NCBI GenBank assembly: GCA_009859145.1
Contig: VRVR01000065.1
Span: 13,253-77,252 of the forward strand
Origin: Andalucia godoyi And28
Taxonomy: Eukaryota > Protista > Jakobida
Direction of reading: 5' to 3'
Length of the DNA stretch: 64,000 nucleotides
Below are positions 1 to 64,000 of this stretch, in pieces. The notes beneath the pieces were generated by a model that worked only from the letters and a program-made list of their open reading frames with translations, was not told the origin of the DNA and ran no database searches. Numbering within the stretch: position 1 is the first letter of the stretch; each line of letters begins with the position of its first letter. Position numbers and translations under genes: made by a program.

Positions 1-1
1 C

Positions 2-244
2 ACAGGACCCAGACTGCCACTGCCACAACGGCGTGCGCTGCTGCTGCAAAATATCGGAAATGCTCCGCCAATGTTTGAGAACGGGGATGCTCTGGATGAA
101 GTGCCGTTTGTCAATCCTTTCGTATCTGAAGAAGACGAGGACGGCGACGATGATGATGATGGTGAAGAAGAAGAAGATGATGATGACAATGGCGATCGGA
201 ACGGCTTCGAGTTGCTAATTGTTCCTGCAATGATGCCTATATAA
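2..244 (+). CDS. 3' end of a gene entering from the left; acidic C-terminal tail
   Basis: Frame 2 is open from base 2 to TAA 242-244 and reads ...PFVSEEDEDGDDDDDGEEEEDDDDNGDRNGFELLIVPAMMPI*. An AT-rich tract follows. Confidence 0.55.
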   Translation, partial: TGPRLPLPQRRALLLQNIGNAPPMFENGDALDEVPFVNPFVSEEDEDGDDDDDGEEEEDDDDNGDRNGFELLIVPAMMPI

Positions 245-280
245 ATAGATATTATTGTATAATATTTTATAATATTTTGT

Positions 281-380
281 AATCTTGCAGCAATCTTGCA
301 GCAATCTTGCAGTCTTGTTATAGGAAATGCACCTTCTCGGCTGAACTGCAATTGCACAATCTTGCATGCATTATCTTGCA
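281..380. repeat. Short array of AATCTTGCA motifs
   Basis: AATCTTGCAG(C) occurs three times in tandem at 281, 292 and 303, with AATCTTGCA at 358 and TATCTTGCA at 372. It lies between two convergent genes. Confidence 0.8.
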
Positions 381-534
381 TTGCAATATTGCATTTACCA
401 ACCCTACTCAGCACACTCACTTCGCGCCATTTCAGAGGCCGTTTCATGCCTTGACTTTCTCCTGCAACGAAACCTTTGCGAATTGCATTTTCTTCTTTTA
501 AAGTTACTGTCTCCTCACTATTCTGGATCATTTC

Positions 535-1449
535 TTAATCGACCTCTATGCACTCTTTCCACGGTCTTGAACTGGACGTGGAAACGTCCTCCTTGCCTCT
601 TTTCGAAACCTGCGAGGCCGCGCCTTCCGCACTCGCGACTCGCTTCCGGAGTCGTTGGCGCCGCAAATCGAGTTTGCTCTGCGCAATGGAAATAACAGTA
701 GGGCTGATACTTTCTCCGTTGACTGACGGCATTTGAAATGCTGGATCAAACGCAGGATCAAACATATCTTGCCGTGCATACATCAACAGTCCGATGTCCA
801 GGTTGCTGGCTGTTCGTCTGTTACCGTATGCTTCGAGGAGATTGCTTGTTAACGTGTAGCCCAATGTGTTACCTTTGGGATCCGTTCCATCGTAGAATAT
901 CCATTCGGCGCTGGTAGGGCACCAGGCCGGGTCCACCGTGCAACTTGGCCTTACAAAAGCGGGGCAAAAGTGCGATTCGTCTTTGTTGAGCACCATCGCG
1001 ACCAGCTTGTACAATAGTCGGGCGGTTCCAATTGACACAGAATATTCACAATCCCGGATGAAGGGGATTGTTCCATTGGACTGGGGAGTTCCTCGTGGCG
1101 CGAAAGCACCCTGTCCAAATGAGACGATGACGTAAGAAGGACATTTCGGATATTTGATGCTGTTGACATCCCAACAAACAAGCTTGGAGCATGCTTTGCA
1201 CTTTACATCAAGCGGACTGTTACAGGACGTCATCTGTATTTCGATATACGAGGTCATGGGCATCTCCGTCGCGTTAGCGCTTGGATTCAGTTCAATCACA
1301 GATGGTGAGCACACACACTCGTGGCCATGTTCGCATTTTCCATGCGCTTCGAACGACCACAAAGGATTGTCCCCAGTCATGTACTTTGCCAAACTATCAA
1401 TGAGTAAGAACTGTCCTCGCCGGAAGCCCGTTGGCGAACTCATCTCATA
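535..1449 (-). pseudogene. USP (C19) deubiquitinase-like C-terminal part, CYLD-like His box; no Cys box found; 5' end interrupted by Tc1
   Basis: LYKLVAMVLNKDESHFCPAFVR...EWIFYDG resembles the CYLD His box (LFAVLCIETSHYVAFVK...WLFFDS). QFLLIDSL, CxxC pairs and PSYVIVSF fit the USP middle region. The first 8 codons of the listed ORF come from the Tc1 TIR. Confidence 0.55.
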
Positions 1450-2738
1450 CAGCTGTGGCCAAAAATCTTGCACACGGTGTTCGTCGATTTTCTTGTAAAC
1501 GACTGTAGCTCAAAACTTGATTTTCATTTTTTTGAGTTCGTTGCTCGATGGCGCATCGAATGAGGTATATCAATGCCTGGTTTTCTCTCCTTTGGCTGCA
1601 ATGCACTCCTCCAAGCGCGATCGCATCGAAGAAACCAAATTTTTGAGGGTTTCTCGTGGCACCGCCGCCCATTCCTCTCGAAAGAACTCCACGACTTGCT
1701 TGAGATTCGCGGGTTTTTTTCGCTCAACCTTGTTCTTGACGATGTGTCACAGGTTTTCGATGGGGTTGAGGTCGGGTGAAGCCGAGGGCCATTGGAGCAA
1801 TTCGGGCGTGAAGTCGGCGAGCCACTGCTTGGTCTTGCGCGCAGAGTGTTTGGGGTCGTTGTCTTGCTGGAAGCGATAATCGCCCGCGAACAACTCTCCT
1901 GCACGTTCGGAGAGATGGTGCTCCAGAATGTCGATGTACTTGTCGGCGTCCATGGTTCCTTCGATCGCCACGACGTCGAATGTTCCATCCGCGCAGAACG
2001 CTGACCAGATCATGACCTTGGGCTGCATTTTCGGCACCCTCCGGTACTTCTTCTGGTCTACCCGGGTCCACATGCACACAGTATTTCGGTAGAGCTGCAC
2101 AGACGTCTCATCGCTGAAGATTGTGCGGCTCCAGTCATCGTCAAGGTGGCGCTTACACCACCCAACTCGGTTGGTGCGGTGCGTCTCCGTCAGCATCGGC
2201 GTGGTCGTGGGCAGGCGGTACTCGTAGTTCTGCGCTGCCAAGTTGCGCCGCACAGAGCGAGCCGATATGGTAACATTATGCTCCTAATAAAGACGGTCGG
2301 CAATGGACTGGGAAGTGTGTCCCTCATCATAGCGGAGCCACTGACCGATTGCGCACTTGTCGCGTTTTCCCAGGAGAGTCCGACGTCCGCTTCCTGCTGC
2401 GCGTTCCAGAGAGCCCGTCTCACGGAGCTTTCTAATCCAAAAGTAGACAGTTCGTCGGGAGCAACAAAACTGCTCGCAGATCGCCTTCACGGAAGGCTCT
2501 CCTTCCTTCACAAAAGACAAAATGGCGTTTTCGAGAGTGTTTTTCATGAAGCCCGCCTGAATCTCGCATTATCTCAGCAACGGCTCATCATGGAGACACG
2601 CGGCTTGACAAATCGGATCCGCACTGTCACGGAGGAGAATTCGTGATAATCCTCACGTCAGTAAAAATGGCGCCAAAGTGTTCAAAAATCCGGCACAGTA
2701 GAAGTGAAAAAGTGCAAGATTTTTTGGCCACAGCTGTA
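1448..2738 (-). mobile_element. Complete Tc1/mariner DNA transposon (1450-2736) with TA target-site duplication
   Basis: Left TIR CAGCTGTGGCCAAAAATCTTGCAC (1450-1473) and right TIR GTGCAAGATTTTTTGGCCACAGCTG (2712-2736) differ by one extra T. TA occurs at 1448-1449 and 2737-2738, and a transposase lies inside. Confidence 0.95.
1570..2547 (-). pseudogene. Tc1-family DD34E transposase with two in-frame nonsense codons
   Basis: One frame of 325 codons: N-terminal HTH (SRRTVYFWIRK...GSGRR), FSDETS, QQDNDPKH and WPSASPDLNPIENL*, with 34 residues between D and E. TAG at 2284-2286; TGA at 1747-1749 replaces the conserved Trp. The frame continues HIVKNKVE...KGEKTRH* to 1570. Confidence 0.95.
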
Positions 2739-3010
2739 AGAGATTTCGCACAGTGTTTGCGTGTCCGCTGGATGTCGAACCGCGAATAACAAATTCACAG
2801 AATGGATTTCTTATTATTGATCTCATTTGTGATTCTGTCTTGTTTTGCGATTGAGATATGTAGTGTGATTTCGCGAGCTACGTTTGGGTTTGTGGTGAGT
2901 TTTATGAGTTTCGAGGTTTCGCAGAAAGGGTCCAAGAAGAACGCTAGAGCATGCCAGTTTACAGGGAGCGTGTCTTGCTGCTCCGTTCATGCTGGGAGCA
3001 CGCAACCTTG

Positions 3011-5842
3011 TCATTTCGCGGTCCGAGTATGAAGAATATGGCAGTTCGATTCTTCGCTGGAAATGTTGGTTTTGAGTGATTTTGAAGAAGACTGCTGGAC
3101 AAGCTGCTGCATGACTTCAGATGCAGACGAGTCACATGATCGGACGCAGGGATTCCAGACGAAAAGACGAGAAAGTTCAAAGGACAATGGCGCTATCCGA
3201 GAACACGCTAACGTGCCATGAATCTGCGTACGGGACTCCATTTCCATGTACGTTCCAGAGAATGTGAAGTCCTCATTGTGAATTTTCATTTGAAGCACCG
3301 CAGAACAATCAGCAGAGATGCTTCCCGTGACGGAATGTGAGTCATGAGCTTCAAGATTCTTGGAAATCACATGACCTTCATCAGTGATATGCAACAGTAT
3401 ATCGAAAGCAGGATATGCAGTCGTTGTACACTGTGATGACGTTTCGCAAGTTTCTAAGCGACACATCCAATATCCGCTTCGTTGCTTGTGTACGGGTCGC
3501 TTCCGGTCAAGAACTGGGTGCAATGCCTCAAATACGGATCTGGGGACCAGTTGGTCATAATCAGGCCAGCAAATCTCGGAAACGACAGCAACTTTGGAGG
3601 CCGAACTGATTGCAGGGTACCACCGCTCTTCCAGCAGTTCATCCGCTTTTGGTACGTCTATTTCATTTAGAATGCGTTCCTTCTTTCCAGCAAGTAGTGG
3701 ACAGGAAACCTTCGCAAGATGACTGGAGTGCTGAACATCAGTATGGCAGCTGCTCCGCAATTCTTCCATGCTCTGCGGGTTAATATTCCACTTGGCAACT
3801 ACAAAGCTGTTCAACGTTGCGATAATATCACCAGTGAAAGGATGGAATCCAATACCTATAACATCATTTGGAATGACAGACGCCAAACAATTGTGCAGAT
3901 TTCCATCGCCGTCATAGGGAAACCCATGAATGCAACCAGAAGAACAGAAGCCAGTTGACCATCCATACGAACCGAGTGGTTGCATGCAGTTAAAGTCCAC
4001 GTCATTGATTAGTCCGACAGTGACCATGAAATCCGATGAATCCATTAGAACAGAAGTGCATCGCATTCTCACCTCGAAAAAATAAAATGGAACGGTAGCA
4101 GGTATCGGAAAATTTGCGAGAGCGCATCGCGGTTCGTTGGCCGGAAATGTGAAAACAGTTGAAACACTGCATTCTGACTGTTCAATTCCATTTTCGCTCG
4201 AATAACTACTCTGAGATGACCCCTCGTGATTCCGATTTTCAATATCATCCACGTTATCAATTTCAAAATCATCATTTTCCTCTTCCTTCAATTCAATTGC
4301 TGGATCTTCCAAAAAACCAGATGGAAGATCAACGTTACAATCAAATACCACAGACAAAGGTGGTACGACATCACTCACGGAGGCCGTCAATAAGCTGACG
4401 TGAAAAGGGAGCATTTTCCCCAAAAACCGTCCACTTTCGTCTTCCAACACAATATCAAAACTTGCAACAATAACAGGACAGTCGGAGGCAACAACAGATC
4501 GATACCGTAGATGAGCTGAAATTCTTGATTCGTAACCTTGGTTGGGAAGCGACAGATTTCTCAATTCCACTATCTTGTAAAAGCGCTGTTTCCATTTGGG
4601 AATGTAAACATAAACTTTCAAAGGATACACATTGTCATCTTCCAGACAAGGATTTCGTATCCTGAAACAATCCACAACGTTCACATCTTCAAAATCATAA
4701 ATGGAATATGTGGATTCGCATGTATGACCGTCAAACGCGCAATGTCTTAGCATTGGAACCTCGAGACCTTCATTAGCACTTGCATCTTCTGCAATAGTAT
4801 CAACATCCAAAGAATCCGTACTGTCATCAGAATCAGACGATCGACCATTACTCGAAAACTCTGAGAATCTGCAGAGTGAAAACCACAATTCATCCTTGAC
4901 CTCGACGATGCAAGGAGTGGCTTTGACAAAGGAGCACTTCTCATCTGCAGATTTAAACATGGCGCAGATGGCGTAGGTGCCCGGACTCTTAATGCAAAAG
5001 TGAGACGCCATTCCGATCCGTAAATCAAAAAACGCCTCCGATTCCTCAGTCGAATTGATGAGAGAGTCTGTCCGAACACGGACAACTGTGCATTGTCGGA
5101 TATTGCGGATAGGAAAATCGGAGCATAGTCGAAGATCAACCTGTGACCAGTTCAATGATGTGTCACATTTGAGCAAACAATCAGCTTGCTCTTCAGAAAG
5201 TCCGTCGACGGATACTAACACGAATGCATCAGTCTCTACGAAACGATCCCACTGGGAAGACCACCAAGCATTCAAATAAAGAGAAACGGGCTCATATCGA
5301 CGTATGCAGATTCTTGCTCTTGATTCTGGAAGCGAAACTTGAGGAACTCCCGTGGGTACAATTCTAAATTCGGAATGCAACGTAAACGTCGAAAACAACA
5401 GAGTACATTTCCGAATCACATCCACAAACAAGTTTGAAGTGCGTAAATCGAACCGAGCGAGATCGTGCACATTAATTGTATTTCCTGAAGAGCTCCCAGT
5501 AAAATAATAACAGACAAAGCGTTTCAACAACACGAGAGGATCTCTGACATGCTGCACGATATCCGATTTAAACGATATTCGAATGTCTGATTCCACGTAC
5601 GCAACAAACGCATCTGCAAAATCATCTTTAGACACCATTGAACGATCACGACCAATTTTTTTGCGCCAAAAGTCTTTGAGATATGCATTTGAAATGGAAG
5701 CCGAAGAATCGAAAGTGGATTCCAATGACTCTTTTTGCACTGCAAATGATGCTACTCCAATCGCGGACTGTAACGTTGTCACGTAATCTTTGAGACAACT
5801 TTCAAGAATGAAGATTCGCTTCTTCAGTCTTGTCTGCTTCAT
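3011..5842 (-). CDS. Large protein with Cbl-type EF-hand-like region and SPRY/B30.2-like domain
   Basis: 943-aa ORF. DFWRKKIGRDRSMVSKDDFADAF resembles the Cbl TKB EF-hand. YFFEVRM...VTVGL...PLGSYGWSTGF...NDVIGIGF...ATLNS is a SPRY pattern. Confidence 0.7.
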   Translation of the reverse strand: MKQTRLKKRIFILESCLKDYVTTLQSAIGVASFAVQKESLESTFDSSASISNAYLKDFWRKKIGRDRSMVSKDDFADAFVAYVESDIRISFKSDIVQHVRDPLVLLKRFVCYYFTGSSSGNTINVHDLARFDLRTSNLFVDVIRKCTLLFSTFTLHSEFRIVPTGVPQVSLPESRARICIRRYEPVSLYLNAWWSSQWDRFVETDAFVLVSVDGLSEEQADCLLKCDTSLNWSQVDLRLCSDFPIRNIRQCTVVRVRTDSLINSTEESEAFFDLRIGMASHFCIKSPGTYAICAMFKSADEKCSFVKATPCIVEVKDELWFSLCRFSEFSSNGRSSDSDDSTDSLDVDTIAEDASANEGLEVPMLRHCAFDGHTCESTYSIYDFEDVNVVDCFRIRNPCLEDDNVYPLKVYVYIPKWKQRFYKIVELRNLSLPNQGYESRISAHLRYRSVVASDCPVIVASFDIVLEDESGRFLGKMLPFHVSLLTASVSDVVPPLSVVFDCNVDLPSGFLEDPAIELKEEENDDFEIDNVDDIENRNHEGSSQSSYSSENGIEQSECSVSTVFTFPANEPRCALANFPIPATVPFYFFEVRMRCTSVLMDSSDFMVTVGLINDVDFNCMQPLGSYGWSTGFCSSGCIHGFPYDGDGNLHNCLASVIPNDVIGIGFHPFTGDIIATLNSFVVAKWNINPQSMEELRSSCHTDVQHSSHLAKVSCPLLAGKKERILNEIDVPKADELLEERWYPAISSASKVAVVSEICWPDYDQLVPRSVFEALHPVLDRKRPVHKQRSGYWMCRLETCETSSQCTTTAYPAFDILLHITDEGHVISKNLEAHDSHSVTGSISADCSAVLQMKIHNEDFTFSGTYMEMESRTQIHGTLACSRIAPLSFELSRLFVWNPCVRSCDSSASEVMQQLVQQSSSKSLKTNISSEESNCHILHTRTAK

Positions 5843-5860
5843 GATATTCCAGGGAGTGCA

Positions 5861-6376
5861 TTACCAAAGCACTTTCGGTTTTCGAACTTGCCTCAAGGCG
5901 TCGGAAATCCCATCAAGAAACCGTTCAATGTCCTGCACGAGAGCTTCCAAACCAAAAAACGTTGTATGAACATGATTCAGTTCGCCTTGATTTAAATTCA
6001 CAAATTCATGCAGCAAAGCAGCTGTGGATAACGGATTTATAGGCACAACCTGTGAAAACTTCGTTGAACGATGCTTCCCAGTTCCGTCATCGTTCTCCAC
6101 TGCTGAAGGATATGGTAGCGATTTCACGATAGAAAGACCGTCAGCATTTCCTACTGGGTGACGTAAATGAAGTTGGGCTTCCTCGAAAGAACCACGGAGG
6201 ACCGCATCAAGAACTTTTCGCAAACTTAGATCCCGAGGGATCATCAAAATGACAACTTGAAGCAAATTCAGCGAGGAACTTAGTTGTTGCGCATGATCGT
6301 AAACATCCTGACACTCGTCCAGCAATGCTTTGGTACGTAATAATGCTGAAAGAATCCCTTTGGCCAGACTGTCCAT
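5861..6376 (-). CDS. Helical-bundle (MLKL/HeLo-like?) N-terminal segment, in frame with 3011-5842 and separated by a single TAA
   Basis: MDSLAKGILSALL...amphipathic helices...KVLW*CTPWNIMKQ. It is in the same frame as the downstream ORF, with only TAA 5861-5863 between them. Confidence 0.5.
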   Translation of the reverse strand: MDSLAKGILSALLRTKALLDECQDVYDHAQQLSSSLNLLQVVILMIPRDLSLRKVLDAVLRGSFEEAQLHLRHPVGNADGLSIVKSLPYPSAVENDDGTGKHRSTKFSQVVPINPLSTAALLHEFVNLNQGELNHVHTTFFGLEALVQDIERFLDGISDALRQVRKPKVLW

Positions 6377-6829
6377 TTTGAGTTGAAAAACGATCAAAGA
6401 GGACTACAAATGAATTTTCGGAAGGCAGCGCAGAAAGAGTGAAGGGATGGCTCGTGGCTGTTGGCGAGCCCCCAGCCCCCCGCTCATTTTCAGTGGTCGA
6501 CATGTATCGACCATTTTCGGAATTCGCTGATTGCACTTTCTGGAACGAGAACACCTGCTGTTCATGTCTGCCAGGATTATTCAGAGTTGATTTGCAAGTA
6601 AAGGTATCGAAAGCATGATTAGAAGCTTGGAGATTGTGATAGACTTGTTCGTACCAGTATCTATATTCAAATGAGGATCACACAAAAGTTTACAACACAA
6701 CAGAAAATACTCATTACATTTCCGAATCCAGAGAACACATGAACGCATTTTCAATCATGCTCAGTCGAAACTGCTTCCATTGTTAAAAGTCCGCGCCTTC
6801 TGGCTTTGACCGAAAACAATTACGAGTCA

Positions 6830-8043
6830 AATCAAAGATTGCGAACAATACATGAGGATTCCACGAAATGCGGTTTGCAAATGCAAAAAGATTCTCACAA
6901 ACCGAGGCATGCGGATTACACATTTGAAGAAACTATTGGATGATTGGAAGCGTTTCGTAGAGTTCGCAGGACAAACCACAAATTCGTATGGTCATCGTTC
7001 ACACGGATACCCATATTCTCGATTAGACATTCCAATCCAAATGCCATCAAGCCATCTGAGATTCGACTGTTACTCTTCATAGAAACGGTTAAGAATGGAC
7101 GCTGATAATACTGTCGACAAAAGATGATACGCAGAAAGTGGGAAGGCACCGCACGTCCTTGCAAGACCTCCGGATGATCATCGCGTCCCAGTGTCACCAA
7201 CACAGAGATAAAACTAAACCACATGTTTTTCGTCCAGAAGACGAGATGTCGAGAAGCTTCCAAAGACGTGACACGTTTTTGACGATCAGTTAGAATCATT
7301 TGCTCCAGCAAGTCTTTCAATAGAACAGAATAAAACTGGTGAAAAGCACCACCATTTGATCTCTTCCAGTTTAAGACGAGAATAATCTCATTTTCCGTTG
7401 CGCATCTTGCATGCCGAAGCGATTCGTCTCCATTGAGAAGAGTCTACCAACAAAAATAGAATCAACCAACCCATACTCCAAACATCACTGCGGCAACCTG
7501 GAGTTGGTGATGACCCTTGCAATTCCGGTGGACACCACGATTCAACATTCGTCGTCTCCAGCGGTTCTTCTATGGTGCGGTTTTCCGTCGTCGGTGCAGT
7601 GATCAGTATGGAACTGCTGAAATCACACAAACGAAATCGAATTCGATCACTTTCACGAAGACTCTTAACGAGAAGATTCTCCGGTTTAATGTCCAAGTGA
7701 ACAACCTGTCGTTGATGCAGTGCGACGAGGCCAGGCAAAAGGTTCTGGATTTCAGGGAGAATTCGTAACAAGGATACTGTCGAGGTCTGAGAGGATTTCT
7801 GACTTTGCGCAAGAGACAAATAAGAGATTGTCGACCAGGTCACGAACTCACGATCAACGGATCTTTCGCAAAATTGGAATAATCAGAAAAGTTCCAATTT
7901 CGTGTGTCGCCAGAATCACAGAAAGATCCGCTACGCCAATACATCAGATATGGGTGAAACCATTCGGATGGCGAGAGGCAATCATTGCAAAATCCCTCAA
8001 TTTCGACAATGCACCCAACTATTTTTCTATTCGACATTTTCAA
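6830..8043 (-). pseudogene. Fragmented protein kinase + KEN ribonuclease (IRE1/RNase L-like)
   Basis: Pieces in different frames. 7840-8043 is N-lobe-like (YLMYWRSGSFCD). 7388-7843 has HLDIKPENLLV, LCDFS and SDVWSMG. 6916-7320 has DLLEQMILTDRQKR...RHLVFW and the KEN motif VLRTLRNASNH. Confidence 0.75.
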
Positions 8044-8084
8044 CAGAAATCACATATAGAATGAAACTCGCAGGAATCAGCAAC

Positions 8085-11000
8085 CTAGTGGACTTCTTGC
8101 GTTTCACTACGTAATCGACAATTTTCAGATTGCTCGAGGCAAAGATTGAGATCGCGAGATACCGCCATTGTATCTGGGTGATCAGGTCCAAGAACCTGTT
8201 CTCTATCACGAAGCACTACTCGATATCCTAACAATGCGGCATCGTGATCCCCATGAAGCATGCGACACCGGGCAATACTGTGATGTGTTGTCAGCGTCGA
8301 CGGATGCAAATCACCCAACAACCGCTGTTGTGAATCCATAACAGATGAAAACTCCGCTAGGGCATCATCATACATTCCTTGGTTCATTAGACAGTATGCA
8401 ATTTCATGGCGTGTCTCATAGATGTCAGTATGCTCTAAGTCAAACAAACGTTGTTGAATGTGCAAAATGTCTTTGAACTCGGAGATTGCCAAATTGCTGT
8501 GCTGTAACATTAGGCATTTAGCACGCCTATAGCGTGTGCGCACGACACTCGAATGATCAGAATGAAGCGTTTGCTCTTGTTCTTTGAGTAGACACTCTAA
8601 CTGCTCCAATGCCACATCCAGATCCCCTTGAAACATATGACACGAGGCAATACTCTTTCGAATACTAAAAATTTGTTCATGATCACGTTCAACAGCTTGC
8701 AGTTGACCATGCAGTAACCTGTCGAGCTCATGAAGTGCATTGTCATATTCGCCGATGAGTTTCCAACAATGAACTACTCCATATCGACAGTGGAAAATAA
8801 GTGAATGGCTACTGCCGAGAGCCTGCTCAGCGGCGGTTTGCACATCCCGAAACTGTATAATTGCCATTTCGTACTTTCCTTGATCCGCCATGGACCATCC
8901 TATGCAACACCTCAAGTCCAACACTTCTACGCACGCTTCACCAAGAATTCTTGTCTGTACCGCAACCAATTCTTCGAAAACTTTCTGTGCACTGCTGTAC
9001 TTCCCGTGAGCTTCCAGACAACGCGCAATGTCCGATCGACAAGCGAGTGTCTCCGGGTGTTCGGAGCCTAGAACCTTCAATTGAGTCTCGAAAACAGACT
9101 CAAAGACTTTCAATGCTCGATTATATTTGCAATGGGACTGTAAAGTCAACCCCATGTCAAGCCGAGATCGCAGTGTATCTAGGTGCTCGGTACCAAATAC
9201 TTGCGCTCGTACGGAGACAAGAAGTTCAAATTGCTCAACAGCTGAACCGTAGTCACCAAGCTGTTGATGACAACGAGCTATACTGCTGCGGCAAGCGAGG
9301 GTTATTGGATGCTCAGAGCTCAGAGTTTCCAGTTGACTCTCAAGAACAGACTTGAACATTTTGAGAGCGCTCTCATATTGACCATCGGATAGCAAAGTTA
9401 GCGCCATATTATACAGGAATCGCAGTGTATCTGGATGCGCTGGACCGGAAATTTGTTCCTGGACACTAATCAGCGATTCGAACTCTTCTCGGGCATGACG
9501 ATAGTTTCCTAGACCACTGTGACAAAGAGCAATGTTGTTGCGACAATTCAGTGTTGTTGGATGTTCAGCGCCTAGAACCTCCAAATCAGTCTCAAGGAGA
9601 GACTCGAACATTTTGAGAGCGCTCTCATATTGACCATCGGATAGCAAAGTTGCAGCCATATTATGGCGAGATTGCAGTGTACCTGGATGCACTAGACCTA
9701 AAACTTGTTCCTGGACACTAATCAGCGATTCGAACTGCTTCCGGGCATGACGATAGTTTTTGAGGCAACAATAACAAAGAGCAATGTTGTTGCGACAATT
9801 CAGTGTTGTTGGATGTTCAGCGCCTAGAACCTCCAAATCAGTCTCAAGAAGAGCCTCGAACATTTTGAGCGCACTGTCATATTGGTGGTGAGACTGCAAA
9901 CCGAGAGCTACGTTATTGCGAGATTTGAGGGTCTCGGGATGCTTGCTGCCAAGAATTCGCTCTCGAATGGCTAAAACTGTTTTGAGATGCGTATCAGCCT
10001 CGGAAGACTTTCCAAGAGATTGTAGACATAACCCAAGATAGCTCAGCATTCCAAGTGTTGTCGAGTCCTCAGAACCAAATTTCCCGTCATAAAATTTGTA
10101 GAGCGACTGAAACATAGCATACGCATCTTCGCATTTTCCTTGACGAAAAACACATACAGCCAACTTCTGCCTTGCGATATCAAGATCGCTAATCCGTTCT
10201 GATCCTTCCGACGATTGTTCCAAAACATCATTCAAAAGATGAGCAACTATCTTCTCCTTCCCAAGATCAACAAAGCTGTCTGCGACTTTGCATATAAGAG
10301 TTGCACCCAAACCTTGCGCCAACAATGAAGATAAATGGTCGAAAGGGAACAAGTTGCACACACACACATTTTGACCACCGCGATGGAGACCACTCACTAA
10401 TCGACAACATTGATCAAAATAATCAGCGGTATTATTGCCAAAGACTTCTTCAAAAATGAACAGCGTTCGTTGCCGGGACGATAGCAACTGCTCTGCATCA
10501 ACTGGGGATGCATATATGGCGAAATCCGGACGGCACCCCATTCTAATAGCATTAGCGACATGAAATGCAGTAGGTCTATGCACAACACCATCAGACAAAG
10601 TCCGTTTCATCATTGGTAACAACATAGAGTCAATGAAGTGCGGAAGATTCTCGGTAGATCCTAAGTATCCAAATGAATCACGCCATTTCTCAAACGATTT
10701 TGAGGAATCATTATCCAGCCGTGCATTTTGAGGATGAAATAACCATGACAAAACTAATCCCAGAGAAAAAACATCAGATCCAGCAGTAGGAGCCTCGTTT
10801 CTCTGTTGCTCCAGACTGTTCCAACCTGGAGTTCCCGTGATGGGCTTTGCATTCTTCTGGACTTGTGCAAGCCCGAAATCGCACAGACACACATGTATCG
10901 ATCGAATTGCATCAACAGACTCTGGACCAGAAATTTCGACAACGTCTTTTTCGACATTTTCACGAATCCATACTTCGCGAGACACAAGCACGTTTTCTGG

Positions 11001-12308
11001 CTTCAAGTCAAGATGCATGTACTCTCGAGAATGCATGTATCCAACAGCAGTCGCAATCTGGGAAGCGATGTGGCGACAAACAAGTAACATCTCATGCGGA
11101 GATGATATCCATCGAGCTGACCAGTCTGTTGATGACACGTAGTCCTTCAATGAACCATGATCAAAGTACTCTGTAAACACTGCTCCGGAGTGAGCAAAAA
11201 CAATCGGTGCAATATGCGAATGACCATCTAGAGCGCTCCACATGTTTTCTTCCACACGCTGAACCTCGGGATGGCATGAAATCTTACAAGCAAGCACTTG
11301 TTTCTGCGACCCAAGATGGACGCGATACACTGCGCCGCATCCACCTACCCCGATGCATTCCAAGACTTCCATGAGCGGTTGTCCGTCGGAATGATGGCAT
11401 AGCGTTTGCACCAGACTCTCCATCTTCTCGTGTGCATACATCAACGGCAAGCGAGGACAGATGGAGAGCTCCAAGGAAGAAGCCGGCCCCTTCGCACACG
11501 AATTCCACGCCCAGCAAAGCAACACAGCGCAACAACAGGCATCAATGTCCGTGCAATAGGTGTAAACAGGTGGTACATTTTTCTGCTTGGAAATCTGCAA
11601 CTGCAAGCAGTAAAGGCGAGGAACGTTGGCAGTAGTACACGAAAGACTGTCAGTGATGGCTGTGGAAAAATCGTGATGAGATCCAACACCGTGAAGAGAA
11701 AACTCAGCAAAACACGCAGACGCTTCCACTGAACGATCCACGGATTTACGGCTGAATCCGTTGACAGACAAAGCATTGGATAGCTGTAGAATTGTGGACT
11801 TCACCAAACTGCCACCGCTTTGCAAGCCTTCCTCGTCTGATTTACGGACACAATAGCATATCAACGGTTTGTGCACTCGAATTTCGTGATTCGCATCGTA
11901 TTTCCAATGACGCAGAGCAGTGCAAGAACCAAAAGCAGACAAAGAAAGATCTTTAAAATCTGAATCCAAAACACACCACACCGCATCACTGTCGACAGCG
12001 CCCCAAAACAAATTAGATGACCAACTCCGAATACTATCTTTGATCTCAGCAACGTTACGTACGGATACAACGTTTTGTCCTGAAATCGCAACGCAAAACA
12101 ATCGCACCACAGGAATCACTTCATTTCTATTCTCATTCCGAGGCCAAAGCTTAGCTAACTTTCGATCATCTTCCGTCAGTCGCGTATACAATGTACACAA
12201 AATGGGATACACCTTCGTGAGAGATGAAGACCATGAATTCGGGATGCCAAACGACAAGCCTTTGAGTTGAAGTTGCGAAAGCGAGTTTTCCAGTGAATAG
12301 TCAACCAT
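8085..12308 (-). CDS. Ser/Thr protein kinase with long kinesin-light-chain-type (42-aa) TPR array
   Basis: 1407 aa. IGVGGCGAVY, LACK, HLDLKPEN, DFG, GTPGW and SDVFSLG are present, followed by many HPxTLxxRxNxAxxLxxxGxYxxA repeats to the C-terminus. Confidence 0.92.
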   Translation of the reverse strand: MVDYSLENSLSQLQLKGLSFGIPNSWSSSLTKVYPILCTLYTRLTEDDRKLAKLWPRNENRNEVIPVVRLFCVAISGQNVVSVRNVAEIKDSIRSWSSNLFWGAVDSDAVWCVLDSDFKDLSLSAFGSCTALRHWKYDANHEIRVHKPLICYCVRKSDEEGLQSGGSLVKSTILQLSNALSVNGFSRKSVDRSVEASACFAEFSLHGVGSHHDFSTAITDSLSCTTANVPRLYCLQLQISKQKNVPPVYTYCTDIDACCCAVLLCWAWNSCAKGPASSLELSICPRLPLMYAHEKMESLVQTLCHHSDGQPLMEVLECIGVGGCGAVYRVHLGSQKQVLACKISCHPEVQRVEENMWSALDGHSHIAPIVFAHSGAVFTEYFDHGSLKDYVSSTDWSARWISSPHEMLLVCRHIASQIATAVGYMHSREYMHLDLKPENVLVSREVWIRENVEKDVVEISGPESVDAIRSIHVCLCDFGLAQVQKNAKPITGTPGWNSLEQQRNEAPTAGSDVFSLGLVLSWLFHPQNARLDNDSSKSFEKWRDSFGYLGSTENLPHFIDSMLLPMMKRTLSDGVVHRPTAFHVANAIRMGCRPDFAIYASPVDAEQLLSSRQRTLFIFEEVFGNNTADYFDQCCRLVSGLHRGGQNVCVCNLFPFDHLSSLLAQGLGATLICKVADSFVDLGKEKIVAHLLNDVLEQSSEGSERISDLDIARQKLAVCVFRQGKCEDAYAMFQSLYKFYDGKFGSEDSTTLGMLSYLGLCLQSLGKSSEADTHLKTVLAIRERILGSKHPETLKSRNNVALGLQSHHQYDSALKMFEALLETDLEVLGAEHPTTLNCRNNIALCYCCLKNYRHARKQFESLISVQEQVLGLVHPGTLQSRHNMAATLLSDGQYESALKMFESLLETDLEVLGAEHPTTLNCRNNIALCHSGLGNYRHAREEFESLISVQEQISGPAHPDTLRFLYNMALTLLSDGQYESALKMFKSVLESQLETLSSEHPITLACRSSIARCHQQLGDYGSAVEQFELLVSVRAQVFGTEHLDTLRSRLDMGLTLQSHCKYNRALKVFESVFETQLKVLGSEHPETLACRSDIARCLEAHGKYSSAQKVFEELVAVQTRILGEACVEVLDLRCCIGWSMADQGKYEMAIIQFRDVQTAAEQALGSSHSLIFHCRYGVVHCWKLIGEYDNALHELDRLLHGQLQAVERDHEQIFSIRKSIASCHMFQGDLDVALEQLECLLKEQEQTLHSDHSSVVRTRYRRAKCLMLQHSNLAISEFKDILHIQQRLFDLEHTDIYETRHEIAYCLMNQGMYDDALAEFSSVMDSQQRLLGDLHPSTLTTHHSIARCRMLHGDHDAALLGYRVVLRDREQVLGPDHPDTMAVSRDLNLCLEQSENCRLRSETQEVH
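9354..9857. repeat. Recent 252-bp (two-TPR) tandem duplication inside the TPR array
   Basis: GAACATTTTGAGAGCGCTCTCATATTGACCATCGGATAGCAAAGT occurs at 9354 and 9606. GAGCAATGTTGTTGCGACAATTCAGTGTTGTTGGATGTTCAGCGCCTAGAACCTCCAAATCAGTCTCAAG recurs 252 bp apart. Confidence 0.9.
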
Positions 12309-12558
12309 TACGAATTAATGGAGCAGAACATCAAAAAAGAAAAAAGGAGAAAGGAGTCCTATTTGGCTTTTTTAGAAAACGGAATTTTACGTGTCAGGCG
12401 TGTCAGCGTGCTGTCAGCCTTCTGAAAACTTCAAGAAGACAGCCTGGTGCCGAAAGGGAAAATGTGTGTGTTCAGAGTTCGGCTTTCACTTCGAAATCAC
12501 CTCTCTGCAGACGAATTCGCTCAAAAGTTTTCTCATTATTTCCAAATTCCCAAAAAGC

Positions 12559-15500
12559 ATGCGCCTAATTCTATTTGATTTGGAAAACACTGCTATTGTT
12601 CCTTCCAGGAATGAACGATGGTTGCTACTGGCTTCCAGTTTGATGGCAAGTTCCACTCTTGACGCCAAACAGTTGTTAAATCGAATCCACAAACATTTGG
12701 ACAGCAATGAGTCGGTTGTCCTGTTAGGACTGTGGAGTACAGCTCGCCAGGAATACTTATTTTCAGCTGACGATTTTGAGTATCGGAAATGCCGTGAGAT
12801 TCAGGAGCGTCTTTCACAATTCGATGAACTCCTTGTTCTTATTGTTCCTGATTGTTCGCGTACGTTCGTGGATGATACCGTTCTTCACCGCAGCGTTGTC
12901 GATTTAGGTTTGCGCCGAGTTGATCCAGTGAATCCAGAATTACGTATAACGCATCACAACAAATATTCAATGGCTTCGAAGGAAAGCGTTCAATCTGTGC
13001 CGTGGGCATCAAAATCATTGCTGCATGAATGTCAGGCCAGCGCCACTGATATTACGTGTGATTGGATGTTTCAGTTTGAGCAAGTCAATTTGTGGAGATT
13101 TGATCGCTGTCTCTCTTCACCGGAAGAGAAAACTTTGAATGATGCAATTTCAAAGGTATTAGAAGAGGAATTGAATGTGTACATTCGAATATCCCCTTCG
13201 TGTGTTGATTCGAACAGACCGTCATTATTTGGATTCCTTTTCTCGCCATTGGGCGCGTTTGGACCAGACTCTGCCCAAGAGCCAGTATTCGGCGCAACTT
13301 TTGACAGCGAAGGCAAAAAAATTGTCGTTGGATGCTTTTTGTATCATGTCGTCTCCGGAGACTTGGAACTGGGCACGTTCGGCAATTTGGAACCTTTTGA
13401 GGACTCTTCTCTTGAATTTCATTTTGCGAGTGATGCGCTGCATGTGCGCGGATTGACAGTTGCAGAAATAGTTGTTGATACACATACGAATCATGTGTCA
13501 CCGACGAACCAGCGTACATTCTGTCTGCATCATGTGCAAATTGAATCCGATGGAACTATGGTTCTCTGGTTCCGTTGGGGTTCACGGATTCTTCTGTGTG
13601 TTTTGTTGAGATGTGTGAGGGATGAAATGAAGGAAGTTCGATACAGCCTGTGGACGCTGGATGGGGCGACAAGCCAGTGCAATGCTGCACTTGGTTGTGC
13701 ATCTGTTGTGTGGTCGCCCGAGAAAGGATTTGCTATCCTTCCTTCCGATGTTTATGGTTTCCGAAATGGTGTTTCTGTTAGCACTACGGACATTCGTTGC
13801 TTTCCTGACTTCCATAATGTGTCTGCTGGAATCCGAATGTGTCTCGGAAGCCATTTATCGGACGGAAGTATGCGTGATACACCTTCTTTCACGTCGTTGG
13901 CCAACTGCGACCGCGGTGAGATCTTATTTTTTGAACGATCTTCTTTTGCCTATATCGCCAAGTTCGTAGGACGAGTTCAATCTGGTCGTTTGGCGTCTGA
14001 TGAAGACTCCTGTGAACTGTGGATGCAGCACAACGTCACAATAGAAGGTCGTTTTGTGAACGAGGTTCCATCAGGTATCATGAAATTGAAAAAATGCGGA
14101 ACTGTGGAATGTACGGCTTACCGCAATGGTTCTGTTGTGGAAGAGATTATGCCCTTGAGCGAGCGATATGCTGCATTCATCCAGCAATTGCGGAAAGCAT
14201 TCTCTACCGACGAGATCTTCCGAAACGAGAATGAGAATTGCCTTTTCGTGGTTCTTCATGACGGTCTACCAGTGTGTTTATTTTGTGTTCGATGCCACAT
14301 TGGAAGCGGTGCGGAGGCAATTGTGTATCGAGGTCTAACTGCGCATCATGGTCCCGTTGCAGTGAAGATTTTCCGTCGATTACTCGATGAGCAAACACCG
14401 GAGGCCAGAACTCAGAAGTTTTTTACGGATCAGCTGGATTATATGGGAGAGGAGGAGTTGTTTGGCCGTATCCCTCGTCAGTCGACAGGCCGATTTCCTA
14501 GTTTGGTTCGAGTACTATACATCGGAGCCGTCGATTTCGGGACGAGTATTCGGAATATTACTCGACGGGAAAACGCTCTTGTAATGTCATACTATCCGGA
14601 AGGCGATGTGTTTGGAAAGACTTCACAGATCCAAAAGTCTCTCTCTTCAATAGCACTGTTCCAACAGTTGAAGCTTCTTACGAGCACGGTCGCTGCTCTT
14701 CATGAGGCAAAGCTTATTCATCGAGATATCAAGCCCAAAAACATTTTGTTGGACAATGGTGAATCGAACGGTTCTTGCTCTTTTCGACTCACAGATTTTG
14801 GGATCTCGTCCGTCCACTTGGAGGCACAAACGTATGTAGATCCCTCTGCGAACGCAAATCATTATCTTGGATCTCCATGGTGGCGACCCCCTGAGTTCGT
14901 TCTCCTCCCTGCATTGCGAACCTATCGTTCAGATGTATTCAGCCTTGGGTGGACTTTGTTGTATCTCGCGCAAGTCCAACAAGAGTGTATGACCAGCAAG
15001 TATTTGCAGCATGCCTGTCAAATCTCCCCAGATTCAAGTTCGGATTTATTCTCTTCTGATGACGAGAACCATTACTTTGAATACATTGAAATGGTAAGCA
15101 GAGACATGCAGTCGTTGCGAGAAGGTCGTATTGAGATACATCTGCGGACAGATGTCCATTCGACGGCGACGTCTCGCATCCTGTTTTCACACCTTGTGTC
15201 TCGAATGGTAGCGTATGACTATTCTGAACGTTTGAAAATGGAGAACGTTATCGCGCATCCCTTGTTTTGGAACACAAAGCAGTGTGTGCAGTTTATTGTT
15301 GATCTTGCTCAGCCGTTGGCAGATTTGTTCCGAGAAGTTCAAGGCACTAACGTCTTGCACTACCAAAATTTCGAACACGAACGCCATTCCTTTGCGCTTA
15401 GGCACTTTTTGTGGCAAACTGTGTCTCCATCTGCCTTACTTCCTTTTTCATCGTCAAGTCTGCGATCGCCCTCAGATTTTGTGCTGTTCGAGTCAACTCT

Positions 15501-15903
15501 AAATCCAGTCTCGTTTGAACAGGCGTTGCTGGATTATTGTGTCCATCCAAAGAATAATTATTCCGTGTACAAGCGCCTATGCTGTCAAGGTCGGATGTGC
15601 ATATTCTTCGTTATGCGTTTTATCCGGAACTTAGCATGCCATACACCATTGTTGTTACGAGTATTCCGTGAAGAAGTGTGTCGCCGGTATGAGAACCACA
15701 CGCTTGTGTGTCTCCTGCTTGGTCAATGTGGAAAGAACGGTGATCTTTTTGGTCGTATTATTGAGGTTGCCAGCGAATTGTCGCTCATCTTATTGGACAA
15801 TGAGAGTCAGTTGTCAATAACGGATCGCCAGATCTTGTTTTCTCTTCGAAGACACGGATTTCTTCCAAAATCTGAGCCTGAGGGATTACTCGGCCTTGGA
15901 TAA
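12559..15903 (+). CDS. Soluble kinase-KEN ribonuclease (IRE1/RNase L-like) with long uncharacterised N-terminus
   Basis: Kinase motifs IGSGAEAIVY, VAVK, HRDIKPKNILL, DFG, PPE and SDVFSLG, then RMVAYDYSERLKMENVIAHPLFW and the KEN motif VMRFIRNLACH. No signal peptide or TM helix is evident. The first ATG is at 12559 (ORF open from 12391). Confidence 0.85.
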   Translation: MRLILFDLENTAIVPSRNERWLLLASSLMASSTLDAKQLLNRIHKHLDSNESVVLLGLWSTARQEYLFSADDFEYRKCREIQERLSQFDELLVLIVPDCSRTFVDDTVLHRSVVDLGLRRVDPVNPELRITHHNKYSMASKESVQSVPWASKSLLHECQASATDITCDWMFQFEQVNLWRFDRCLSSPEEKTLNDAISKVLEEELNVYIRISPSCVDSNRPSLFGFLFSPLGAFGPDSAQEPVFGATFDSEGKKIVVGCFLYHVVSGDLELGTFGNLEPFEDSSLEFHFASDALHVRGLTVAEIVVDTHTNHVSPTNQRTFCLHHVQIESDGTMVLWFRWGSRILLCVLLRCVRDEMKEVRYSLWTLDGATSQCNAALGCASVVWSPEKGFAILPSDVYGFRNGVSVSTTDIRCFPDFHNVSAGIRMCLGSHLSDGSMRDTPSFTSLANCDRGEILFFERSSFAYIAKFVGRVQSGRLASDEDSCELWMQHNVTIEGRFVNEVPSGIMKLKKCGTVECTAYRNGSVVEEIMPLSERYAAFIQQLRKAFSTDEIFRNENENCLFVVLHDGLPVCLFCVRCHIGSGAEAIVYRGLTAHHGPVAVKIFRRLLDEQTPEARTQKFFTDQLDYMGEEELFGRIPRQSTGRFPSLVRVLYIGAVDFGTSIRNITRRENALVMSYYPEGDVFGKTSQIQKSLSSIALFQQLKLLTSTVAALHEAKLIHRDIKPKNILLDNGESNGSCSFRLTDFGISSVHLEAQTYVDPSANANHYLGSPWWRPPEFVLLPALRTYRSDVFSLGWTLLYLAQVQQECMTSKYLQHACQISPDSSSDLFSSDDENHYFEYIEMVSRDMQSLREGRIEIHLRTDVHSTATSRILFSHLVSRMVAYDYSERLKMENVIAHPLFWNTKQCVQFIVDLAQPLADLFREVQGTNVLHYQNFEHERHSFALRHFLWQTVSPSALLPFSSSSLRSPSDFVLFESTLNPVSFEQALLDYCVHPKNNYSVYKRLCCQGRMCIFFVMRFIRNLACHTPLLLRVFREEVCRRYENHTLVCLLLGQCGKNGDLFGRIIEVASELSLILLDNESQLSITDRQILFSLRRHGFLPKSEPEGLLGLG

Positions 15904-16337
15904 TACGCGCCTTGCTCAGCATTCTTTGGCTCTCCTTCTTCTTTATCCTTTACCCATTAAAACCATTTCTCTTCATGTTTGAAGTTCAAAATGCGACATC
16001 ACTGCATACAAATAACAATTTAAAGCCTGTAGACCGATTACAACTGTGGTACACACAAAAGCCTCTTATGATGCTATTTGAAAACTGGAATGGTGCATGA
16101 AATGCGTTCCATCTGAGTTTTTCTCTTGGAGAAGCAATATGTGTGTCAGCTTCGACTTCGTAACACCCATTTATCCTGCTTTCTTGCCATGTGTAGCTGC
16201 AAACTCTTTGTTTTTGGTTTATTTCAGTCGTCTCCCCACGCCCCTCAAATTCTTGGTCGTATTGGAAAGGAAAGGAAACAACTTTACGTTAAATCGTAGA
16301 GAATAAAACAAAGTGCATAGCACAAGTGTTTAAGACC

Positions 16338-17177
16338 TCAATGAAAACGAACGGTGTACGTCTTTCCGGATGACATGGCCATGACCAAGCCTGTCATGCA
16401 TTACATCTTCAGAGGAATTCCTGCAGAATACGGCACTTCCTCCACAGAGTACAGTGTCATCGCACACTCGGGAATCTCGTCGACAGCATTGTTGATGCAG
16501 TGCCGAGCAGTTTCCAAGTGTGCACCGTCACGGAGACGGATTGCAACGTTGATGACAACGGAGTGCGATGGAGTAGCCTTCTTGCCATTGTTACGCGGCT
16601 TTGTGGTGGCTTTCTGGCCGCCATCCTTGCCACCGTTCCTTGCAGTATCCGGAATAGACGCAGGAAGATTGATGGGTAGTGCAGCATTGTTGGACTTGGC
16701 ATCAATCTCGACAACTTCATCATCCTGGAACGACACAGGGACATCGCAGTCACGATTGGTCGGTGTAGTTTCCTCGAGACCATTCTGCAATATGAGACCC
16801 GCTGGCAATTCGATGTCAGATTCGTTGTTCGACTCCGAAACCGATGATTCGTCGTCTTCGCGCTGCACTGGATTGAGCTCATGCTTCTCCATCGTCGGAG
16901 GCGTACGTTCCTTGGGGGTGTCAATACGGACTTTTGGAGAGCCGTCGCCAGACCTCACTTTCTTGGATCTCTTGGTACGCACCTTGCCAGTCATTTCGTC
17001 GACACTACGCTTGATTGGAGTGTACTTCGGAGCCTGCTTGGGCCCTTCAAAAGACTTTCCCGTCTCGACCGCAATCGGTTTCAACAAAGGCATAGACAGA
17101 GTGCTGGCACAGAGTTCCTGGGAGATTGCCAGCTTCGGCTTCGCAGGAGATTTCAAGGAAATGGTCGGTTGAGACAT
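16338..17177 (-). pseudogene. Clamp-like gene C: disordered N-terminus + start of a PCNA/Rad9-like fold, truncated by stops
   Basis: AIRLRDGAHLETARHCINNAVDEIPECAMTL resembles the PCNA N-terminus ([27 protein letters not shown]). After TAA 16401 the same frame reads CMTGLVMAMSSGKTYTVRFH, similar to Rad9 DGLSLRTVNSSRSAYACF. Confidence 0.45.
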
Positions 17178-17235
17178 CGGGGGTTTCGTAGTTAGTTTTC
17201 ACAAAGAAACAAGAGAGGGAACAAAGTTGGAAGAC

Positions 17236-19077
17236 TCAATAAGAATGGAAAAAGGAAACAAGAAGAGAAAACAAGTGACGGAGCAGCTTTATGATCTTTT
17301 TTCGAGTCTCTTCAAAATTCTCTGCAGTCGTCGAAGTCTTCGAAGTCACGCGGATGCGAGCAGATTGCCAATTCCGGATCTGCACCACCGAAGCAACAAA
17401 TCCGGATCGGGCCAAGGTCGCCGTGATGCAGGCAGACAGAGCAAAGAACAATCTGTCAATTTGGACCTGAAAATAAAGAAGGTCTTTCGATCTGGAAGAT
17501 GGAAATCGCGGTATTAGAATACTTTGATTACCTAAACGTGAACAACGAGCATCAGACACCCAAAAAGATGCACAGTCCATGCGAAATATGAAAACATCCA
17601 TGGATGTCCACTGACAGCGGCCCGAGCACGACGAGGAAGATTCCAGAGACTTTGCAATTGCCTTGTGTTGCACATCTTTCTCACATGTCGTAAACTTGTG
17701 GTCCATAATAAGGCAGCTTGCGAGTTCACGAATGCGGTGCTTATCAAAAGGGGCGGACTTCAGAATATGCTCGATCATGCTAAGAACAACGTCTCATTGC
17801 ACTCGTTGCGTATAAGCGCTTGGTTGGTGAACTGAAGACAACCAACAGCGGATCCTGGACCTCGAAATGGATGGTAAAGCTTCATTCTTGCGCGAATTGG
17901 AGCAAGAATCAACCGAGCATCCTTCTCAGTGAGGCAGATTGTGTATTTGCAACGAAAGGGACACGTAAAAACCGAGAGCTTTTGTGGGATAAAGGACCAC
18001 AGTAATCATGTTCTTGACTCCTTTCCGAGAGTATCTTTCACAGTACTGCGCAATATGTCGCATTCTAATCTCGTTTCACAAAACGAAAGGGAGTGGATGC
18101 AGAATTTCGTCTCTGTTTGTGAGTCTTGGCGCCTCAAGTTTTGCCCTCTTCTGCATTTAAATTGAGATAATTTTCTGCTTGTTTTCTTTCTGATACGCCA
18201 CAAACGAAATATAAAACACAGACAAAATCGGAGTTTTACTGAAAATAAACGTTGCAGAAGAACAGGAACAGTTTGCGTTTGCAAACACTCGACCATTTCG
18301 TGTGGTTACTGTCTTTGACGAAGTCGCCGATCACTTGTTAATCTTTTCTTGAGCATTGCAGCGGAAAATGCGCTGCTTCATGCGATGCAGAGAAGATGCT
18401 GCGGCCATGACAATCCTTACCAAATGCTGAAACTTGGAAACGGAAATCTTGACACAATTCGGCTGTGACCCCCTCACCGTCTCTCCAGCGATAGCAGGAG
18501 GATGATTATTTTCAGAATCGGCTGGCGCGATGTCGTTGAGATCAACGTCATCCTCCTCGTCATCATAATCATCCTCGTCGTCGTCATCGTCGTCTTCTTT
18601 TTCGTTGTCGTTGTCACTGACCACACACCTGATTTCATCCTCTGCGGCTTCGTTTTCCGTCTCCGTTCCCTTTTCTTCATCTTTCTTATCATCAATGTCT
18701 TCCTTGTTCTGCTTCAGAGAGTACGGAATGAATGCTGTGCATCCAGTATTCGAAGATTCGAGGATGTTTGCAGTATTACTCTCTTTGTTTTCTGCGAATA
18801 AAACAGAGTCTTTGACATCCGCGGTGCCCCGTGCGTCATTCTCTACTTCGCAGCTGTGCTTCGCCTTCTTCGATGAGGGTTCCACAAATCCCGAACTTTC
18901 GGTTTCGGAAGCAATTCGTTTGGCCTTAACATGCGAATGAGTCGAAATCGAAGCTGCAGTGGAGTTTCCAAAGCCTCTCTGCGCCTTTACAGAAGAAGAC
19001 GAAGAAGAAGTGCGCTCCGCGTGGGCGATGGACTGCTGCTTCGTTTTAAAAGGCTTTCGAAATGTTTTGGGATTCAT
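17236..19077 (-). pseudogene. Clamp-like gene A: acidic disordered N-terminus + Rad9/PCNA-like fold, single frame with five in-frame stops
   Basis: ORFs 18331-19077 and 17236-17778 share a frame, with stops at 18331, 18157, 18076, 17926 and 17794. Rad9/PCNA-like segments: AAASSLHRM, SCSSATFIF, IRMR...KGVKNMITVVL, IHNLP, RIRELASCLIMDHKFTTCEKDV, RLFFALSACI. Confidence 0.55.
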
Positions 19078-19198
19078 GAGTCCAGGGTTGATGTTTGGTC
19101 AGAGAAGTAAATAAAAGGATGAAGAAGACGAAAATTCAAGTAAGAAGTGGATATGAAAGTATGAAGATTTCAACAGGAAAAGAATTCAAGGAGAGAGC

Positions 19199-20470
19199 CT
19201 ACATCGATTGGGCAACTGTGACATGAAAGTTCAGCGTTTCCGAAATCCCACAAGTCCGCGAAGTCGCTGTGATGTGAGCAGATCTCTGTTGCTCGTCCCA
19301 ATATAGAAGTACCGGTATGAGTAAAACAAAGATGTGGACTAGGCGACTAGCTAATCGCGCAGACTGTAGTTAGCTAGCCTCACCCAGCCGCTGTTCGAAA
19401 CCTTAGAAAATCAACTTCCGTGCTTTCATCTCTTTCTTTAACTGGTGTGATAACCTGCCCATGGCTCAGTGCGTTTCCAGATTATTCTGAACTCGAGATG
19501 TGAGTAACAGCAAAGTTTCCAAATCATTTAATGAACCGAAGAGTTAATTTCCCTGCGGAATGTGAATTGATAGCGTCCCTATCACTGTTTTGATTTATTC
19601 GTACGATGAACGTATTTTCGAGTGCTCTGCAAACCATTTCATAACATCCCTCTCTTACAAAGGTAGAATAGACTCTGAGATTTCCATGTTTTTGACGTGG
19701 TTGCTTGACACGGAGCCATTATGTTTGGAAGAAGAAGAGTCTGCGATTTCGGAAATCAAACAGAGCACAGAGAGATACTGCAGCTCACAGGCTGAGTGTT
19801 TATTTCAATAGAATCGCATAAGAACAAGAGTCGTCAGCATCTCGACCATTCAGATGTATGACTCGACTTTCATGGAATCCATCATTTAGAGAGCATGATT
19901 CTCTGTCGGAATGCAGCGAAAAGTGCACTCCCCGATGCGGTGGAATGATAGCGCTGCATATTCGATAATCATCGCCATATGTTCGAACTTCGGGACATGA
20001 AACTCAACACAGAATGGAGGCAGCTGGTTTGCCTTCTTATCTGACCAAACATTCTGATTGGACATTGTTTTGGTGCTATCGGAACCAGCAGACTCAGTAA
20101 TGTCATCATTCTCGTTGTCGTCATTCTCATCTTCATCGTCCTCGTCGCCATCATCGTCGGATATGCCCTCACTGCCTTCCTCAGAATCCTCTTCGTCCGT
20201 TTCGGCGATGTCCTCGTATTCTTCATCGACTACATATTCCTCAAGAAAACCTTTCACAAGCGGAGAGAGCTGAGTCTTCGCCTTCTTCGACGTACGTTCC
20301 GCAAGTTCCGTAAGGTTCGTCTCAGCAGTAGCACGTTTTGCAGAAGAATATGGAACCTCGGATACGTTTCCGGCATCCTCTGCCATGGTAGAGAAAGGCG
20401 ATTCCGAAATCGGCTGAAACTTCGACGCAGGGAATGTGGAAGGGATTTGAGAATTCATGAGACTTCGCAT
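19199..20470 (-). pseudogene. Clamp-like gene B: acidic disordered N-terminus + Rad9-like fold, disrupted
   Basis: The C-terminus of ORF 19886-20470 (FCVEFHVPKFEHMAMIIEYAALSFHRIGECTFRC) aligns with gene A (CVKISVSKFQHLVRIVMAAASSLHRMKQRIFRC) and with Rad9 (KAVHSLSRIGDEL). A shifted frame gives NGRDADDSCSYAILL. The original frame later gives LVHIFVLLIPVLLYW...SAHITATSR, like the last clamp strands. Confidence 0.55.
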
Positions 20471-20826
20471 TATTAGTTGGTCAAAGGAGCAGACAAAGGA
20501 ACAAATGATGTTGAATTCTCAGTGATAAACGAAAAAAAGAATCAACGGATGATAATCATAAAAAGTGAAACGAGCGCAATATTCATACTCTCCTGAGAAC
20601 AGAAACGTCGCAGTCACGCAAGTCACCGCATTGCGAGCAGAAACAGTCCAAATGCGGAGGGCGTTCCGCTGAATCCACCTCGCAAAAGGTGAAGTGCGTG
20701 AAGTCTGCGAAGTCAAAGATTACGACTGCTTCTACCATTTTTCTCCATAAACTTTAGACCATGTCTGCCTTCTGTGCTTACATTTCACTTTTTTTCGTTA
20801 TGCATCCCAACTTAAATCGCGTTCAG

Positions 20827-21858
20827 ATGGCTCCAAAGTATTACATCAAGGCGATGCACAATAGCGTCACGCTAAAACTCGAACCACAGAAAATTGAAGT
20901 ATACGATCAAAGAGACAGCCTGATGCTTACCTCGTCAGAATTCGATGCAATGTTGTCTCGTGTATTGGAAGAGAAGTCGAAGATAGTGTCCATTCCCTCG
21001 GCTTCTGAATCCGCTGACAGTGAAGAGGAAACAATATCGTCCGAAGGGCAGAAAACAGATACATCGGAACACCGCGCGCAGCAGCTTTTCGACGCAATTC
21101 AGGAACAAGGAAGAATGAAGTCGAATTCTACAAAAGCGGAATGCGTCTCTCAAGAAGATCTGGCCCAAATGGTAGAAAATGGGGAAAACATACATGTGAT
21201 ATCTTCGAAGTTCATAGCGATCGTCACTCGTTCCGAATACGCGTCAGCACTCACCTACGCGATATTCGCGGTCGGCGTAAGGAATATTTTGGTTCAAGAA
21301 GAGAGAGGCGAAGATGACGAACAGGAAGAAGATGAGTGTATGCAGGGACATGCTGATGGGAAACGTCCGAAAAGGGGTTTCATGCAAAGGCTTGCAACAC
21401 GCATGGCTGAATACGCCGCACATTCAAAGAAGGAAACAGCGAAGGAATGGAGGCAAAGAATCCAACCGCGCCGACTGAACAGCTACCTATGGCTGGGAAA
21501 GTTATACATGGAATTTGAGGATTTTCGCTGCCTTCGCTGCCTACCTGGTTCCCGCATATCCGACTACGTGCAGGTTGGAGTGCTGCAAAAATTGTATGCA
21601 AAACTTCAAAACTGCAGTGCTGCAGAGGTTAATAAGCAAACCATGCTGCTCGATTCCGACAAAGTTTCAGAAACGTCTTCAGATGAAGCACAGGACTGCC
21701 TGCCGAAGGAACGCAATCCTGGAAACAATAGATGGCCTCTAGTAGACAGAGCCATAACAGGACGTCCTTTTAAGAAAAGACGACGGAACAAGATCAAGCA
21801 TATGAAGGTGAAACAATACCTGAAACATTTCGCAACCGCCAAGCCAAAAACCGACTAG
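20827..21858 (+). CDS. Hypothetical charged, probably nuclear protein; N-terminus weakly PC4/ssDNA-binding-like
   Basis: ORF of about 343 aa, divergent from gene B, with the basic NLS-like KKRRRNK. DSLMLTSSEFDAML is weakly like the PC4 GISLxxEQW motif. Confidence 0.55.
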   Translation: MAPKYYIKAMHNSVTLKLEPQKIEVYDQRDSLMLTSSEFDAMLSRVLEEKSKIVSIPSASESADSEEETISSEGQKTDTSEHRAQQLFDAIQEQGRMKSNSTKAECVSQEDLAQMVENGENIHVISSKFIAIVTRSEYASALTYAIFAVGVRNILVQEERGEDDEQEEDECMQGHADGKRPKRGFMQRLATRMAEYAAHSKKETAKEWRQRIQPRRLNSYLWLGKLYMEFEDFRCLRCLPGSRISDYVQVGVLQKLYAKLQNCSAAEVNKQTMLLDSDKVSETSSDEAQDCLPKERNPGNNRWPLVDRAITGRPFKKRRRNKIKHMKVKQYLKHFATAKPKTD

Positions 21859-22027
21859 TCAATAAAACACCGCTTCAGCAAAATGGCGCAAAACAACTCA
21901 AGTGACGGATGATTCCACTTGAGTGCGTAACAGCGATGCTCACATTTCTCCCAAAACCGCGCGTCCGCGTTCTGAAGACCCCAGACAAATGGAGCCCGGA
22001 TGAATGAGTTGTCTTTGAAGCACGGCC

Positions 22028-23887
22028 ATGTACTTGGAGGAGTGGGACAGAAACATTCTTGAGACCTTGAAAGATGAACACTCTGGATGGAAATGTAAGA
22101 GCTCGCTCGTAGAAATTGTTGCCATCACAGCAGTGTCGATGCCAGAAGTCCCGCATGCTGTGACTCTTGGTAGATTGGAAGAGCTGCGCACGTTTTATAC
22201 CCCTTTGGAAGAAGATGACTGGTTTGTTCTGCTTGTAGACGAAATCAAGCATCGACTCATGGCTAAAGAGTCTCTTGGAGATGACTTTTTCTTGTCGTTG
22301 CGCTGTGCTCGTCGAATTTCTCATGTTTGGAAGCAAGAAATCGATGTTTCTAGGTTGCGAGGACCTCAAAGCGAAGCCGTCTTTGCTGTGCATCAGCATT
22401 TTCAAACAGATGGTTTCCAAGCAAAGAGTATGCAGAGGTTATTCATTTTGCGCTACGTAATGCAATGCCTGGTTTGTCGCGGTACGCTGAACGGCTCCTC
22501 TCTTACATCGTTGAATCACAAGATCGAAAGTTTCGCACGCAGTAATACTCCTGCACTTGTGCAGCTTCCTGTGGGAATGGGGAAAACGGGAATCGCGATG
22601 ACACTTCCGTTCGGAATGTCCACGGGCCGTGTACTCTTTTTGGCTCCTAACACTGAAATTGCAAAGGAAGCTGTCAGAAATGCATGCGTTCAGTCCAGTA
22701 AGTGTTTTATTAAAAATCGCGGTATCCTCTGCGACGGAAGTACATTTCCGCGCGTGGGATTGATTGTTGGACGGTCGCTTGGCGTGGATGGAAGGGCGGA
22801 ATGGGAATCTCTTGGAGTTGTTGTTGCAGATGAGCATTCGTTGTCTACATTGAACGACTGTGCGTTTGTTGTGACAACTCGCTTTTTGATGCATGCAGAT
22901 GGTGCAATTATGAGGCGGCTGCCCTCCAACTTCTTCGATTTGGTCATCGTAGATGAAGCCCATCACAGTGCATGCAAAACGTACCGTCGCATTCGGTCCA
23001 AATTTCCAGGTGCTCGGTATGTCTATGCAACAGCAACACCAAATAGAGCAGACGGCCGGAAGATGGACGCACGATGTGTGTACTTTTGCCCGCGATCGCG
23101 AGCATGGGAAGTGGGTGCATGGAAACGAATCATCGTCGACAGTGTCAACCTGACGCGTCTTGTGTTTCCTTCTATGGTGCCGGACGGTGACGTTGTCGAA
23201 TTCTCTTCTTCTAGGAACATTCAAAAAGCAGGCCACATTCGATGGGTTCGAAGAGGTATTGCAAGGTCATCGGTTGCCGTCCACCAGATTCTTGGTCGAG
23301 TACTGAAACTTCTCGAGGAAAAGAATCGGCCGGAATCCACTGTTCATCATCAAGCGATTTTGCAAGCTGTGGATTTATCTCACGCGATTCTTCTGGAAAA
23401 GATGTTCAATGACCACTCTTTGAACACACGAGGCTTTCGAGCCATCGCAATTGGCTCGACCAATCCTAGTGAAAGTGATCTCCTACAAACGCACTGTGAG
23501 AAACGATTGAAGGCATTCAAGCGAGGTAGATATGACGCAATCGTCCATGTTGGAATACTTGGAGAAGGGTTTGACCATTGCAATCTGTCGATTTGTGGAA
23601 TCATCCACCCGTTTTCTACCTCTGCCCCTTTAGAACAGCTTATTGGAAGAGTGATTCGAACGTTTCCTCCAGATACTCCAGGTTTGGATCCGAGTGTTGA
23701 CAACGTCGCACATGTTGTGACTCATGCTGCATTTGGATTAGAGGCCATGATCCGAGGATTTGCGACGGATAGTACTGTTCGCACCCAGTTTCGTGGCCGG
23801 AGAAGATGGAATGCAGATGGAACAGAGGTTACTCCGGTCCTCGAAGAAGGATATGGATTGACATCTTTTTCTTTGGAGCTTCAGTAA
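22028..23887 (+). CDS. Superfamily 2 helicase, ResIII/SSL2-like
   Basis: LRGPQSEA (Q motif), LPVGMGKT, VLFLAPN, VIVDEAHH, TATPNRAD, GILGEGFD and EQLIGRVIR. Intronless, 619 aa. Confidence 0.92.
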   Translation: MYLEEWDRNILETLKDEHSGWKCKSSLVEIVAITAVSMPEVPHAVTLGRLEELRTFYTPLEEDDWFVLLVDEIKHRLMAKESLGDDFFLSLRCARRISHVWKQEIDVSRLRGPQSEAVFAVHQHFQTDGFQAKSMQRLFILRYVMQCLVCRGTLNGSSLTSLNHKIESFARSNTPALVQLPVGMGKTGIAMTLPFGMSTGRVLFLAPNTEIAKEAVRNACVQSSKCFIKNRGILCDGSTFPRVGLIVGRSLGVDGRAEWESLGVVVADEHSLSTLNDCAFVVTTRFLMHADGAIMRRLPSNFFDLVIVDEAHHSACKTYRRIRSKFPGARYVYATATPNRADGRKMDARCVYFCPRSRAWEVGAWKRIIVDSVNLTRLVFPSMVPDGDVVEFSSSRNIQKAGHIRWVRRGIARSSVAVHQILGRVLKLLEEKNRPESTVHHQAILQAVDLSHAILLEKMFNDHSLNTRGFRAIAIGSTNPSESDLLQTHCEKRLKAFKRGRYDAIVHVGILGEGFDHCNLSICGIIHPFSTSAPLEQLIGRVIRTFPPDTPGLDPSVDNVAHVVTHAAFGLEAMIRGFATDSTVRTQFRGRRRWNADGTEVTPVLEEGYGLTSFSLELQ

Positions 23888-24153
23888 AATGGATTTGGTG
23901 GTAGTAAGCCTACCAGCCGTAGTGAAAGCACCTGCAGAAAGTTCGCACGAATCACTGCGCCCCAGATTTCTTCACAAGCTGCTGCCCAATCCGTGCACTG
24001 CGGGAAACCAAAACGTTTCGCGCGTCACCGGCCTTTCACTTTTTATTAACTTTTGTTCACTGTTTTCTTCTGTTTTTCGTTTTTCGTGTTTTTTTTTTTT
24101 TAAAGATTCAACCGATCTATTTTCTTTGTCTTAACCCTTTAATCTGACAAAGA

Positions 24154-25224
24154 ATGTCGAATCTGAATTCATCTCCCTCCTCGTTTGCCGATTGGGAATT
24201 TGACTTGACTGCCGATTTGGCAAGATCTTCTGCAGATGCAGTTCATTATTCTCCATGGACTGACGCTGTAGAAGCGTTCCAATCGTCTCCTCCGCAGATA
24301 GTCCCGCCCGGCGATTCAGTCGACTTCTTCGCTGAATCGTTGAACCTTGTTACATCACCAGCTTCGACAGAGCATTCCACCACGCAGGACAGCGTCGTTT
24401 CGGACCTTTCGACTGGTGACGAAGTCTCTCTCCACAGAACTCCTGTTGCGGACTCCATGGACATTCCAACCGGTACGCAGGATACCCCCATTTCGAACTC
24501 GTCGACTGATGCTGCCGTTGATGACGAACCTCCCCAAGTCACTCCTATCGGAAGTCGCATTAGGGGCTCCGTGGGTACTGCCCCCCACTGGCTGTCCGTC
24601 GAAAATGGTGCTTGCTGGATTGAAGTGCGCTGGCTTCACGATTCTCCTTCTCGAGGCGGCAATTTCGACGTCACGGACGACGGTCTTCCCGAGGGCACGC
24701 GTGGCGTCCGTGAAGTCATGAAGGGAAAGCATGGCAGAGTTTCTGTGTCTGTAGTCTTCTTAGGGGGAGTGTCTACCGATGTATCGGTTTCTTTCTTTTT
24801 TGAAGACACGACTGGGACCGAACGCATGCCATTCAAGACGTCCGAAGGGATGCAGCAACGTGCACGCTTCAATCTTCGATCGGAGTCGAGATTTGGAACT
24901 CACGGGGATCAAGCTGGTGCATATGGAACTCAAGAATTCTGTTTCCAGAAAACAACGGTTCGCAAACGACTTCAATTCCGATTGCATGTCCAGGTATCTG
25001 TTGGCGATTCCACATTGGTTGCGACGAGCTGCCCGTTCAGAGTGCTCTCGCGTGCTCATCGTGGAGCTGCAGCTGCAGATCAGGCAGTTTTCTGCCACAA
25101 GGCTTTTTCTTGCATCATCGATGCACTTTCTTTCTACATGTACGTTGTTACTCTTCACATCAGATTCGTGTTGATGAGTAGCCGGGGTGTTCGACAATCA
25201 CCGGCGTTTTGTACATGTTGTTAG
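24154..25224 (+). CDS. Putative transcription factor: Ser/Asp-rich disordered N-terminus + p53-like/CudA-type Ig-fold DNA-binding domain
   Basis: A beta-rich C-terminal domain ends QFRLHVQV...ATSCPFRVLSR. The 3' end may be spliced (pyrimidine-rich tract at about 25084-25163 ending CAG). Confidence 0.5.
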   Translation: MSNLNSSPSSFADWEFDLTADLARSSADAVHYSPWTDAVEAFQSSPPQIVPPGDSVDFFAESLNLVTSPASTEHSTTQDSVVSDLSTGDEVSLHRTPVADSMDIPTGTQDTPISNSSTDAAVDDEPPQVTPIGSRIRGSVGTAPHWLSVENGACWIEVRWLHDSPSRGGNFDVTDDGLPEGTRGVREVMKGKHGRVSVSVVFLGGVSTDVSVSFFFEDTTGTERMPFKTSEGMQQRARFNLRSESRFGTHGDQAGAYGTQEFCFQKTTVRKRLQFRLHVQVSVGDSTLVATSCPFRVLSRAHRGAAAADQAVFCHKAFSCIIDALSFYMYVVTLHIRFVLMSSRGVRQSPAFCTCC

Positions 25225-26263
25225 AGAATATAAATTACATAGATTCTATTCACTTTTTCTCTTTCTTGTTTCTTTCATTTTCAACATACGTACTGGAAAG
25301 CATACCAGTAGTTGCGCGGACAAAAAAGCAAAATAATTCGTCTGCGTATACACTGAGAAGATCGTCAAGACTTCATTCTTAGTATGAGAATGTGGCATGT
25401 ATGCGAGTAAACGAACTGGTGCTCTTGTGTCAGAAGCAGATATTATGTTTTTCGGCCATGAGTGAACATGTAGAGATTTATAATATAACACACGAGGATT
25501 TATGGTACTGGTAGATACGAGGAATCCATTGTTTTTTTGGCCAGCATTCACCAATTGGAATCGGTACTCATATCGACGATTCATTCTGAAACAGCTTCAC
25601 GCCGTGTCATCACAAGAAGCGATTTGCAAATTATTTACAAGGATCATCAAACGATATCAAATTTCCAAGTGAGGACTGGATCTGCCACCAATGGCCAGTC
25701 CAAAGGGAAACATGAATGAGAACTATAACATATTGCAGAAAACTTGAAAGAAGGATCAGTTGAGAAACAGAAGGACAAAAAATTGAATGTTTCCATCCAT
25801 TTCGTAGCACACGTACCGAATGGCTGAATTTCACAGATTTAACGATCGTATGCTCAACCGATATTCAGTTGATTGTTTCATCGAGCTTCGTTAGATTATG
25901 CTACAAAGAGAAATATGAAGATGCTCATCTCTTCAAAGACACAGACATCGGGTTGCGACACCGCGATCTGAGGGCACTTTCAGAAAATGCATTACAGCGG
26001 ATTCGGATCGTATGTTACCCCCTCCCCTTCCCTCCCTCGCCCCCTGGACACGGACAAAATTTATTATGGTAATCCTACTAGTGCAGCATTGGTGTAATCA
26101 CGGACAGTGCTTTTAAGATATCTGTTGACTTGCAGTTCTAGAACCCCCTCCCCTGCTGTAGGTCGGACACATCCGAAACTACAGTGAGTTATTTTCTGAA
26201 AGTGTTTTTGAGGTCCGTGGGAGATGCGATGAATTCGACGTCGACACCTGTAGACAGAAAGAA

Positions 26264-26282
26264 CGGTACCCCAGGGGTACCG
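26264..26282. other. 19-bp palindrome CGGTACCCC-A-GGGGTACCG
   Basis: Read directly from the sequence; perfect 9-bp arms around one A. Confidence 0.85.
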
Positions 26283-27429
26283 ATCCGCAGTTTCGCAGTC
26301 TTCGAAAAACAAAAGAACACGTGCCTTAGCGATGTGAATTTACTCTGAAACCCATCTGTACAAACCGTTTCAAGAAACTTCTCAACACCTTTCCGTCAAG
26401 AATAATTAACATTGCTGCGATGAAACGTTTTCATTTTCCAAATTATCACGATTTCACGTTGACTGTTCTTTCAAAATGATTCTGGAATAGTGCTGGTTAA
26501 ATCGATTCAAATTTGCACCTTGGTAAGCAGCAGTATAAGGCGTGCCACAGTGGTTCGAGATTGCAATGTTGCCGTCCGGTGCTTTTTGGATACTACCCGC
26601 CGAGCATTTGTCTTCCCCTGTTTTGGCTTTTGAATTTTGAAATTTTGAAATTTTGAAATTCTAATCTTCATCATTGGTCTCCAATGCTGGTTCTGGGTAC
26701 CGGGGTTTGCAATTTGGCGCTCGACAATCGATTTGGCTTTTCGATGCCGGCTTCCGGTGGCTCTGTGTCGCGCAGCATAAGGCGACCGACAGTGGTCTTG
26801 GGATTTCCGATGGTGGTGTCCGGTGCGTCCGGTGCTTCTGTGGCATCCCACCGCATAAAGCATCCAAAGTCGAATACTGGGGTTCAGAAGACTATTTGAA
26901 TGGTATAATGGCGAAGCAACCACAATCAGTGTGATCATTCCGAACATGGTCTCCAAATGAGACTAGTGGATACCAATTAGATGGATTTTTTAATCAAGTC
27001 AACGGAATCGTGCATTTAGCTGTGAATCAGTGTACTGAAAGATGTTTTACGATTTTCTCCAACGCGAGAATTGAACAGAGGCATTTATTAAACCAAACTG
27101 AGAATTCTTGGAAGTGCGGTATCTTGACGGCAATAGGCTGTTTTGAAGAATCTGCAATCACAGGAAAGTTCCCTTGGTGAACTTTGCAATGGATTCGTCA
27201 TGATGAATCGCAATGTTGTCGAATCAAACACTCGTCTGGAAGCCTAGCTCATCCAGATTCTTCACAGAGCAGAGGAAAAGTAAACTGTATCATACCACAG
27301 TCTTATTCAGAAGCAGAACTGATGTTTATCCATATTTTACTGATATTTTGATCTTTCACACGTCTGAAGGAATGCGTAGCGAATTGGGAAGTTTTTAGAC
27401 GGAATTTTATATATTGAACAAAACAGAAT

Positions 27430-27699
27430 ATGTCCATTGAACTTGCGTTACTGATCCTTCTGACGTTCGTGCTCGTCGGCGGATGTCTGCCATATATCTT
27501 GCGCGCTGCAGCGTGTGGCATCGACAAACTCTGGGCTGTGTTTCAGTCGAGCAAAACCAATCAACCATCGATCCAACAAATCCCCAAAGATACGATCACG
27601 TCGGGATCGTCAACAACTGTGCAGTCAGCAAAAGATGCAAGTACGGAAGACCAATCTCCATCACAGAAAGACAGCGTCCTAGACACATTCACTGGATAA
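27430..27699 (+). CDS. Small single-pass membrane or secreted protein
   Basis: 89 aa with an N-terminal hydrophobic helix (IELALLILLTFVLVGGCLPYIL) and a Ser/Thr/Gln-rich tail, followed by an AT-rich 3' region. Confidence 0.55.
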   Translation: MSIELALLILLTFVLVGGCLPYILRAAACGIDKLWAVFQSSKTNQPSIQQIPKDTITSGSSTTVQSAKDASTEDQSPSQKDSVLDTFTG

Positions 27700-28356
27700 A
27701 CACACGAAGCGCTTATCCTATCGGCAGTAATTTACAGAAGTAATACAAATTTGTTTTGCGCGATGACAGTCTCTTTCCTTGACGTAAAATTCTTTATTTC
27801 TGCAACATTGTAGCTTTTTCTGCTATTCGCAGCTGTCCTTTTTCATGATCTTGCAGTATTTGTTTTTTCTCAAAGGATTTGCAATTTTCCGATACCGACA
27901 TGATGTAATGCTTTTGCAGAAATGTGAATCAAAGCACTACGTTGAAAACGGAAGGCCGTATGAAAAATGATGGTAAACTCGAAAAGCCGTGCAAAGTGCC
28001 GAGGTCGTGTGGCACAAATTTTGGGGCGAAACTCTTTGCGAAATGGCCCAATGGTATGTTGCTTGTAAACAATGGAATCATGCTGTCCGTTGTGTACCTC
28101 AGTTTTTTGCTTGTTCATTCGAAACTTGTTTCATCGACAAGGCACTCAATACCATGCTAATGATTTGCACACTTGCTAGTCCAAAGACTATACGAGCCGG
28201 CTGACTAACTGCTTTTGCTTTCACGTTTCTTTCTTGTTAACAGGATTTCTTCGAGAAACTCCATTGAACCGTTCTAACAAAGCATGTCGTGGGTCGGCTC
28301 CTTGTTACGTTGTCAAACTAATTTCAGAAACCTCACAGCAGTCTGGAGCACATGGT

Positions 28357-28566
28357 CCCTTTCTTCGGCTGTGCAGGGTCTGTGCACGTCTGCTTTTACA
28401 TACTACCATATATAGTAATATTATATTCTTATCTTAATAAGTATTGAAAGACTCTCTTCGCGCGGAGAAATAGAGAAATAGAGAAAGATAAAGAATAAAA
28501 AGCAATTTAAAAAAGGAAATGTCGTATGAGCAAATATGCACAGACCCTGCACAGCCGAAGAAAGGG
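28357..28566. repeat. AT-rich imperfect hairpin, copy 1 (perfect 30-bp outer stem)
   Basis: CCCTTTCTTCGGCTGTGCAGGGTCTGTGCA (28357-28386) and its exact reverse complement (28537-28566) flank a partly self-complementary core centred on CGCG. Confidence 0.92.
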
Positions 28567-28907
28567 GTAGCTGACTGAAGGAGAGAGAAAAGTTCTCAAC
28601 AAGACATCAGGACATAATCATCACAACACCAGAGTATATGCAAATTGCAGTACGACAGGGAACGACCTAGAACAAGGTGTAGAACGCCAGAAAGCCTGAA
28701 ACTCAGACCCTCATGAGAAGACGAGATTCTACCATTTTTGTGAGGAAATCTCTTACACAATTGAGCTGCCTGAGTGTACCCCGTCATGGAATGCCATCCT
28801 CAGTTACCAAGGACATTCTTTATTTCACGACAATAGCCGAAGATTTTAGGAACTTTATTTTTAAGGTGTCACATCCCGAACACCATGTTGAAAGACAAAG
28901 TTTAGCT

Positions 28908-29156
28908 AAGGCCTTCACAGGTCGTCTTGCTTTTCTTGCCTTGTGCAGGTCTGTGCGTGTTTGCTTGTACAACATTTCCTTTTTTAAATTACTTTTATTC
29001 TTTATATTTCTATATTTCTCTATTTCTCCGCGCGAAGAGAGTCTTCCAATACTTATTAAGATAAGTATATAAGATTACTATATATGGTAGTATGTAAAAG
29101 CAAACGTGCACAGACCTGCACAAGGCAAGAAAAGCAAGACGACTTGTGAAGGCCTT
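28908..29156. repeat. AT-rich imperfect hairpin, copy 2, inverted relative to copy 1 (48/49-bp outer stem)
   Basis: Arms 28908-28956 and 29108-29156 pair at 48 of 49 positions. The core is the reverse complement of the copy-1 core, with about 13 differences over about 160 nt by manual alignment. Confidence 0.92.
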
Positions 29157-29547
29157 GGTCCAAACCTGGGAAGCAAAGACTTGTGAAAGATAGCATGTTT
29201 TTCAAAAACCTGTGAAAGACGATTAACGTCAAGGAACACAACGAAACAGTGACAACACAGAGAAACCATACCTTTCTTCCTCTTTCAACTTAACAACTGC
29301 ATGCAGGAAAGAAGAAAGATTGCATTATGAAAGACGGCAGGCTGGTGCACACAGCTACCTGGGCGGATACATGAAGAGGTTTACAAGTTTCGTACGTACA
29401 AGAGATGCGGGATGACAGAGGTATTTCTGGGGGAAATTTCGAGATGCTCGTGGAGCGTTCGAGCTTTTTGATTAGAGTATCGTTTACATCGTTGGGGTTT
29501 ACATCTTGGGCTAAGCTACATGAGCGTTGGACATAGATAGTTCATAT

Positions 29548-32487
29548 TCATTGCTTCTCTCCATCTTCTGAGTCTTCTTCCTGTGAATTCATGAAGAAGC
29601 TTGCGTCTGTATTTGACGCGACTCGGCTGTATTCTATGGGTCTGGGCGGATGTGCATAGACACTTTGAAGAGGGATTGGAACTCCGTGCATTGGCGGCAT
29701 TGGCATGGAAGGCATTCCTTGTGCGTACATCATTGGAAATGAGGGAGGAAACGCCATGTATGGACTTTGGTTATGGGGATAGTACCACGGTGGCCAAACG
29801 GGCGTGTATTGACTGGGCTGTGAAATGGGAAAGGGAACAACTGGCGGGGGCACAATGTGTGGTATTTTCATGAACACAAAAGTTTTGCGGCCATCTTTTT
29901 CAAGTCGTATGCATGGCAGCTGGTGAAGTAAGCTTGAAAGCCGCTGAATGGTGACTGGTTGAAGTCCAGTCATTGTGCTTCTGAGATGCGAATTTGCTCT
30001 CATTAAAACATCAGAAAGCTCTCCAAGGCTTCCTTCTTCGGCTGAGTAGGGATTGTTCGTCTTTGCTTGTTGCTCCCAAAATGGAACCAAAACATCTCGA
30101 TATTGTATTCCTGTGTTATTTCCGACAGGTACGTGCTCTCTTGCTGCTTTCTTGTTGTCAATGTTTGCATCGCCTACGTGTAAAGTACTCCATTTGTCAA
30201 TAACAAGACGCCACAACTCTGCGGCCCCCTTTTCTACCATTTGACGCAATGCTGATCTAGCTGAAGTGTTTGATGATGCCAATCCACTATCACACGTGAC
30301 CATCGCTTCCAAAGGTGGTTCTTGGACGTGGATGCATTTTATGAAGGGCGTCAACTCTGGTGCAAGAGGTTGCTGTCCAACGCATATGATCCTTGCGTCT
30401 GTCTTCTGCCACGGAGAGGTCTTGTTCTCCTTCCATTCTCGTTGAAGAATGTATCGATTGAGCGAGTCGCTATTTAACGGAAGCGCATCGCAGTCTACCA
30501 CAACCAATCCTCCTTCACGCACCACGGCATGATTCCAAACATTCCGATTTAGTTCAGCGATGCTGATGTGCACGATACGTTCAGCAGCCGCTTCTTTGAA
30601 CAGTCGCACGATGACTTCCGTTGCGCTACACGGACCTACGAACATGAGGATTGGAGCCTTTGCGATTTTCATCTTTTCAGGCCCAGGTAGAAATGGACGT
30701 GAAGTTTCTACGAGAATGCTGTGCAGTACGTTGCTGACGTCCGCCTCTTCTTTTTCAAGGACGTATCGCGATAACAATGATTTGAGTGATCCATCTTCCT
30801 TTGAAGCAATGGCTCCGCAGATTCGCACAGCAGGGCAGTCCACTTCGTTGGCGTTCCCAGGTTTCAAGCGCGGAGGTTCACCACCTGTGATGATGTGTAC
30901 TTTTTCCTGATGTTCGCTGTGGCTGTGTTCTTCTTTGTTCGTATGAGATTCTTTGAAGCGAAGATAATTACCATTTGAAAGCAATGGCAAGTAGTTTTGG
31001 ATATCCTTTTGAAAGGTATCATCTTTGAGACGAGCGCGAAACCTGTCTCTCAACAGGTCATCGTCGTCGATGCCTCTCCTTTCGTCTTGCCGGAGCCCTA
31101 TGAATGCATGCCAAAACTGCTTAGACTCTTCGCTGAAGAGACTCACTTGTTGCCAGCGTCCTTCTTTTCTATCCGAGCCTGTGACCCATTTGTCGCTGGC
31201 ATGGTACACATACCATTGTCTGTCAATAGTATACGCAAACAGCTTTCCCTTGAAAAGTCCATGCATGATGAATGCTTGTGCAGCCTGTTTCCTGCTCGTT
31301 TCACATATGTTGTAGGAGTTTCCTGACGCTTTGATGTCTGCAAGAATTTCGTTCCGAAGTTCGTGTACTCTCAGCATAACGTGATAGCGTTGAATGACAG
31401 ATGTTTCTTTCGATTCTGCCCACCAAATGTCTGTCAGCCATGATTCGTAGTTGTCTAACTGGAGATGTTCACCGTTGTGCATTGCGTTCTCGATAGCGCT
31501 GCGTGCCTTCGGTACAGATATCGGCTCTCTTCCCCGGAGGCACCGAACCATATGATGAAAGATGTCATTTTTTGCTGGCGTTACGCACCAGAGGCTTTCG
31601 TGACACTTGTGTGAAGGATTTATATGGACTTCGATTGGATGTTTCCTCGCTTCTTCCCATATTTTATATGCAAAGTACGGGTCGAACGCAGGATCATCCA
31701 GTTGGCCTGGCACGTAGTCAACGATCTGCACTCTCTTTCTCAGTTCGGTTTCTTCGGCATTTCGATCTCCCTTCCAAACACTGCTCATATCGTCTTTTGT
31801 CACTGCAATGTTCTCCAGAAAAGGCACCGAGACTAGACTGCACAGCGGAAGGCGATCCCGTTTCAGCGAGCTTCCAAGAAGCGGAATGAATCGTTGTTTG
31901 TACATCATGAAGTGGTTGCCCATTACAATTCCTGAAGGGGCTTCCGCTTGAACTTCATCTAAAATGTCCCAGTCTCGCGCCAGTATTCGTGGGAAAGTTA
32001 CGATGGCTTCCTGTAAACCGCCGCTGTCTCCATCAGACAAAAACACATAGGCGGTGAGAGAGTCGACATTTATGGGAGTCAACATCTTGTACAACATAGG
32101 GCGCAATTTGTTCAAAAAATCAATTGTGACTTTCCATATGTCTCGTCGACAACCAGGAATCAGCTGGTTCATTATTAGATCTTGTGTGGGGTGCGTGGTC
32201 GTAAACATTAAATGTGTGCCAGTCTGTATATCATAAAGCAAATTGCCATTTCGATTAGGATCCAAACAGTACTTGAACACCAACTCCTCTTGCTCTTCCA
32301 CGGTAACATCCATGTATGTTATTGAATTGTCTGCAAAGGGTTCCCATACCATATTCATTGCATCCGAAAGCTTATTGCATTCGTACATCTTACATTGTTT
32401 CCCAAAGGTCTCTTTTACCTCGCCTCTGCGCATCCGTTTGGGTGAGCGCTTGATCTCATCGGATTCCATCATTGTTTGTAGATTCAT
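29548..32487 (-). CDS. D5-like (NCLDV/Polinton-type) primase-helicase with degenerate catalytic motifs and a Pro/Met/Tyr-rich tail
   Basis: Ordered remnants of AEP (HLMFTTT at DxD, AIVTFPRI at sxHhxFP, IPLLGSSLK), PriCT-2 (DNYESWL), D5_N (DRQWYVY...KW; LKDDTFQKDI; LSNG) and SF3 (LMFVGPCSATE at Walker A; GLVVVDCD; IICVGQQP). Open frame of 979 aa. Confidence 0.7.
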   Translation of the reverse strand: MNLQTMMESDEIKRSPKRMRRGEVKETFGKQCKMYECNKLSDAMNMVWEPFADNSITYMDVTVEEQEELVFKYCLDPNRNGNLLYDIQTGTHLMFTTTHPTQDLIMNQLIPGCRRDIWKVTIDFLNKLRPMLYKMLTPINVDSLTAYVFLSDGDSGGLQEAIVTFPRILARDWDILDEVQAEAPSGIVMGNHFMMYKQRFIPLLGSSLKRDRLPLCSLVSVPFLENIAVTKDDMSSVWKGDRNAEETELRKRVQIVDYVPGQLDDPAFDPYFAYKIWEEARKHPIEVHINPSHKCHESLWCVTPAKNDIFHHMVRCLRGREPISVPKARSAIENAMHNGEHLQLDNYESWLTDIWWAESKETSVIQRYHVMLRVHELRNEILADIKASGNSYNICETSRKQAAQAFIMHGLFKGKLFAYTIDRQWYVYHASDKWVTGSDRKEGRWQQVSLFSEESKQFWHAFIGLRQDERRGIDDDDLLRDRFRARLKDDTFQKDIQNYLPLLSNGNYLRFKESHTNKEEHSHSEHQEKVHIITGGEPPRLKPGNANEVDCPAVRICGAIASKEDGSLKSLLSRYVLEKEEADVSNVLHSILVETSRPFLPGPEKMKIAKAPILMFVGPCSATEVIVRLFKEAAAERIVHISIAELNRNVWNHAVVREGGLVVVDCDALPLNSDSLNRYILQREWKENKTSPWQKTDARIICVGQQPLAPELTPFIKCIHVQEPPLEAMVTCDSGLASSNTSARSALRQMVEKGAAELWRLVIDKWSTLHVGDANIDNKKAAREHVPVGNNTGIQYRDVLVPFWEQQAKTNNPYSAEEGSLGELSDVLMRANSHLRSTMTGLQPVTIQRLSSLLHQLPCIRLEKDGRKTFVFMKIPHIVPPPVVPFPISQPSQYTPVWPPWYYPHNQSPYMAFPPSFPMMYAQGMPSMPMPPMHGVPIPLQSVYAHPPRPIEYSRVASNTDASFFMNSQEEDSEDGEKQ

Positions 32488-32631
32488 CGATTTGGAATTG
32501 GTTTTGTTTGCACTGTTTATGGCTGACGAGAGATTTGAGAGATAATGACATGTTGCGTGGAGGGATGTCGTTGAACTTTTGATGTCTATTTTTTTCTATC
32601 TCTCTTTTTTTTTCTCTCCCTCCCTCTGTCC

Positions 32632-33325
32632 CATGACGATCCTTTGCTTTTGCAACGCCAAATTTACCGAGTAGCTGAATAAACGAGTATTGGCACTCGA
32701 ATAATTCTTGATTCGCTATTTCGTGCATATCATGTCAACAACGTCTTCGTTCAACATACATACAATCCGATGACGATGTTCGGCACCATCCTCAATTGCC
32801 TTGAATGTGAACTTGATCCAGAAAGAAGTATGAAAAAATGTTTTGCGACATAACTGACTGCAAAAGCTTAAGCAGGAACGAAATGGCCGGAACGATCCTT
32901 GAATCATTTGCTTTGTTTGATGGATTACATACTAAGAAACATCGTCCTCACGGACTTCGTGAGCTGTTTACTATATTATGCTCGTTGGAGGAAGACTCGA
33001 GCATGAGAGCTAGTCTGCATATGCGTATACTTTGTGAAACCTCGTCGTCACATTACTCGTAATTTCTACAATATTTCCGCAGAACTCCTTACGAATCTAG
33101 ACGCGGCAGACTGGACACTCCCCAGACACTGAGGTGCTGTTTCTCATGAAGACATTGGTGTTGCACTATGCAAAACTTTACAGTTGTATGATCTTTCTCG
33201 GAAGCATGTCGTGCCAAACCCCTGAAATTCCTGGGCAATCTGCAAGATGTACGACTTCAACATTTAAGACTGCTTTCGATAAAAGAGGTCAACCAACGCA
33301 TTTGTCGCCTCAAGACCTCTCTTGA
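32632..33325 (+). pseudogene. Cyclin-box-like (PHO80/cyclin U-like) pseudogene, one frame with four stops
   Basis: Colinear frame ...TDFVSCLLYYARW...*ELVCICVYFVK...RNFYNISAEL...LPDTEVLFLMKT matches the cyclin P/U pattern (aliYldR...l.lA.K...y.N..yA...LE..FL). Stops are TAA x3 and TGA x1. Confidence 0.4.
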
Positions 33326-33531
33326 ATCCCAGTACTCGAGCCTACCTGCACGTCAAGCATGCAAGACAAGGCACCTGATTGGTCAAATGAGCAAAATTCT
33401 CGAGTTTGACATTGTTCTATGGATTCACAAAGTGACTCGGTTTATGGTCCTTCGAGACGACCTCCAGTACCCAGGGGTCCGCCAAGAGTTTCGATGGTAC
33501 CCAGGCATGTCCCTCGGTGCGCGGGGAGGTC

Positions 33532-34340
33532 TCAGCCGCGTCCCCCCGATCCGTCGGGAACACTCGAGAAATAGCGCGGATTTTGAGCAGTGGTCGCGCT
33601 GTTGAGTTGCAGATGGTCACATCCTTCTTCTAATACTTGAAGCTCCAAAGAAGCGGAGATGTTGGGTGGATTTGATTCATCCGATGCGGATGGTCTTTGA
33701 GTGGAAACGTAAATCTGCACCAGGTTTCTTTTTCTCGGTTCTGCAATGTTGCAGCAATTAATGTCGTGCAAGAAAGTTGGTACTCTGACTCTTGAGAACA
33801 GTTTCGCGAACTTTGTCAACGAGAGTGCGGCTGAAATCCAGTAGGACAAACTATGAGAGGAAAAATCACAGACAGGCTGCGAAAAGGATCGAGCGGATTT
33901 GACGTTCCGTTGCTGTATGACGATGTCGAAACGGTATTTTATCTCTCTTGGTGATGATGATATGATCGTCTACGCCACTTCGTGTGGGTGACTGAACGTG
34001 TTTTCAACAGTTTGCTCTAGAAAGAGCTGTAAAAAAATGAATCTTTTAAACTGCCGTCTCTTCTTGATCCTGCTGGGAAGCTTCTGTTTCTGAGAGCTTT
34101 TATTCCTAATTTCTGCACTTTCAAATGAAGCGTGTTTGTAAAGTTGAATTGTTTAACTCGAACGCATTTCATTCTTTTGGATGACACTGCGGGATGCACA
34201 GCTCTGCCTTCACTTTTGCCGCCGTCTTTCACCTTTCATTGCACCAGTGTAGCTTGCTTCTTTGTTTGACACTGCGTACAGCTCGTACATGGTGTTCTTT
34301 GGCGGGACCTTAGCTTTGTGTGAATTCTCCAGTGACATAA
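33532..34340 (-). pseudogene. Unknown basic protein gene with three in-frame stops
   Basis: From ATG (MSLENSHKAKVPPKN...) to TGA 33532 the frame is continuous apart from TGA, TAA and TAG, and includes KKRRQFKR. Confidence 0.4.
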
Positions 34341-34972
34341 TGAAGGAACTTCTTATTTATGGACGCCAGTGAAACGAAGTTGTTGCGAGTTGCTCTTAAT
34401 CCCATGCTTTTTTGTTGTCCTACAGTGCCACTAAATCGGTGATTTGGTCTTCAGAAAGCCGTCTCGCTGTCTTCATAGATGCAGCCGAAGCACGCAACTG
34501 TCTCTCTCAACGCAGTAATACAGAACATTTTGCGCGCCCCCTACATTTGCGATCGCACATCTCGTAGGTGCGAATTCTGCTCTGCTCGATCATTAATCAC
34601 TTTTTTCATTCTTTGTTCAGCAGAGACAGGCCTCAGCACGTGTCAGAAGCATTGTTCCGTTTGACAAGCAGCTCGAGATCATTCTCTTCTGGTTGTGCTG
34701 GAGATCGAGACTCGTTACGGCCTCTCAGTTTGTCGTGAACGGCTATGCAGTGCCAACTTGTCCTCAAACGAGGATTCCGCCCCATCGTCTGTTCTGCAGT
34801 CACGCTGCGACTGTGCCGCATTCCGTTTTCATCGTGCTCCCCAGTCACTTTTTTGTCTGGGTGTGGGAGAAGGGCGCAAAACCTTACTCAGGTGATAAAA
34901 AATTGTCATCCAGTTCAATGAAACGGAGAGTCGGGAGGGCGAATTCCCAGTTTAAGTTATTGCTATTGCAAG

Positions 34973-35545
34973 TCACCAAGATACGGACGGTATAGATAAA
35001 CACAACATTACAAGGTTGGATAAAAACACTGTCGAGCGATCGAGGTTGGTGTTTGGATCATTCGGTTCCAAAGTCATGAACCAGATACTGGCTGACATTA
35101 GTGGTGCAAGAGATCGCATTTCATCGTGGATTACAACCAAGATGAAATTCAGACAAATCCACTCTTTCCTCGAGGACGCAGATGTCGAATGGAGATTAGA
35201 GGTTGTGTCTCCGAGGAAAGTTCTGCAGACGGAAAGTGAAGAGTTTGGCATTTCTGGAATCCTAAGAAGCTGCGTAAAACACCCCATGTCTTCAATTTCG
35301 TCGTCTGTTTCAAAGGTTGTCATGATGGCTGCTGGACCGCTTATGCAGCCCTTGTCGATCTTGCGACGAAAATCCGTCAACAATTTTTTGAAATTGCCTG
35401 ATTCCGACACGCCTATGTACTCGTAATTCGGGTTTCCAGAACTATAAATCCGAAAGACAAAATACAGCACCTGTTCACGGAAGCCCTGCACAAAATGCGG
35501 CGTGTCGGATAAAAGGATTGCAGGATGTTCCAAACTAAAGAGCAT
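34973..35545 (-). CDS. Hypothetical protein with degenerate GIY-YIG-like N-terminal motif
   Basis: LYFVFRIYSSGNPNYEYIGVSESGNFKKLLTDF has the Y..Y.i...YIG pattern but lacks the conserved Arg and His. Confidence 0.35.
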   Translation of the reverse strand: MLFSLEHPAILLSDTPHFVQGFREQVLYFVFRIYSSGNPNYEYIGVSESGNFKKLLTDFRRKIDKGCISGPAAIMTTFETDDEIEDMGCFTQLLRIPEMPNSSLSVCRTFLGDTTSNLHSTSASSRKEWICLNFILVVIHDEMRSLAPLMSASIWFMTLEPNDPNTNLDRSTVFLSNLVMLCLSIPSVSW

Positions 35546-35659
35546 TCACACGCGCACTCCCTGCTTTTTTGAAACATCCATGTATTTTTCTTCCGTCCGG
35601 CTCTCTTTTGTTGAATCTCTAAATGTCTGCTTCAGTAGAGACTGATTAAAAAAAATTGA

Positions 35660-37542
35660 GTGGAAATCGGAATATATTCAGAAAGTCACTTGCATGTCGT
35701 GTCTGGAACGGTCTGTTTCCGAAACTCTGTGAAATGTTGCATACAGAGTCTCCTTTTCAGTGCAAGATATAATTCACTACCCACGACTATGACGAATGCC
35801 TGTATGCGGAAAGTTTCGTTTCTTTGCGGGTCTCCCCCGTTCTATGAGGTGTCATCAGTTCAAAAATATTACAGTGGGATGATAGGTCGGTATGTTGAGA
35901 GCTGCTGTTGTGGAAGTCACGTAACAACAACAAGTCAAAAACGGAAACTTTCCGCTCGCCGCAGAAGACGTGACACGATGCAATGTTTCCGTCGGAAAGA
36001 GAAATCAACATCAGCTGATCTGCCCAGCACTTTCCTTTAACAATATTTTGAAAGAGAGTGACCTTCTGAACCTTCACAGTCCGGCAATGAAAACATTCCG
36101 TTTGCGGAGACTGATCTTTGCTTCAAGACTGCTTCTGTAACAATAAAGATTAACCAGAACGGAAGAGTGAAATCGACCGAGAAAGTCTGGATGAGGAGGA
36201 CCTTGGAAGAACGGCAAGAATACGAGTCGTTTTGGTCGAATAGACAGCTGCAGGAGAAACTCAAGTGCCTCGTTCTCGCATTTGCTCCTACTCCGCACGC
36301 TGCAGATTCCGCACCGGAACATCCGATTTCTGCTTCGAACTGCGCCGGAGCAGATCGGGAACAGGAGGGATGCTCGCACTAAATGTTTTTTACGACCGCT
36401 GACGTTTGTGAATGCATTACAACCCCATGACTCCACGGTTCGTGTCCATCCATTTCCTGAATATCGAAACTCGAATGAAGATGGTGCTGCCTAGAGAGCT
36501 TGGATCGACTTCGGGGTGCTTAGGAATGCATCTGTCGTGGCTTGAAAGGTCTGGATTGGACAGAATCGATCCTTCAACGGTTGTTGTTTTTCCTCTCGCT
36601 GCATTCACAGGTTACCAACAAATCATCTGTCCAACAGAGGATCGTCACAAATACGAAGTGGTGGCAAGCGCGTGGGAGTACGGGATCGCCGATTAATCCA
36701 ACCCAAATAAGGGTTGCTTTTTTATCAAAGAGCGTTTCCCGAATTGGACTGGTTTTGATGAAAAGGCAAAGACAGGTCAAAAAGGCATCTCCAATATCGT
36801 TTTTCTTTTCTCTTTCTTTTGGATTTTCATTGCAAAAAGGATCTTTTGCAGTAGGAATGCGCTTCGCTCTGACAGAAGTCCCCAATTCAACCAGTTCTGC
36901 ACCTCTCGGAACTCGCCAGACTGTGTTCCAGAGATTGATGGAAGGTATGCCGTTCTTCCTCCGTGGATGCCCATGCCCTCTGTCACTGGACAACGCAGAG
37001 TCCATCGGAATTGCGCCCTTCAGGCGCAAGAAGCCACCCGTCTTGCATTCGACGCAGAACAACTGCTGCCAGAGGAAGACTTCACAGAACCCCACCAGTT
37101 GACATCCCTCAGAGCTCTCAAGCAACGAACCGCATCCCGGGTGGCAGAGCTGTCCCTTTCTGACATGATTTAGAGTCTGTTCCCAGGATGCTCTGCTGCA
37201 TGGAGCGTAGTCATGATGGGCCAACAGCTACGACATGTCGTTTTCCAGCGAATCGGCAGACTCGGAATGGAGCCCACTTGTTCGGAACTCGAAGGTGATC
37301 TCAGGAAGGATAAGATTCCGATATGTGCATGTGACGAAAGATGTGAAGCATGTGATGATGTGCAAACGGGTTGGTATGTCAGGTTGACACGCGGGTACGA
37401 ACTATGCGTAACATGCTTCGCGAGCGTAGACCTCTCGTCCCGAGTGAGCCGGTGGCCGGCGTGCTCTTGTTTTCCACTCGGACGATATTTTCAGATTCAA
37501 GGCCCGTTCCCTCCAGTAGAAAGCAATGACAAATTTGAATGA
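35660..37542 (+). pseudogene. Decayed large gene; possible KDM3-type JmjC remnant and C-terminal ZZ-like zinc finger
   Basis: 35660-36382 is one frame with 2 internal stops. 36412-37542 is one frame with 2 internal stops (36694, 37171). Motifs: IKERFPNWTGF, GRYAVLPPWMPMPSVTGQRR, TRLAFD and CEAC...GYELCVTCF. Confidence 0.35.
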
Positions 37543-38434
37543 GTCCTGGAGAGGACGGAGTGCAGACAATCGCATGTGGGGAACTGACAGCAGCTGGAAA
37601 TGGACACCGTTGCGGAAGAGCTTTCATCGCGAACAGGAAGAAGACATGGAAACTACTTTCGATACAAATAAATGTCGATGTTGTTGAATATGCTTGAATA
37701 TCATCTCAACAGTGGTATGCGTTCTGATGCAGCGAACAAGGCAAAGTCGTGGAGTTCTGTGAGTCTCCTTTGAGACAGAACGTTTCCAAAGCCACGACGA
37801 CGGGGACGGACTTTGAAGTCGTTCGGGACTAATCAGCGCCTCACTCTACACCGAGGCGATGCCTTCGAAGCACAGGTTGCTCCATTGATTCGGTGCCGTC
37901 AAAAGCAGCGAAGAGAGATATAAATGCCGAAAAAGATGTCAATGGGAAAGTCATTTTGAACTGTGCTGATCCACTTCCGTCAAAACCCTACAGGAATGCA
38001 AGTGCATGATACCGCAAGAGTGGAGTGATTTCGTATGCACGTGCGTGTGCAGTTCTTCGTGGAGTTCCTCGTTGGTGTCTCCAAATTTTCCCTTTGAGGC
38101 GAAAGACCGTTTGTGTGGGCCAGTAATAACTGTGCAATGGAGGAGACTTCTCGCCTTTTGCATTGCAAAGTCTTTGTTGCCAAGCATTTGCTCTTCTAAG
38201 AAATTTCTCTACTGTTTTGAAAGGCTGCATGGATGTCTCTGATGATTTCGTTACTGCAAAATGACTTTGTGAACGGAAGACCTGTCGGGCTGTGGAGTCC
38301 GTTTCGGCTGAACATCCGGTTTTGGAAAGCTGCGAGATTTCAACATCGGATTCGCGATTCACGACGCTTTTCTTTGTGCAGTACAGCACCAAAAATGCAC
38401 GCTCTCCAGGAAATTCACGAAAACCGATGAGATC

Positions 38435-38926
38435 GTGTTTACACCTTTTGAAGTTGCTCTTCGAAGATCGGATGAGAGGATTAAAATGCGGGTTGCGGAA
38501 TTCATTCATTTACTCATGTGCAATGCGAACAAGACGCAGCACGTCCGTGTCTACTCTGGTAAGCGGCACTCGGGAGCATCCAGGATTCCGGAGGCATTCG
38601 ACCGACAGATTGGCAAGCTCGTGTCTCTAATAGAAGCTGCCATTGAAGAGAGCTCTATCTTCGACAGAGACACTGAATATGTTTTGGTATACAATGTCCA
38701 GCCGGCTGCCGAGAACTGCGGGATATCCATAAACACGCTGATCCGCCAGAAGAGTTGGATCGAAGAAACAACGGATCTCCGCAGCACGCCAGCACATCTC
38801 TTTGTAGACGTCAGTTCCGGGATGGTTCGAAACAGCACCTCGGTACTCATTGCAGCCGGAGTAATGGATCCGGGCGACCAAGCGGCAGACGGGAAGCCTG
38901 CTGCCGCAGAGTATGGTTCCGTCTGA
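38435..38926 (+). CDS. Hypothetical protein (probably the 3' part of a disrupted gene)
   Basis: 163-aa frame with protein-like composition; no family recognised. Confidence 0.35.
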   Translation: MFTPFEVALRRSDERIKMRVAEFIHLLMCNANKTQHVRVYSGKRHSGASRIPEAFDRQIGKLVSLIEAAIEESSIFDRDTEYVLVYNVQPAAENCGISINTLIRQKSWIEETTDLRSTPAHLFVDVSSGMVRNSTSVLIAAGVMDPGDQAADGKPAAAEYGSV

Positions 38927-38980
38927 GGATGTAAGACGACCACTTCCATCCTAGCATTCGAATCTGATCAACCGCTGCTA

Positions 38981-39325
38981 TTGTCAACCATAGGACAGAC
39001 TGTACATACTCCAATCGGCCAACGGAAAGGGAACTTCCAGGTGACATGCTGCATGACGCTTGGAGACGCTTTCGAGCGGGTTCTCAGTTCGAGCGCAAAG
39101 ACTCGAGCAGTACCAGAAATTACCAAGCCTCCTGCGAAATCCACCGACGCGATCGCCTTGAGTAGTGTTCGGATCATCAAGATTGTGCCTCTCGCTGCCG
39201 GCAGTCGAAACGCGACGATTTATGCCTCGGGCGACGTAGGGAATGCTCAAGACGACTGGATTGTTTTGGAGGAAGAGGCAATCATGCACCAAGCTTTCCC
39301 TGATGTCACACTGATGCGATGCTAG
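38981..39325 (+). CDS. Hypothetical protein
   Basis: ATG-initiated 114-aa ORF with globular composition; no family recognised. Confidence 0.4.
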   Translation: MSTIGQTVHTPIGQRKGNFQVTCCMTLGDAFERVLSSSAKTRAVPEITKPPAKSTDAIALSSVRIIKIVPLAAGSRNATIYASGDVGNAQDDWIVLEEEAIMHQAFPDVTLMRC

Positions 39326-40848
39326 AATACGCCGATTCTCGGTTGCTTGAACTTTACATAAAGCGTGTGCAAGAGATGTCGAACATGCGACACCACAGAA
39401 GGCAGTTTATGAGACAGTCGAATCGATCCAGGATTCAAATTTGGATGAACCGTTCTAGGGCGCGCAATCGTGTTGGTAGATTTTACCGTTTGTCCTGAGG
39501 CGTCTGACTTGTCTGGAAATTAAGAGTTCACGATTTCAGTGGTCCTACTCCCTCTGCAGCCTCAGTTTCAACAATTCTTAAGTTGTCTGCTCCCACTTGA
39601 TGTTTTCGCTCAGAGAGTTCCTGTGGGAGTTTCACGACAATAAGTGCATGCGGTACGATTTCCTGGAGTAATTTCACCTGCTCTGCACCTGCATGCTTCA
39701 AAATCGTTCTTATGTTGTGTGCGAATGGCAGCCTGATGAAAGTTATGGATGGAACAATTGCTTGCATGCGCAGCTATCGATGAGAGATTGGAAAACAAAA
39801 CGTCATTCAGCAAATTCCCAACATCATCGAAACGCGCGGAACTGCATGCATTCGTAGGCGATGATTCAAAACGTCAAAATCCACTGAATTCTTCATTTTC
39901 GCAAGCTCGGAATGACCGCATTTTCCACCGCAAGTAAAGGTTGCAACCATCGACAATTGTTTTTCCGCGGAAACAGAGTGACCATGTGAAAAGGGACAAC
40001 TCTGACCTGCTCAATTCTCTGCATCGTTTTCGTATACAGTACCGACGGAAATCTGAGGAAACGGGAAGAATGCCAACGCCGTTCTTCTGCGTTTGCTCGG
40101 TGGGATCTCCGCTTCGCAGAGCCGGTTGTGTGACGATGGAGATCCCAAAAGCTCGTCAAACTTAGGCAACATCTGATTTTGCAGCGTATTCGAAACAAAA
40201 CTTTTCAACGGATAAAGCAACCAGAACAGCAAAGGGTGAATTGAAAGAAGGAAGAACGAGACACCGAGCGAAAGGGAACGAGATTTCAATAACTGCAAGT
40301 TCCCAATTTTTTGGTTTGCGAAAGGTGCAGCAGGAGAATCCAAAAAATATTCTGCAAGTGCAGTTAAATGGATGTGGAAGTCAGCTGCAACAGTACAAGT
40401 GACTAGCACTCCGGTAGGAATCTTAGCTCGCATGTTTTGACCGTCCCCAACACCCCAATCATGAACATCTTTCAACTGCTTTGATGCAAAAAACCAAAAA
40501 ACAGGAGGACTGGCGTTGTTACAGCACTGGCAGGAGAAATGACGATTCACAGATTGTACGTGCAGGCTCCTCGCGCGTGCTCGGATGCCGCTCCTAGTAT
40601 GCATTTTGGCATTACTCAAAAATGGAAATCGGGTGATCCGAGACTCCGAGAAGATCAACTCGGGAGTTTGCTTGCTGACATGCTTTGCATCTTCCGCACA
40701 GTCGTCGGGTTTTCTGGTAATCGGCCAAATCGGACGCCATCCATTTCTGTTTCGTTTATTTTTGGTGATGGATGGTCACTGTTCGTGAGGCAACTAGGGC
40801 AACGGATGGAAAGCAGATGTCGTCTCCTTCCTTTCCTTCGTTTTACAC

Positions 40849-41520
40849 ATGTCTCCAACCCATTCTGTTGCCACTGATCAAAACCATCAGACGCACACAC
40901 AACAAACCAAGGCAATGTTGATCGAAAACTGTGATTCACGTTCTCAGGAGTCAGCGGGGGACAATGGTGCAGAGATACACATGTGCCATTCGAATTTCAT
41001 GGAGGCGATGCCGAGGCGTCCGACAACCTCTCACAGCAAGTCCGAACGTCGTGAAAAGACTCCCTGGACGCTGGTACAACATGCACAATTCGAAGCCGGA
41101 CTCCGCATTTTTGGCAGCGGCCGCTGGAAGCAGATTTCTGGCTTCATGAACTGCGGTCGAACTCCACTGCAAATCAAAAACTACGCAAGAGCATACATGA
41201 AAAGACATGCAAAACTCCAGAGCAACCAGCCGGCATTCGATGATGAATTCGTGAAACCACCAAGCGAGGATACTCTTTCAATTCCAGTTTTTGAGAGCCT
41301 CTCTCCTGTGAACTCGAGCGCGGGTTCGGTTTCCTGCTATGCCTCCTCATATCCCACAGCGGCACCAGAGTACCAGAGGCTCGCCGTCGTGAATCCTCTG
41401 CAACTGTGTTGCGACAATGGAATTCCATTCCTTCGACTTGAGGTGGAAGACGTACTCCAGACGGAATCTTCTCTGCGGGAATTGTTTTTGTTTGACAACT
41501 GTCTGATAGTCTACAGATAG
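40849..41520 (+). CDS. Single-repeat Myb/SANT transcription factor (SHAQKYF-like class)
   Basis: PWTLVQHAQFEAGLRIFGSGRWKQISGFMNCGRTPLQIKNYARAY. The true start may be a later ATG. Confidence 0.85.
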   Translation: MSPTHSVATDQNHQTHTQQTKAMLIENCDSRSQESAGDNGAEIHMCHSNFMEAMPRRPTTSHSKSERREKTPWTLVQHAQFEAGLRIFGSGRWKQISGFMNCGRTPLQIKNYARAYMKRHAKLQSNQPAFDDEFVKPPSEDTLSIPVFESLSPVNSSAGSVSCYASSYPTAAPEYQRLAVVNPLQLCCDNGIPFLRLEVEDVLQTESSLRELFLFDNCLIVYR

Positions 41521-42239
41521 TCATCAGGCATCGAAGTCGACATTGCAACAGAGGGAGCTATCGTTCGATAGCTGAATAAGCGAGAAACGGTACATACAGA
41601 TGTGACTGTCCGTATTCTCAACTGCAAGCTCAATCGTTTGGAAATGGTTCCTGACTGAAGTGGAATGCAATCAACGGAGCTTTCGCTGAGAGCAGCGAAG
41701 AAAATGAGATCAATGATTGTAGCTTTGAAGAAGTCGAAGATGAAGCCCCAAAGAAGGGGTTGTTGGGAAGTCGGTCTCACATAATTCGTTGTTGGACGAT
41801 GATGAGTGCTCCAGCGTAAATGCGCTGGTTTTCGTCGTCTAAAGGAGAAGTTATCTCCGGTATGTGAAAAAGTCCGTTATTCATCCGTCACCGGTCTTCT
41901 TGAACGAGCCTTTCAGCATGCAAGCAACGGAATGCTCCGCGACAAAACTAGATCACAATGTCACCAACTGTCCGACGGGTCCGAGGTGCAATTTGTCGCA
42001 AACAGGCATGCAGCAGAACAGCAGCAAACCGCATCGGGCCCTTTGTGGTGTCGCGTTTGTGCTGTGCTGTCAGCACCAAGGAATTCACGATGCTTCTGTC
42101 AGCTTCTGCTTGATAAAAAAATTTTAAAAACCTGATCTCTTTATTCAGCTGTCTTTTTGTTTTGCATAGATTGTATTATGACAACGGCAAGCACTCTCTG
42201 CACATTTCATCATTGCCTGTTCAACATTCCCTGCGCAAC

Positions 42240-42564
42240 ATGTCTTCGAGCGGCGAAGAAAGCGATGGCCAGGATGTGAACTCGGCAGAATCGACGTTTG
42301 CGCTTCTGAGTCCATTCTATTCATACTTGTTTGTTTCATGCTCCATGCTCAATCGGTATCTTGTGCAGACCGCGGTCTTCCAGCTGCTATGGTGCACGAG
42401 TCTGGTGGTGTTTGCACTGTCCTGGTTCTTCTGGGACGAGTTCCGCTCTTGTCCCCTGCTTCAACAAGTACTTGTATATCGGCGGATACATGTCAACTGT
42501 TGTGCCAGAAAAGTCATTCTTTTCGCGACTGTCGCAGAATCATTCTTCCGTGGAATATGACTGA
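42240..42564 (+). pseudogene. Orphan 5' fragment of a paralog of the multi-TM adenylyl cyclase at 57177-62606
   Basis: MSSSGEESDGQDVNSAESTFALLS...LWCTSLVVFALSWFFWDEFRS aligns with MPLSAAGDDSDGEDVNSSKATFSLLS...LWSLSMSVFGFSWFFRDDMRT. A second frame gives FFSRLSQNHS versus VYARLAQGDS. Confidence 0.8.
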
Positions 42565-42657
42565 AGATGCTGGCCGCTTCTCGGTCTGCTGCACGTAAGC
42601 AAACGTCTTCGATCTGCATTCGAACTCCGTAAAGGGCGGGATGCTCAAAGATCTCAC

Positions 42658-43119
42658 TCAGCGTGGTCCACGATACGAATCGGCCAGGTGTCCGCAAGGT
42701 CCGATTGAAACTGTGGAGAAGAGACAGCGTGGAAAGTCTATCCAACTATGAGATGTTTTCCGATCCTGATGGCCATTCCACATCATTATGAGCTTCCCTG
42801 CCAGGTCCCAACAACACACGCACGAACTATTGCATTGCGAAGACCGTAAAGATTGATCGTGAGTTGAGCACAAGAGACCACTAACCGCATGATACAGTTT
42901 GAATTGATCATTGATAACAACTGGTGGCACAACCGATTCTTGCAACGAAATCTCAGACTCTGAGCATTCTGATTGGTAGACATCCGCTTCCACGGTCGAT
43001 GCTACGATGGAAGAGAAGTGCTTCAAAAGTAGTATTCTAGACTGAGAAGAAAGACATCCTCGAAGATGACTTCTTGCGAGAATCATACTCGAGTGCGTTC
43101 CCACCGAATGTCCGCTCAC
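42658..43119 (-). pseudogene. Fragment with MIR-domain-like motif
   Basis: DQFKLYHAVSGLLCSTHDQSL resembles MIR (fRLrHv.tg.yLhSH). No clean start. Confidence 0.3.
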
Positions 43120-43476
43120 TCAGTGCAGCAGATTGGGATGCTAAACAACATCATTTCCCCCTTTGTAGTCAAGCAAATGGATGGATGTACCGACTTGTAC
43201 GACTTCTCCTCCTTGAACCTTTCACTGAATTCAAGTGCATGAAACTCTTCGATATAAGGAGAGATTGTTGTGACCCGAATTTCAATCAATTCAAGCATTT
43301 CCACAATAATGCCGATTTCGTACAGATGGACGAATAAAGCGAAGTTCTATCGCTCGCTTTCTTGAATACTGCCTCAATCTCAAGAAGACAGAAACAGAAA
43401 ACAACAAGTGTCAGAGCAATGTCTTCGTTCTCGTTTTTTTCCTCCTTAAGTAAGCGTCCTCCGAACGGAATTAACC

Positions 43477-44625
43477 ATGCTTCGAAACGCCGGGATATTA
43501 CGTCGACTGTTGCTGGTCGAAAATCTCTTCTTTTTCCTTTTCTTCTCCACGATTTTCAATACTCTGGTGAGTCATGTGAAAGGAGAGACAACACCGAAAC
43601 TGGTGGATTCGGTTCTGTTTATTGGCGTGGATGGATTACCTGCGTTGTCCGTCGACAATCCCAATCCAATTATCGGTGATCAGTATCCTGTTCCAAACTT
43701 TCAGCTGTTGATGAATGAAGGCGTGTATGCATACTGCTCGCGCACTTCGGCGCCCACAGTCTCGTCTCCTAACTGGGCCGCAATGTTGACCGGAATATCA
43801 CCCACGGTTTCCGGTTTTGTCAGTAATCCGGCTTCTGAAGTTCAGCCGGCGTCCTTTCGGAACCAAGGATCGACACTGTTTAATCGAGTCCATAGCGGTC
43901 TCCCGAATCACACAATGTCCGCATTCTACACGTGGTGCGACATTCGAAGGTGGCTTTCGTTCAATCTCAATGAAACTAACGTCATTCATGACCTCGATTG
44001 GATGACATTGCTTTGCACGCAGAACGATAATTCGACGTTCCACGAGGTCCGAGGGTTTCTAGAGAACATGGATCCTCTTCTAACAGCAGGCACTGTTCCA
44101 GGATATTTGACGTTTGTCCAGTTTGACGAGGTCGACGCAACGGGTCACGAGGACGAGTGGTTTTCCGACGAGTTTAATCGGTATGTGCAAGTGATAGATG
44201 GATATGTCGGTCAGCTCGTCGACGTTTTCAATCGCTCTATGAATGCGGCAAACAAAACAAGAGTTGTGATCTTAACTTCGGATCATGGAGGAATAGACAC
44301 TAATCATGATGATCCCACGTCTACTCGAGTTCTTAATGTCCCATACGTGATGTGGAGCAATAATGCCTCTCTTTTCCCGAGAAATTTCACGCTGTCGGAA
44401 CCGATCGTCTATAATCAGGATGCATATTCCACGATTCTTCGTCTCTTTGGATTGTACGACGATGACGTTGACAGGTATGTATACACCAGCCGACCGCTGG
44501 ATTCAGCAATTCTGCCGCTGCAGAACCTCAATGCAACGAAGGCAAACTACACGCGTATCTACGAGATGTACAATCTCAAGGTCAATAACTCCAACGGCGA
44601 TCGCCGGTTTTGCTATGAGTATTAG
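43477..44625 (+). CDS. Secreted alkaline-phosphatase-superfamily (NPP-like) enzyme; C-terminus probably extends to 44711 via a 1-nt shift
   Basis: Signal peptide, VLFIGVDGL, TVSSPNWAAMLTG (Ser at the nucleophile position), DEVDATGH and LTSDHGG, with many N-glycosylation sequons. Confidence 0.88.
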   Translation: MLRNAGILRRLLLVENLFFFLFFSTIFNTLVSHVKGETTPKLVDSVLFIGVDGLPALSVDNPNPIIGDQYPVPNFQLLMNEGVYAYCSRTSAPTVSSPNWAAMLTGISPTVSGFVSNPASEVQPASFRNQGSTLFNRVHSGLPNHTMSAFYTWCDIRRWLSFNLNETNVIHDLDWMTLLCTQNDNSTFHEVRGFLENMDPLLTAGTVPGYLTFVQFDEVDATGHEDEWFSDEFNRYVQVIDGYVGQLVDVFNRSMNAANKTRVVILTSDHGGIDTNHDDPTSTRVLNVPYVMWSNNASLFPRNFTLSEPIVYNQDAYSTILRLFGLYDDDVDRYVYTSRPLDSAILPLQNLNATKANYTRIYEMYNLKVNNSNGDRRFCYEY

Positions 44626-45171
44626 ATAATGATAAAGAATTGAATGCCGCCACAACCATCCATGACTATGTTCACGAGACCACCGAACGGCGTTCATTCA
44701 TTGCCAATTAGAGAGATACCTGCTAATTCAGTTCTTGAGAATCTTGATTGATAGCTCAAAGGAAGAAATTGGAATCAAATTTCGGCGCAATCGTCTAGAA
44801 GTCAAGAAGGACTCGGAATCGTTTTGAGAGCTCAAATTTAGCGAGATATCTGAGCACCCCTTTTGTGGACGTTTCAAAATTCAACGGACATGCACACATC
44901 GGGGATTCACCGAAGACGTCCGCAGTTACCAGCAGGTCATATCTTTAAATTACACAATCTACTTGCAAGTTTGTATTTTGGCCATGTTTGATGGTTCAAC
45001 GTTTAATTGAACCTCGGTGGAATACTCCAGCGGCGTCGAAGTGCTCAGCAGTAGGACGAACCAGAGCTGTACATTTATGGATCATTTTTGCCCCCAACTC
45101 TCTCAACGTTTGCTCTGCTTTTCCATTCAAGAAAAAACATACAAATAAGATGTAACTAGCATTGGAAAAGG

Positions 45172-46065
45172 ATGCTGCCTCCTCTTGATGACATTGTGCC
45201 CATCGAATCCGAACCAGGCAATCCTGCAAACCGAGTAGTTGCGGATGTTCCTACCATTGCACGCCGCAGAGATGTGGACCTCCATTGGATGAGTGTGAAT
45301 TTGCCCAAGTGGATCCGCATTGTTCTCATGGAACTTCGGCTGTTCCTAGCGGAATTTGTGGCCACCTTCCTGCTGACGTTCGTTGGGGCCGGTTCCATTC
45401 CAGTGCAACACGTCTCCGCGGGCATTCTTCCACCGGTTGCCCGCTCGTTCGTTCCGGGCCTTGTGGTGCTTGCCATGATATACAGCGTAGGACACGTCAG
45501 CGGTGCGCATTTGAATCCGGGAGCCACATTCACATTCCTACTACGTGGTGTATTTCCGTGGTGGAGAGTCCCGATCTACTGGGCTGCACAGTTTGGTGGC
45601 GCTGTGTGTGCTGCCCTGTACATCCACATGGCATTTGGAACTGTGGGCAACGTTGGAGCGACGTATGCTAAATTTGCAGCCACGGAGCACGTGTATGCAT
45701 ATGAAGTTGTGTTATCGTTCTTTCTGTACTTTGTGATTCTGTCTACATCGACTGGAAACCAGCTGGTCGGGCATAATGCGGGTGTCGCAGTTGGGTTATC
45801 CGTCGCGACCCTCGGAGTTGTCGGTGATCCGTTAGGTGCTGGAACGGCTAATCCCGCAAGAAGCCTTGGGCCAGCGTGGATCAACGGTGACTTTTCCAAA
45901 CAGTGGATCTTCATCGCCGGCCCCGCAACAGCAGCTCCAATCGCAGTGATTGCAGCCTTTCTTCTGCACGGAAAACCAAAGCCACATGAATTCATTGCGT
46001 CCGAGGGCAAGGGTAGACGAAGCCACGATTGTCGAAGTGTGCGTGGACATGTCGAACGACGGTGA
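45172..46065 (+). CDS. MIP-family aquaporin/aquaglyceroporin, NIP-like
   Basis: AEFVATF, GHVSGAHLNPGAT, YEVVLSF and TANPARSLGP, with six hydrophobic segments. Confidence 0.95.
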   Translation: MLPPLDDIVPIESEPGNPANRVVADVPTIARRRDVDLHWMSVNLPKWIRIVLMELRLFLAEFVATFLLTFVGAGSIPVQHVSAGILPPVARSFVPGLVVLAMIYSVGHVSGAHLNPGATFTFLLRGVFPWWRVPIYWAAQFGGAVCAALYIHMAFGTVGNVGATYAKFAATEHVYAYEVVLSFFLYFVILSTSTGNQLVGHNAGVAVGLSVATLGVVGDPLGAGTANPARSLGPAWINGDFSKQWIFIAGPATAAPIAVIAAFLLHGKPKPHEFIASEGKGRRSHDCRSVRGHVERR

Positions 46066-46743
46066 CAACAGCAGAGCTGTTCGTTGTTTTAGTATACTGT
46101 GTAGCATACGCTTTTTGGATAAGACTCCAGGTTTTGTTTGCTGCCTCTCTCTTCCTCAGTGCCTGAACACGCTCCATCTTCCATTGTTATCATGAAGCTG
46201 CGTCGGGATCTCGCATTTCGAGCTGGTGCCACAACGGAACATCGAACGCACCGCAGATTCTGTAGCAGAAATCGACGACCATGCGATGAAACGGTTGCCA
46301 AGAATTTCAGCTGAACTGGGGTGGCGGATTCTCGAGGAAGATGAAGAGATCGAAACAATCTCGTACTCGGAGCTGTGAGAAATTGCATTTTTCTGATTTG
46401 ATGATATTTCCCTTCAAGAGCGAATTCGGCCAGAGGTCTTATCCGGCCTTCTTACATCCTTGCGGAGATTGCGAAACTCGCCCAAGACTAACAGGAATTT
46501 GCTGCATCTCGCCCAAGGGTCCTGCCGATCTTGCTTTGGGACGTCCATGGCCAATGCTCGTCGGTGGGATGTTTGTGAATGAACATTGTTCACACAAGAT
46601 CCACAGCGGTAGCGAACAATAGAAGGTGGTGTCAGGGATAAATGGTTATATTCTTTCTTTGCTTTGCCGTTCCAGCACAGACAGAATTTAAAAATGGAGA
46701 GCAGCAGCAACCACCATGTATCCAGTTGTTGTGCATTTCTAGC

Positions 46744-47195
46744 TCAGAAGACAACTGCCGCAGCGAGGGCACCGACAACGCAGAGTGCGGATGCACCGTA
46801 CGAAACAGCATCCGAGCTGGGACAGTTTCCGGGAGCCGCCCCGAGAATAGAAGTGCCTCCCTGGGTAACTGCAACTGCCGTGAAGGAGTCGCAAGTAGCA
46901 CCGCTGTAATTACAGTGAAGCTATACGTGTTTCCGCCGGACGTTACGGACGCAGTGCACGTCGCAGTGTTCGTTCCATGAAAGCAAGTGGGACTTGCAAG
47001 GGTATATGCAGTCCCAGAAATCGTGATCGCGTTTGACGATGCCGTCCAGGCGGTCGTGCTGGAAGAACCTCCGTGCGGTGTAATGCACCATGTTATTGCG
47101 AGTGAGGATGCGAGCGTGGTGCCGGTGGTTGGGCATGCTGCTGTTGCGCACGCAAGCAGCCCAAAGAGAGCAACAAAGTGGCAGGCAGACTTCAT
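46744..47195 (-). CDS. Small Cys/Ser/Thr-rich GPI-anchored surface protein with an apparent 1-nt frameshift near 46914
   Basis: Signal peptide MKSACHFVALFGLLACATA. After YSFT a shifted frame reads CNYSGATCDSFTAVAV...CPSSDAVSYGASALCVVGALAAAVVF*, a typical GPI signal, ending at 46744. Confidence 0.75.
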
Positions 47196-48026
47196 GTCAG
47201 CGGAAAGTACAAGTCGTATGACGAGAAGAAGAAAAAAGAGAAAGAAAGAGGTAGGAAAAGTCTAATAAATTGCGGAAGAAGCAATTTAACAGTTTGTTTG
47301 AGAGACACGACCAACTGCCTTTGAAAAATCAAAAACGTAAATATGCTGGTTACACGCACCAAGGGCGTTGCACATGCTCCCATTCACAAAATTGATTGGG
47401 AGCACTTGGGTGTGCGAAAGCAGGGATGGTCGACGCTGTTCTTGAGCGGAACTTTCGGCCGCACCAGCTTTTAGAGTAGTTTCCTAGACAACATTGCGTT
47501 CCCAAGCGGCTGCCATCAGAAACGGCATTTTGCTTCTACGCATCTGGTGTTTTGTGGCACCGGGAATGTTTTGAAAGACCCCATCCCAGCAGCAAGAGAA
47601 TTCGGAAAACTCTGTTCTTGTTCTTTTGAAAATGCAGTCATCCCAGGGATCATCCGGCGCGTTTCCAATTGATTGGATGACCTGTGTGCCTTCCGCATTC
47701 CGTCTTTTGCAGCAGGAAGGACGACGATGACGCGGGTGTTCGAAGAAAATCTTTGCTCGCTCATACCAGAAGACTGGCAGAAACAGGCAAATTGCTGCAC
47801 TGAAATTTCTGCAACAAGCCACTTCATTTTGAAAGCACGCGGCTTCATTTTTATCGAATTCAATGTATTCCCTACGAAGAGAAATTTTGCCAGAGCCCAA
47901 ACCTCTTTGAAGACTTCGGAGCAGACTGTGGCCTTGCAGGGCTCATACTGACACGGCGCGTTTCTCATTGTTACCGCTTTTCGTATATCTTCATCTTGAA
48001 ACACGGTTCGTGAGTTGAAGCATGCG

Positions 48027-48872
48027 ATGCTGGATACCAATGGGGACTATCGCAAGTACAGAACAAACCCAACGTTCCGCGGCGGCTGGTTCCTCGATTG
48101 TTTCAATCCCATCGAGTACTATGAGTACGCCAAAAGCGGGCAACTAGCTCTTTATGCCGCTGTTCAGCTGGCGGTCCTGATTCTTCTGTACGTGTTCTTC
48201 TTCTCGACCATTTCCACAGATTCGTGGTACGGCATGGCGTTCTTCGTCGCAGTCATTCTTCGACTGATTGTGAACCTGACCACGTACAATCCGCTCCACA
48301 TCTTGTTTCGCAGATGGCGACTCTTGCAGTATGCGGGTCCGATGGTGACCCCCGAGAATTACATGGCACAAGAATTTCAAGTCGCGATATTCGAACGGTA
48401 CTCGCGCTGGATTGACTGGTTCTGGATCATTCTCTCCAAGAGCAAGCTGCTGCGAGTGCTGTACCCGTTGTGGATGCTATTCTTCGTCGTCGTCACCGGG
48501 ATGAGCATTATTTTTGGGATGACGGAGAAGTCCGACAACCTCAAGTTCCTGTGGCTCATTCTGCCGGTGGCGGATTTCGTCATCTCGTCGCTCCGTCTGG
48601 GAAGCGCGGGAGCTGTGGAGCGCAACGAAGAACCATTTGACCTTCTTGGAGAGTACTCTGTATCCAAAACGGTGCAGATGTCGAGCAACTCCACCCTGAC
48701 AACCACATACACTGATGCTCAAGTTTACTTTCTCGATTCGGTGACCGTGTACAATCCAAATGGTGGGAACACGCGTCTCGAAAGTTCAGACGCCCAAGTA
48801 TCTGACACTTCCGGCATCGAAATGCATCCGCCACCGCATTCAGAAGGAACTAGAGCCTCCTCGGCATGGTAG
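48027..48872 (+). CDS. Uncharacterised membrane protein (about 4 TM helices)
   Basis: About 281 aa with four hydrophobic segments and visibly C/G-rich third codon positions. Confidence 0.8.
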   Translation: MLDTNGDYRKYRTNPTFRGGWFLDCFNPIEYYEYAKSGQLALYAAVQLAVLILLYVFFFSTISTDSWYGMAFFVAVILRLIVNLTTYNPLHILFRRWRLLQYAGPMVTPENYMAQEFQVAIFERYSRWIDWFWIILSKSKLLRVLYPLWMLFFVVVTGMSIIFGMTEKSDNLKFLWLILPVADFVISSLRLGSAGAVERNEEPFDLLGEYSVSKTVQMSSNSTLTTTYTDAQVYFLDSVTVYNPNGGNTRLESSDAQVSDTSGIEMHPPPHSEGTRASSAW

Positions 48873-49035
48873 GAAGGAAATCACGTTGGTCGTCTTGCCT
48901 GCAACCGATTTTGCAGACACGGGAAAACATGTGCACTAAAGTATCGATGGAATAGCAATTAAGAACATGGATACGTCCAGAAACGCCGAGAATCGACGAA
49001 CGGTATACGTGTGGCTGGTGCATCATACACATAAA

Positions 49036-49692
49036 TCAGCTTCTAAAATGTTCATCTTTCGGAGAAGAAGGCTCACCACCGAAACAGTGGGCAGGGAAAC
49101 CTCTTCCAATAGCATCTTCATAGGGAAAATGCCAGCGATTCAAATCAGACGGTGCTTCAAACCGTGGGACAAATCGCAAAGGCATGGACGACGTCGACGG
49201 CAACCTTTTGAAGATTTGTTCAGGAAACAGCTCGCTCAGCGACGGTAAAAGCGGGTTGGGCGCACCTAGAGGAAAAGCAATAGCGACTGGAGGCTGCGGT
49301 ATCATTGAGGAATGCAAAGACATGGGAACCTGTTCATGGCCCTTGGTGGTATGGACCGACAGTGGTGGAACGTGTGTCGTCGTTTGAGGGCAGGTGACAC
49401 TGTCGGACGAAAGGAGAGGAGTTAGACGCTGGTGATTGCTATCGATACCTTTGCCGTTGCGCTTGCATCTCTTTTTGGTTGCGCATCCTTCCGCCATTAA
49501 TGAATTCCGGAAAGAGCACAAACCGCGTTTCTTTTGTCGAGAATATGCGCATTCTTCTTCATCATGATTGTCGACGCATCGTGAACACGGAAGCTTGCCA
49601 TCACACGCTTTGTGGATCCGCTGGTAGGGGGCACATGCATGGGTAACCCGACGTCTCCTCGATATTCTGTTTTCATCGTCCATGATAAGCAC
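49036..49692 (-). CDS. Zn2Cys6 (GAL4-type) transcription-factor-like protein, second Cys replaced by Tyr
   Basis: RRRVTHACAPYQRIHKACDGKLPCSRCVDNHDEEECAY. TAC at 49624-49626 where TGC is expected. Confidence 0.7.
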   Translation of the reverse strand: MLIMDDENRISRRRRVTHACAPYQRIHKACDGKLPCSRCVDNHDEEECAYSRQKKRGLCSFRNSLMAEGCATKKRCKRNGKGIDSNHQRLTPLLSSDSVTCPQTTTHVPPLSVHTTKGHEQVPMSLHSSMIPQPPVAIAFPLGAPNPLLPSLSELFPEQIFKRLPSTSSMPLRFVPRFEAPSDLNRWHFPYEDAIGRGFPAHCFGGEPSSPKDEHFRS

Positions 49693-51012
49693 GGGAAATC
49701 ACGTCACAATTCCCTGTCTGTTGGACGGCCCACGGAAATGCACTTGCTGAACGATGAAACGTCAAAGCCCCTTCAGGACCTTGGATCCCAGTTCCGTAGT
49801 GTACAGACGTTGGGTGTCGACTCGCCAAACGATGTTGCAGGGGGTACTTGGTAACCTTGACGACCAGAACAGAACACTGTCCGTTCCAACAGTGCCGTCC
49901 ACCTTTCATTTACCAGACGCTTCCAACTGTCATGAGTTCATTCGTCCAGCGGCTGATTTGAACGCTGGGAAAAGAAACGTGGAAGAAAGCAAGCAGATCA
50001 TTGTGAGGAGCTGGTAAGGTGAAATGCAGATTTTTTTGGGATGTTGACGAGTTGTGCAGGGCGTGGTCCGAAAGAGAGGAGGCAACACAAGCTCGTGCCC
50101 CGTCAAAGAAGAATCGGTGGGAGGAGACCTTTTCTCAGCCTACTTCATAAGGAGACAATCAAAGAAATCAGCAGGGAAAACAGGGCGGGTACAGCGGTGG
50201 AGCGGAAATACAAAGAGCATCTTGGATCGAATTGTCAGTGACAATTTGATACTATGTGTCAGAGTTAAATGCGACTTAAGTCGCAAAAAGGAAAAAAGCG
50301 CGTGCCCGGAGTCGAGCTCTCGTGGCGAATGGAAGGAATTTGGAAAAATGCGCACTCAGATTACATCGTTCAGCTGTCGTGACACGGGGCTCACATCTCC
50401 AGCAAGGGTTCAGTCGGGAGACGACGCTTCAGAGAGGTATGTGAGTGATTGTTAACTGCAGAACGGTCAGTGTGCGTTCTTTCTTCCATACTTCTGTCGC
50501 GAAAGTGTGTGATTTGTCACGTTGCTTCTGGTGGACAACAGATATCGTCTGTTCTTTCTCCTGCTTCTCCTGCTCAAATTGTTTGGTCGTTATCGTCTTT
50601 TTACTCTTCCGATTCAGTGCTTCATTGTTCAGCAGAAATTTACTGAAAATAAAAACCACCCAATTAATAAATTCTCAAAAGGTTTTGTCTGGTGAAAAAC
50701 TTTATGCTTACGAGTAGAAAAAAAGTGAATCCTCGTCATATTCGCACATCCTAAGGATGAAGACGGTGAGTCCCTCAAAGACGATCTGTCTTGCTCATTG
50801 TTTCGCAGCATTTTTCGCTGACTGGCATTCCTAATCACTTTCAGACTCTCCCTGTTATACAACGCCGTCGAGGCAAGAGAGCAGTGTCGCATAGCTGTGA
50901 GAAATCGGTATTCTGTGGCCTCTTGGTATCCTTTGAGGAGTTTTAAAAAACGCACTGGAACGAAACGGTCCAGCGGTTACTCTCGGATATTCGTACTTTA
51001 GAGACGGCATTT

Positions 51013-51991
51013 ATGCAGTTGTCAGCAACGGAACGGCCAGCTCGGTTCTTCAGGCATTTTTCCTGCAGATCCATCCGCAGACCCCTGCTGTTGGAAAATG
51101 CGCTTCAGCTAAACATCACCAACATGCGAACACCATTTGATGTCCAAGATGCCGGCCGCGAAGTGCACGGTTATGGTGAGATATTGTTTGAAGAAGCTGA
51201 AGTGTGCATCTGTTCGGAGAATGCATACTTTGTGTTTTGGCATCGTTTCAGCAAAGGTCGCCTTTACCATAGTGTGTCTGTGGATCTTGGGAACTTCACT
51301 GGTGGAACGATCCACACGTATTTGCACTATACAGGCATGTCGTCTCCCGTTTTCGATGTTGCTCGAATTCCAGGGGCGTTTGAAGCATACATCACGGAAG
51401 GGTATGCTTCGAATAACTTCCCGATATCTATTCGTCTGTTCGAAGAATCAGTTTGCACAATTACTCAACAGTCACGACGGTGTTTTCACATGAAAACCGG
51501 ATGCGCGAGACCCAGACTGCGGAATGCAGTTTCCTCGATCCATACCAAGGAATTGCAGATTTTGGCGGATTTGTCGTGAACACCTCAGCCAACAACTGGA
51601 TCAATATTCTCTGCCGGTGACGTCCACATGCGCACGCATGTCTTGGATTGTAGCGTTTTCCGAAAACAATCCTTGTATGTTGACCACATCGCCGGCCGGC
51701 AGCCGAACACCACCCGCTATGGAATCCACAAATTCACCTCGGCACGGCCACCCGGCGGCAGAAGAGGCGTCGGTGCTCTTCTCGCGGAACGAAGTCAGCA
51801 TCTTTTGCCTGGGCAACCGAGGAAACGTCCACCGATATGTTTACAAGGTGAACCTTTCGTATGAGACGTTTCCCGACGATGATTTCTCGGTTGGTGATGC
51901 AACTGCTTCGGTTGCCTTTCCTGCGCGTCTCTTACATGTCATCATTCTACTGGTCAGAGTGTGTAGCATAATGGTCCTGCAGAGAGAATGA
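51013..51991 (+). pseudogene. Probable surface or secreted protein split across two or three frames
   Basis: Overlapping ORFs 51013-51579 and 51524-51991 have beta-rich extracellular composition and a hydrophobic C-terminus (ARLLHVIILLVRVCSIMVL). Confidence 0.35.
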
Positions 51992-52510
51992 ATGCTGCGT
52001 TCGTTACGTTATGTCTTCCTTTCTTTTTTAATGCCGAATCCGGAACCGTCTCATCCGAATCGTTTCGGCAGGCAGCGAAGGCTGAATGGCCCTAGTGAGG
52101 CAGGGCGACTGCGTAGCCATGCTGCGATCCATCGCGAACGGCAACGTGGATCCAGAGATTGTGCAACACTGTCAGCGTACCTCGCACGTCGTCCAGCTGA
52201 GTCTCTACGCTAGCACCGCAACATCACTTCTGCTTGATTGACGATCCGTTAACCGCACGTTTTCCGAATCCAGAACAGTTCTAAGTTTGTACTATTTTCA
52301 TTCAATACAGTCGCGGTCGACGCCACAATGCGGAGAAGCTACTTGCTGACGAATCTGAAATTCGTATGTATGAGCTGCTTCTCACTTCCTTAAACGAGGA
52401 TGTTGCCGTAAATGATGCAACATTGACCAACTAACAGGATACGAACATTGTCGCCATGGACTGTTGTGTTTCCGTCTTTACTCTAAATAAACAGAGCACG
52501 AGAACAGAAG

Positions 52511-53374
52511 CTAGTTTGCAAAGTGAATAGAACGCAAAAAACGCATCACTGCGGCATAAAACTCGGTTGCGTACTCGAATGGACCAAGATGAGATGCACC
52601 GTGAATGCAGTGCAAGTGGACGGGACCTCCCCATTTTGCACACGAAAAGTCATCAAGAACGTGCGACATAAAAACATCACGATCGCCAGTGATGAGCAGC
52701 ACCGGACATTGCACCTCCGACAAAACATTGCGGACGCTTTCTGCACAATTCTTGATATACGAAAGAAGGACGGAGGATTCAACTGCCTGGTACACAGAAG
52801 AATCCTCGAAGATGTCGGCCTCGATGGCGTCCCAGACTTCTGGCAGCTTGCCGCTGCCCCATCCGATGTACGCCGCTCGATTACCTTGCATGCCAGTCTT
52901 CCACAACTCACGCATTGCATGCAGCATGTCTTCCGGAGACACACCGCCAGGAGTCACTAATCCTGTCGATGGAACAGGTGAATAGAGCGCCATGCCAGTC
53001 ACGTACTCCGGAACAGTCGCTGCAACCAACTCCGCAACTCTTCCGCCAAGGGACCAGGCAACGATGAAGAATTTCTTCACGGACAAGTGCTGAAGCAGTT
53101 CGACAATATCTGCTGCGCAGTCTGGAGAATTCATTGAAGAACAAGTATCTGGCGATGCAGTGTTCAACCATGCAGTCTTCCCATGACCTCTGAGGTCCAC
53201 CGCAACGGTGCGGAATTTCGGCAGATCGGACACCGTTGCCTGGGACAGAAAAAGTCTCCATGTGCGCAAAGACGACGACCCGCTATGAATCAACAGGAGA
53301 GTGACACGATCGCCCTGTTCCCAGTGCGTCGTTTCGTAATGTAGGTGGATGCCGTTGGGGGTATCGAAGAACAT
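52511..53374 (-). CDS. Alpha/beta-fold hydrolase (Abhydrolase_1 type)
   Basis: LLLIHSGSSS, AVDLRGHGKT, nucleophile elbow AWSLGG, LLITGDRD and GASHLGP. The likely start ATG is at 53374. Confidence 0.92.
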   Translation of the reverse strand: MFFDTPNGIHLHYETTHWEQGDRVTLLLIHSGSSSLRTWRLFLSQATVSDLPKFRTVAVDLRGHGKTAWLNTASPDTCSSMNSPDCAADIVELLQHLSVKKFFIVAWSLGGRVAELVAATVPEYVTGMALYSPVPSTGLVTPGGVSPEDMLHAMRELWKTGMQGNRAAYIGWGSGKLPEVWDAIEADIFEDSSVYQAVESSVLLSYIKNCAESVRNVLSEVQCPVLLITGDRDVFMSHVLDDFSCAKWGGPVHLHCIHGASHLGPFEYATEFYAAVMRFLRSIHFAN

Positions 53375-53896
53375 TGGTGCGTGTTTTAGAAACCAAAAAA
53401 GAATAAAACTGTCGAAATAAAATAAACTGGACCTGTGCGCATGTTTTGGCATTTGGATGGTGGACGGATGTCCTGTAAAAAGGAGGATCTGGCAGTTACA
53501 GAGTGTGCTAGCAAGCGTTGTGCAGCAGTCGGACTCCGAGGAATGTTGCTAAGGCGCCCGTCCTAATATTCTCTACGCAGAAAATATCAAGTGCCGTCAA
53601 GCTATCCGTATTCGACAGATGAATCCCCGCCTACGAGCTTCTACGGCAAAGCAGGACGCACTGAAAAGGTGTTTCCAGGTTCCCCGTCAACCGCCAACAT
53701 CGGACGAACGCATGTTCTTCATAATGACAATATGATCCTTTGTGAAGTGCCACGCCGCAGAATGGATTGCTTTTTTTTTTAAACTAAAAAAACGTGGCAA
53801 CAAGAAGTTCCAGCTTGCTACTCGATAGGCAGCAATGCAGGCACAGTATTCTTAGCGGAAACAGAACAAGAAAATAAGCCGGCGCTCAAGGAATAC

Positions 53897-54148
53897 ATGG
53901 AGTTTCTTGAAGAGTGTCCTCGCGAAGACAATAACTGGGACGCATGGGCGATGCATGATGTTGATGATGATGAGGAAGACTCTGATGCGAAGGAGATGGG
54001 CGATGATGATCTCTTTGACTGCTTCTATGAGATGATCTCCGATTTTCCCAGTCGAAATGTGGAGCGGTCTCGTTCACGCATGATAGACACAGATCCAGCT
54101 GCAGATCGAAAAAAGGTTTCAGTAGTACAAACTACGTGGATCAGTTGA
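53897..54148 (+). CDS. Small acidic hypothetical protein, convergent with the Zn2Cys6 gene
   Basis: 83-aa ATG ORF with a D/E-rich tract. Confidence 0.35.
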   Translation: MEFLEECPREDNNWDAWAMHDVDDDEEDSDAKEMGDDDLFDCFYEMISDFPSRNVERSRSRMIDTDPAADRKKVSVVQTTWIS

Positions 54149-54779
54149 CGGAGTGTCCCGAAGTTCCAAAAGCCAACAACTGACTCACAATGTAATGCAG
54201 AACAGGCATTTCGGAGGTGCTGCACTCGGACTGTTCTGGTTGGCTGAGGCGCTCATTCTGTGGAAGAAGCTGCAAAGATTGAGAGAATGAATTAGCCTGT
54301 TGCGCAGAATGTAAAGACGAAGACAGCAGCGAATTCTGGTCATTTCGTGCGCATCCACCTGCAACGTCAATTGCCGACGAGTAACATGTCGTGGGAAATA
54401 CCGGTTGCCATTTCAAGTGTCCTTCGCCACCGACCGCGCAGTACGATTCCTCGGGACAATTACAGAGACCATTGCAACTCCTTTGCAATACGAATCGAGA
54501 AGTAGACGGCATCACCGGATGAACGTCTGCCAAAGAATGGATAAGATTGTAGGCGGACTGCTTGCTCTTACTGCCTGTTGTTGCACTGTGCCAATCGGAA
54601 GATTTCGAACCTTTCTTTGGCCTGCCAGCGGTGATTCCTGTGTAGACACATTGCCGACCAGTCCGGAAGCATCGGTTGCAAACAGGTCCGTGTCGATCGC
54701 ATTTTTTGCGGAGCTGCCGACACGCAAAGCACGAAGTTCTCTGAAGAGATCCTTCTGATTCAGCAGCAACACTGTCCAT
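54141..54779 (-). CDS. Zn2Cys6 binuclear-cluster transcription factor
   Basis: SCFACRQLRKKCDRHGPVCNRCFRTGRQCVY followed by GRPKK; all six Cys are present. Confidence 0.88.
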   Translation of the reverse strand: MDSVAAESEGSLQRTSCFACRQLRKKCDRHGPVCNRCFRTGRQCVYTGITAGRPKKGSKSSDWHSATTGSKSKQSAYNLIHSLADVHPVMPSTSRFVLQRSCNGLCNCPEESYCAVGGEGHLKWQPVFPTTCYSSAIDVAGGCARNDQNSLLSSSLHSAQQANSFSQSLQLLPQNERLSQPEQSECSTSEMPVLHYIVSQLLAFGTSGHSVN

Positions 54780-55502
54780 CCTTGTTTGACCATGAACTTT
54801 ACAAAGCAGAAAGAAGGTATGACAAGAAGAACATTCGTTTTTTCATCTTCACCAAGCTTTTTTGAAGCAGTTCGAGAGACCGTGGCGAGTGTCACCGAAT
54901 CGGTACGTCACGAGACCCCTTTTATTCTGCAGACTCCTGCGGAACGCAGCGTTCACGGGTTTAACAAAGATAGAAAACGCCGCGTTGTCAGATTCGGAAA
55001 ATGGAAGTTTCCGACAATTTTATTGCGAACAAACCGGAGTTTACAAGAACGCACGGGCAGATTCCTCGTCCCACCTGATCGCACACATCAATCTCCGAGC
55101 CGGATGCTCCACAGATGTCAAAACACATGCACTGATCCTGAACGCATGAAACTGTGCATCTGGCTGCGGAAAAAATTAAAATCTCTGTCGTCCTGCGTGC
55201 ATTTGTTGCAAGTCGTCGCTACATTTCGTTCGCGGTTTCACGTTGTCAACAACCATACTGCAACAGAGAACTGCAGTTCTTGAAGCTGCTCCCACTGGGC
55301 TGTGCATCTTACATCACTCGATTTCAGATTGTAGGTCTGGAATGTCCGAGCCGAAACAATTTGAACTGCATTGCATGAAACAAACAGAATGTTTCAAATA
55401 AATACTTGCCGCTCCGACTTTCGACGGTTCGATGGTGTTTACACAACAGTCTCAATGATTCGTCGTGCGATATGCCACGGGCGCTCCATGTTCCAGCGAA
55501 TG

Positions 55503-56354
55503 TTACTTATTGTTGCTCGCTTGATAGGACAGAAACAGAGACAAAAGAGAGTCGATTTCCCAAAATTGGGCCAGGAACCTCGGAGTGAGACTGAAATCAT
55601 TCGGAGTATCATCTGACCACATAGATGTCTGTTTGTTGTTGTCGCAAACTGCGTCGACGGTCGACGCAGTTGATTCGACGCTGCCACTTCGAACGGTTCC
55701 ACTGAATGAATAGCTGCTTTCCAAGTCTCGTATCCCGCAATAAGCCCAGTCCACAGAAGGATGCTTTGGATTGAAAGTGAAGTTGTTAATGCTGGTTCTT
55801 TTTCCACAGACATTGAGACGTCTTTTCTTGGATAGAATGACGAAACTGGGAGAAAGTATCCGAAATAAGAGCTTTCGATTATACGAAGTACGGTCTCCTA
55901 CTTTCGGTTTGCATATCGCCGTTCCGACAATACAAAACTGGAACAATTGTCGGCGTGCACCGTGAACAAAGGACGGCAACTTCCCCAGCGAAAATGGCAC
56001 TGTTTCGCCACACCAATTCCCAGCATCAGTGTAGTGTAGTGAAGATGCATGCGTGCTTCTGGATTTGGTGAACAACAAACCGTCGTCAATCACCGACTGC
56101 GTCTTCACATCCAGTAACCATGTCTGCACCACGAGCTTGCCACTCTTCACAAGCTGAAGAAAGAGCGGACTGCATGGTTTGACAACAAACTCTATGCGGA
56201 AGGAGTATACTGCGGTTCGATACCAAGTCTGATCCTCAAGTCCCCACTCGTGGAAGGAGGTCCTTCCGGACCGCACACAGACTTTTATAACAAAATCGTT
56301 TGCGAACACTTCCTCTGGAGATGTATGTGTCCAATCAAAGCTTTCCGACATCAC
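55503..56354 (-). CDS. Putative p53-like/CudA-type DNA-binding protein
   Basis: LPSFVHGARRQLFQFCI...ILSPSFVILSKKRR matches the lS..H....F.f...S.pf.VlSK pattern and is followed by a basic patch. Confidence 0.5.
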   Translation of the reverse strand: MMSESFDWTHTSPEEVFANDFVIKVCVRSGRTSFHEWGLEDQTWYRTAVYSFRIEFVVKPCSPLFLQLVKSGKLVVQTWLLDVKTQSVIDDGLLFTKSRSTHASSLHYTDAGNWCGETVPFSLGKLPSFVHGARRQLFQFCIVGTAICKPKVGDRTSYNRKLLFRILSPSFVILSKKRRLNVCGKRTSINNFTFNPKHPSVDWAYCGIRDLESSYSFSGTVRSGSVESTASTVDAVCDNNKQTSMWSDDTPNDFSLTPRFLAQFWEIDSLLSLFLSYQASNNK

Positions 56355-57176
56355 ATGTGCGCGCTTCTTGCAGGAAATTCACTAAACTGCAATGTTAACA
56401 GTGTAGAGTAGAAGCAAAAAAGTAAGTCTCGGTTTCTTTGTGATTCGCCGTCGACACTTAAATCTGTGCGATGAAAATGAAAATGAAGACGATATGTGCA
56501 TTATGTAAGGTCCATTTAAACACATCCACGACCACGTTGGAAGTTTTACGAATTGACCCCCGCAATCGATGCGGCTCGTTCAGCAGGATGTTGAAGCACT
56601 CGTCTGTCCAGTACCTGCAATCGCGTACAAGCGGTGGGAGCACGGTACAGTACCATTAGAACGTACAAGTCTTGTTCTGCTCGCCGCTCGCTGCGACTGC
56701 TCTTTTGTATTTCAACTGTTGCAGCAGACAGTAGCTTTTGAAGCTGAAGCGATGTCGGACAGCTTGAACGCTTATTTTTCAAATGCTCTTACGTATTTGT
56801 GGAAAACGCTGGCAGGAAATTCTCATAACCAGATTTCTCCGCGACTTTCATGCTCACCTCTCGGAGCCATTAGACACAAATACGCTGACAAATAATACCA
56901 AAAAGCATCCGCAAACAATAGACAAATGTAACAGCAGGTCCCGGGTTGTTGCTTTGTATTTATTTCAATAAGGTCATATGTACGTGACCCCCCTGCCACA
57001 TTGCGCAATTCCTGTTGCATTTTCCGGCGCAACTCTTCGACGCTTGGACGCCACAGCAAGCGTCCGTGTCGTCCGTACCAGGTCGCATAGCACGTAGCAA
57101 CTCCTCGAGGACATCGAAAAGGTCGTCAATGAACCCCATCGGCTCGCGAAAGCGAAGTCAGTGGTACAGCCAAGTA

Positions 57177-60100
57177 CTAGAATTCTTGGTGAGAGAGATC
57201 ATAGGCAGCAGCGCCAAAATCTTCTGGCACTTCTCTTTCGGGGCCGAGCAAGTACGTGACGGCGCTCTCGTGGCCCTTGAATAGTGAATTGACGCTCGAG
57301 AACTGGTACCACGGGCTGATGAGCTCACAAGTCTCGCGGCTCAGGTGGACGCCATCGATCTTCGGACACGCTTGCTCCAGACGGGCTGCGTAGTTCACAG
57401 AGAACCCGTAGATGTCATACAAATACCGGTTCTTTGAGATGACTCCGGACACCACAGGGCCAGTATGCACACCGCAGCGAACATGCATTCCAAATTCGTT
57501 GACGATCCGGATGACTTCCAAACAGAACTGCACTGCCGCAAGCGCGTCCTTGCGAACATCGAGGTCGCGTTCATGATGGGATCCGTACAAATTGGAGAAA
57601 CGGAGGCCGGTGGCTCCAAACCAGCAGTCACCGATGATCTTCACCTTGAATACACAGAAAGAATCCGCAGCAATATCAAATCGCGTGTACAGATTATCCA
57701 GAAGAGACACGATTGCACCGGGGCCTTCCGCAATTCGATTCTGACAAATCGTCGAGAATCCGACAATGTCGACGAAGATGCACGAGACGTTGGTGTGAGC
57801 AAATGCGATGGGTCGTTCATTGCGCTTCAAGCGATCCACAATCGGAGCCGGCATCATGTTCAGCAACAAATCGGTCGACTTTTGCTTCTCGGCCTCCAGT
57901 AAGGCGCGATTCGTCAGTTCCTTCGAAATATCTCGGATATAGACGTCATAAATAATGCGACCGCGCCGATGCAGTTCAGCGCCATTGGAAACGACGGTCA
58001 CTGCACACGGGAACACACCGGGCTCCTTCGACTTGCCCGTCCTCTCTGATGACGAACTCTCGCCCAAAGATAAATTGGTAGATGAGCTCGAGCGATTTCG
58101 CGAACCACGCTGACCATGCAGCCGGAACTCTCGCGAGCCAGTATATGCCTCTGAAGGGTCTGTTTGCGACAGGAACCTATCAAAGTCCACGAAGGCGTCG
58201 TCACGAATGAAAAAGTCTTCCAGCGGCGAGCCCAAGACATCGAATTCGGTGTGGCGAAACATGCGCAAGAACTTCATATTGGAATCCCGAACAACAAAGC
58301 GTACATCTGCTTTTGTTTTTGTGTTGTGCACACCAACTATCTGGCAAAAAGCAGCGGGCATGGTGCGAATGCTCCATTTTGGACCAGTCAGCATCGGAAA
58401 ATGCGAAATGTACTTGAAATCGGCCTTTGGATCAGATTTTCCACTAAATGTCACACCGGATTTTGTTTCTGATCTTGATTGCACCTCGTCCTCTTCAGAA
58501 GAATACTGCGACGCGCTCGAGGACATGGATTCCCGCGTCTTCTTTGTTCTCAACGCTTTGCTACTGACCAGAGTTCCCGACGACATGAACGAGACCTCTC
58601 GGGGATTCGAATACAGTGTATCGAGCGAAAGCGAGCACAATATTTTTCGCATCTGCAATTCACGGCGCTCCAAGTGCCGAAGTGCATTGTGGAAACAAAA
58701 CAAATAAATGAGCAGAAATCCAATAAACGACACAGCAAAGAACACATTCACAACCGTCACATACGCGTCGCTTCGGTTGCTGTAGTACGAAACAAGGAGA
58801 CGATATACAGTATCCATCTTTTCGGGTATGATCGAAAAGAGCAATGGCTGGAGACGGCTCTTGTACACGGTCCACAATACAGACTCGTCGACGCCCGTCG
58901 TGATCATACTGACGACGTCGTCGTACACGGTGGAGACATCTGCAGCGAGAGAACGGGCAGCGTTGTCTGGAAAATAAACAGGATACAAGGATGCAGAGCG
59001 AGGAGTGAAGAGGGCATCGCGAATTTCGTCAGAATAGCCCGGGATTCCATCGGTGTGCGATCCGTCACCGCTTACCAAATTTGCCCAGTTCTGAAGAGCC
59101 TGTGATGAAAGCTGTTGAGAAGTCAGAATATACAGAGGAGCCAACAACGATTCAGGAAACTGAGGAAAGCCAATCTTTAGCACCGTCGGATACGAGATTG
59201 GAAACAGTTCAATGGCCGATCCGACAGCTCGCGAAAAGAGGCCCTGTATAGACGTGATGTACTCCAGTTCATAAATGGCCTTGCGAGTGTCTGATACATT
59301 CAAGAACAACACGAGTGTGAATACTTGACAATACAACATGATTATCAACATTGCAGATCCTATCAACAGCCCAGCGTAGAGATACCGGTGCGTGCCCAAT
59401 TTAGTCGCAACAACTGATGCTGACAGAGCGGAAAGATGGGACTCCGCAGCATGCACGAAATTAGGATCTGTTTCATCTAGTTTTTTGATTCGCAAAGTGT
59501 TGGTATGCAGACGAATCCCTTCCGTTGACCCTTTTCGTCGGCTTCCACTGTTGATGTCTTCAGTGGATAGATCCCTCACGATGCGGGCATGCTCCTCGCT
59601 GAGTGCGTACTTGTCGAAATCCAAATTGAGAAACATCATCCTCTTTTGGTCATTATACGTCTTCACCAAGAACGGAATGATGATGAACACCAAGCATGCA
59701 AACGTAATGCAAAATGCACACAACGAGCACGTGAGCACAATGTCGAAAAGGCCGTCGACGTAACTCTCGGTCTCTTTTTGATAATGCGGAACGGAACTTT
59801 GTGCAGCGTTCCACGCAGTGACTAGACTGTTAAACCAGCCTGACAGCAACGACTCCACGCAGATGTTTCGCAAGTTGGAAAGGGGATATGAAGTATTCGC
59901 ATAATACTGCGACCCAAACATAGCCGGATCTTGTGAGCACTCCACAACCTGTTGCAGTACTGGTTCATATGCTCGAAGAACACTGGACATTGTGATCGTA
60001 GAGAACACATGTGCATAGTTACTGGAAATGGTGATATTCTGCACACTTCTGTTCGACGGAGAAAACGGAATTTCCACAAAGAAGGACATGTCGGTTGCAA

Positions 60101-62606
60101 CATCATTTCTCCAATAATTGTTGACAGATACTGCGTGTTCCTCGTCAAGCACAACTTTGAGCAATCCACGGTACGCAGAAAGGAGTCCAGGAATCGTCAG
60201 TTGGATAAATTCAATCTCTGTTGAAGACAGGAAGAATGGGAGCCCCAAAGATCGATACATGAGCGCAAGCATTCCAATAGGACGCCGAAGACGGGAAGCT
60301 GCTTCCAGTGGCAGTGTTGCTGCATCTGCATCGCTGTTTTGCGAAACGCTGTGGTCCGAAATGGAATCACCAATAAATTGTGTCGTGACCGGAGAACGTA
60401 TTATAACCCGAGATATTGCAAACAATGCAATAACCAAGGCGATGGACACAAACAATGTAACCAGTATCGCCATACGCATTCCCCAAATTGTCGATGAATT
60501 CCGGTTCATGACAGCGGACCGCAAACCTTTCAGTCGTCTCGACTCAGAAGAGCCACCGGACGAGTTGTTCACTGATTCCGAAGAGCCTGTCGGATCTACG
60601 CTCTCGTCGTCGCCTCGTGTTTCTGGCGAGGATGGATTCGGGGATCTCCCTTGTGGATCGGCAGCGAGAGCGCCTGCATTCGACCGACCTTGACTCGGCG
60701 CAGAAGAAACGCCTCGCGATGGAAGAGAACCATTGTTATGCGGAACAGGAGCTTCAATAGTGACGTTGGACGGCCGGCACGGTCTACCAGCATTGAATTG
60801 TCTACTGCCTCCTCGGGACAGACGAGCAAGATGGTCTTCGAGCGTATCCGCTTGAATGAGCAACCTTGCGGCGACCTCCGTATTATGCTCAACGTCATCC
60901 AACCATCGTGCGCGGCAGCGCAACATCTCCGGTGTCACCATTGGAATGCGCTGCAGTCGCTGAATGATCACAGACCCCTTGTTCTCCAGGGACTCGATGT
61001 ACGCCAGGATGCCCCATAATCGAGACAAATCAAACGAGTCCTCCCAGGCGTGCTTCGTCCACTTGTGAAAGAAGCCGTGTTTTGATAGAAACATCTTTGT
61101 TCGCCACTCCACCTCGGAGTGGGATGTGGTGTTCATGATCTCTTTCCAGAATATGGCGATACCTGCAATGATGTCGCGACGAATGCGATCGAGCGCATTG
61201 ATCTCGGTGCGGATGTGGTGCAGGCCGACGCTGCCATCGGGGCCGACTACTTCCATTGTCGAACGCAAGAGCGTAAGACCATGGAAAAACTCAAAGGTTG
61301 TAGACGTGGACCAGAGAGACGTCACCTTTTGCATGAAGGCAAGTCTCACTATGGCTGATGGTAGATTCCAGGCGAAAGCACGACCAACAGAAAGGCTCAG
61401 CGAATGCCGCATCATACAATACTGACCTGCTAAGAAAGATGACAGCGGGAAGATATCGAGAGCAGCGTCGAATAACTGCAAAACCTCTTGAGCTTGATCG
61501 GATGACACAGTGACCATCTGCGATCGTATGCAAAACGGGAATGAGTGATTCTTGGATAAGTGCAATCTGCTGCGGACCATGTTTCGCAAGATCAGATGGC
61601 AGACCAAAGCATTTGGAGCCTGTGACAACGCATACAGGTCGCGTTCAAATACACCAGACTCTGAAACTGGAGCGGCCAGTCCCGTTTGTTTGTTCGTGAA
61701 GGGGATATGGCGACGACAGCACACGGCCGTAAGAGCCCATAGGAGAAAGAAACAGCACACCGCCACGGGAACAATAATCGCAGCAGAGCGGGTGGAAGAA
61801 GCCTCCATGCCATTCATTAAGAAGATAACAACAAAGGGGTATATTGCGAGAAGGTTGCCTTCCTGCGTGTTCCACGGAAGCACGTACAACCCCGCACCAA
61901 GGATGAGCACGCAAATCACAGAAGAAGTGATGTAAAAGATGATCCTTTGCCCGACGGCTATGGACAAGAAATCAAGGAGGAAAATCAGACCTTCAAGCAA
62001 GAATAGCGCAAATGGAAAGTATCCGGCAGACACGGACTGGATAGCGAAGCTCAGAGGCGCGGTTAGGGTGCAGAAAAGCGACATGTACAACCCATACGTG
62101 AAGAACGTCCAACCGATGTGCACAAACAAAATGACGCATTCCGGACTTCCAATCCACGAGGAGGCGACATCATTTGCATCCAAGGCATACGCTCTGAGCA
62201 TCAGATACTGAATGGGCATTGTGGACAATATGCACCAAGACAGCCAGCGCACCACATGATCTTGCAGAGACGTTCCAGAGTCCCCTTGCGCAAGTCGCGC
62301 ATAGACAACGAAGAACAAGAACAGGGAAATGAAGGAGACGACAAATAATACCCAAGTTATTGCAGTCGCCGCACTGGACCCCCTCATGGATGTCCGCATG
62401 TCGTCACGAAAAAACCAAGAAAAGCCAAATACACTCATTGACAGCGACCACAACAAATGCGCAGTTGCGGGTTGCCACAGATACTGTTTTAAAAGAGATC
62501 CTGTCGCAAACACATTCACAAAGTTTGCACTGAGTAGTGAAAAGGTGGCCTTCGAGGAATTGACGTCTTCCCCATCGCTGTCATCGCCAGCTGCTGACAG
62601 TGGCAT
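57177..62606 (-). CDS. Multi-pass membrane PAS-domain class III adenylyl cyclase (TmcB/TmcC-like N-terminus)
   Basis: 1809 aa with many TM segments and a PAS-like region (NMKFLRMFRHTEFDVLGSPLEDFF). Cyclase motifs FVDIVGFS, KVKIIGDCW, RCGVHTGPVVSGV and YDIYGFSVNYAARLE; the Lys and Asp specificity residues indicate ATP. Confidence 0.93.
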   Translation of the reverse strand: MPLSAAGDDSDGEDVNSSKATFSLLSANFVNVFATGSLLKQYLWQPATAHLLWSLSMSVFGFSWFFRDDMRTSMRGSSAATAITWVLFVVSFISLFLFFVVYARLAQGDSGTSLQDHVVRWLSWCILSTMPIQYLMLRAYALDANDVASSWIGSPECVILFVHIGWTFFTYGLYMSLFCTLTAPLSFAIQSVSAGYFPFALFLLEGLIFLLDFLSIAVGQRIIFYITSSVICVLILGAGLYVLPWNTQEGNLLAIYPFVVIFLMNGMEASSTRSAAIIVPVAVCCFFLLWALTAVCCRRHIPFTNKQTGLAAPVSESGVFERDLYALSQAPNALVCHLILRNMVRSRLHLSKNHSFPFCIRSQMVTVSSDQAQEVLQLFDAALDIFPLSSFLAGQYCMMRHSLSLSVGRAFAWNLPSAIVRLAFMQKVTSLWSTSTTFEFFHGLTLLRSTMEVVGPDGSVGLHHIRTEINALDRIRRDIIAGIAIFWKEIMNTTSHSEVEWRTKMFLSKHGFFHKWTKHAWEDSFDLSRLWGILAYIESLENKGSVIIQRLQRIPMVTPEMLRCRARWLDDVEHNTEVAARLLIQADTLEDHLARLSRGGSRQFNAGRPCRPSNVTIEAPVPHNNGSLPSRGVSSAPSQGRSNAGALAADPQGRSPNPSSPETRGDDESVDPTGSSESVNNSSGGSSESRRLKGLRSAVMNRNSSTIWGMRMAILVTLFVSIALVIALFAISRVIIRSPVTTQFIGDSISDHSVSQNSDADAATLPLEAASRLRRPIGMLALMYRSLGLPFFLSSTEIEFIQLTIPGLLSAYRGLLKVVLDEEHAVSVNNYWRNDVATDMSFFVEIPFSPSNRSVQNITISSNYAHVFSTITMSSVLRAYEPVLQQVVECSQDPAMFGSQYYANTSYPLSNLRNICVESLLSGWFNSLVTAWNAAQSSVPHYQKETESYVDGLFDIVLTCSLCAFCITFACLVFIIIPFLVKTYNDQKRMMFLNLDFDKYALSEEHARIVRDLSTEDINSGSRRKGSTEGIRLHTNTLRIKKLDETDPNFVHAAESHLSALSASVVATKLGTHRYLYAGLLIGSAMLIIMLYCQVFTLVLFLNVSDTRKAIYELEYITSIQGLFSRAVGSAIELFPISYPTVLKIGFPQFPESLLAPLYILTSQQLSSQALQNWANLVSGDGSHTDGIPGYSDEIRDALFTPRSASLYPVYFPDNAARSLAADVSTVYDDVVSMITTGVDESVLWTVYKSRLQPLLFSIIPEKMDTVYRLLVSYYSNRSDAYVTVVNVFFAVSFIGFLLIYLFCFHNALRHLERRELQMRKILCSLSLDTLYSNPREVSFMSSGTLVSSKALRTKKTRESMSSSASQYSSEEDEVQSRSETKSGVTFSGKSDPKADFKYISHFPMLTGPKWSIRTMPAAFCQIVGVHNTKTKADVRFVVRDSNMKFLRMFRHTEFDVLGSPLEDFFIRDDAFVDFDRFLSQTDPSEAYTGSREFRLHGQRGSRNRSSSSTNLSLGESSSSERTGKSKEPGVFPCAVTVVSNGAELHRRGRIIYDVYIRDISKELTNRALLEAEKQKSTDLLLNMMPAPIVDRLKRNERPIAFAHTNVSCIFVDIVGFSTICQNRIAEGPGAIVSLLDNLYTRFDIAADSFCVFKVKIIGDCWFGATGLRFSNLYGSHHERDLDVRKDALAAVQFCLEVIRIVNEFGMHVRCGVHTGPVVSGVISKNRYLYDIYGFSVNYAARLEQACPKIDGVHLSRETCELISPWYQFSSVNSLFKGHESAVTYLLGPEREVPEDFGAAAYDLSHQEF

Positions 62607-62731
62607 TGACGATCCAGTACAATATCCAATTTAAAGGGCAGGTGGGTGGGTTCTTACCGCTGCACTGTGGTATGCGCTATATTGATAAGAAGAATTGCAG
62701 AATTTACATAGAATGCGGAATGGACAGGGAG

Positions 62732-63295
62732 TCAGCGCAGGGCGGAAGAAAATGAAGAGACCCAAGATACGGAAAAGACGGGAAAAAACACAACAGCGGG
62801 AATTTCGGGCTTTGTCTTCCGAAAATGCGAACCGGAGCGACCAGCAAACTGGCTTGAACATCTGATCAGATTCATACCAGGATCTGCGAGGACGACTGGA
62901 TGTGCAGGGACGATCCAAAACTTTGAGGCCGACTTGACAATGGCTCTCATCCGCATCCAGATGTGGGACATCGCGATGCAACAAAACTCTCCTTGTTGGA
63001 CGTTCATAAGAATCCCAACAGTTAAGCCAAAGTCCACACAAACTCCAAAATTATACGTGTCAAATGCTCGACTTTTTCCTCTCTTCTCCAAAATCTGCCA
63101 GTGTCTTCTGCTGGTAAATGAATCTAGAGGGAAAGTTCTCCAGTCTTCCGTTTCTGTGACTTTGCTCAGAACTTTGCTGCTGCGAGCACTTGCCCTGTGA
63201 GGGACGCTGCCTTTTACGCTGCAGTCACCTGCATTCAGAACGACGGGCGGATTTGAAAATACATCGGAAATGCAAAACGACTTGATTTTCCCCAC
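62732..63295 (-). CDS. Hypothetical protein (possibly part of a disrupted gene continuing to the right)
   Basis: 187-aa ORF; no family recognised. Confidence 0.3.
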   Translation of the reverse strand: MGKIKSFCISDVFSNPPVVLNAGDCSVKGSVPHRASARSSKVLSKVTETEDWRTFPLDSFTSRRHWQILEKRGKSRAFDTYNFGVCVDFGLTVGILMNVQQGEFCCIAMSHIWMRMRAIVKSASKFWIVPAHPVVLADPGMNLIRCSSQFAGRSGSHFRKTKPEIPAVVFFPVFSVSWVSSFSSALR

Positions 63296-63315
63296 CTGCT
63301 ACATCCTCTGTGCGA

Positions 63316-63336
63316 AGAGAGAGAGAGAGAGAGAGA
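63316..63336. repeat. (AG)n microsatellite
   Basis: About 10 AG units, read directly. Confidence 0.9.
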
Positions 63337-64000
63337 AATGGCAGCCGGCGTCCGCTACCTGGAATGCACCGGTGGTAGCAGCGCGTGATGTCCTCCGAAG
63401 GAGTAGAGTATTGTCAACACTCCGCCGATTATGAGCAATGTAAAATGCAGTGTTCGCAACGATGAATACTGTTCCTTTGAGCGAAGCTTCCAGTGTCCAT
63501 TTTGAGAGGTATCGCACCCAAGATGGTAACTCGAATCTTCCATTTCGTATCTTGCAAGTGCGCGGAGCTCGCTAGCGGAAAACAAAGCAGTCCGAGCTGC
63601 TCATTCATAGTCCGAACTCCCTGAAGTGTGGTTGGGCATCTGATCGTACCTTCGTTACTTCAATCGGAATTGCCTCCGCCATGCAGGATCTACAATCAGC
63701 CGAAGCTGACAGCTTCAACATTTTTGAGCACTTTCGCCTCCGTTGTTGACCTCAATGGGAATTCTGTGTCATCAAGCATATCCAGACGCTTGATCCTGCA
63801 GAACTGCCTCGTTTGGGTGGGCGCACAACCACTCGATTTTTTGTATCTTCCACAAATGTTTTTCTTTTCCGAGTTCTGTGGCATGTTTTTCGTCTTTCTG
63901 TATTCTGCGATCTGCTGTTGACCAACATGACATCCAGTAGACGTGATGACAATGAGGAACAAGTATCTGCGGTGACTTTCGAAAATCCGTGGGATCTTAT

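What the first reader, a model, noticed from the sequence alone, without database searches (positions are those of the whole stretch)
535..15903. Candidate protist innate-immunity/cell-death cluster: TPR sensor-kinase, two kinase-KEN RNases, helical-bundle-SPRY protein and CYLD-like DUB
Seen: five adjacent genes with little spacing. The kinase-TPR and the intact kinase-KEN are head-to-head with only about 250 bp between start codons. Established: kinase-KEN is the RNase L/IRE1 effector; long TPR arrays are sensor modules in fungal and protist NLR-like proteins; N-terminal four-helix bundles (MLKL/HeLo) execute membrane death; SPRY domains bind pathogen proteins in TRIMs; CYLD edits ubiquitin in necroptosis signalling. 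Inference: a co-regulated sensor-kinase-to-RNase defence module with fast turnover (one KEN copy broken, a transposon insertion, TPR duplication). It sits next to the virus-like region.
Basis: inference. Interest (0 to 1): 0.78.

Follow-up and report, generated by a model that had tools for sequence, protein, structure and literature searches.

The report
Jakobid IRE1/RNase L-like kinase gene neighbourhood
This stretch of the protist Andalucia godoyi holds one intact and one decayed copy of a species-restricted, soluble IRE1/RNase L-like kinase with a very diverged RNase-like tail, on either side of a kinase-TPR gene. The claim that the five genes form one immune or cell-death module rests only on their being neighbours in a tightly packed genome.

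Summary
The gene layout is real. Four reading frames lie on the minus strand and one on the plus strand, and 250 bp separate the two divergent start codons.

Domain calls:
- Confirmed: kinase + 10 TPR_12 units, with a 252-nt tandem duplication, and a Tc1/mariner insertion.
- Partly confirmed: "kinase-KEN". No Pfam PF06479 hit. The kinase, the HPLFW junction and the first KEN helix match IRE1 specifically (E 6e-9). The HEPN catalytic motif R-N-x3-H is invariant in all four C-terminal sequences compared, including the broken copy.
- Confirmed: the second copy is a truncated, frameshifted pseudogene.
- Supported only by a pairwise test: SPRY (versus RanBP9, z 7.8, E 1.5e-4). Pfam gives nothing.
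- Unsupported: the MLKL/HeLo bundle and the CYLD-like DUB. The DUB-like ORF has no Cys box, and its similarity to CYLD is not significant.

The helical ORF and the SPRY ORF share one frame and are separated by a single TAA.

The kinase-KEN-like family has four protein-database members plus the broken copy. All are from A. godoyi. None has a transmembrane segment or ankyrin repeats, and all share a new ~560-aa N-terminal domain.

Nothing tests a functional link between the genes. Tight, divergent packing is the norm in this genome. I rate it a new variant of a known kind, of moderate interest.

The parts
12559..15903 (+). Intact gene of the A. godoyi-specific kinase + KEN-like family, 1114 aa from the first conserved Met. 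It comprises a novel N-terminal domain (12559 to about 14290), a protein kinase (14296-15267) and a helical KEN-like C-terminal domain (15268-15900). The annotated model P0001 covers only the last 688 aa.
   Evidence: Pkinase E 4.7e-25. IRE1 is the best PDB match. Paralogues P0002, P0003 and P0004 are all from A. godoyi. The N-terminal domain is conserved among paralogues but matches nothing in Pfam or PDB. No transmembrane segment; VAVK, HRD and DFG are present.
15625..15642 (+). RNLACH: an Rx4H motif of the HEPN/KEN RNase active-site type, with Asn after Arg.
   Evidence: Translation. R, N and H are invariant in the four-sequence family alignment. It is the best local hhalign/HMM match to the RNxxHH helix of true KEN domains, though not significant on its own. 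Motif definition from PMC3710099.
12309..12558 (.). 250-bp divergent intergenic region between the kinase-TPR gene and the kinase-KEN-like gene.
   Evidence: Sequence. The spacing is ordinary for this genome.
8085..12308 (-). Kinase-TPR gene, 1407 aa. It has an unknown N-terminal 313 aa, a non-RD (HLD) protein kinase (about 10557-11369) and a long TPR_10/TPR_12 array (about 8139-10241).
   Evidence: Pfam. HLDLKPEN and DFG motifs. The kinase has only generic PDB matches: SOBIR1, PERK, IRE1.
9338..9884 (-). Recent tandem duplication inside the TPR array: 252-nt unit, equal to two TPR_12 hairpin pairs, 2.2 copies at 89% identity.
   Evidence: Tandem Repeats Finder. Near-identical peptide blocks are visible in the translation.
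6916..8060 (-). Pseudogene fragment of the same kinase + KEN-like family. It has no N-terminal domain and no kinase strands beta1-3. There are frame changes near 7850-7950 and at the A4 run near 7395. A stop at 6916-6918 falls 10 codons after the RNASNH motif (6940-6957), with further stops beyond.
   Evidence: Three-frame translation and sequence. Pkinase E 6e-16 on the 151-aa piece. 31% identity to the intact copy. It aligns with the family C-terminal domain.
5864..6376 (-). It has no detectable relatives. It is in frame with the next ORF.
   Evidence: GC3 of 0.39 is close to the downstream ORF's 0.41.
5861..5863 (-). In-frame TAA, followed after 18 nt by the ATG of the 943-aa ORF. It could be a nonsense mutation, read-through or a base error within a single gene.
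   Evidence: Sequence.
3011..5842 (-). 943-aa orphan ORF with one SPRY-like domain.
   Evidence: No Pfam hit, no PDB hit and no homologue among 5.8 billion clusters.
3743..4123 (-). SPRY-like segment, aa 574-700 of the 943-aa ORF.
   Evidence: Smith-Waterman score 70 against the PDB-validated RanBP9 SPRY, versus 30.7 +/- 5.0 for shuffles, 0 of 1000 reaching it. phmmer --max gives E 1.5e-4 in the one-to-one test. Translation.
1450..2736 (-). Degenerate Tc1/mariner element of 1287 bp. Terminal inverted repeats lie at 1450-1474 and 2712-2736, with TA on both sides. The transposase is split over several frames.
   Evidence: DDE_3 E 7e-12 and HTH_Tnp_Tc3_2. Sequence and repeats.
535..1443 (-). It has a Cys-rich segment and weak resemblance to a USP His box. 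It has no Cys box. The transposon sits about 6 nt upstream of its ATG.
   Evidence: No Pfam or PDB hit. Only itself in the protein database. Against CYLD, z 0.3 and E 0.068. Removing the transposon in silico adds no Met-initiated N-terminal extension with a Cys box.

Best explanation
Shown: the region is a lineage-specific, fast-turning-over gene neighbourhood of the jakobid Andalucia godoyi. Its core is a small family found only in this species. The family has four proteins in the database plus the broken copy here. Each protein joins a new ~560-aa N-terminal domain to an IRE1/RNase L-type protein kinase. Three of the four database proteins also carry the all-helical C-terminal domain, and the broken copy keeps a truncated remnant of it. 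That domain begins like a KEN domain and keeps the HEPN catalytic motif R-N-x3-H. ANDGO_07190 ends before it. One intact member (12559-15903) and one decayed member (6916-8060) flank a non-RD kinase-TPR gene.

Inferred mechanism for the intact protein: like IRE1 and RNase L, a signal received by the N-terminal domain drives dimerisation or oligomerisation of the kinase domains. This brings two C-terminal domains together into a metal-independent endoribonuclease that cuts cellular or foreign RNA. The protein is soluble like RNase L, but it has no ankyrin repeats. Its kinase looks catalytically competent, as in IRE1.

Other genes: the SPRY-containing ORF is interrupted by a stop codon, and the 302-aa ORF has a transposon next to its start. 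Both are orphan genes of unknown role and may be decaying.

Not shown: a conflict or stress role for the family is plausible but unproven. That the five genes act together is not supported by anything beyond adjacency.
For: Organism and family restriction. The only strong hits among 1.84 billion representative proteins are the gene itself and ANDGO_07774, ANDGO_07190 and ANDGO_07409 (E 0 to 1e-29). The next hits are generic kinases. The N-terminal domain profile finds no relatives in JGI metagenomes, and the whole protein and its C-terminal domain find none in IMG/VR.

IRE1-type kinase. IRE1 chains are the top PDB matches. The 23 best Foldseek hits of the AlphaFold model are all IRE1 kinase-RNase structures, with alignments of about 490-510 columns against about 330 for kinase-only hits.

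KEN-like tail. The family profile hits IRE1 alone at E 6e-9 across kinase helix alpha-I, HPFFW and the first KEN helix; the next kinases are at 2e-3. An HMM built from 7 true KEN domains matches its positions 1-30/40 in three members at E 1e-8 to 8e-8. hhalign gives 94% probability. R, N and H of RNxxxH are among only 15 invariant columns of the alignment, and the motif matches the catalytic helix co-linearly.

Soluble, with intact kinase motifs.

Turnover. A pseudogene copy, truncated ANDGO_07190, the Tc1 insertion, the TPR duplication, the in-frame TAA, and low GC3 compared with the conserved genes in the same window.
Against: PF06479 is not detected in any family member. After the first helix, the C-terminal domain has no significant similarity to KEN (P 0.06 to 0.4).

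The AlphaFold model of that domain has pLDDT of about 40. Its input alignment also contained true IRE1-like sequences, so the long Foldseek alignments are weak evidence.

The distance from HPLFW to RN is about 50 residues longer than in KEN. No RNase activity, ligand or expression data exist. The frameshift at the A4 run could be a 454 homopolymer error, although the truncations and extra stops cannot be.
Confidence: 0.6

Rival explanations
1. The five genes form one co-regulated innate-immunity or cell-death module. The TPR kinase senses a pathogen and phosphorylates the kinase-KEN RNase. A helical-bundle-SPRY protein and a CYLD-like deubiquitinase act as executioner and regulator.
For: The genes are adjacent, and the TPR-kinase and KEN-like genes share a divergent 250-bp promoter region. 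Two diverged family members flank the TPR kinase. There are immune-like signs of turnover. The TPR kinase is non-RD. HEPN/KEN domains are often used in conflict systems (PMC3710099). Orphan ORFs and a helicase gene lie next door.
Against: There is no NB-ARC or NACHT domain. The MLKL/HeLo and CYLD calls have no statistical support, and the DUB-like ORF has no Cys box. The bundle and SPRY ORFs are split by a stop codon. One KEN-like copy is dead. The cluster proteins share no domain other than the kinase. Tight, divergent packing is the genome-wide norm. Synteny and co-expression were not testable.
Confidence: 0.12
2. Unrelated signalling genes that merely sit side by side. The C-terminal domain of the kinase family is a degenerate, non-catalytic remnant of KEN that serves as a dimerisation or regulatory module, and the proteins work as ordinary protein kinases.
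For: PF06479 fails, and most of the domain has diverged beyond recognition. The kinase catalytic motifs are intact. At least one true KEN protein in the library, P0018, has itself lost the RN motif. The genome is compact.
Against: R, N and H of the catalytic motif are invariant in family members that are only 23-50% identical in this domain, including the pseudogene. This points to selection on an active site rather than on a scaffold.
Confidence: 0.2
3. The cluster arrived with, or belongs to, the neighbouring virus- or transposon-rich DNA, so its genes are of foreign or mobile origin rather than host genes.
For: GC3 is lower (0.39-0.45) than in the conserved genes at 43-63 kb (0.52-0.66). 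There is a Tc1 element, and orphan ORFs and an SF2 helicase lie directly to the right. The genome paper reports subtelomeric scaffolds rich in transposon- and virus-like sequence.
Against: No relatives of the kinase-KEN-like protein, its C-terminal domain or the SPRY ORF were found in IMG/VR. The family has several diverged paralogues (31-74% identity) within the A. godoyi genome, which points to long residence.
Confidence: 0.08

Closest known systems
IRE1 (Ire1p/ERN1; S. pombe Ppk4): ER-membrane kinase-endoribonuclease of the unfolded protein response
   Same: It is the best sequence and structure match for the kinase. The HPFFW junction and first KEN helix are shared. An R-N-x3-H motif lies in the C-terminal helical domain. 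The VAVK, HRD and DFG kinase motifs are intact. One paralogue was auto-named 'ppk4'.
   Different: There is no signal peptide, transmembrane segment or lumenal sensor. A novel ~560-aa cytosolic N-terminal domain takes their place. The C-terminal domain fails PF06479 and has about 50 extra residues before the catalytic helix. The family has several copies with pseudogenes, whereas IRE1 is a conserved single gene.
RNase L: vertebrate 2-5A-activated ankyrin-pseudokinase-KEN antiviral RNase
   Same: It has a soluble kinase + KEN-type architecture. Its catalytic helix motif 'RNLGEH' (sequence recalled from memory) compares with 'RNLACH' here. A sensor domain lies N-terminal to the kinase. An immune-style birth-and-death pattern is plausible.
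   Different: There are no ankyrin repeats. No link to an OAS partner has been found; OAS was not looked for. The kinase here looks active rather than a pseudokinase. There is no detectable specific relationship beyond that shared with IRE1.
Lineage-specific expansions of KEN/HEPN domains (Oikopleura, monocots), described by Anantharaman et al. 2013
   Same: A KEN-type domain has been recruited into a small, lineage-restricted, apparently fast-evolving family.
   Different: In those expansions the KEN domain is separated from the kinase. Here the kinase is kept and a new N-terminal domain is added. The lineage is a jakobid (Discoba).
Kinase-TPR (TPR_10/TPR_12) proteins, and NB-ARC/NACHT-TPR NLR-like proteins of fungi and bacteria
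   Same: A long kinesin-light-chain-type TPR array with a recent internal duplication. Ser/Thr kinases followed by a TPR-like segment also occur among the library hits, for example P0083 (read by eye, not scanned against Pfam).
   Different: No NB-ARC or NACHT NTPase is present, so it is not a STAND or NLR protein. The N-terminal 313 aa are unknown.
SPRY domain proteins of the RanBP9/RanBPM, Vid30 and SPRYD3 type
   Same: The YFEV...GL...SYG...GDVIG pattern is present, and pairwise similarity to the RanBP9 SPRY domain is significant.
   Different: It is below Pfam detection. It sits in a 943-aa orphan protein with no LisH/CTLH, RING/B-box or PRY parts.
CYLD / USP deubiquitinases
   Same: Only motif-level resemblance: 'SHF..AFV' and 'EWIFYD' against CYLD 'SHYVAFV' and 'AWLFFD', and a co-linear 'LVCWDVNSIKYPKCPS' against 'LLEWSFINSNLKFAEAPS'.
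   Different: There is no Pfam UCH hit, no PDB hit and no significant similarity to CYLD. The N-terminal third carrying the catalytic Cys is absent. There are no CAP-Gly domains.

Membership tests
IRE1/RNase L kinase-KEN family | Protein kinase domain of the IRE1/RNase L type | tested here: met
   Pkinase E 4.7e-25. IRE1 chains are the best PDB sequence hits, at E 1e-11, and the 23 best Foldseek hits.
IRE1/RNase L kinase-KEN family | The kinase continues directly, through HP[FL]FW, into the first helix of the KEN domain | tested here: met
   The family profile hits IRE1 only, at E 6e-9. hhalign gives 94% probability against a reference of 7 KEN sequences. The KEN HMM matches at E 1e-8 to 8e-8.
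IRE1/RNase L kinase-KEN family | Match to Pfam PF06479 (Ribonuc_2-5A) at the gathering score | tested here: not met
   No hit, even at E=10, for the whole protein, for the isolated C-terminal domain, or for paralogues P0003 and P0004. The control P0018 scores 1.1e-28.
IRE1/RNase L kinase-KEN family | HEPN active-site motif Rx4-6H, with a polar residue after the Arg | tested here: met
   RNLACH, RNLACH, RNILTH and RNASNH. The R, N and H columns are invariant. Motif definition from PMC3710099.
IRE1/RNase L kinase-KEN family | KEN (permuted HEPN) three-dimensional fold of the C-terminal domain | tested here: inconclusive
   The single-sequence AlphaFold run failed, with pLDDT 31. With a 25-sequence alignment the domain is all-helical but has pLDDT of about 40. 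Foldseek alignments to IRE1 extend into it, but with rmsd of 12-14 Å.
IRE1/RNase L kinase-KEN family | Endoribonuclease activity activated by dimerisation | not testable with these tools
   Needs biochemistry.
IRE1 proper | Type I membrane protein with an ER-lumenal sensor domain | tested here: not met
   No 19-residue hydrophobic window is typical of a transmembrane helix in any family member; the only peak is kinase strand beta1.
RNase L proper | N-terminal ankyrin repeats that bind 2-5A | tested here: not met
   No Ank family hit in Pfam. The N-terminal profile finds nothing in PDB.
NLR / STAND sensors | Central NB-ARC or NACHT NTPase next to the repeat array | tested here: not met
   Pfam shows only Pkinase and TPR families on the 1407-aa protein. 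Its N-terminal 316 aa have no hit.
SPRY domain (PF00622) | Match to the Pfam SPRY model | tested here: not met
   No hit at E=10, either for the whole ORF or for the isolated segment.
SPRY domain (PF00622) | Significant similarity to a SPRY domain of known structure | tested here: met
   Against RanBP9 SPRY (validated against PDB 5ji7): Smith-Waterman z 7.8, with 0 of 1000 shuffles reaching it; phmmer --max E 1.5e-4.
MLKL / HeLo / RPW8 four-helix-bundle death domains | Match to a family model or known structure | tested here: not met
   No Pfam hit at E=10 for the 178-aa ORF. No structure prediction was possible. It is separated from the SPRY ORF by a TAA.
USP / CYLD deubiquitinases (PF00443) | Match to the USP/UCH model or to a solved USP | tested here: not met
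   No Pfam hit at E=10. No USP among PDB hits at E=10. Against CYLD (validated against 2vhf): z 0.3 and E 0.068.
USP / CYLD deubiquitinases (PF00443) | N-terminal Cys box carrying the catalytic cysteine | tested here: not met
   The ORF starts about 10 residues before the 'QFLLIDSL' segment. Removing the Tc1 element in silico adds at most 25-45 residues, with no Cys-box pattern, before the stop of the upstream gene.
Tc1/mariner transposons | DDE_3 transposase with an HTH, terminal inverted repeats, and TA target duplication | tested here: met
   The transposase is frameshifted, so the element cannot move on its own.

The most novel reading that the evidence does not exclude
Andalucia godoyi has an RNase L-like defence or suicide system that arose independently of the vertebrate one. 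It would be a small, rapidly turning-over family of soluble kinase-HEPN RNases whose new N-terminal domain senses infection or a second messenger. The neighbouring non-RD kinase-TPR protein would act as its partner. This would be the first such system in Discoba.
Probability: 0.12. Interest if true: 0.8.

Novelty: new variant of a known kind. Interest (0 to 1): 0.42.

Why it matters
Outside the conserved, single-copy IRE1, kinase-KEN proteins are best known from vertebrate RNase L. A soluble, multi-copy, species-restricted version with a new N-terminal domain in a jakobid would show that the IRE1 kinase-RNase chassis has been redeployed more than once. Jakobids are a deep-branching lineage with almost no functional genetics. 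It would also provide a new candidate sensor domain to characterise.

The result is also a caution. In a compact genome, adjacency and domain names recalled from motifs were not enough to call an immune gene cluster.

Tried and rejected
- Pfam at E=10 on whole proteins and isolated segments gave no KEN, SPRY, USP or HeLo hits.
- PDB phmmer on the isolated C-terminal domain, the 943-aa ORF and the DUB-like ORF gave nothing relevant.
- The word-indexed homologue search found nothing for the 943-aa ORF, and only the ORF itself for the DUB-like ORF.
- Single-sequence AlphaFold of kinase + C-terminal domain was unusable, with pLDDT 31. The second run, with 25 sequences, resolved only the kinase.
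- The first MAFFT alignment (A1) misplaced the pseudogene pieces and was discarded.
- Look-ups of the encoding contigs for P0001 and P0002 found nothing on record, so paralogue synteny was untestable. Exact look-up of my four ORF translations found none in the collection.
- Metagenome and IMG/VR scans with the family alignments and single proteins found no relatives.
- The profile of the family's N-terminal domain matches no other protein of the cluster, and nothing meaningful in PDB.
- A 31-nt GT..AG intron spanning the TAA at 5861 was rejected. It is shorter than any verified A. godoyi intron (55-756 nt) and is not a multiple of three.
- An NLR-like reading of the TPR protein was rejected for lack of an NTPase domain.
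- PHROGs on the right-hand ORFs matched only a helicase.

Full report
**Origin and setting.** The closest named relatives of the long plus-strand ORF are proteins of the jakobid Andalucia godoyi (EukProt EP00762). The window's own gene models P0001 and P0151 come from the same source. The published genome is about 20 Mb, compact and intron-poor. A sample of neighbouring genes had spacers of 44-691 nt (mean 217) and was mostly in opposite orientation. The assembly is 454-based with Illumina correction, and it omits subtelomeric scaffolds rich in transposon- and virus-like sequence (PMC7050145).

**The observation.**
- On the minus strand: a 312-aa ORF at 535-1473, a Tc1/mariner element, a 943-aa ORF at 3011-5842, a 178-aa ORF at 5861-6397, kinase fragments at about 6916-8060, and a 1407-aa ORF at 8085-12308.
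- On the plus strand: an ORF at 12391-15903. Its first conserved Met is at 12559, 250 bp from the ATG of the 1407-aa gene.

Small spacing and divergent orientation are the base rate in this genome. They are not evidence of co-regulation.

**Kinase-TPR: confirmed.** Pfam gives Pkinase (E 3e-21, aa 314-584) and ten TPR_12 stretches (E 4e-82), with no NB-ARC or NACHT. The catalytic loop reads HLD, so this is a non-RD kinase, and DFG is present. Its PDB neighbours are generic: SOBIR1, PERK and IRE1 at E 1e-8 to 1e-6.

**The 'kinase-KEN' gene.**
- *Kinase.* The kinase is clear (E 4.7e-25), and IRE1 chains are its best PDB matches.
It gives no hit even at E=10 on the whole protein, on the isolated C-terminal 211-227 aa, or on the paralogues. 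The isolated domain also finds nothing in PDB.
- *Family.* An exhaustive HMMER search of 1.84 billion representative proteins found only three real relatives, all from A. godoyi: ANDGO_07774 (55% identity, same architecture), ANDGO_07190 (74%, ends before the C-terminal domain) and ANDGO_07409 (31%, auto-named 'ppk4', the fission-yeast Ire1). After these come ordinary kinases.
- *Junction and first helix.* A profile of the family's kinase end plus C-terminal domain (A2) hits IRE1, and only IRE1, at E 6e-9. The match covers kinase helix alpha-I, HPFFW and the first KEN helix. The next kinases score 2e-3. I built a reference alignment from seven library hits that carry KEN domains: the first, P0018, scores Pfam PF06479 1.1e-28, and the other six were found by phmmer similarity to its KEN domain. 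hhalign against it gives 94% probability for the junction region. An HMM built from it matches its first 30-40 positions in three family members at E 1e-8 to 8e-8.
- *Catalytic motif.* Beyond that helix nothing is significant. The best residual alignment is nevertheless co-linear: 'VMRFIRNLACH' against 'LLRAIRNCKHHY', the catalytic helix (P 0.06). R, N and H of R-N-x3-H are three of only 15 invariant columns across four sequences that are 23-50% identical in this domain. This is the Rx4-6H HEPN motif, with the polar residue after Arg that contributes to KEN catalysis (PMC3710099).
- *Structure.* AlphaFold without an alignment failed (pLDDT 31). With 25 sequences the kinase is confident, but the C-terminal domain, although all-helical, has pLDDT of about 40. 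The 23 best Foldseek hits are all IRE1 kinase-RNase structures, with alignments of about 500 columns. However, rmsd is 12-14 Å, and the input alignment contained IRE1-like sequences.
- *Verdict.* I conclude that this is a strongly diverged KEN-derived domain that probably keeps its active site. Membership is only partly demonstrated.
- *Differences from known proteins.* No family member has a transmembrane segment or ankyrin repeats, so they are neither IRE1 nor RNase L in architecture. Their ~560-aa N-terminal domain is conserved among the paralogues (A4) but matches nothing in Pfam, PDB or JGI metagenomes.
- *Annotation.* The annotated model P0001 (688 aa) leaves this conserved N-terminal region out.

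**The broken copy: confirmed.** The 151-aa piece at 7388-7843 is a kinase C-lobe (E 6e-16), 31% identical to the intact gene. Downstream, in another frame, follow 'RHLVFWTKNMWFSFISVL' and 'LRTLRNASNHP', which correspond to the junction helix and catalytic motif of the family.

The copy lacks the whole N-terminal domain and kinase strands beta1-3, because the kinase-TPR gene's stop codon lies at 8085-8087, about 25 nt upstream. It changes frame at least twice. It stops ten codons after the motif, with more stops beyond. One frameshift lies in an A4 run and could be a 454 sequencing error. The truncations cannot be. At 31% identity, this is an old paralogue and not a recent duplicate.

Two members of a family of about five lying within 6 kb in a 20 Mb genome is unlikely by chance, roughly 0.006 by my own arithmetic. 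It points to local duplication.

**The 'helical-bundle-SPRY' protein.** Neither ORF has a Pfam or PDB hit, and the 943-aa ORF finds no homologue among 5.8 billion clusters.

For SPRY, I compared aa 543-733 with the RanBP9 SPRY domain. The Smith-Waterman score is 70, against 30.7 +/- 5.0 for 1000 shuffles, none of which reached it. An unfiltered phmmer comparison gives E 1.5e-4 over aa 574-659. So a SPRY-like domain is supported, at 3743-4123.

The MLKL/HeLo idea has no support at all. The two ORFs are in the same frame, separated by one TAA and 18 nt. The putative 31-nt intron across the stop is too short and would break the frame. This is either one gene with a nonsense codon (or read-through, or a base error), or two genes spaced far more closely than any reported in this genome. 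The two ORFs have matching GC3 of 0.39 and 0.41.

**The 'CYLD-like DUB': not supported.** There is no Pfam hit at E=10, no USP in PDB at E=10, and only the ORF itself in the protein database. The Smith-Waterman score is at the shuffle mean (z 0.3), and unfiltered phmmer gives E 0.068.

The annotated protein (302 aa) begins at MSSPTG. The Tc1 element's TA target lies about 6 nt upstream of that ATG. Removing the element in silico adds at most 25-45 residues before the stop codon of the upstream gene, with no Cys box among them. If this is a USP relic, it lacks the catalytic cysteine.

**Transposon.** A 1287-bp Tc1/mariner element occupies 1450-2736, with 25-nt terminal inverted repeats and TA flanks. 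Its transposase is frameshifted.

**Are the genes linked?** Apart from the kinase domain, the cluster proteins share no domain.

The four large ORFs have lower GC3 (0.39-0.45) than the conserved genes at 43-63 kb (0.52-0.66). This fits young, weakly expressed or fast-evolving genes. It also fits a variable region continuous with the orphan ORFs and helicase at 16-36 kb. No viral relatives were found.

**Mechanism and verdict.** The best-supported reading (confidence 0.6) is as follows. This is a variable neighbourhood built around a jakobid-specific family of soluble IRE1/RNase L-like proteins. By analogy, these would dimerise through their kinase domains on a signal received by the new N-terminal domain. 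Dimerisation would assemble a HEPN-type RNase.
- Shown: the architecture, the restriction of the family to one species, the conserved motif and the decay of some copies.
- Inferred: the RNase activity, the mode of activation and any defence role.

The five-gene immune module is a hypothesis with about 0.1 probability. I rate the finding a new variant of a known kind, interest 0.42.

Noticed in passing
window 5861-5863 (with ORFs 5864-6376 and 3011-5842, minus strand): A single in-frame TAA and 18 nt separate a 171-aa ORF from the 943-aa SPRY-containing ORF. Both have the same low GC3. This looks like one gene carrying a nonsense codon, read-through or a base error.
   Followed up: partly
window 12559-14310 (+): The annotated model of the kinase-KEN-like gene (P0001, 688 aa) omits about 430 N-terminal residues. 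That region is 73% identical to the equivalent part of paralogue ANDGO_07190, so the public gene model is probably too short.
   Followed up: partly
P0002 = ANDGO_07190 (elsewhere in the A. godoyi genome): This 74%-identical paralogue ends just before the HPLFW junction, with a divergent tail ('SRMQICFEKF...'). It is a second family member that has lost the KEN-like domain, or else a faulty gene model.
   Followed up: no
window 3011-15903 versus 43477-62606: GC3 of the four large cluster ORFs is 0.39-0.45. In the conserved genes of the same window (phosphodiesterase, MIP channel, hydrolase, adenylate cyclase) it is 0.52-0.66.
   Followed up: partly
window 16000-36000: A run of ORFs with no Pfam or PHROG match, including a 979-aa ORF at 29548-32487, surrounds an SF2 helicase (ResIII/DEAD, phrog_16) at 22028-23887. 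I did not find a viral hallmark gene.
   Followed up: partly
window 1442-1449 and 2737-2744: The host sequence flanking the Tc1 element is itself nearly palindromic around the TA target (ATCTCA-TA ... TA-AGAGAT).
   Followed up: no
window about 10990-11015 (kinase-TPR) and 7690-7715 (broken copy), minus strand: Both the kinase-TPR protein and the pseudogene copy have a non-RD catalytic loop (HLDLKPEN and HLDIKPEN). The intact KEN-like family members have HRD.
   Followed up: no
window 1-243 (+) and 281-312: The acidic C-terminal end (D/E-rich) of a gene runs off the left edge of the window. It is followed by an 11-nt microsatellite, AATCTTGCAGC, repeated 2.9 times.
   Followed up: no
P0018 (library hit, not in the window): This protein has two kinase domains and a genuine PF06479 KEN domain, but its catalytic helix reads 'LIGDICKH' instead of RNxxHH. 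It is a true KEN domain that has lost the Arg-Asn pair.
   Followed up: no
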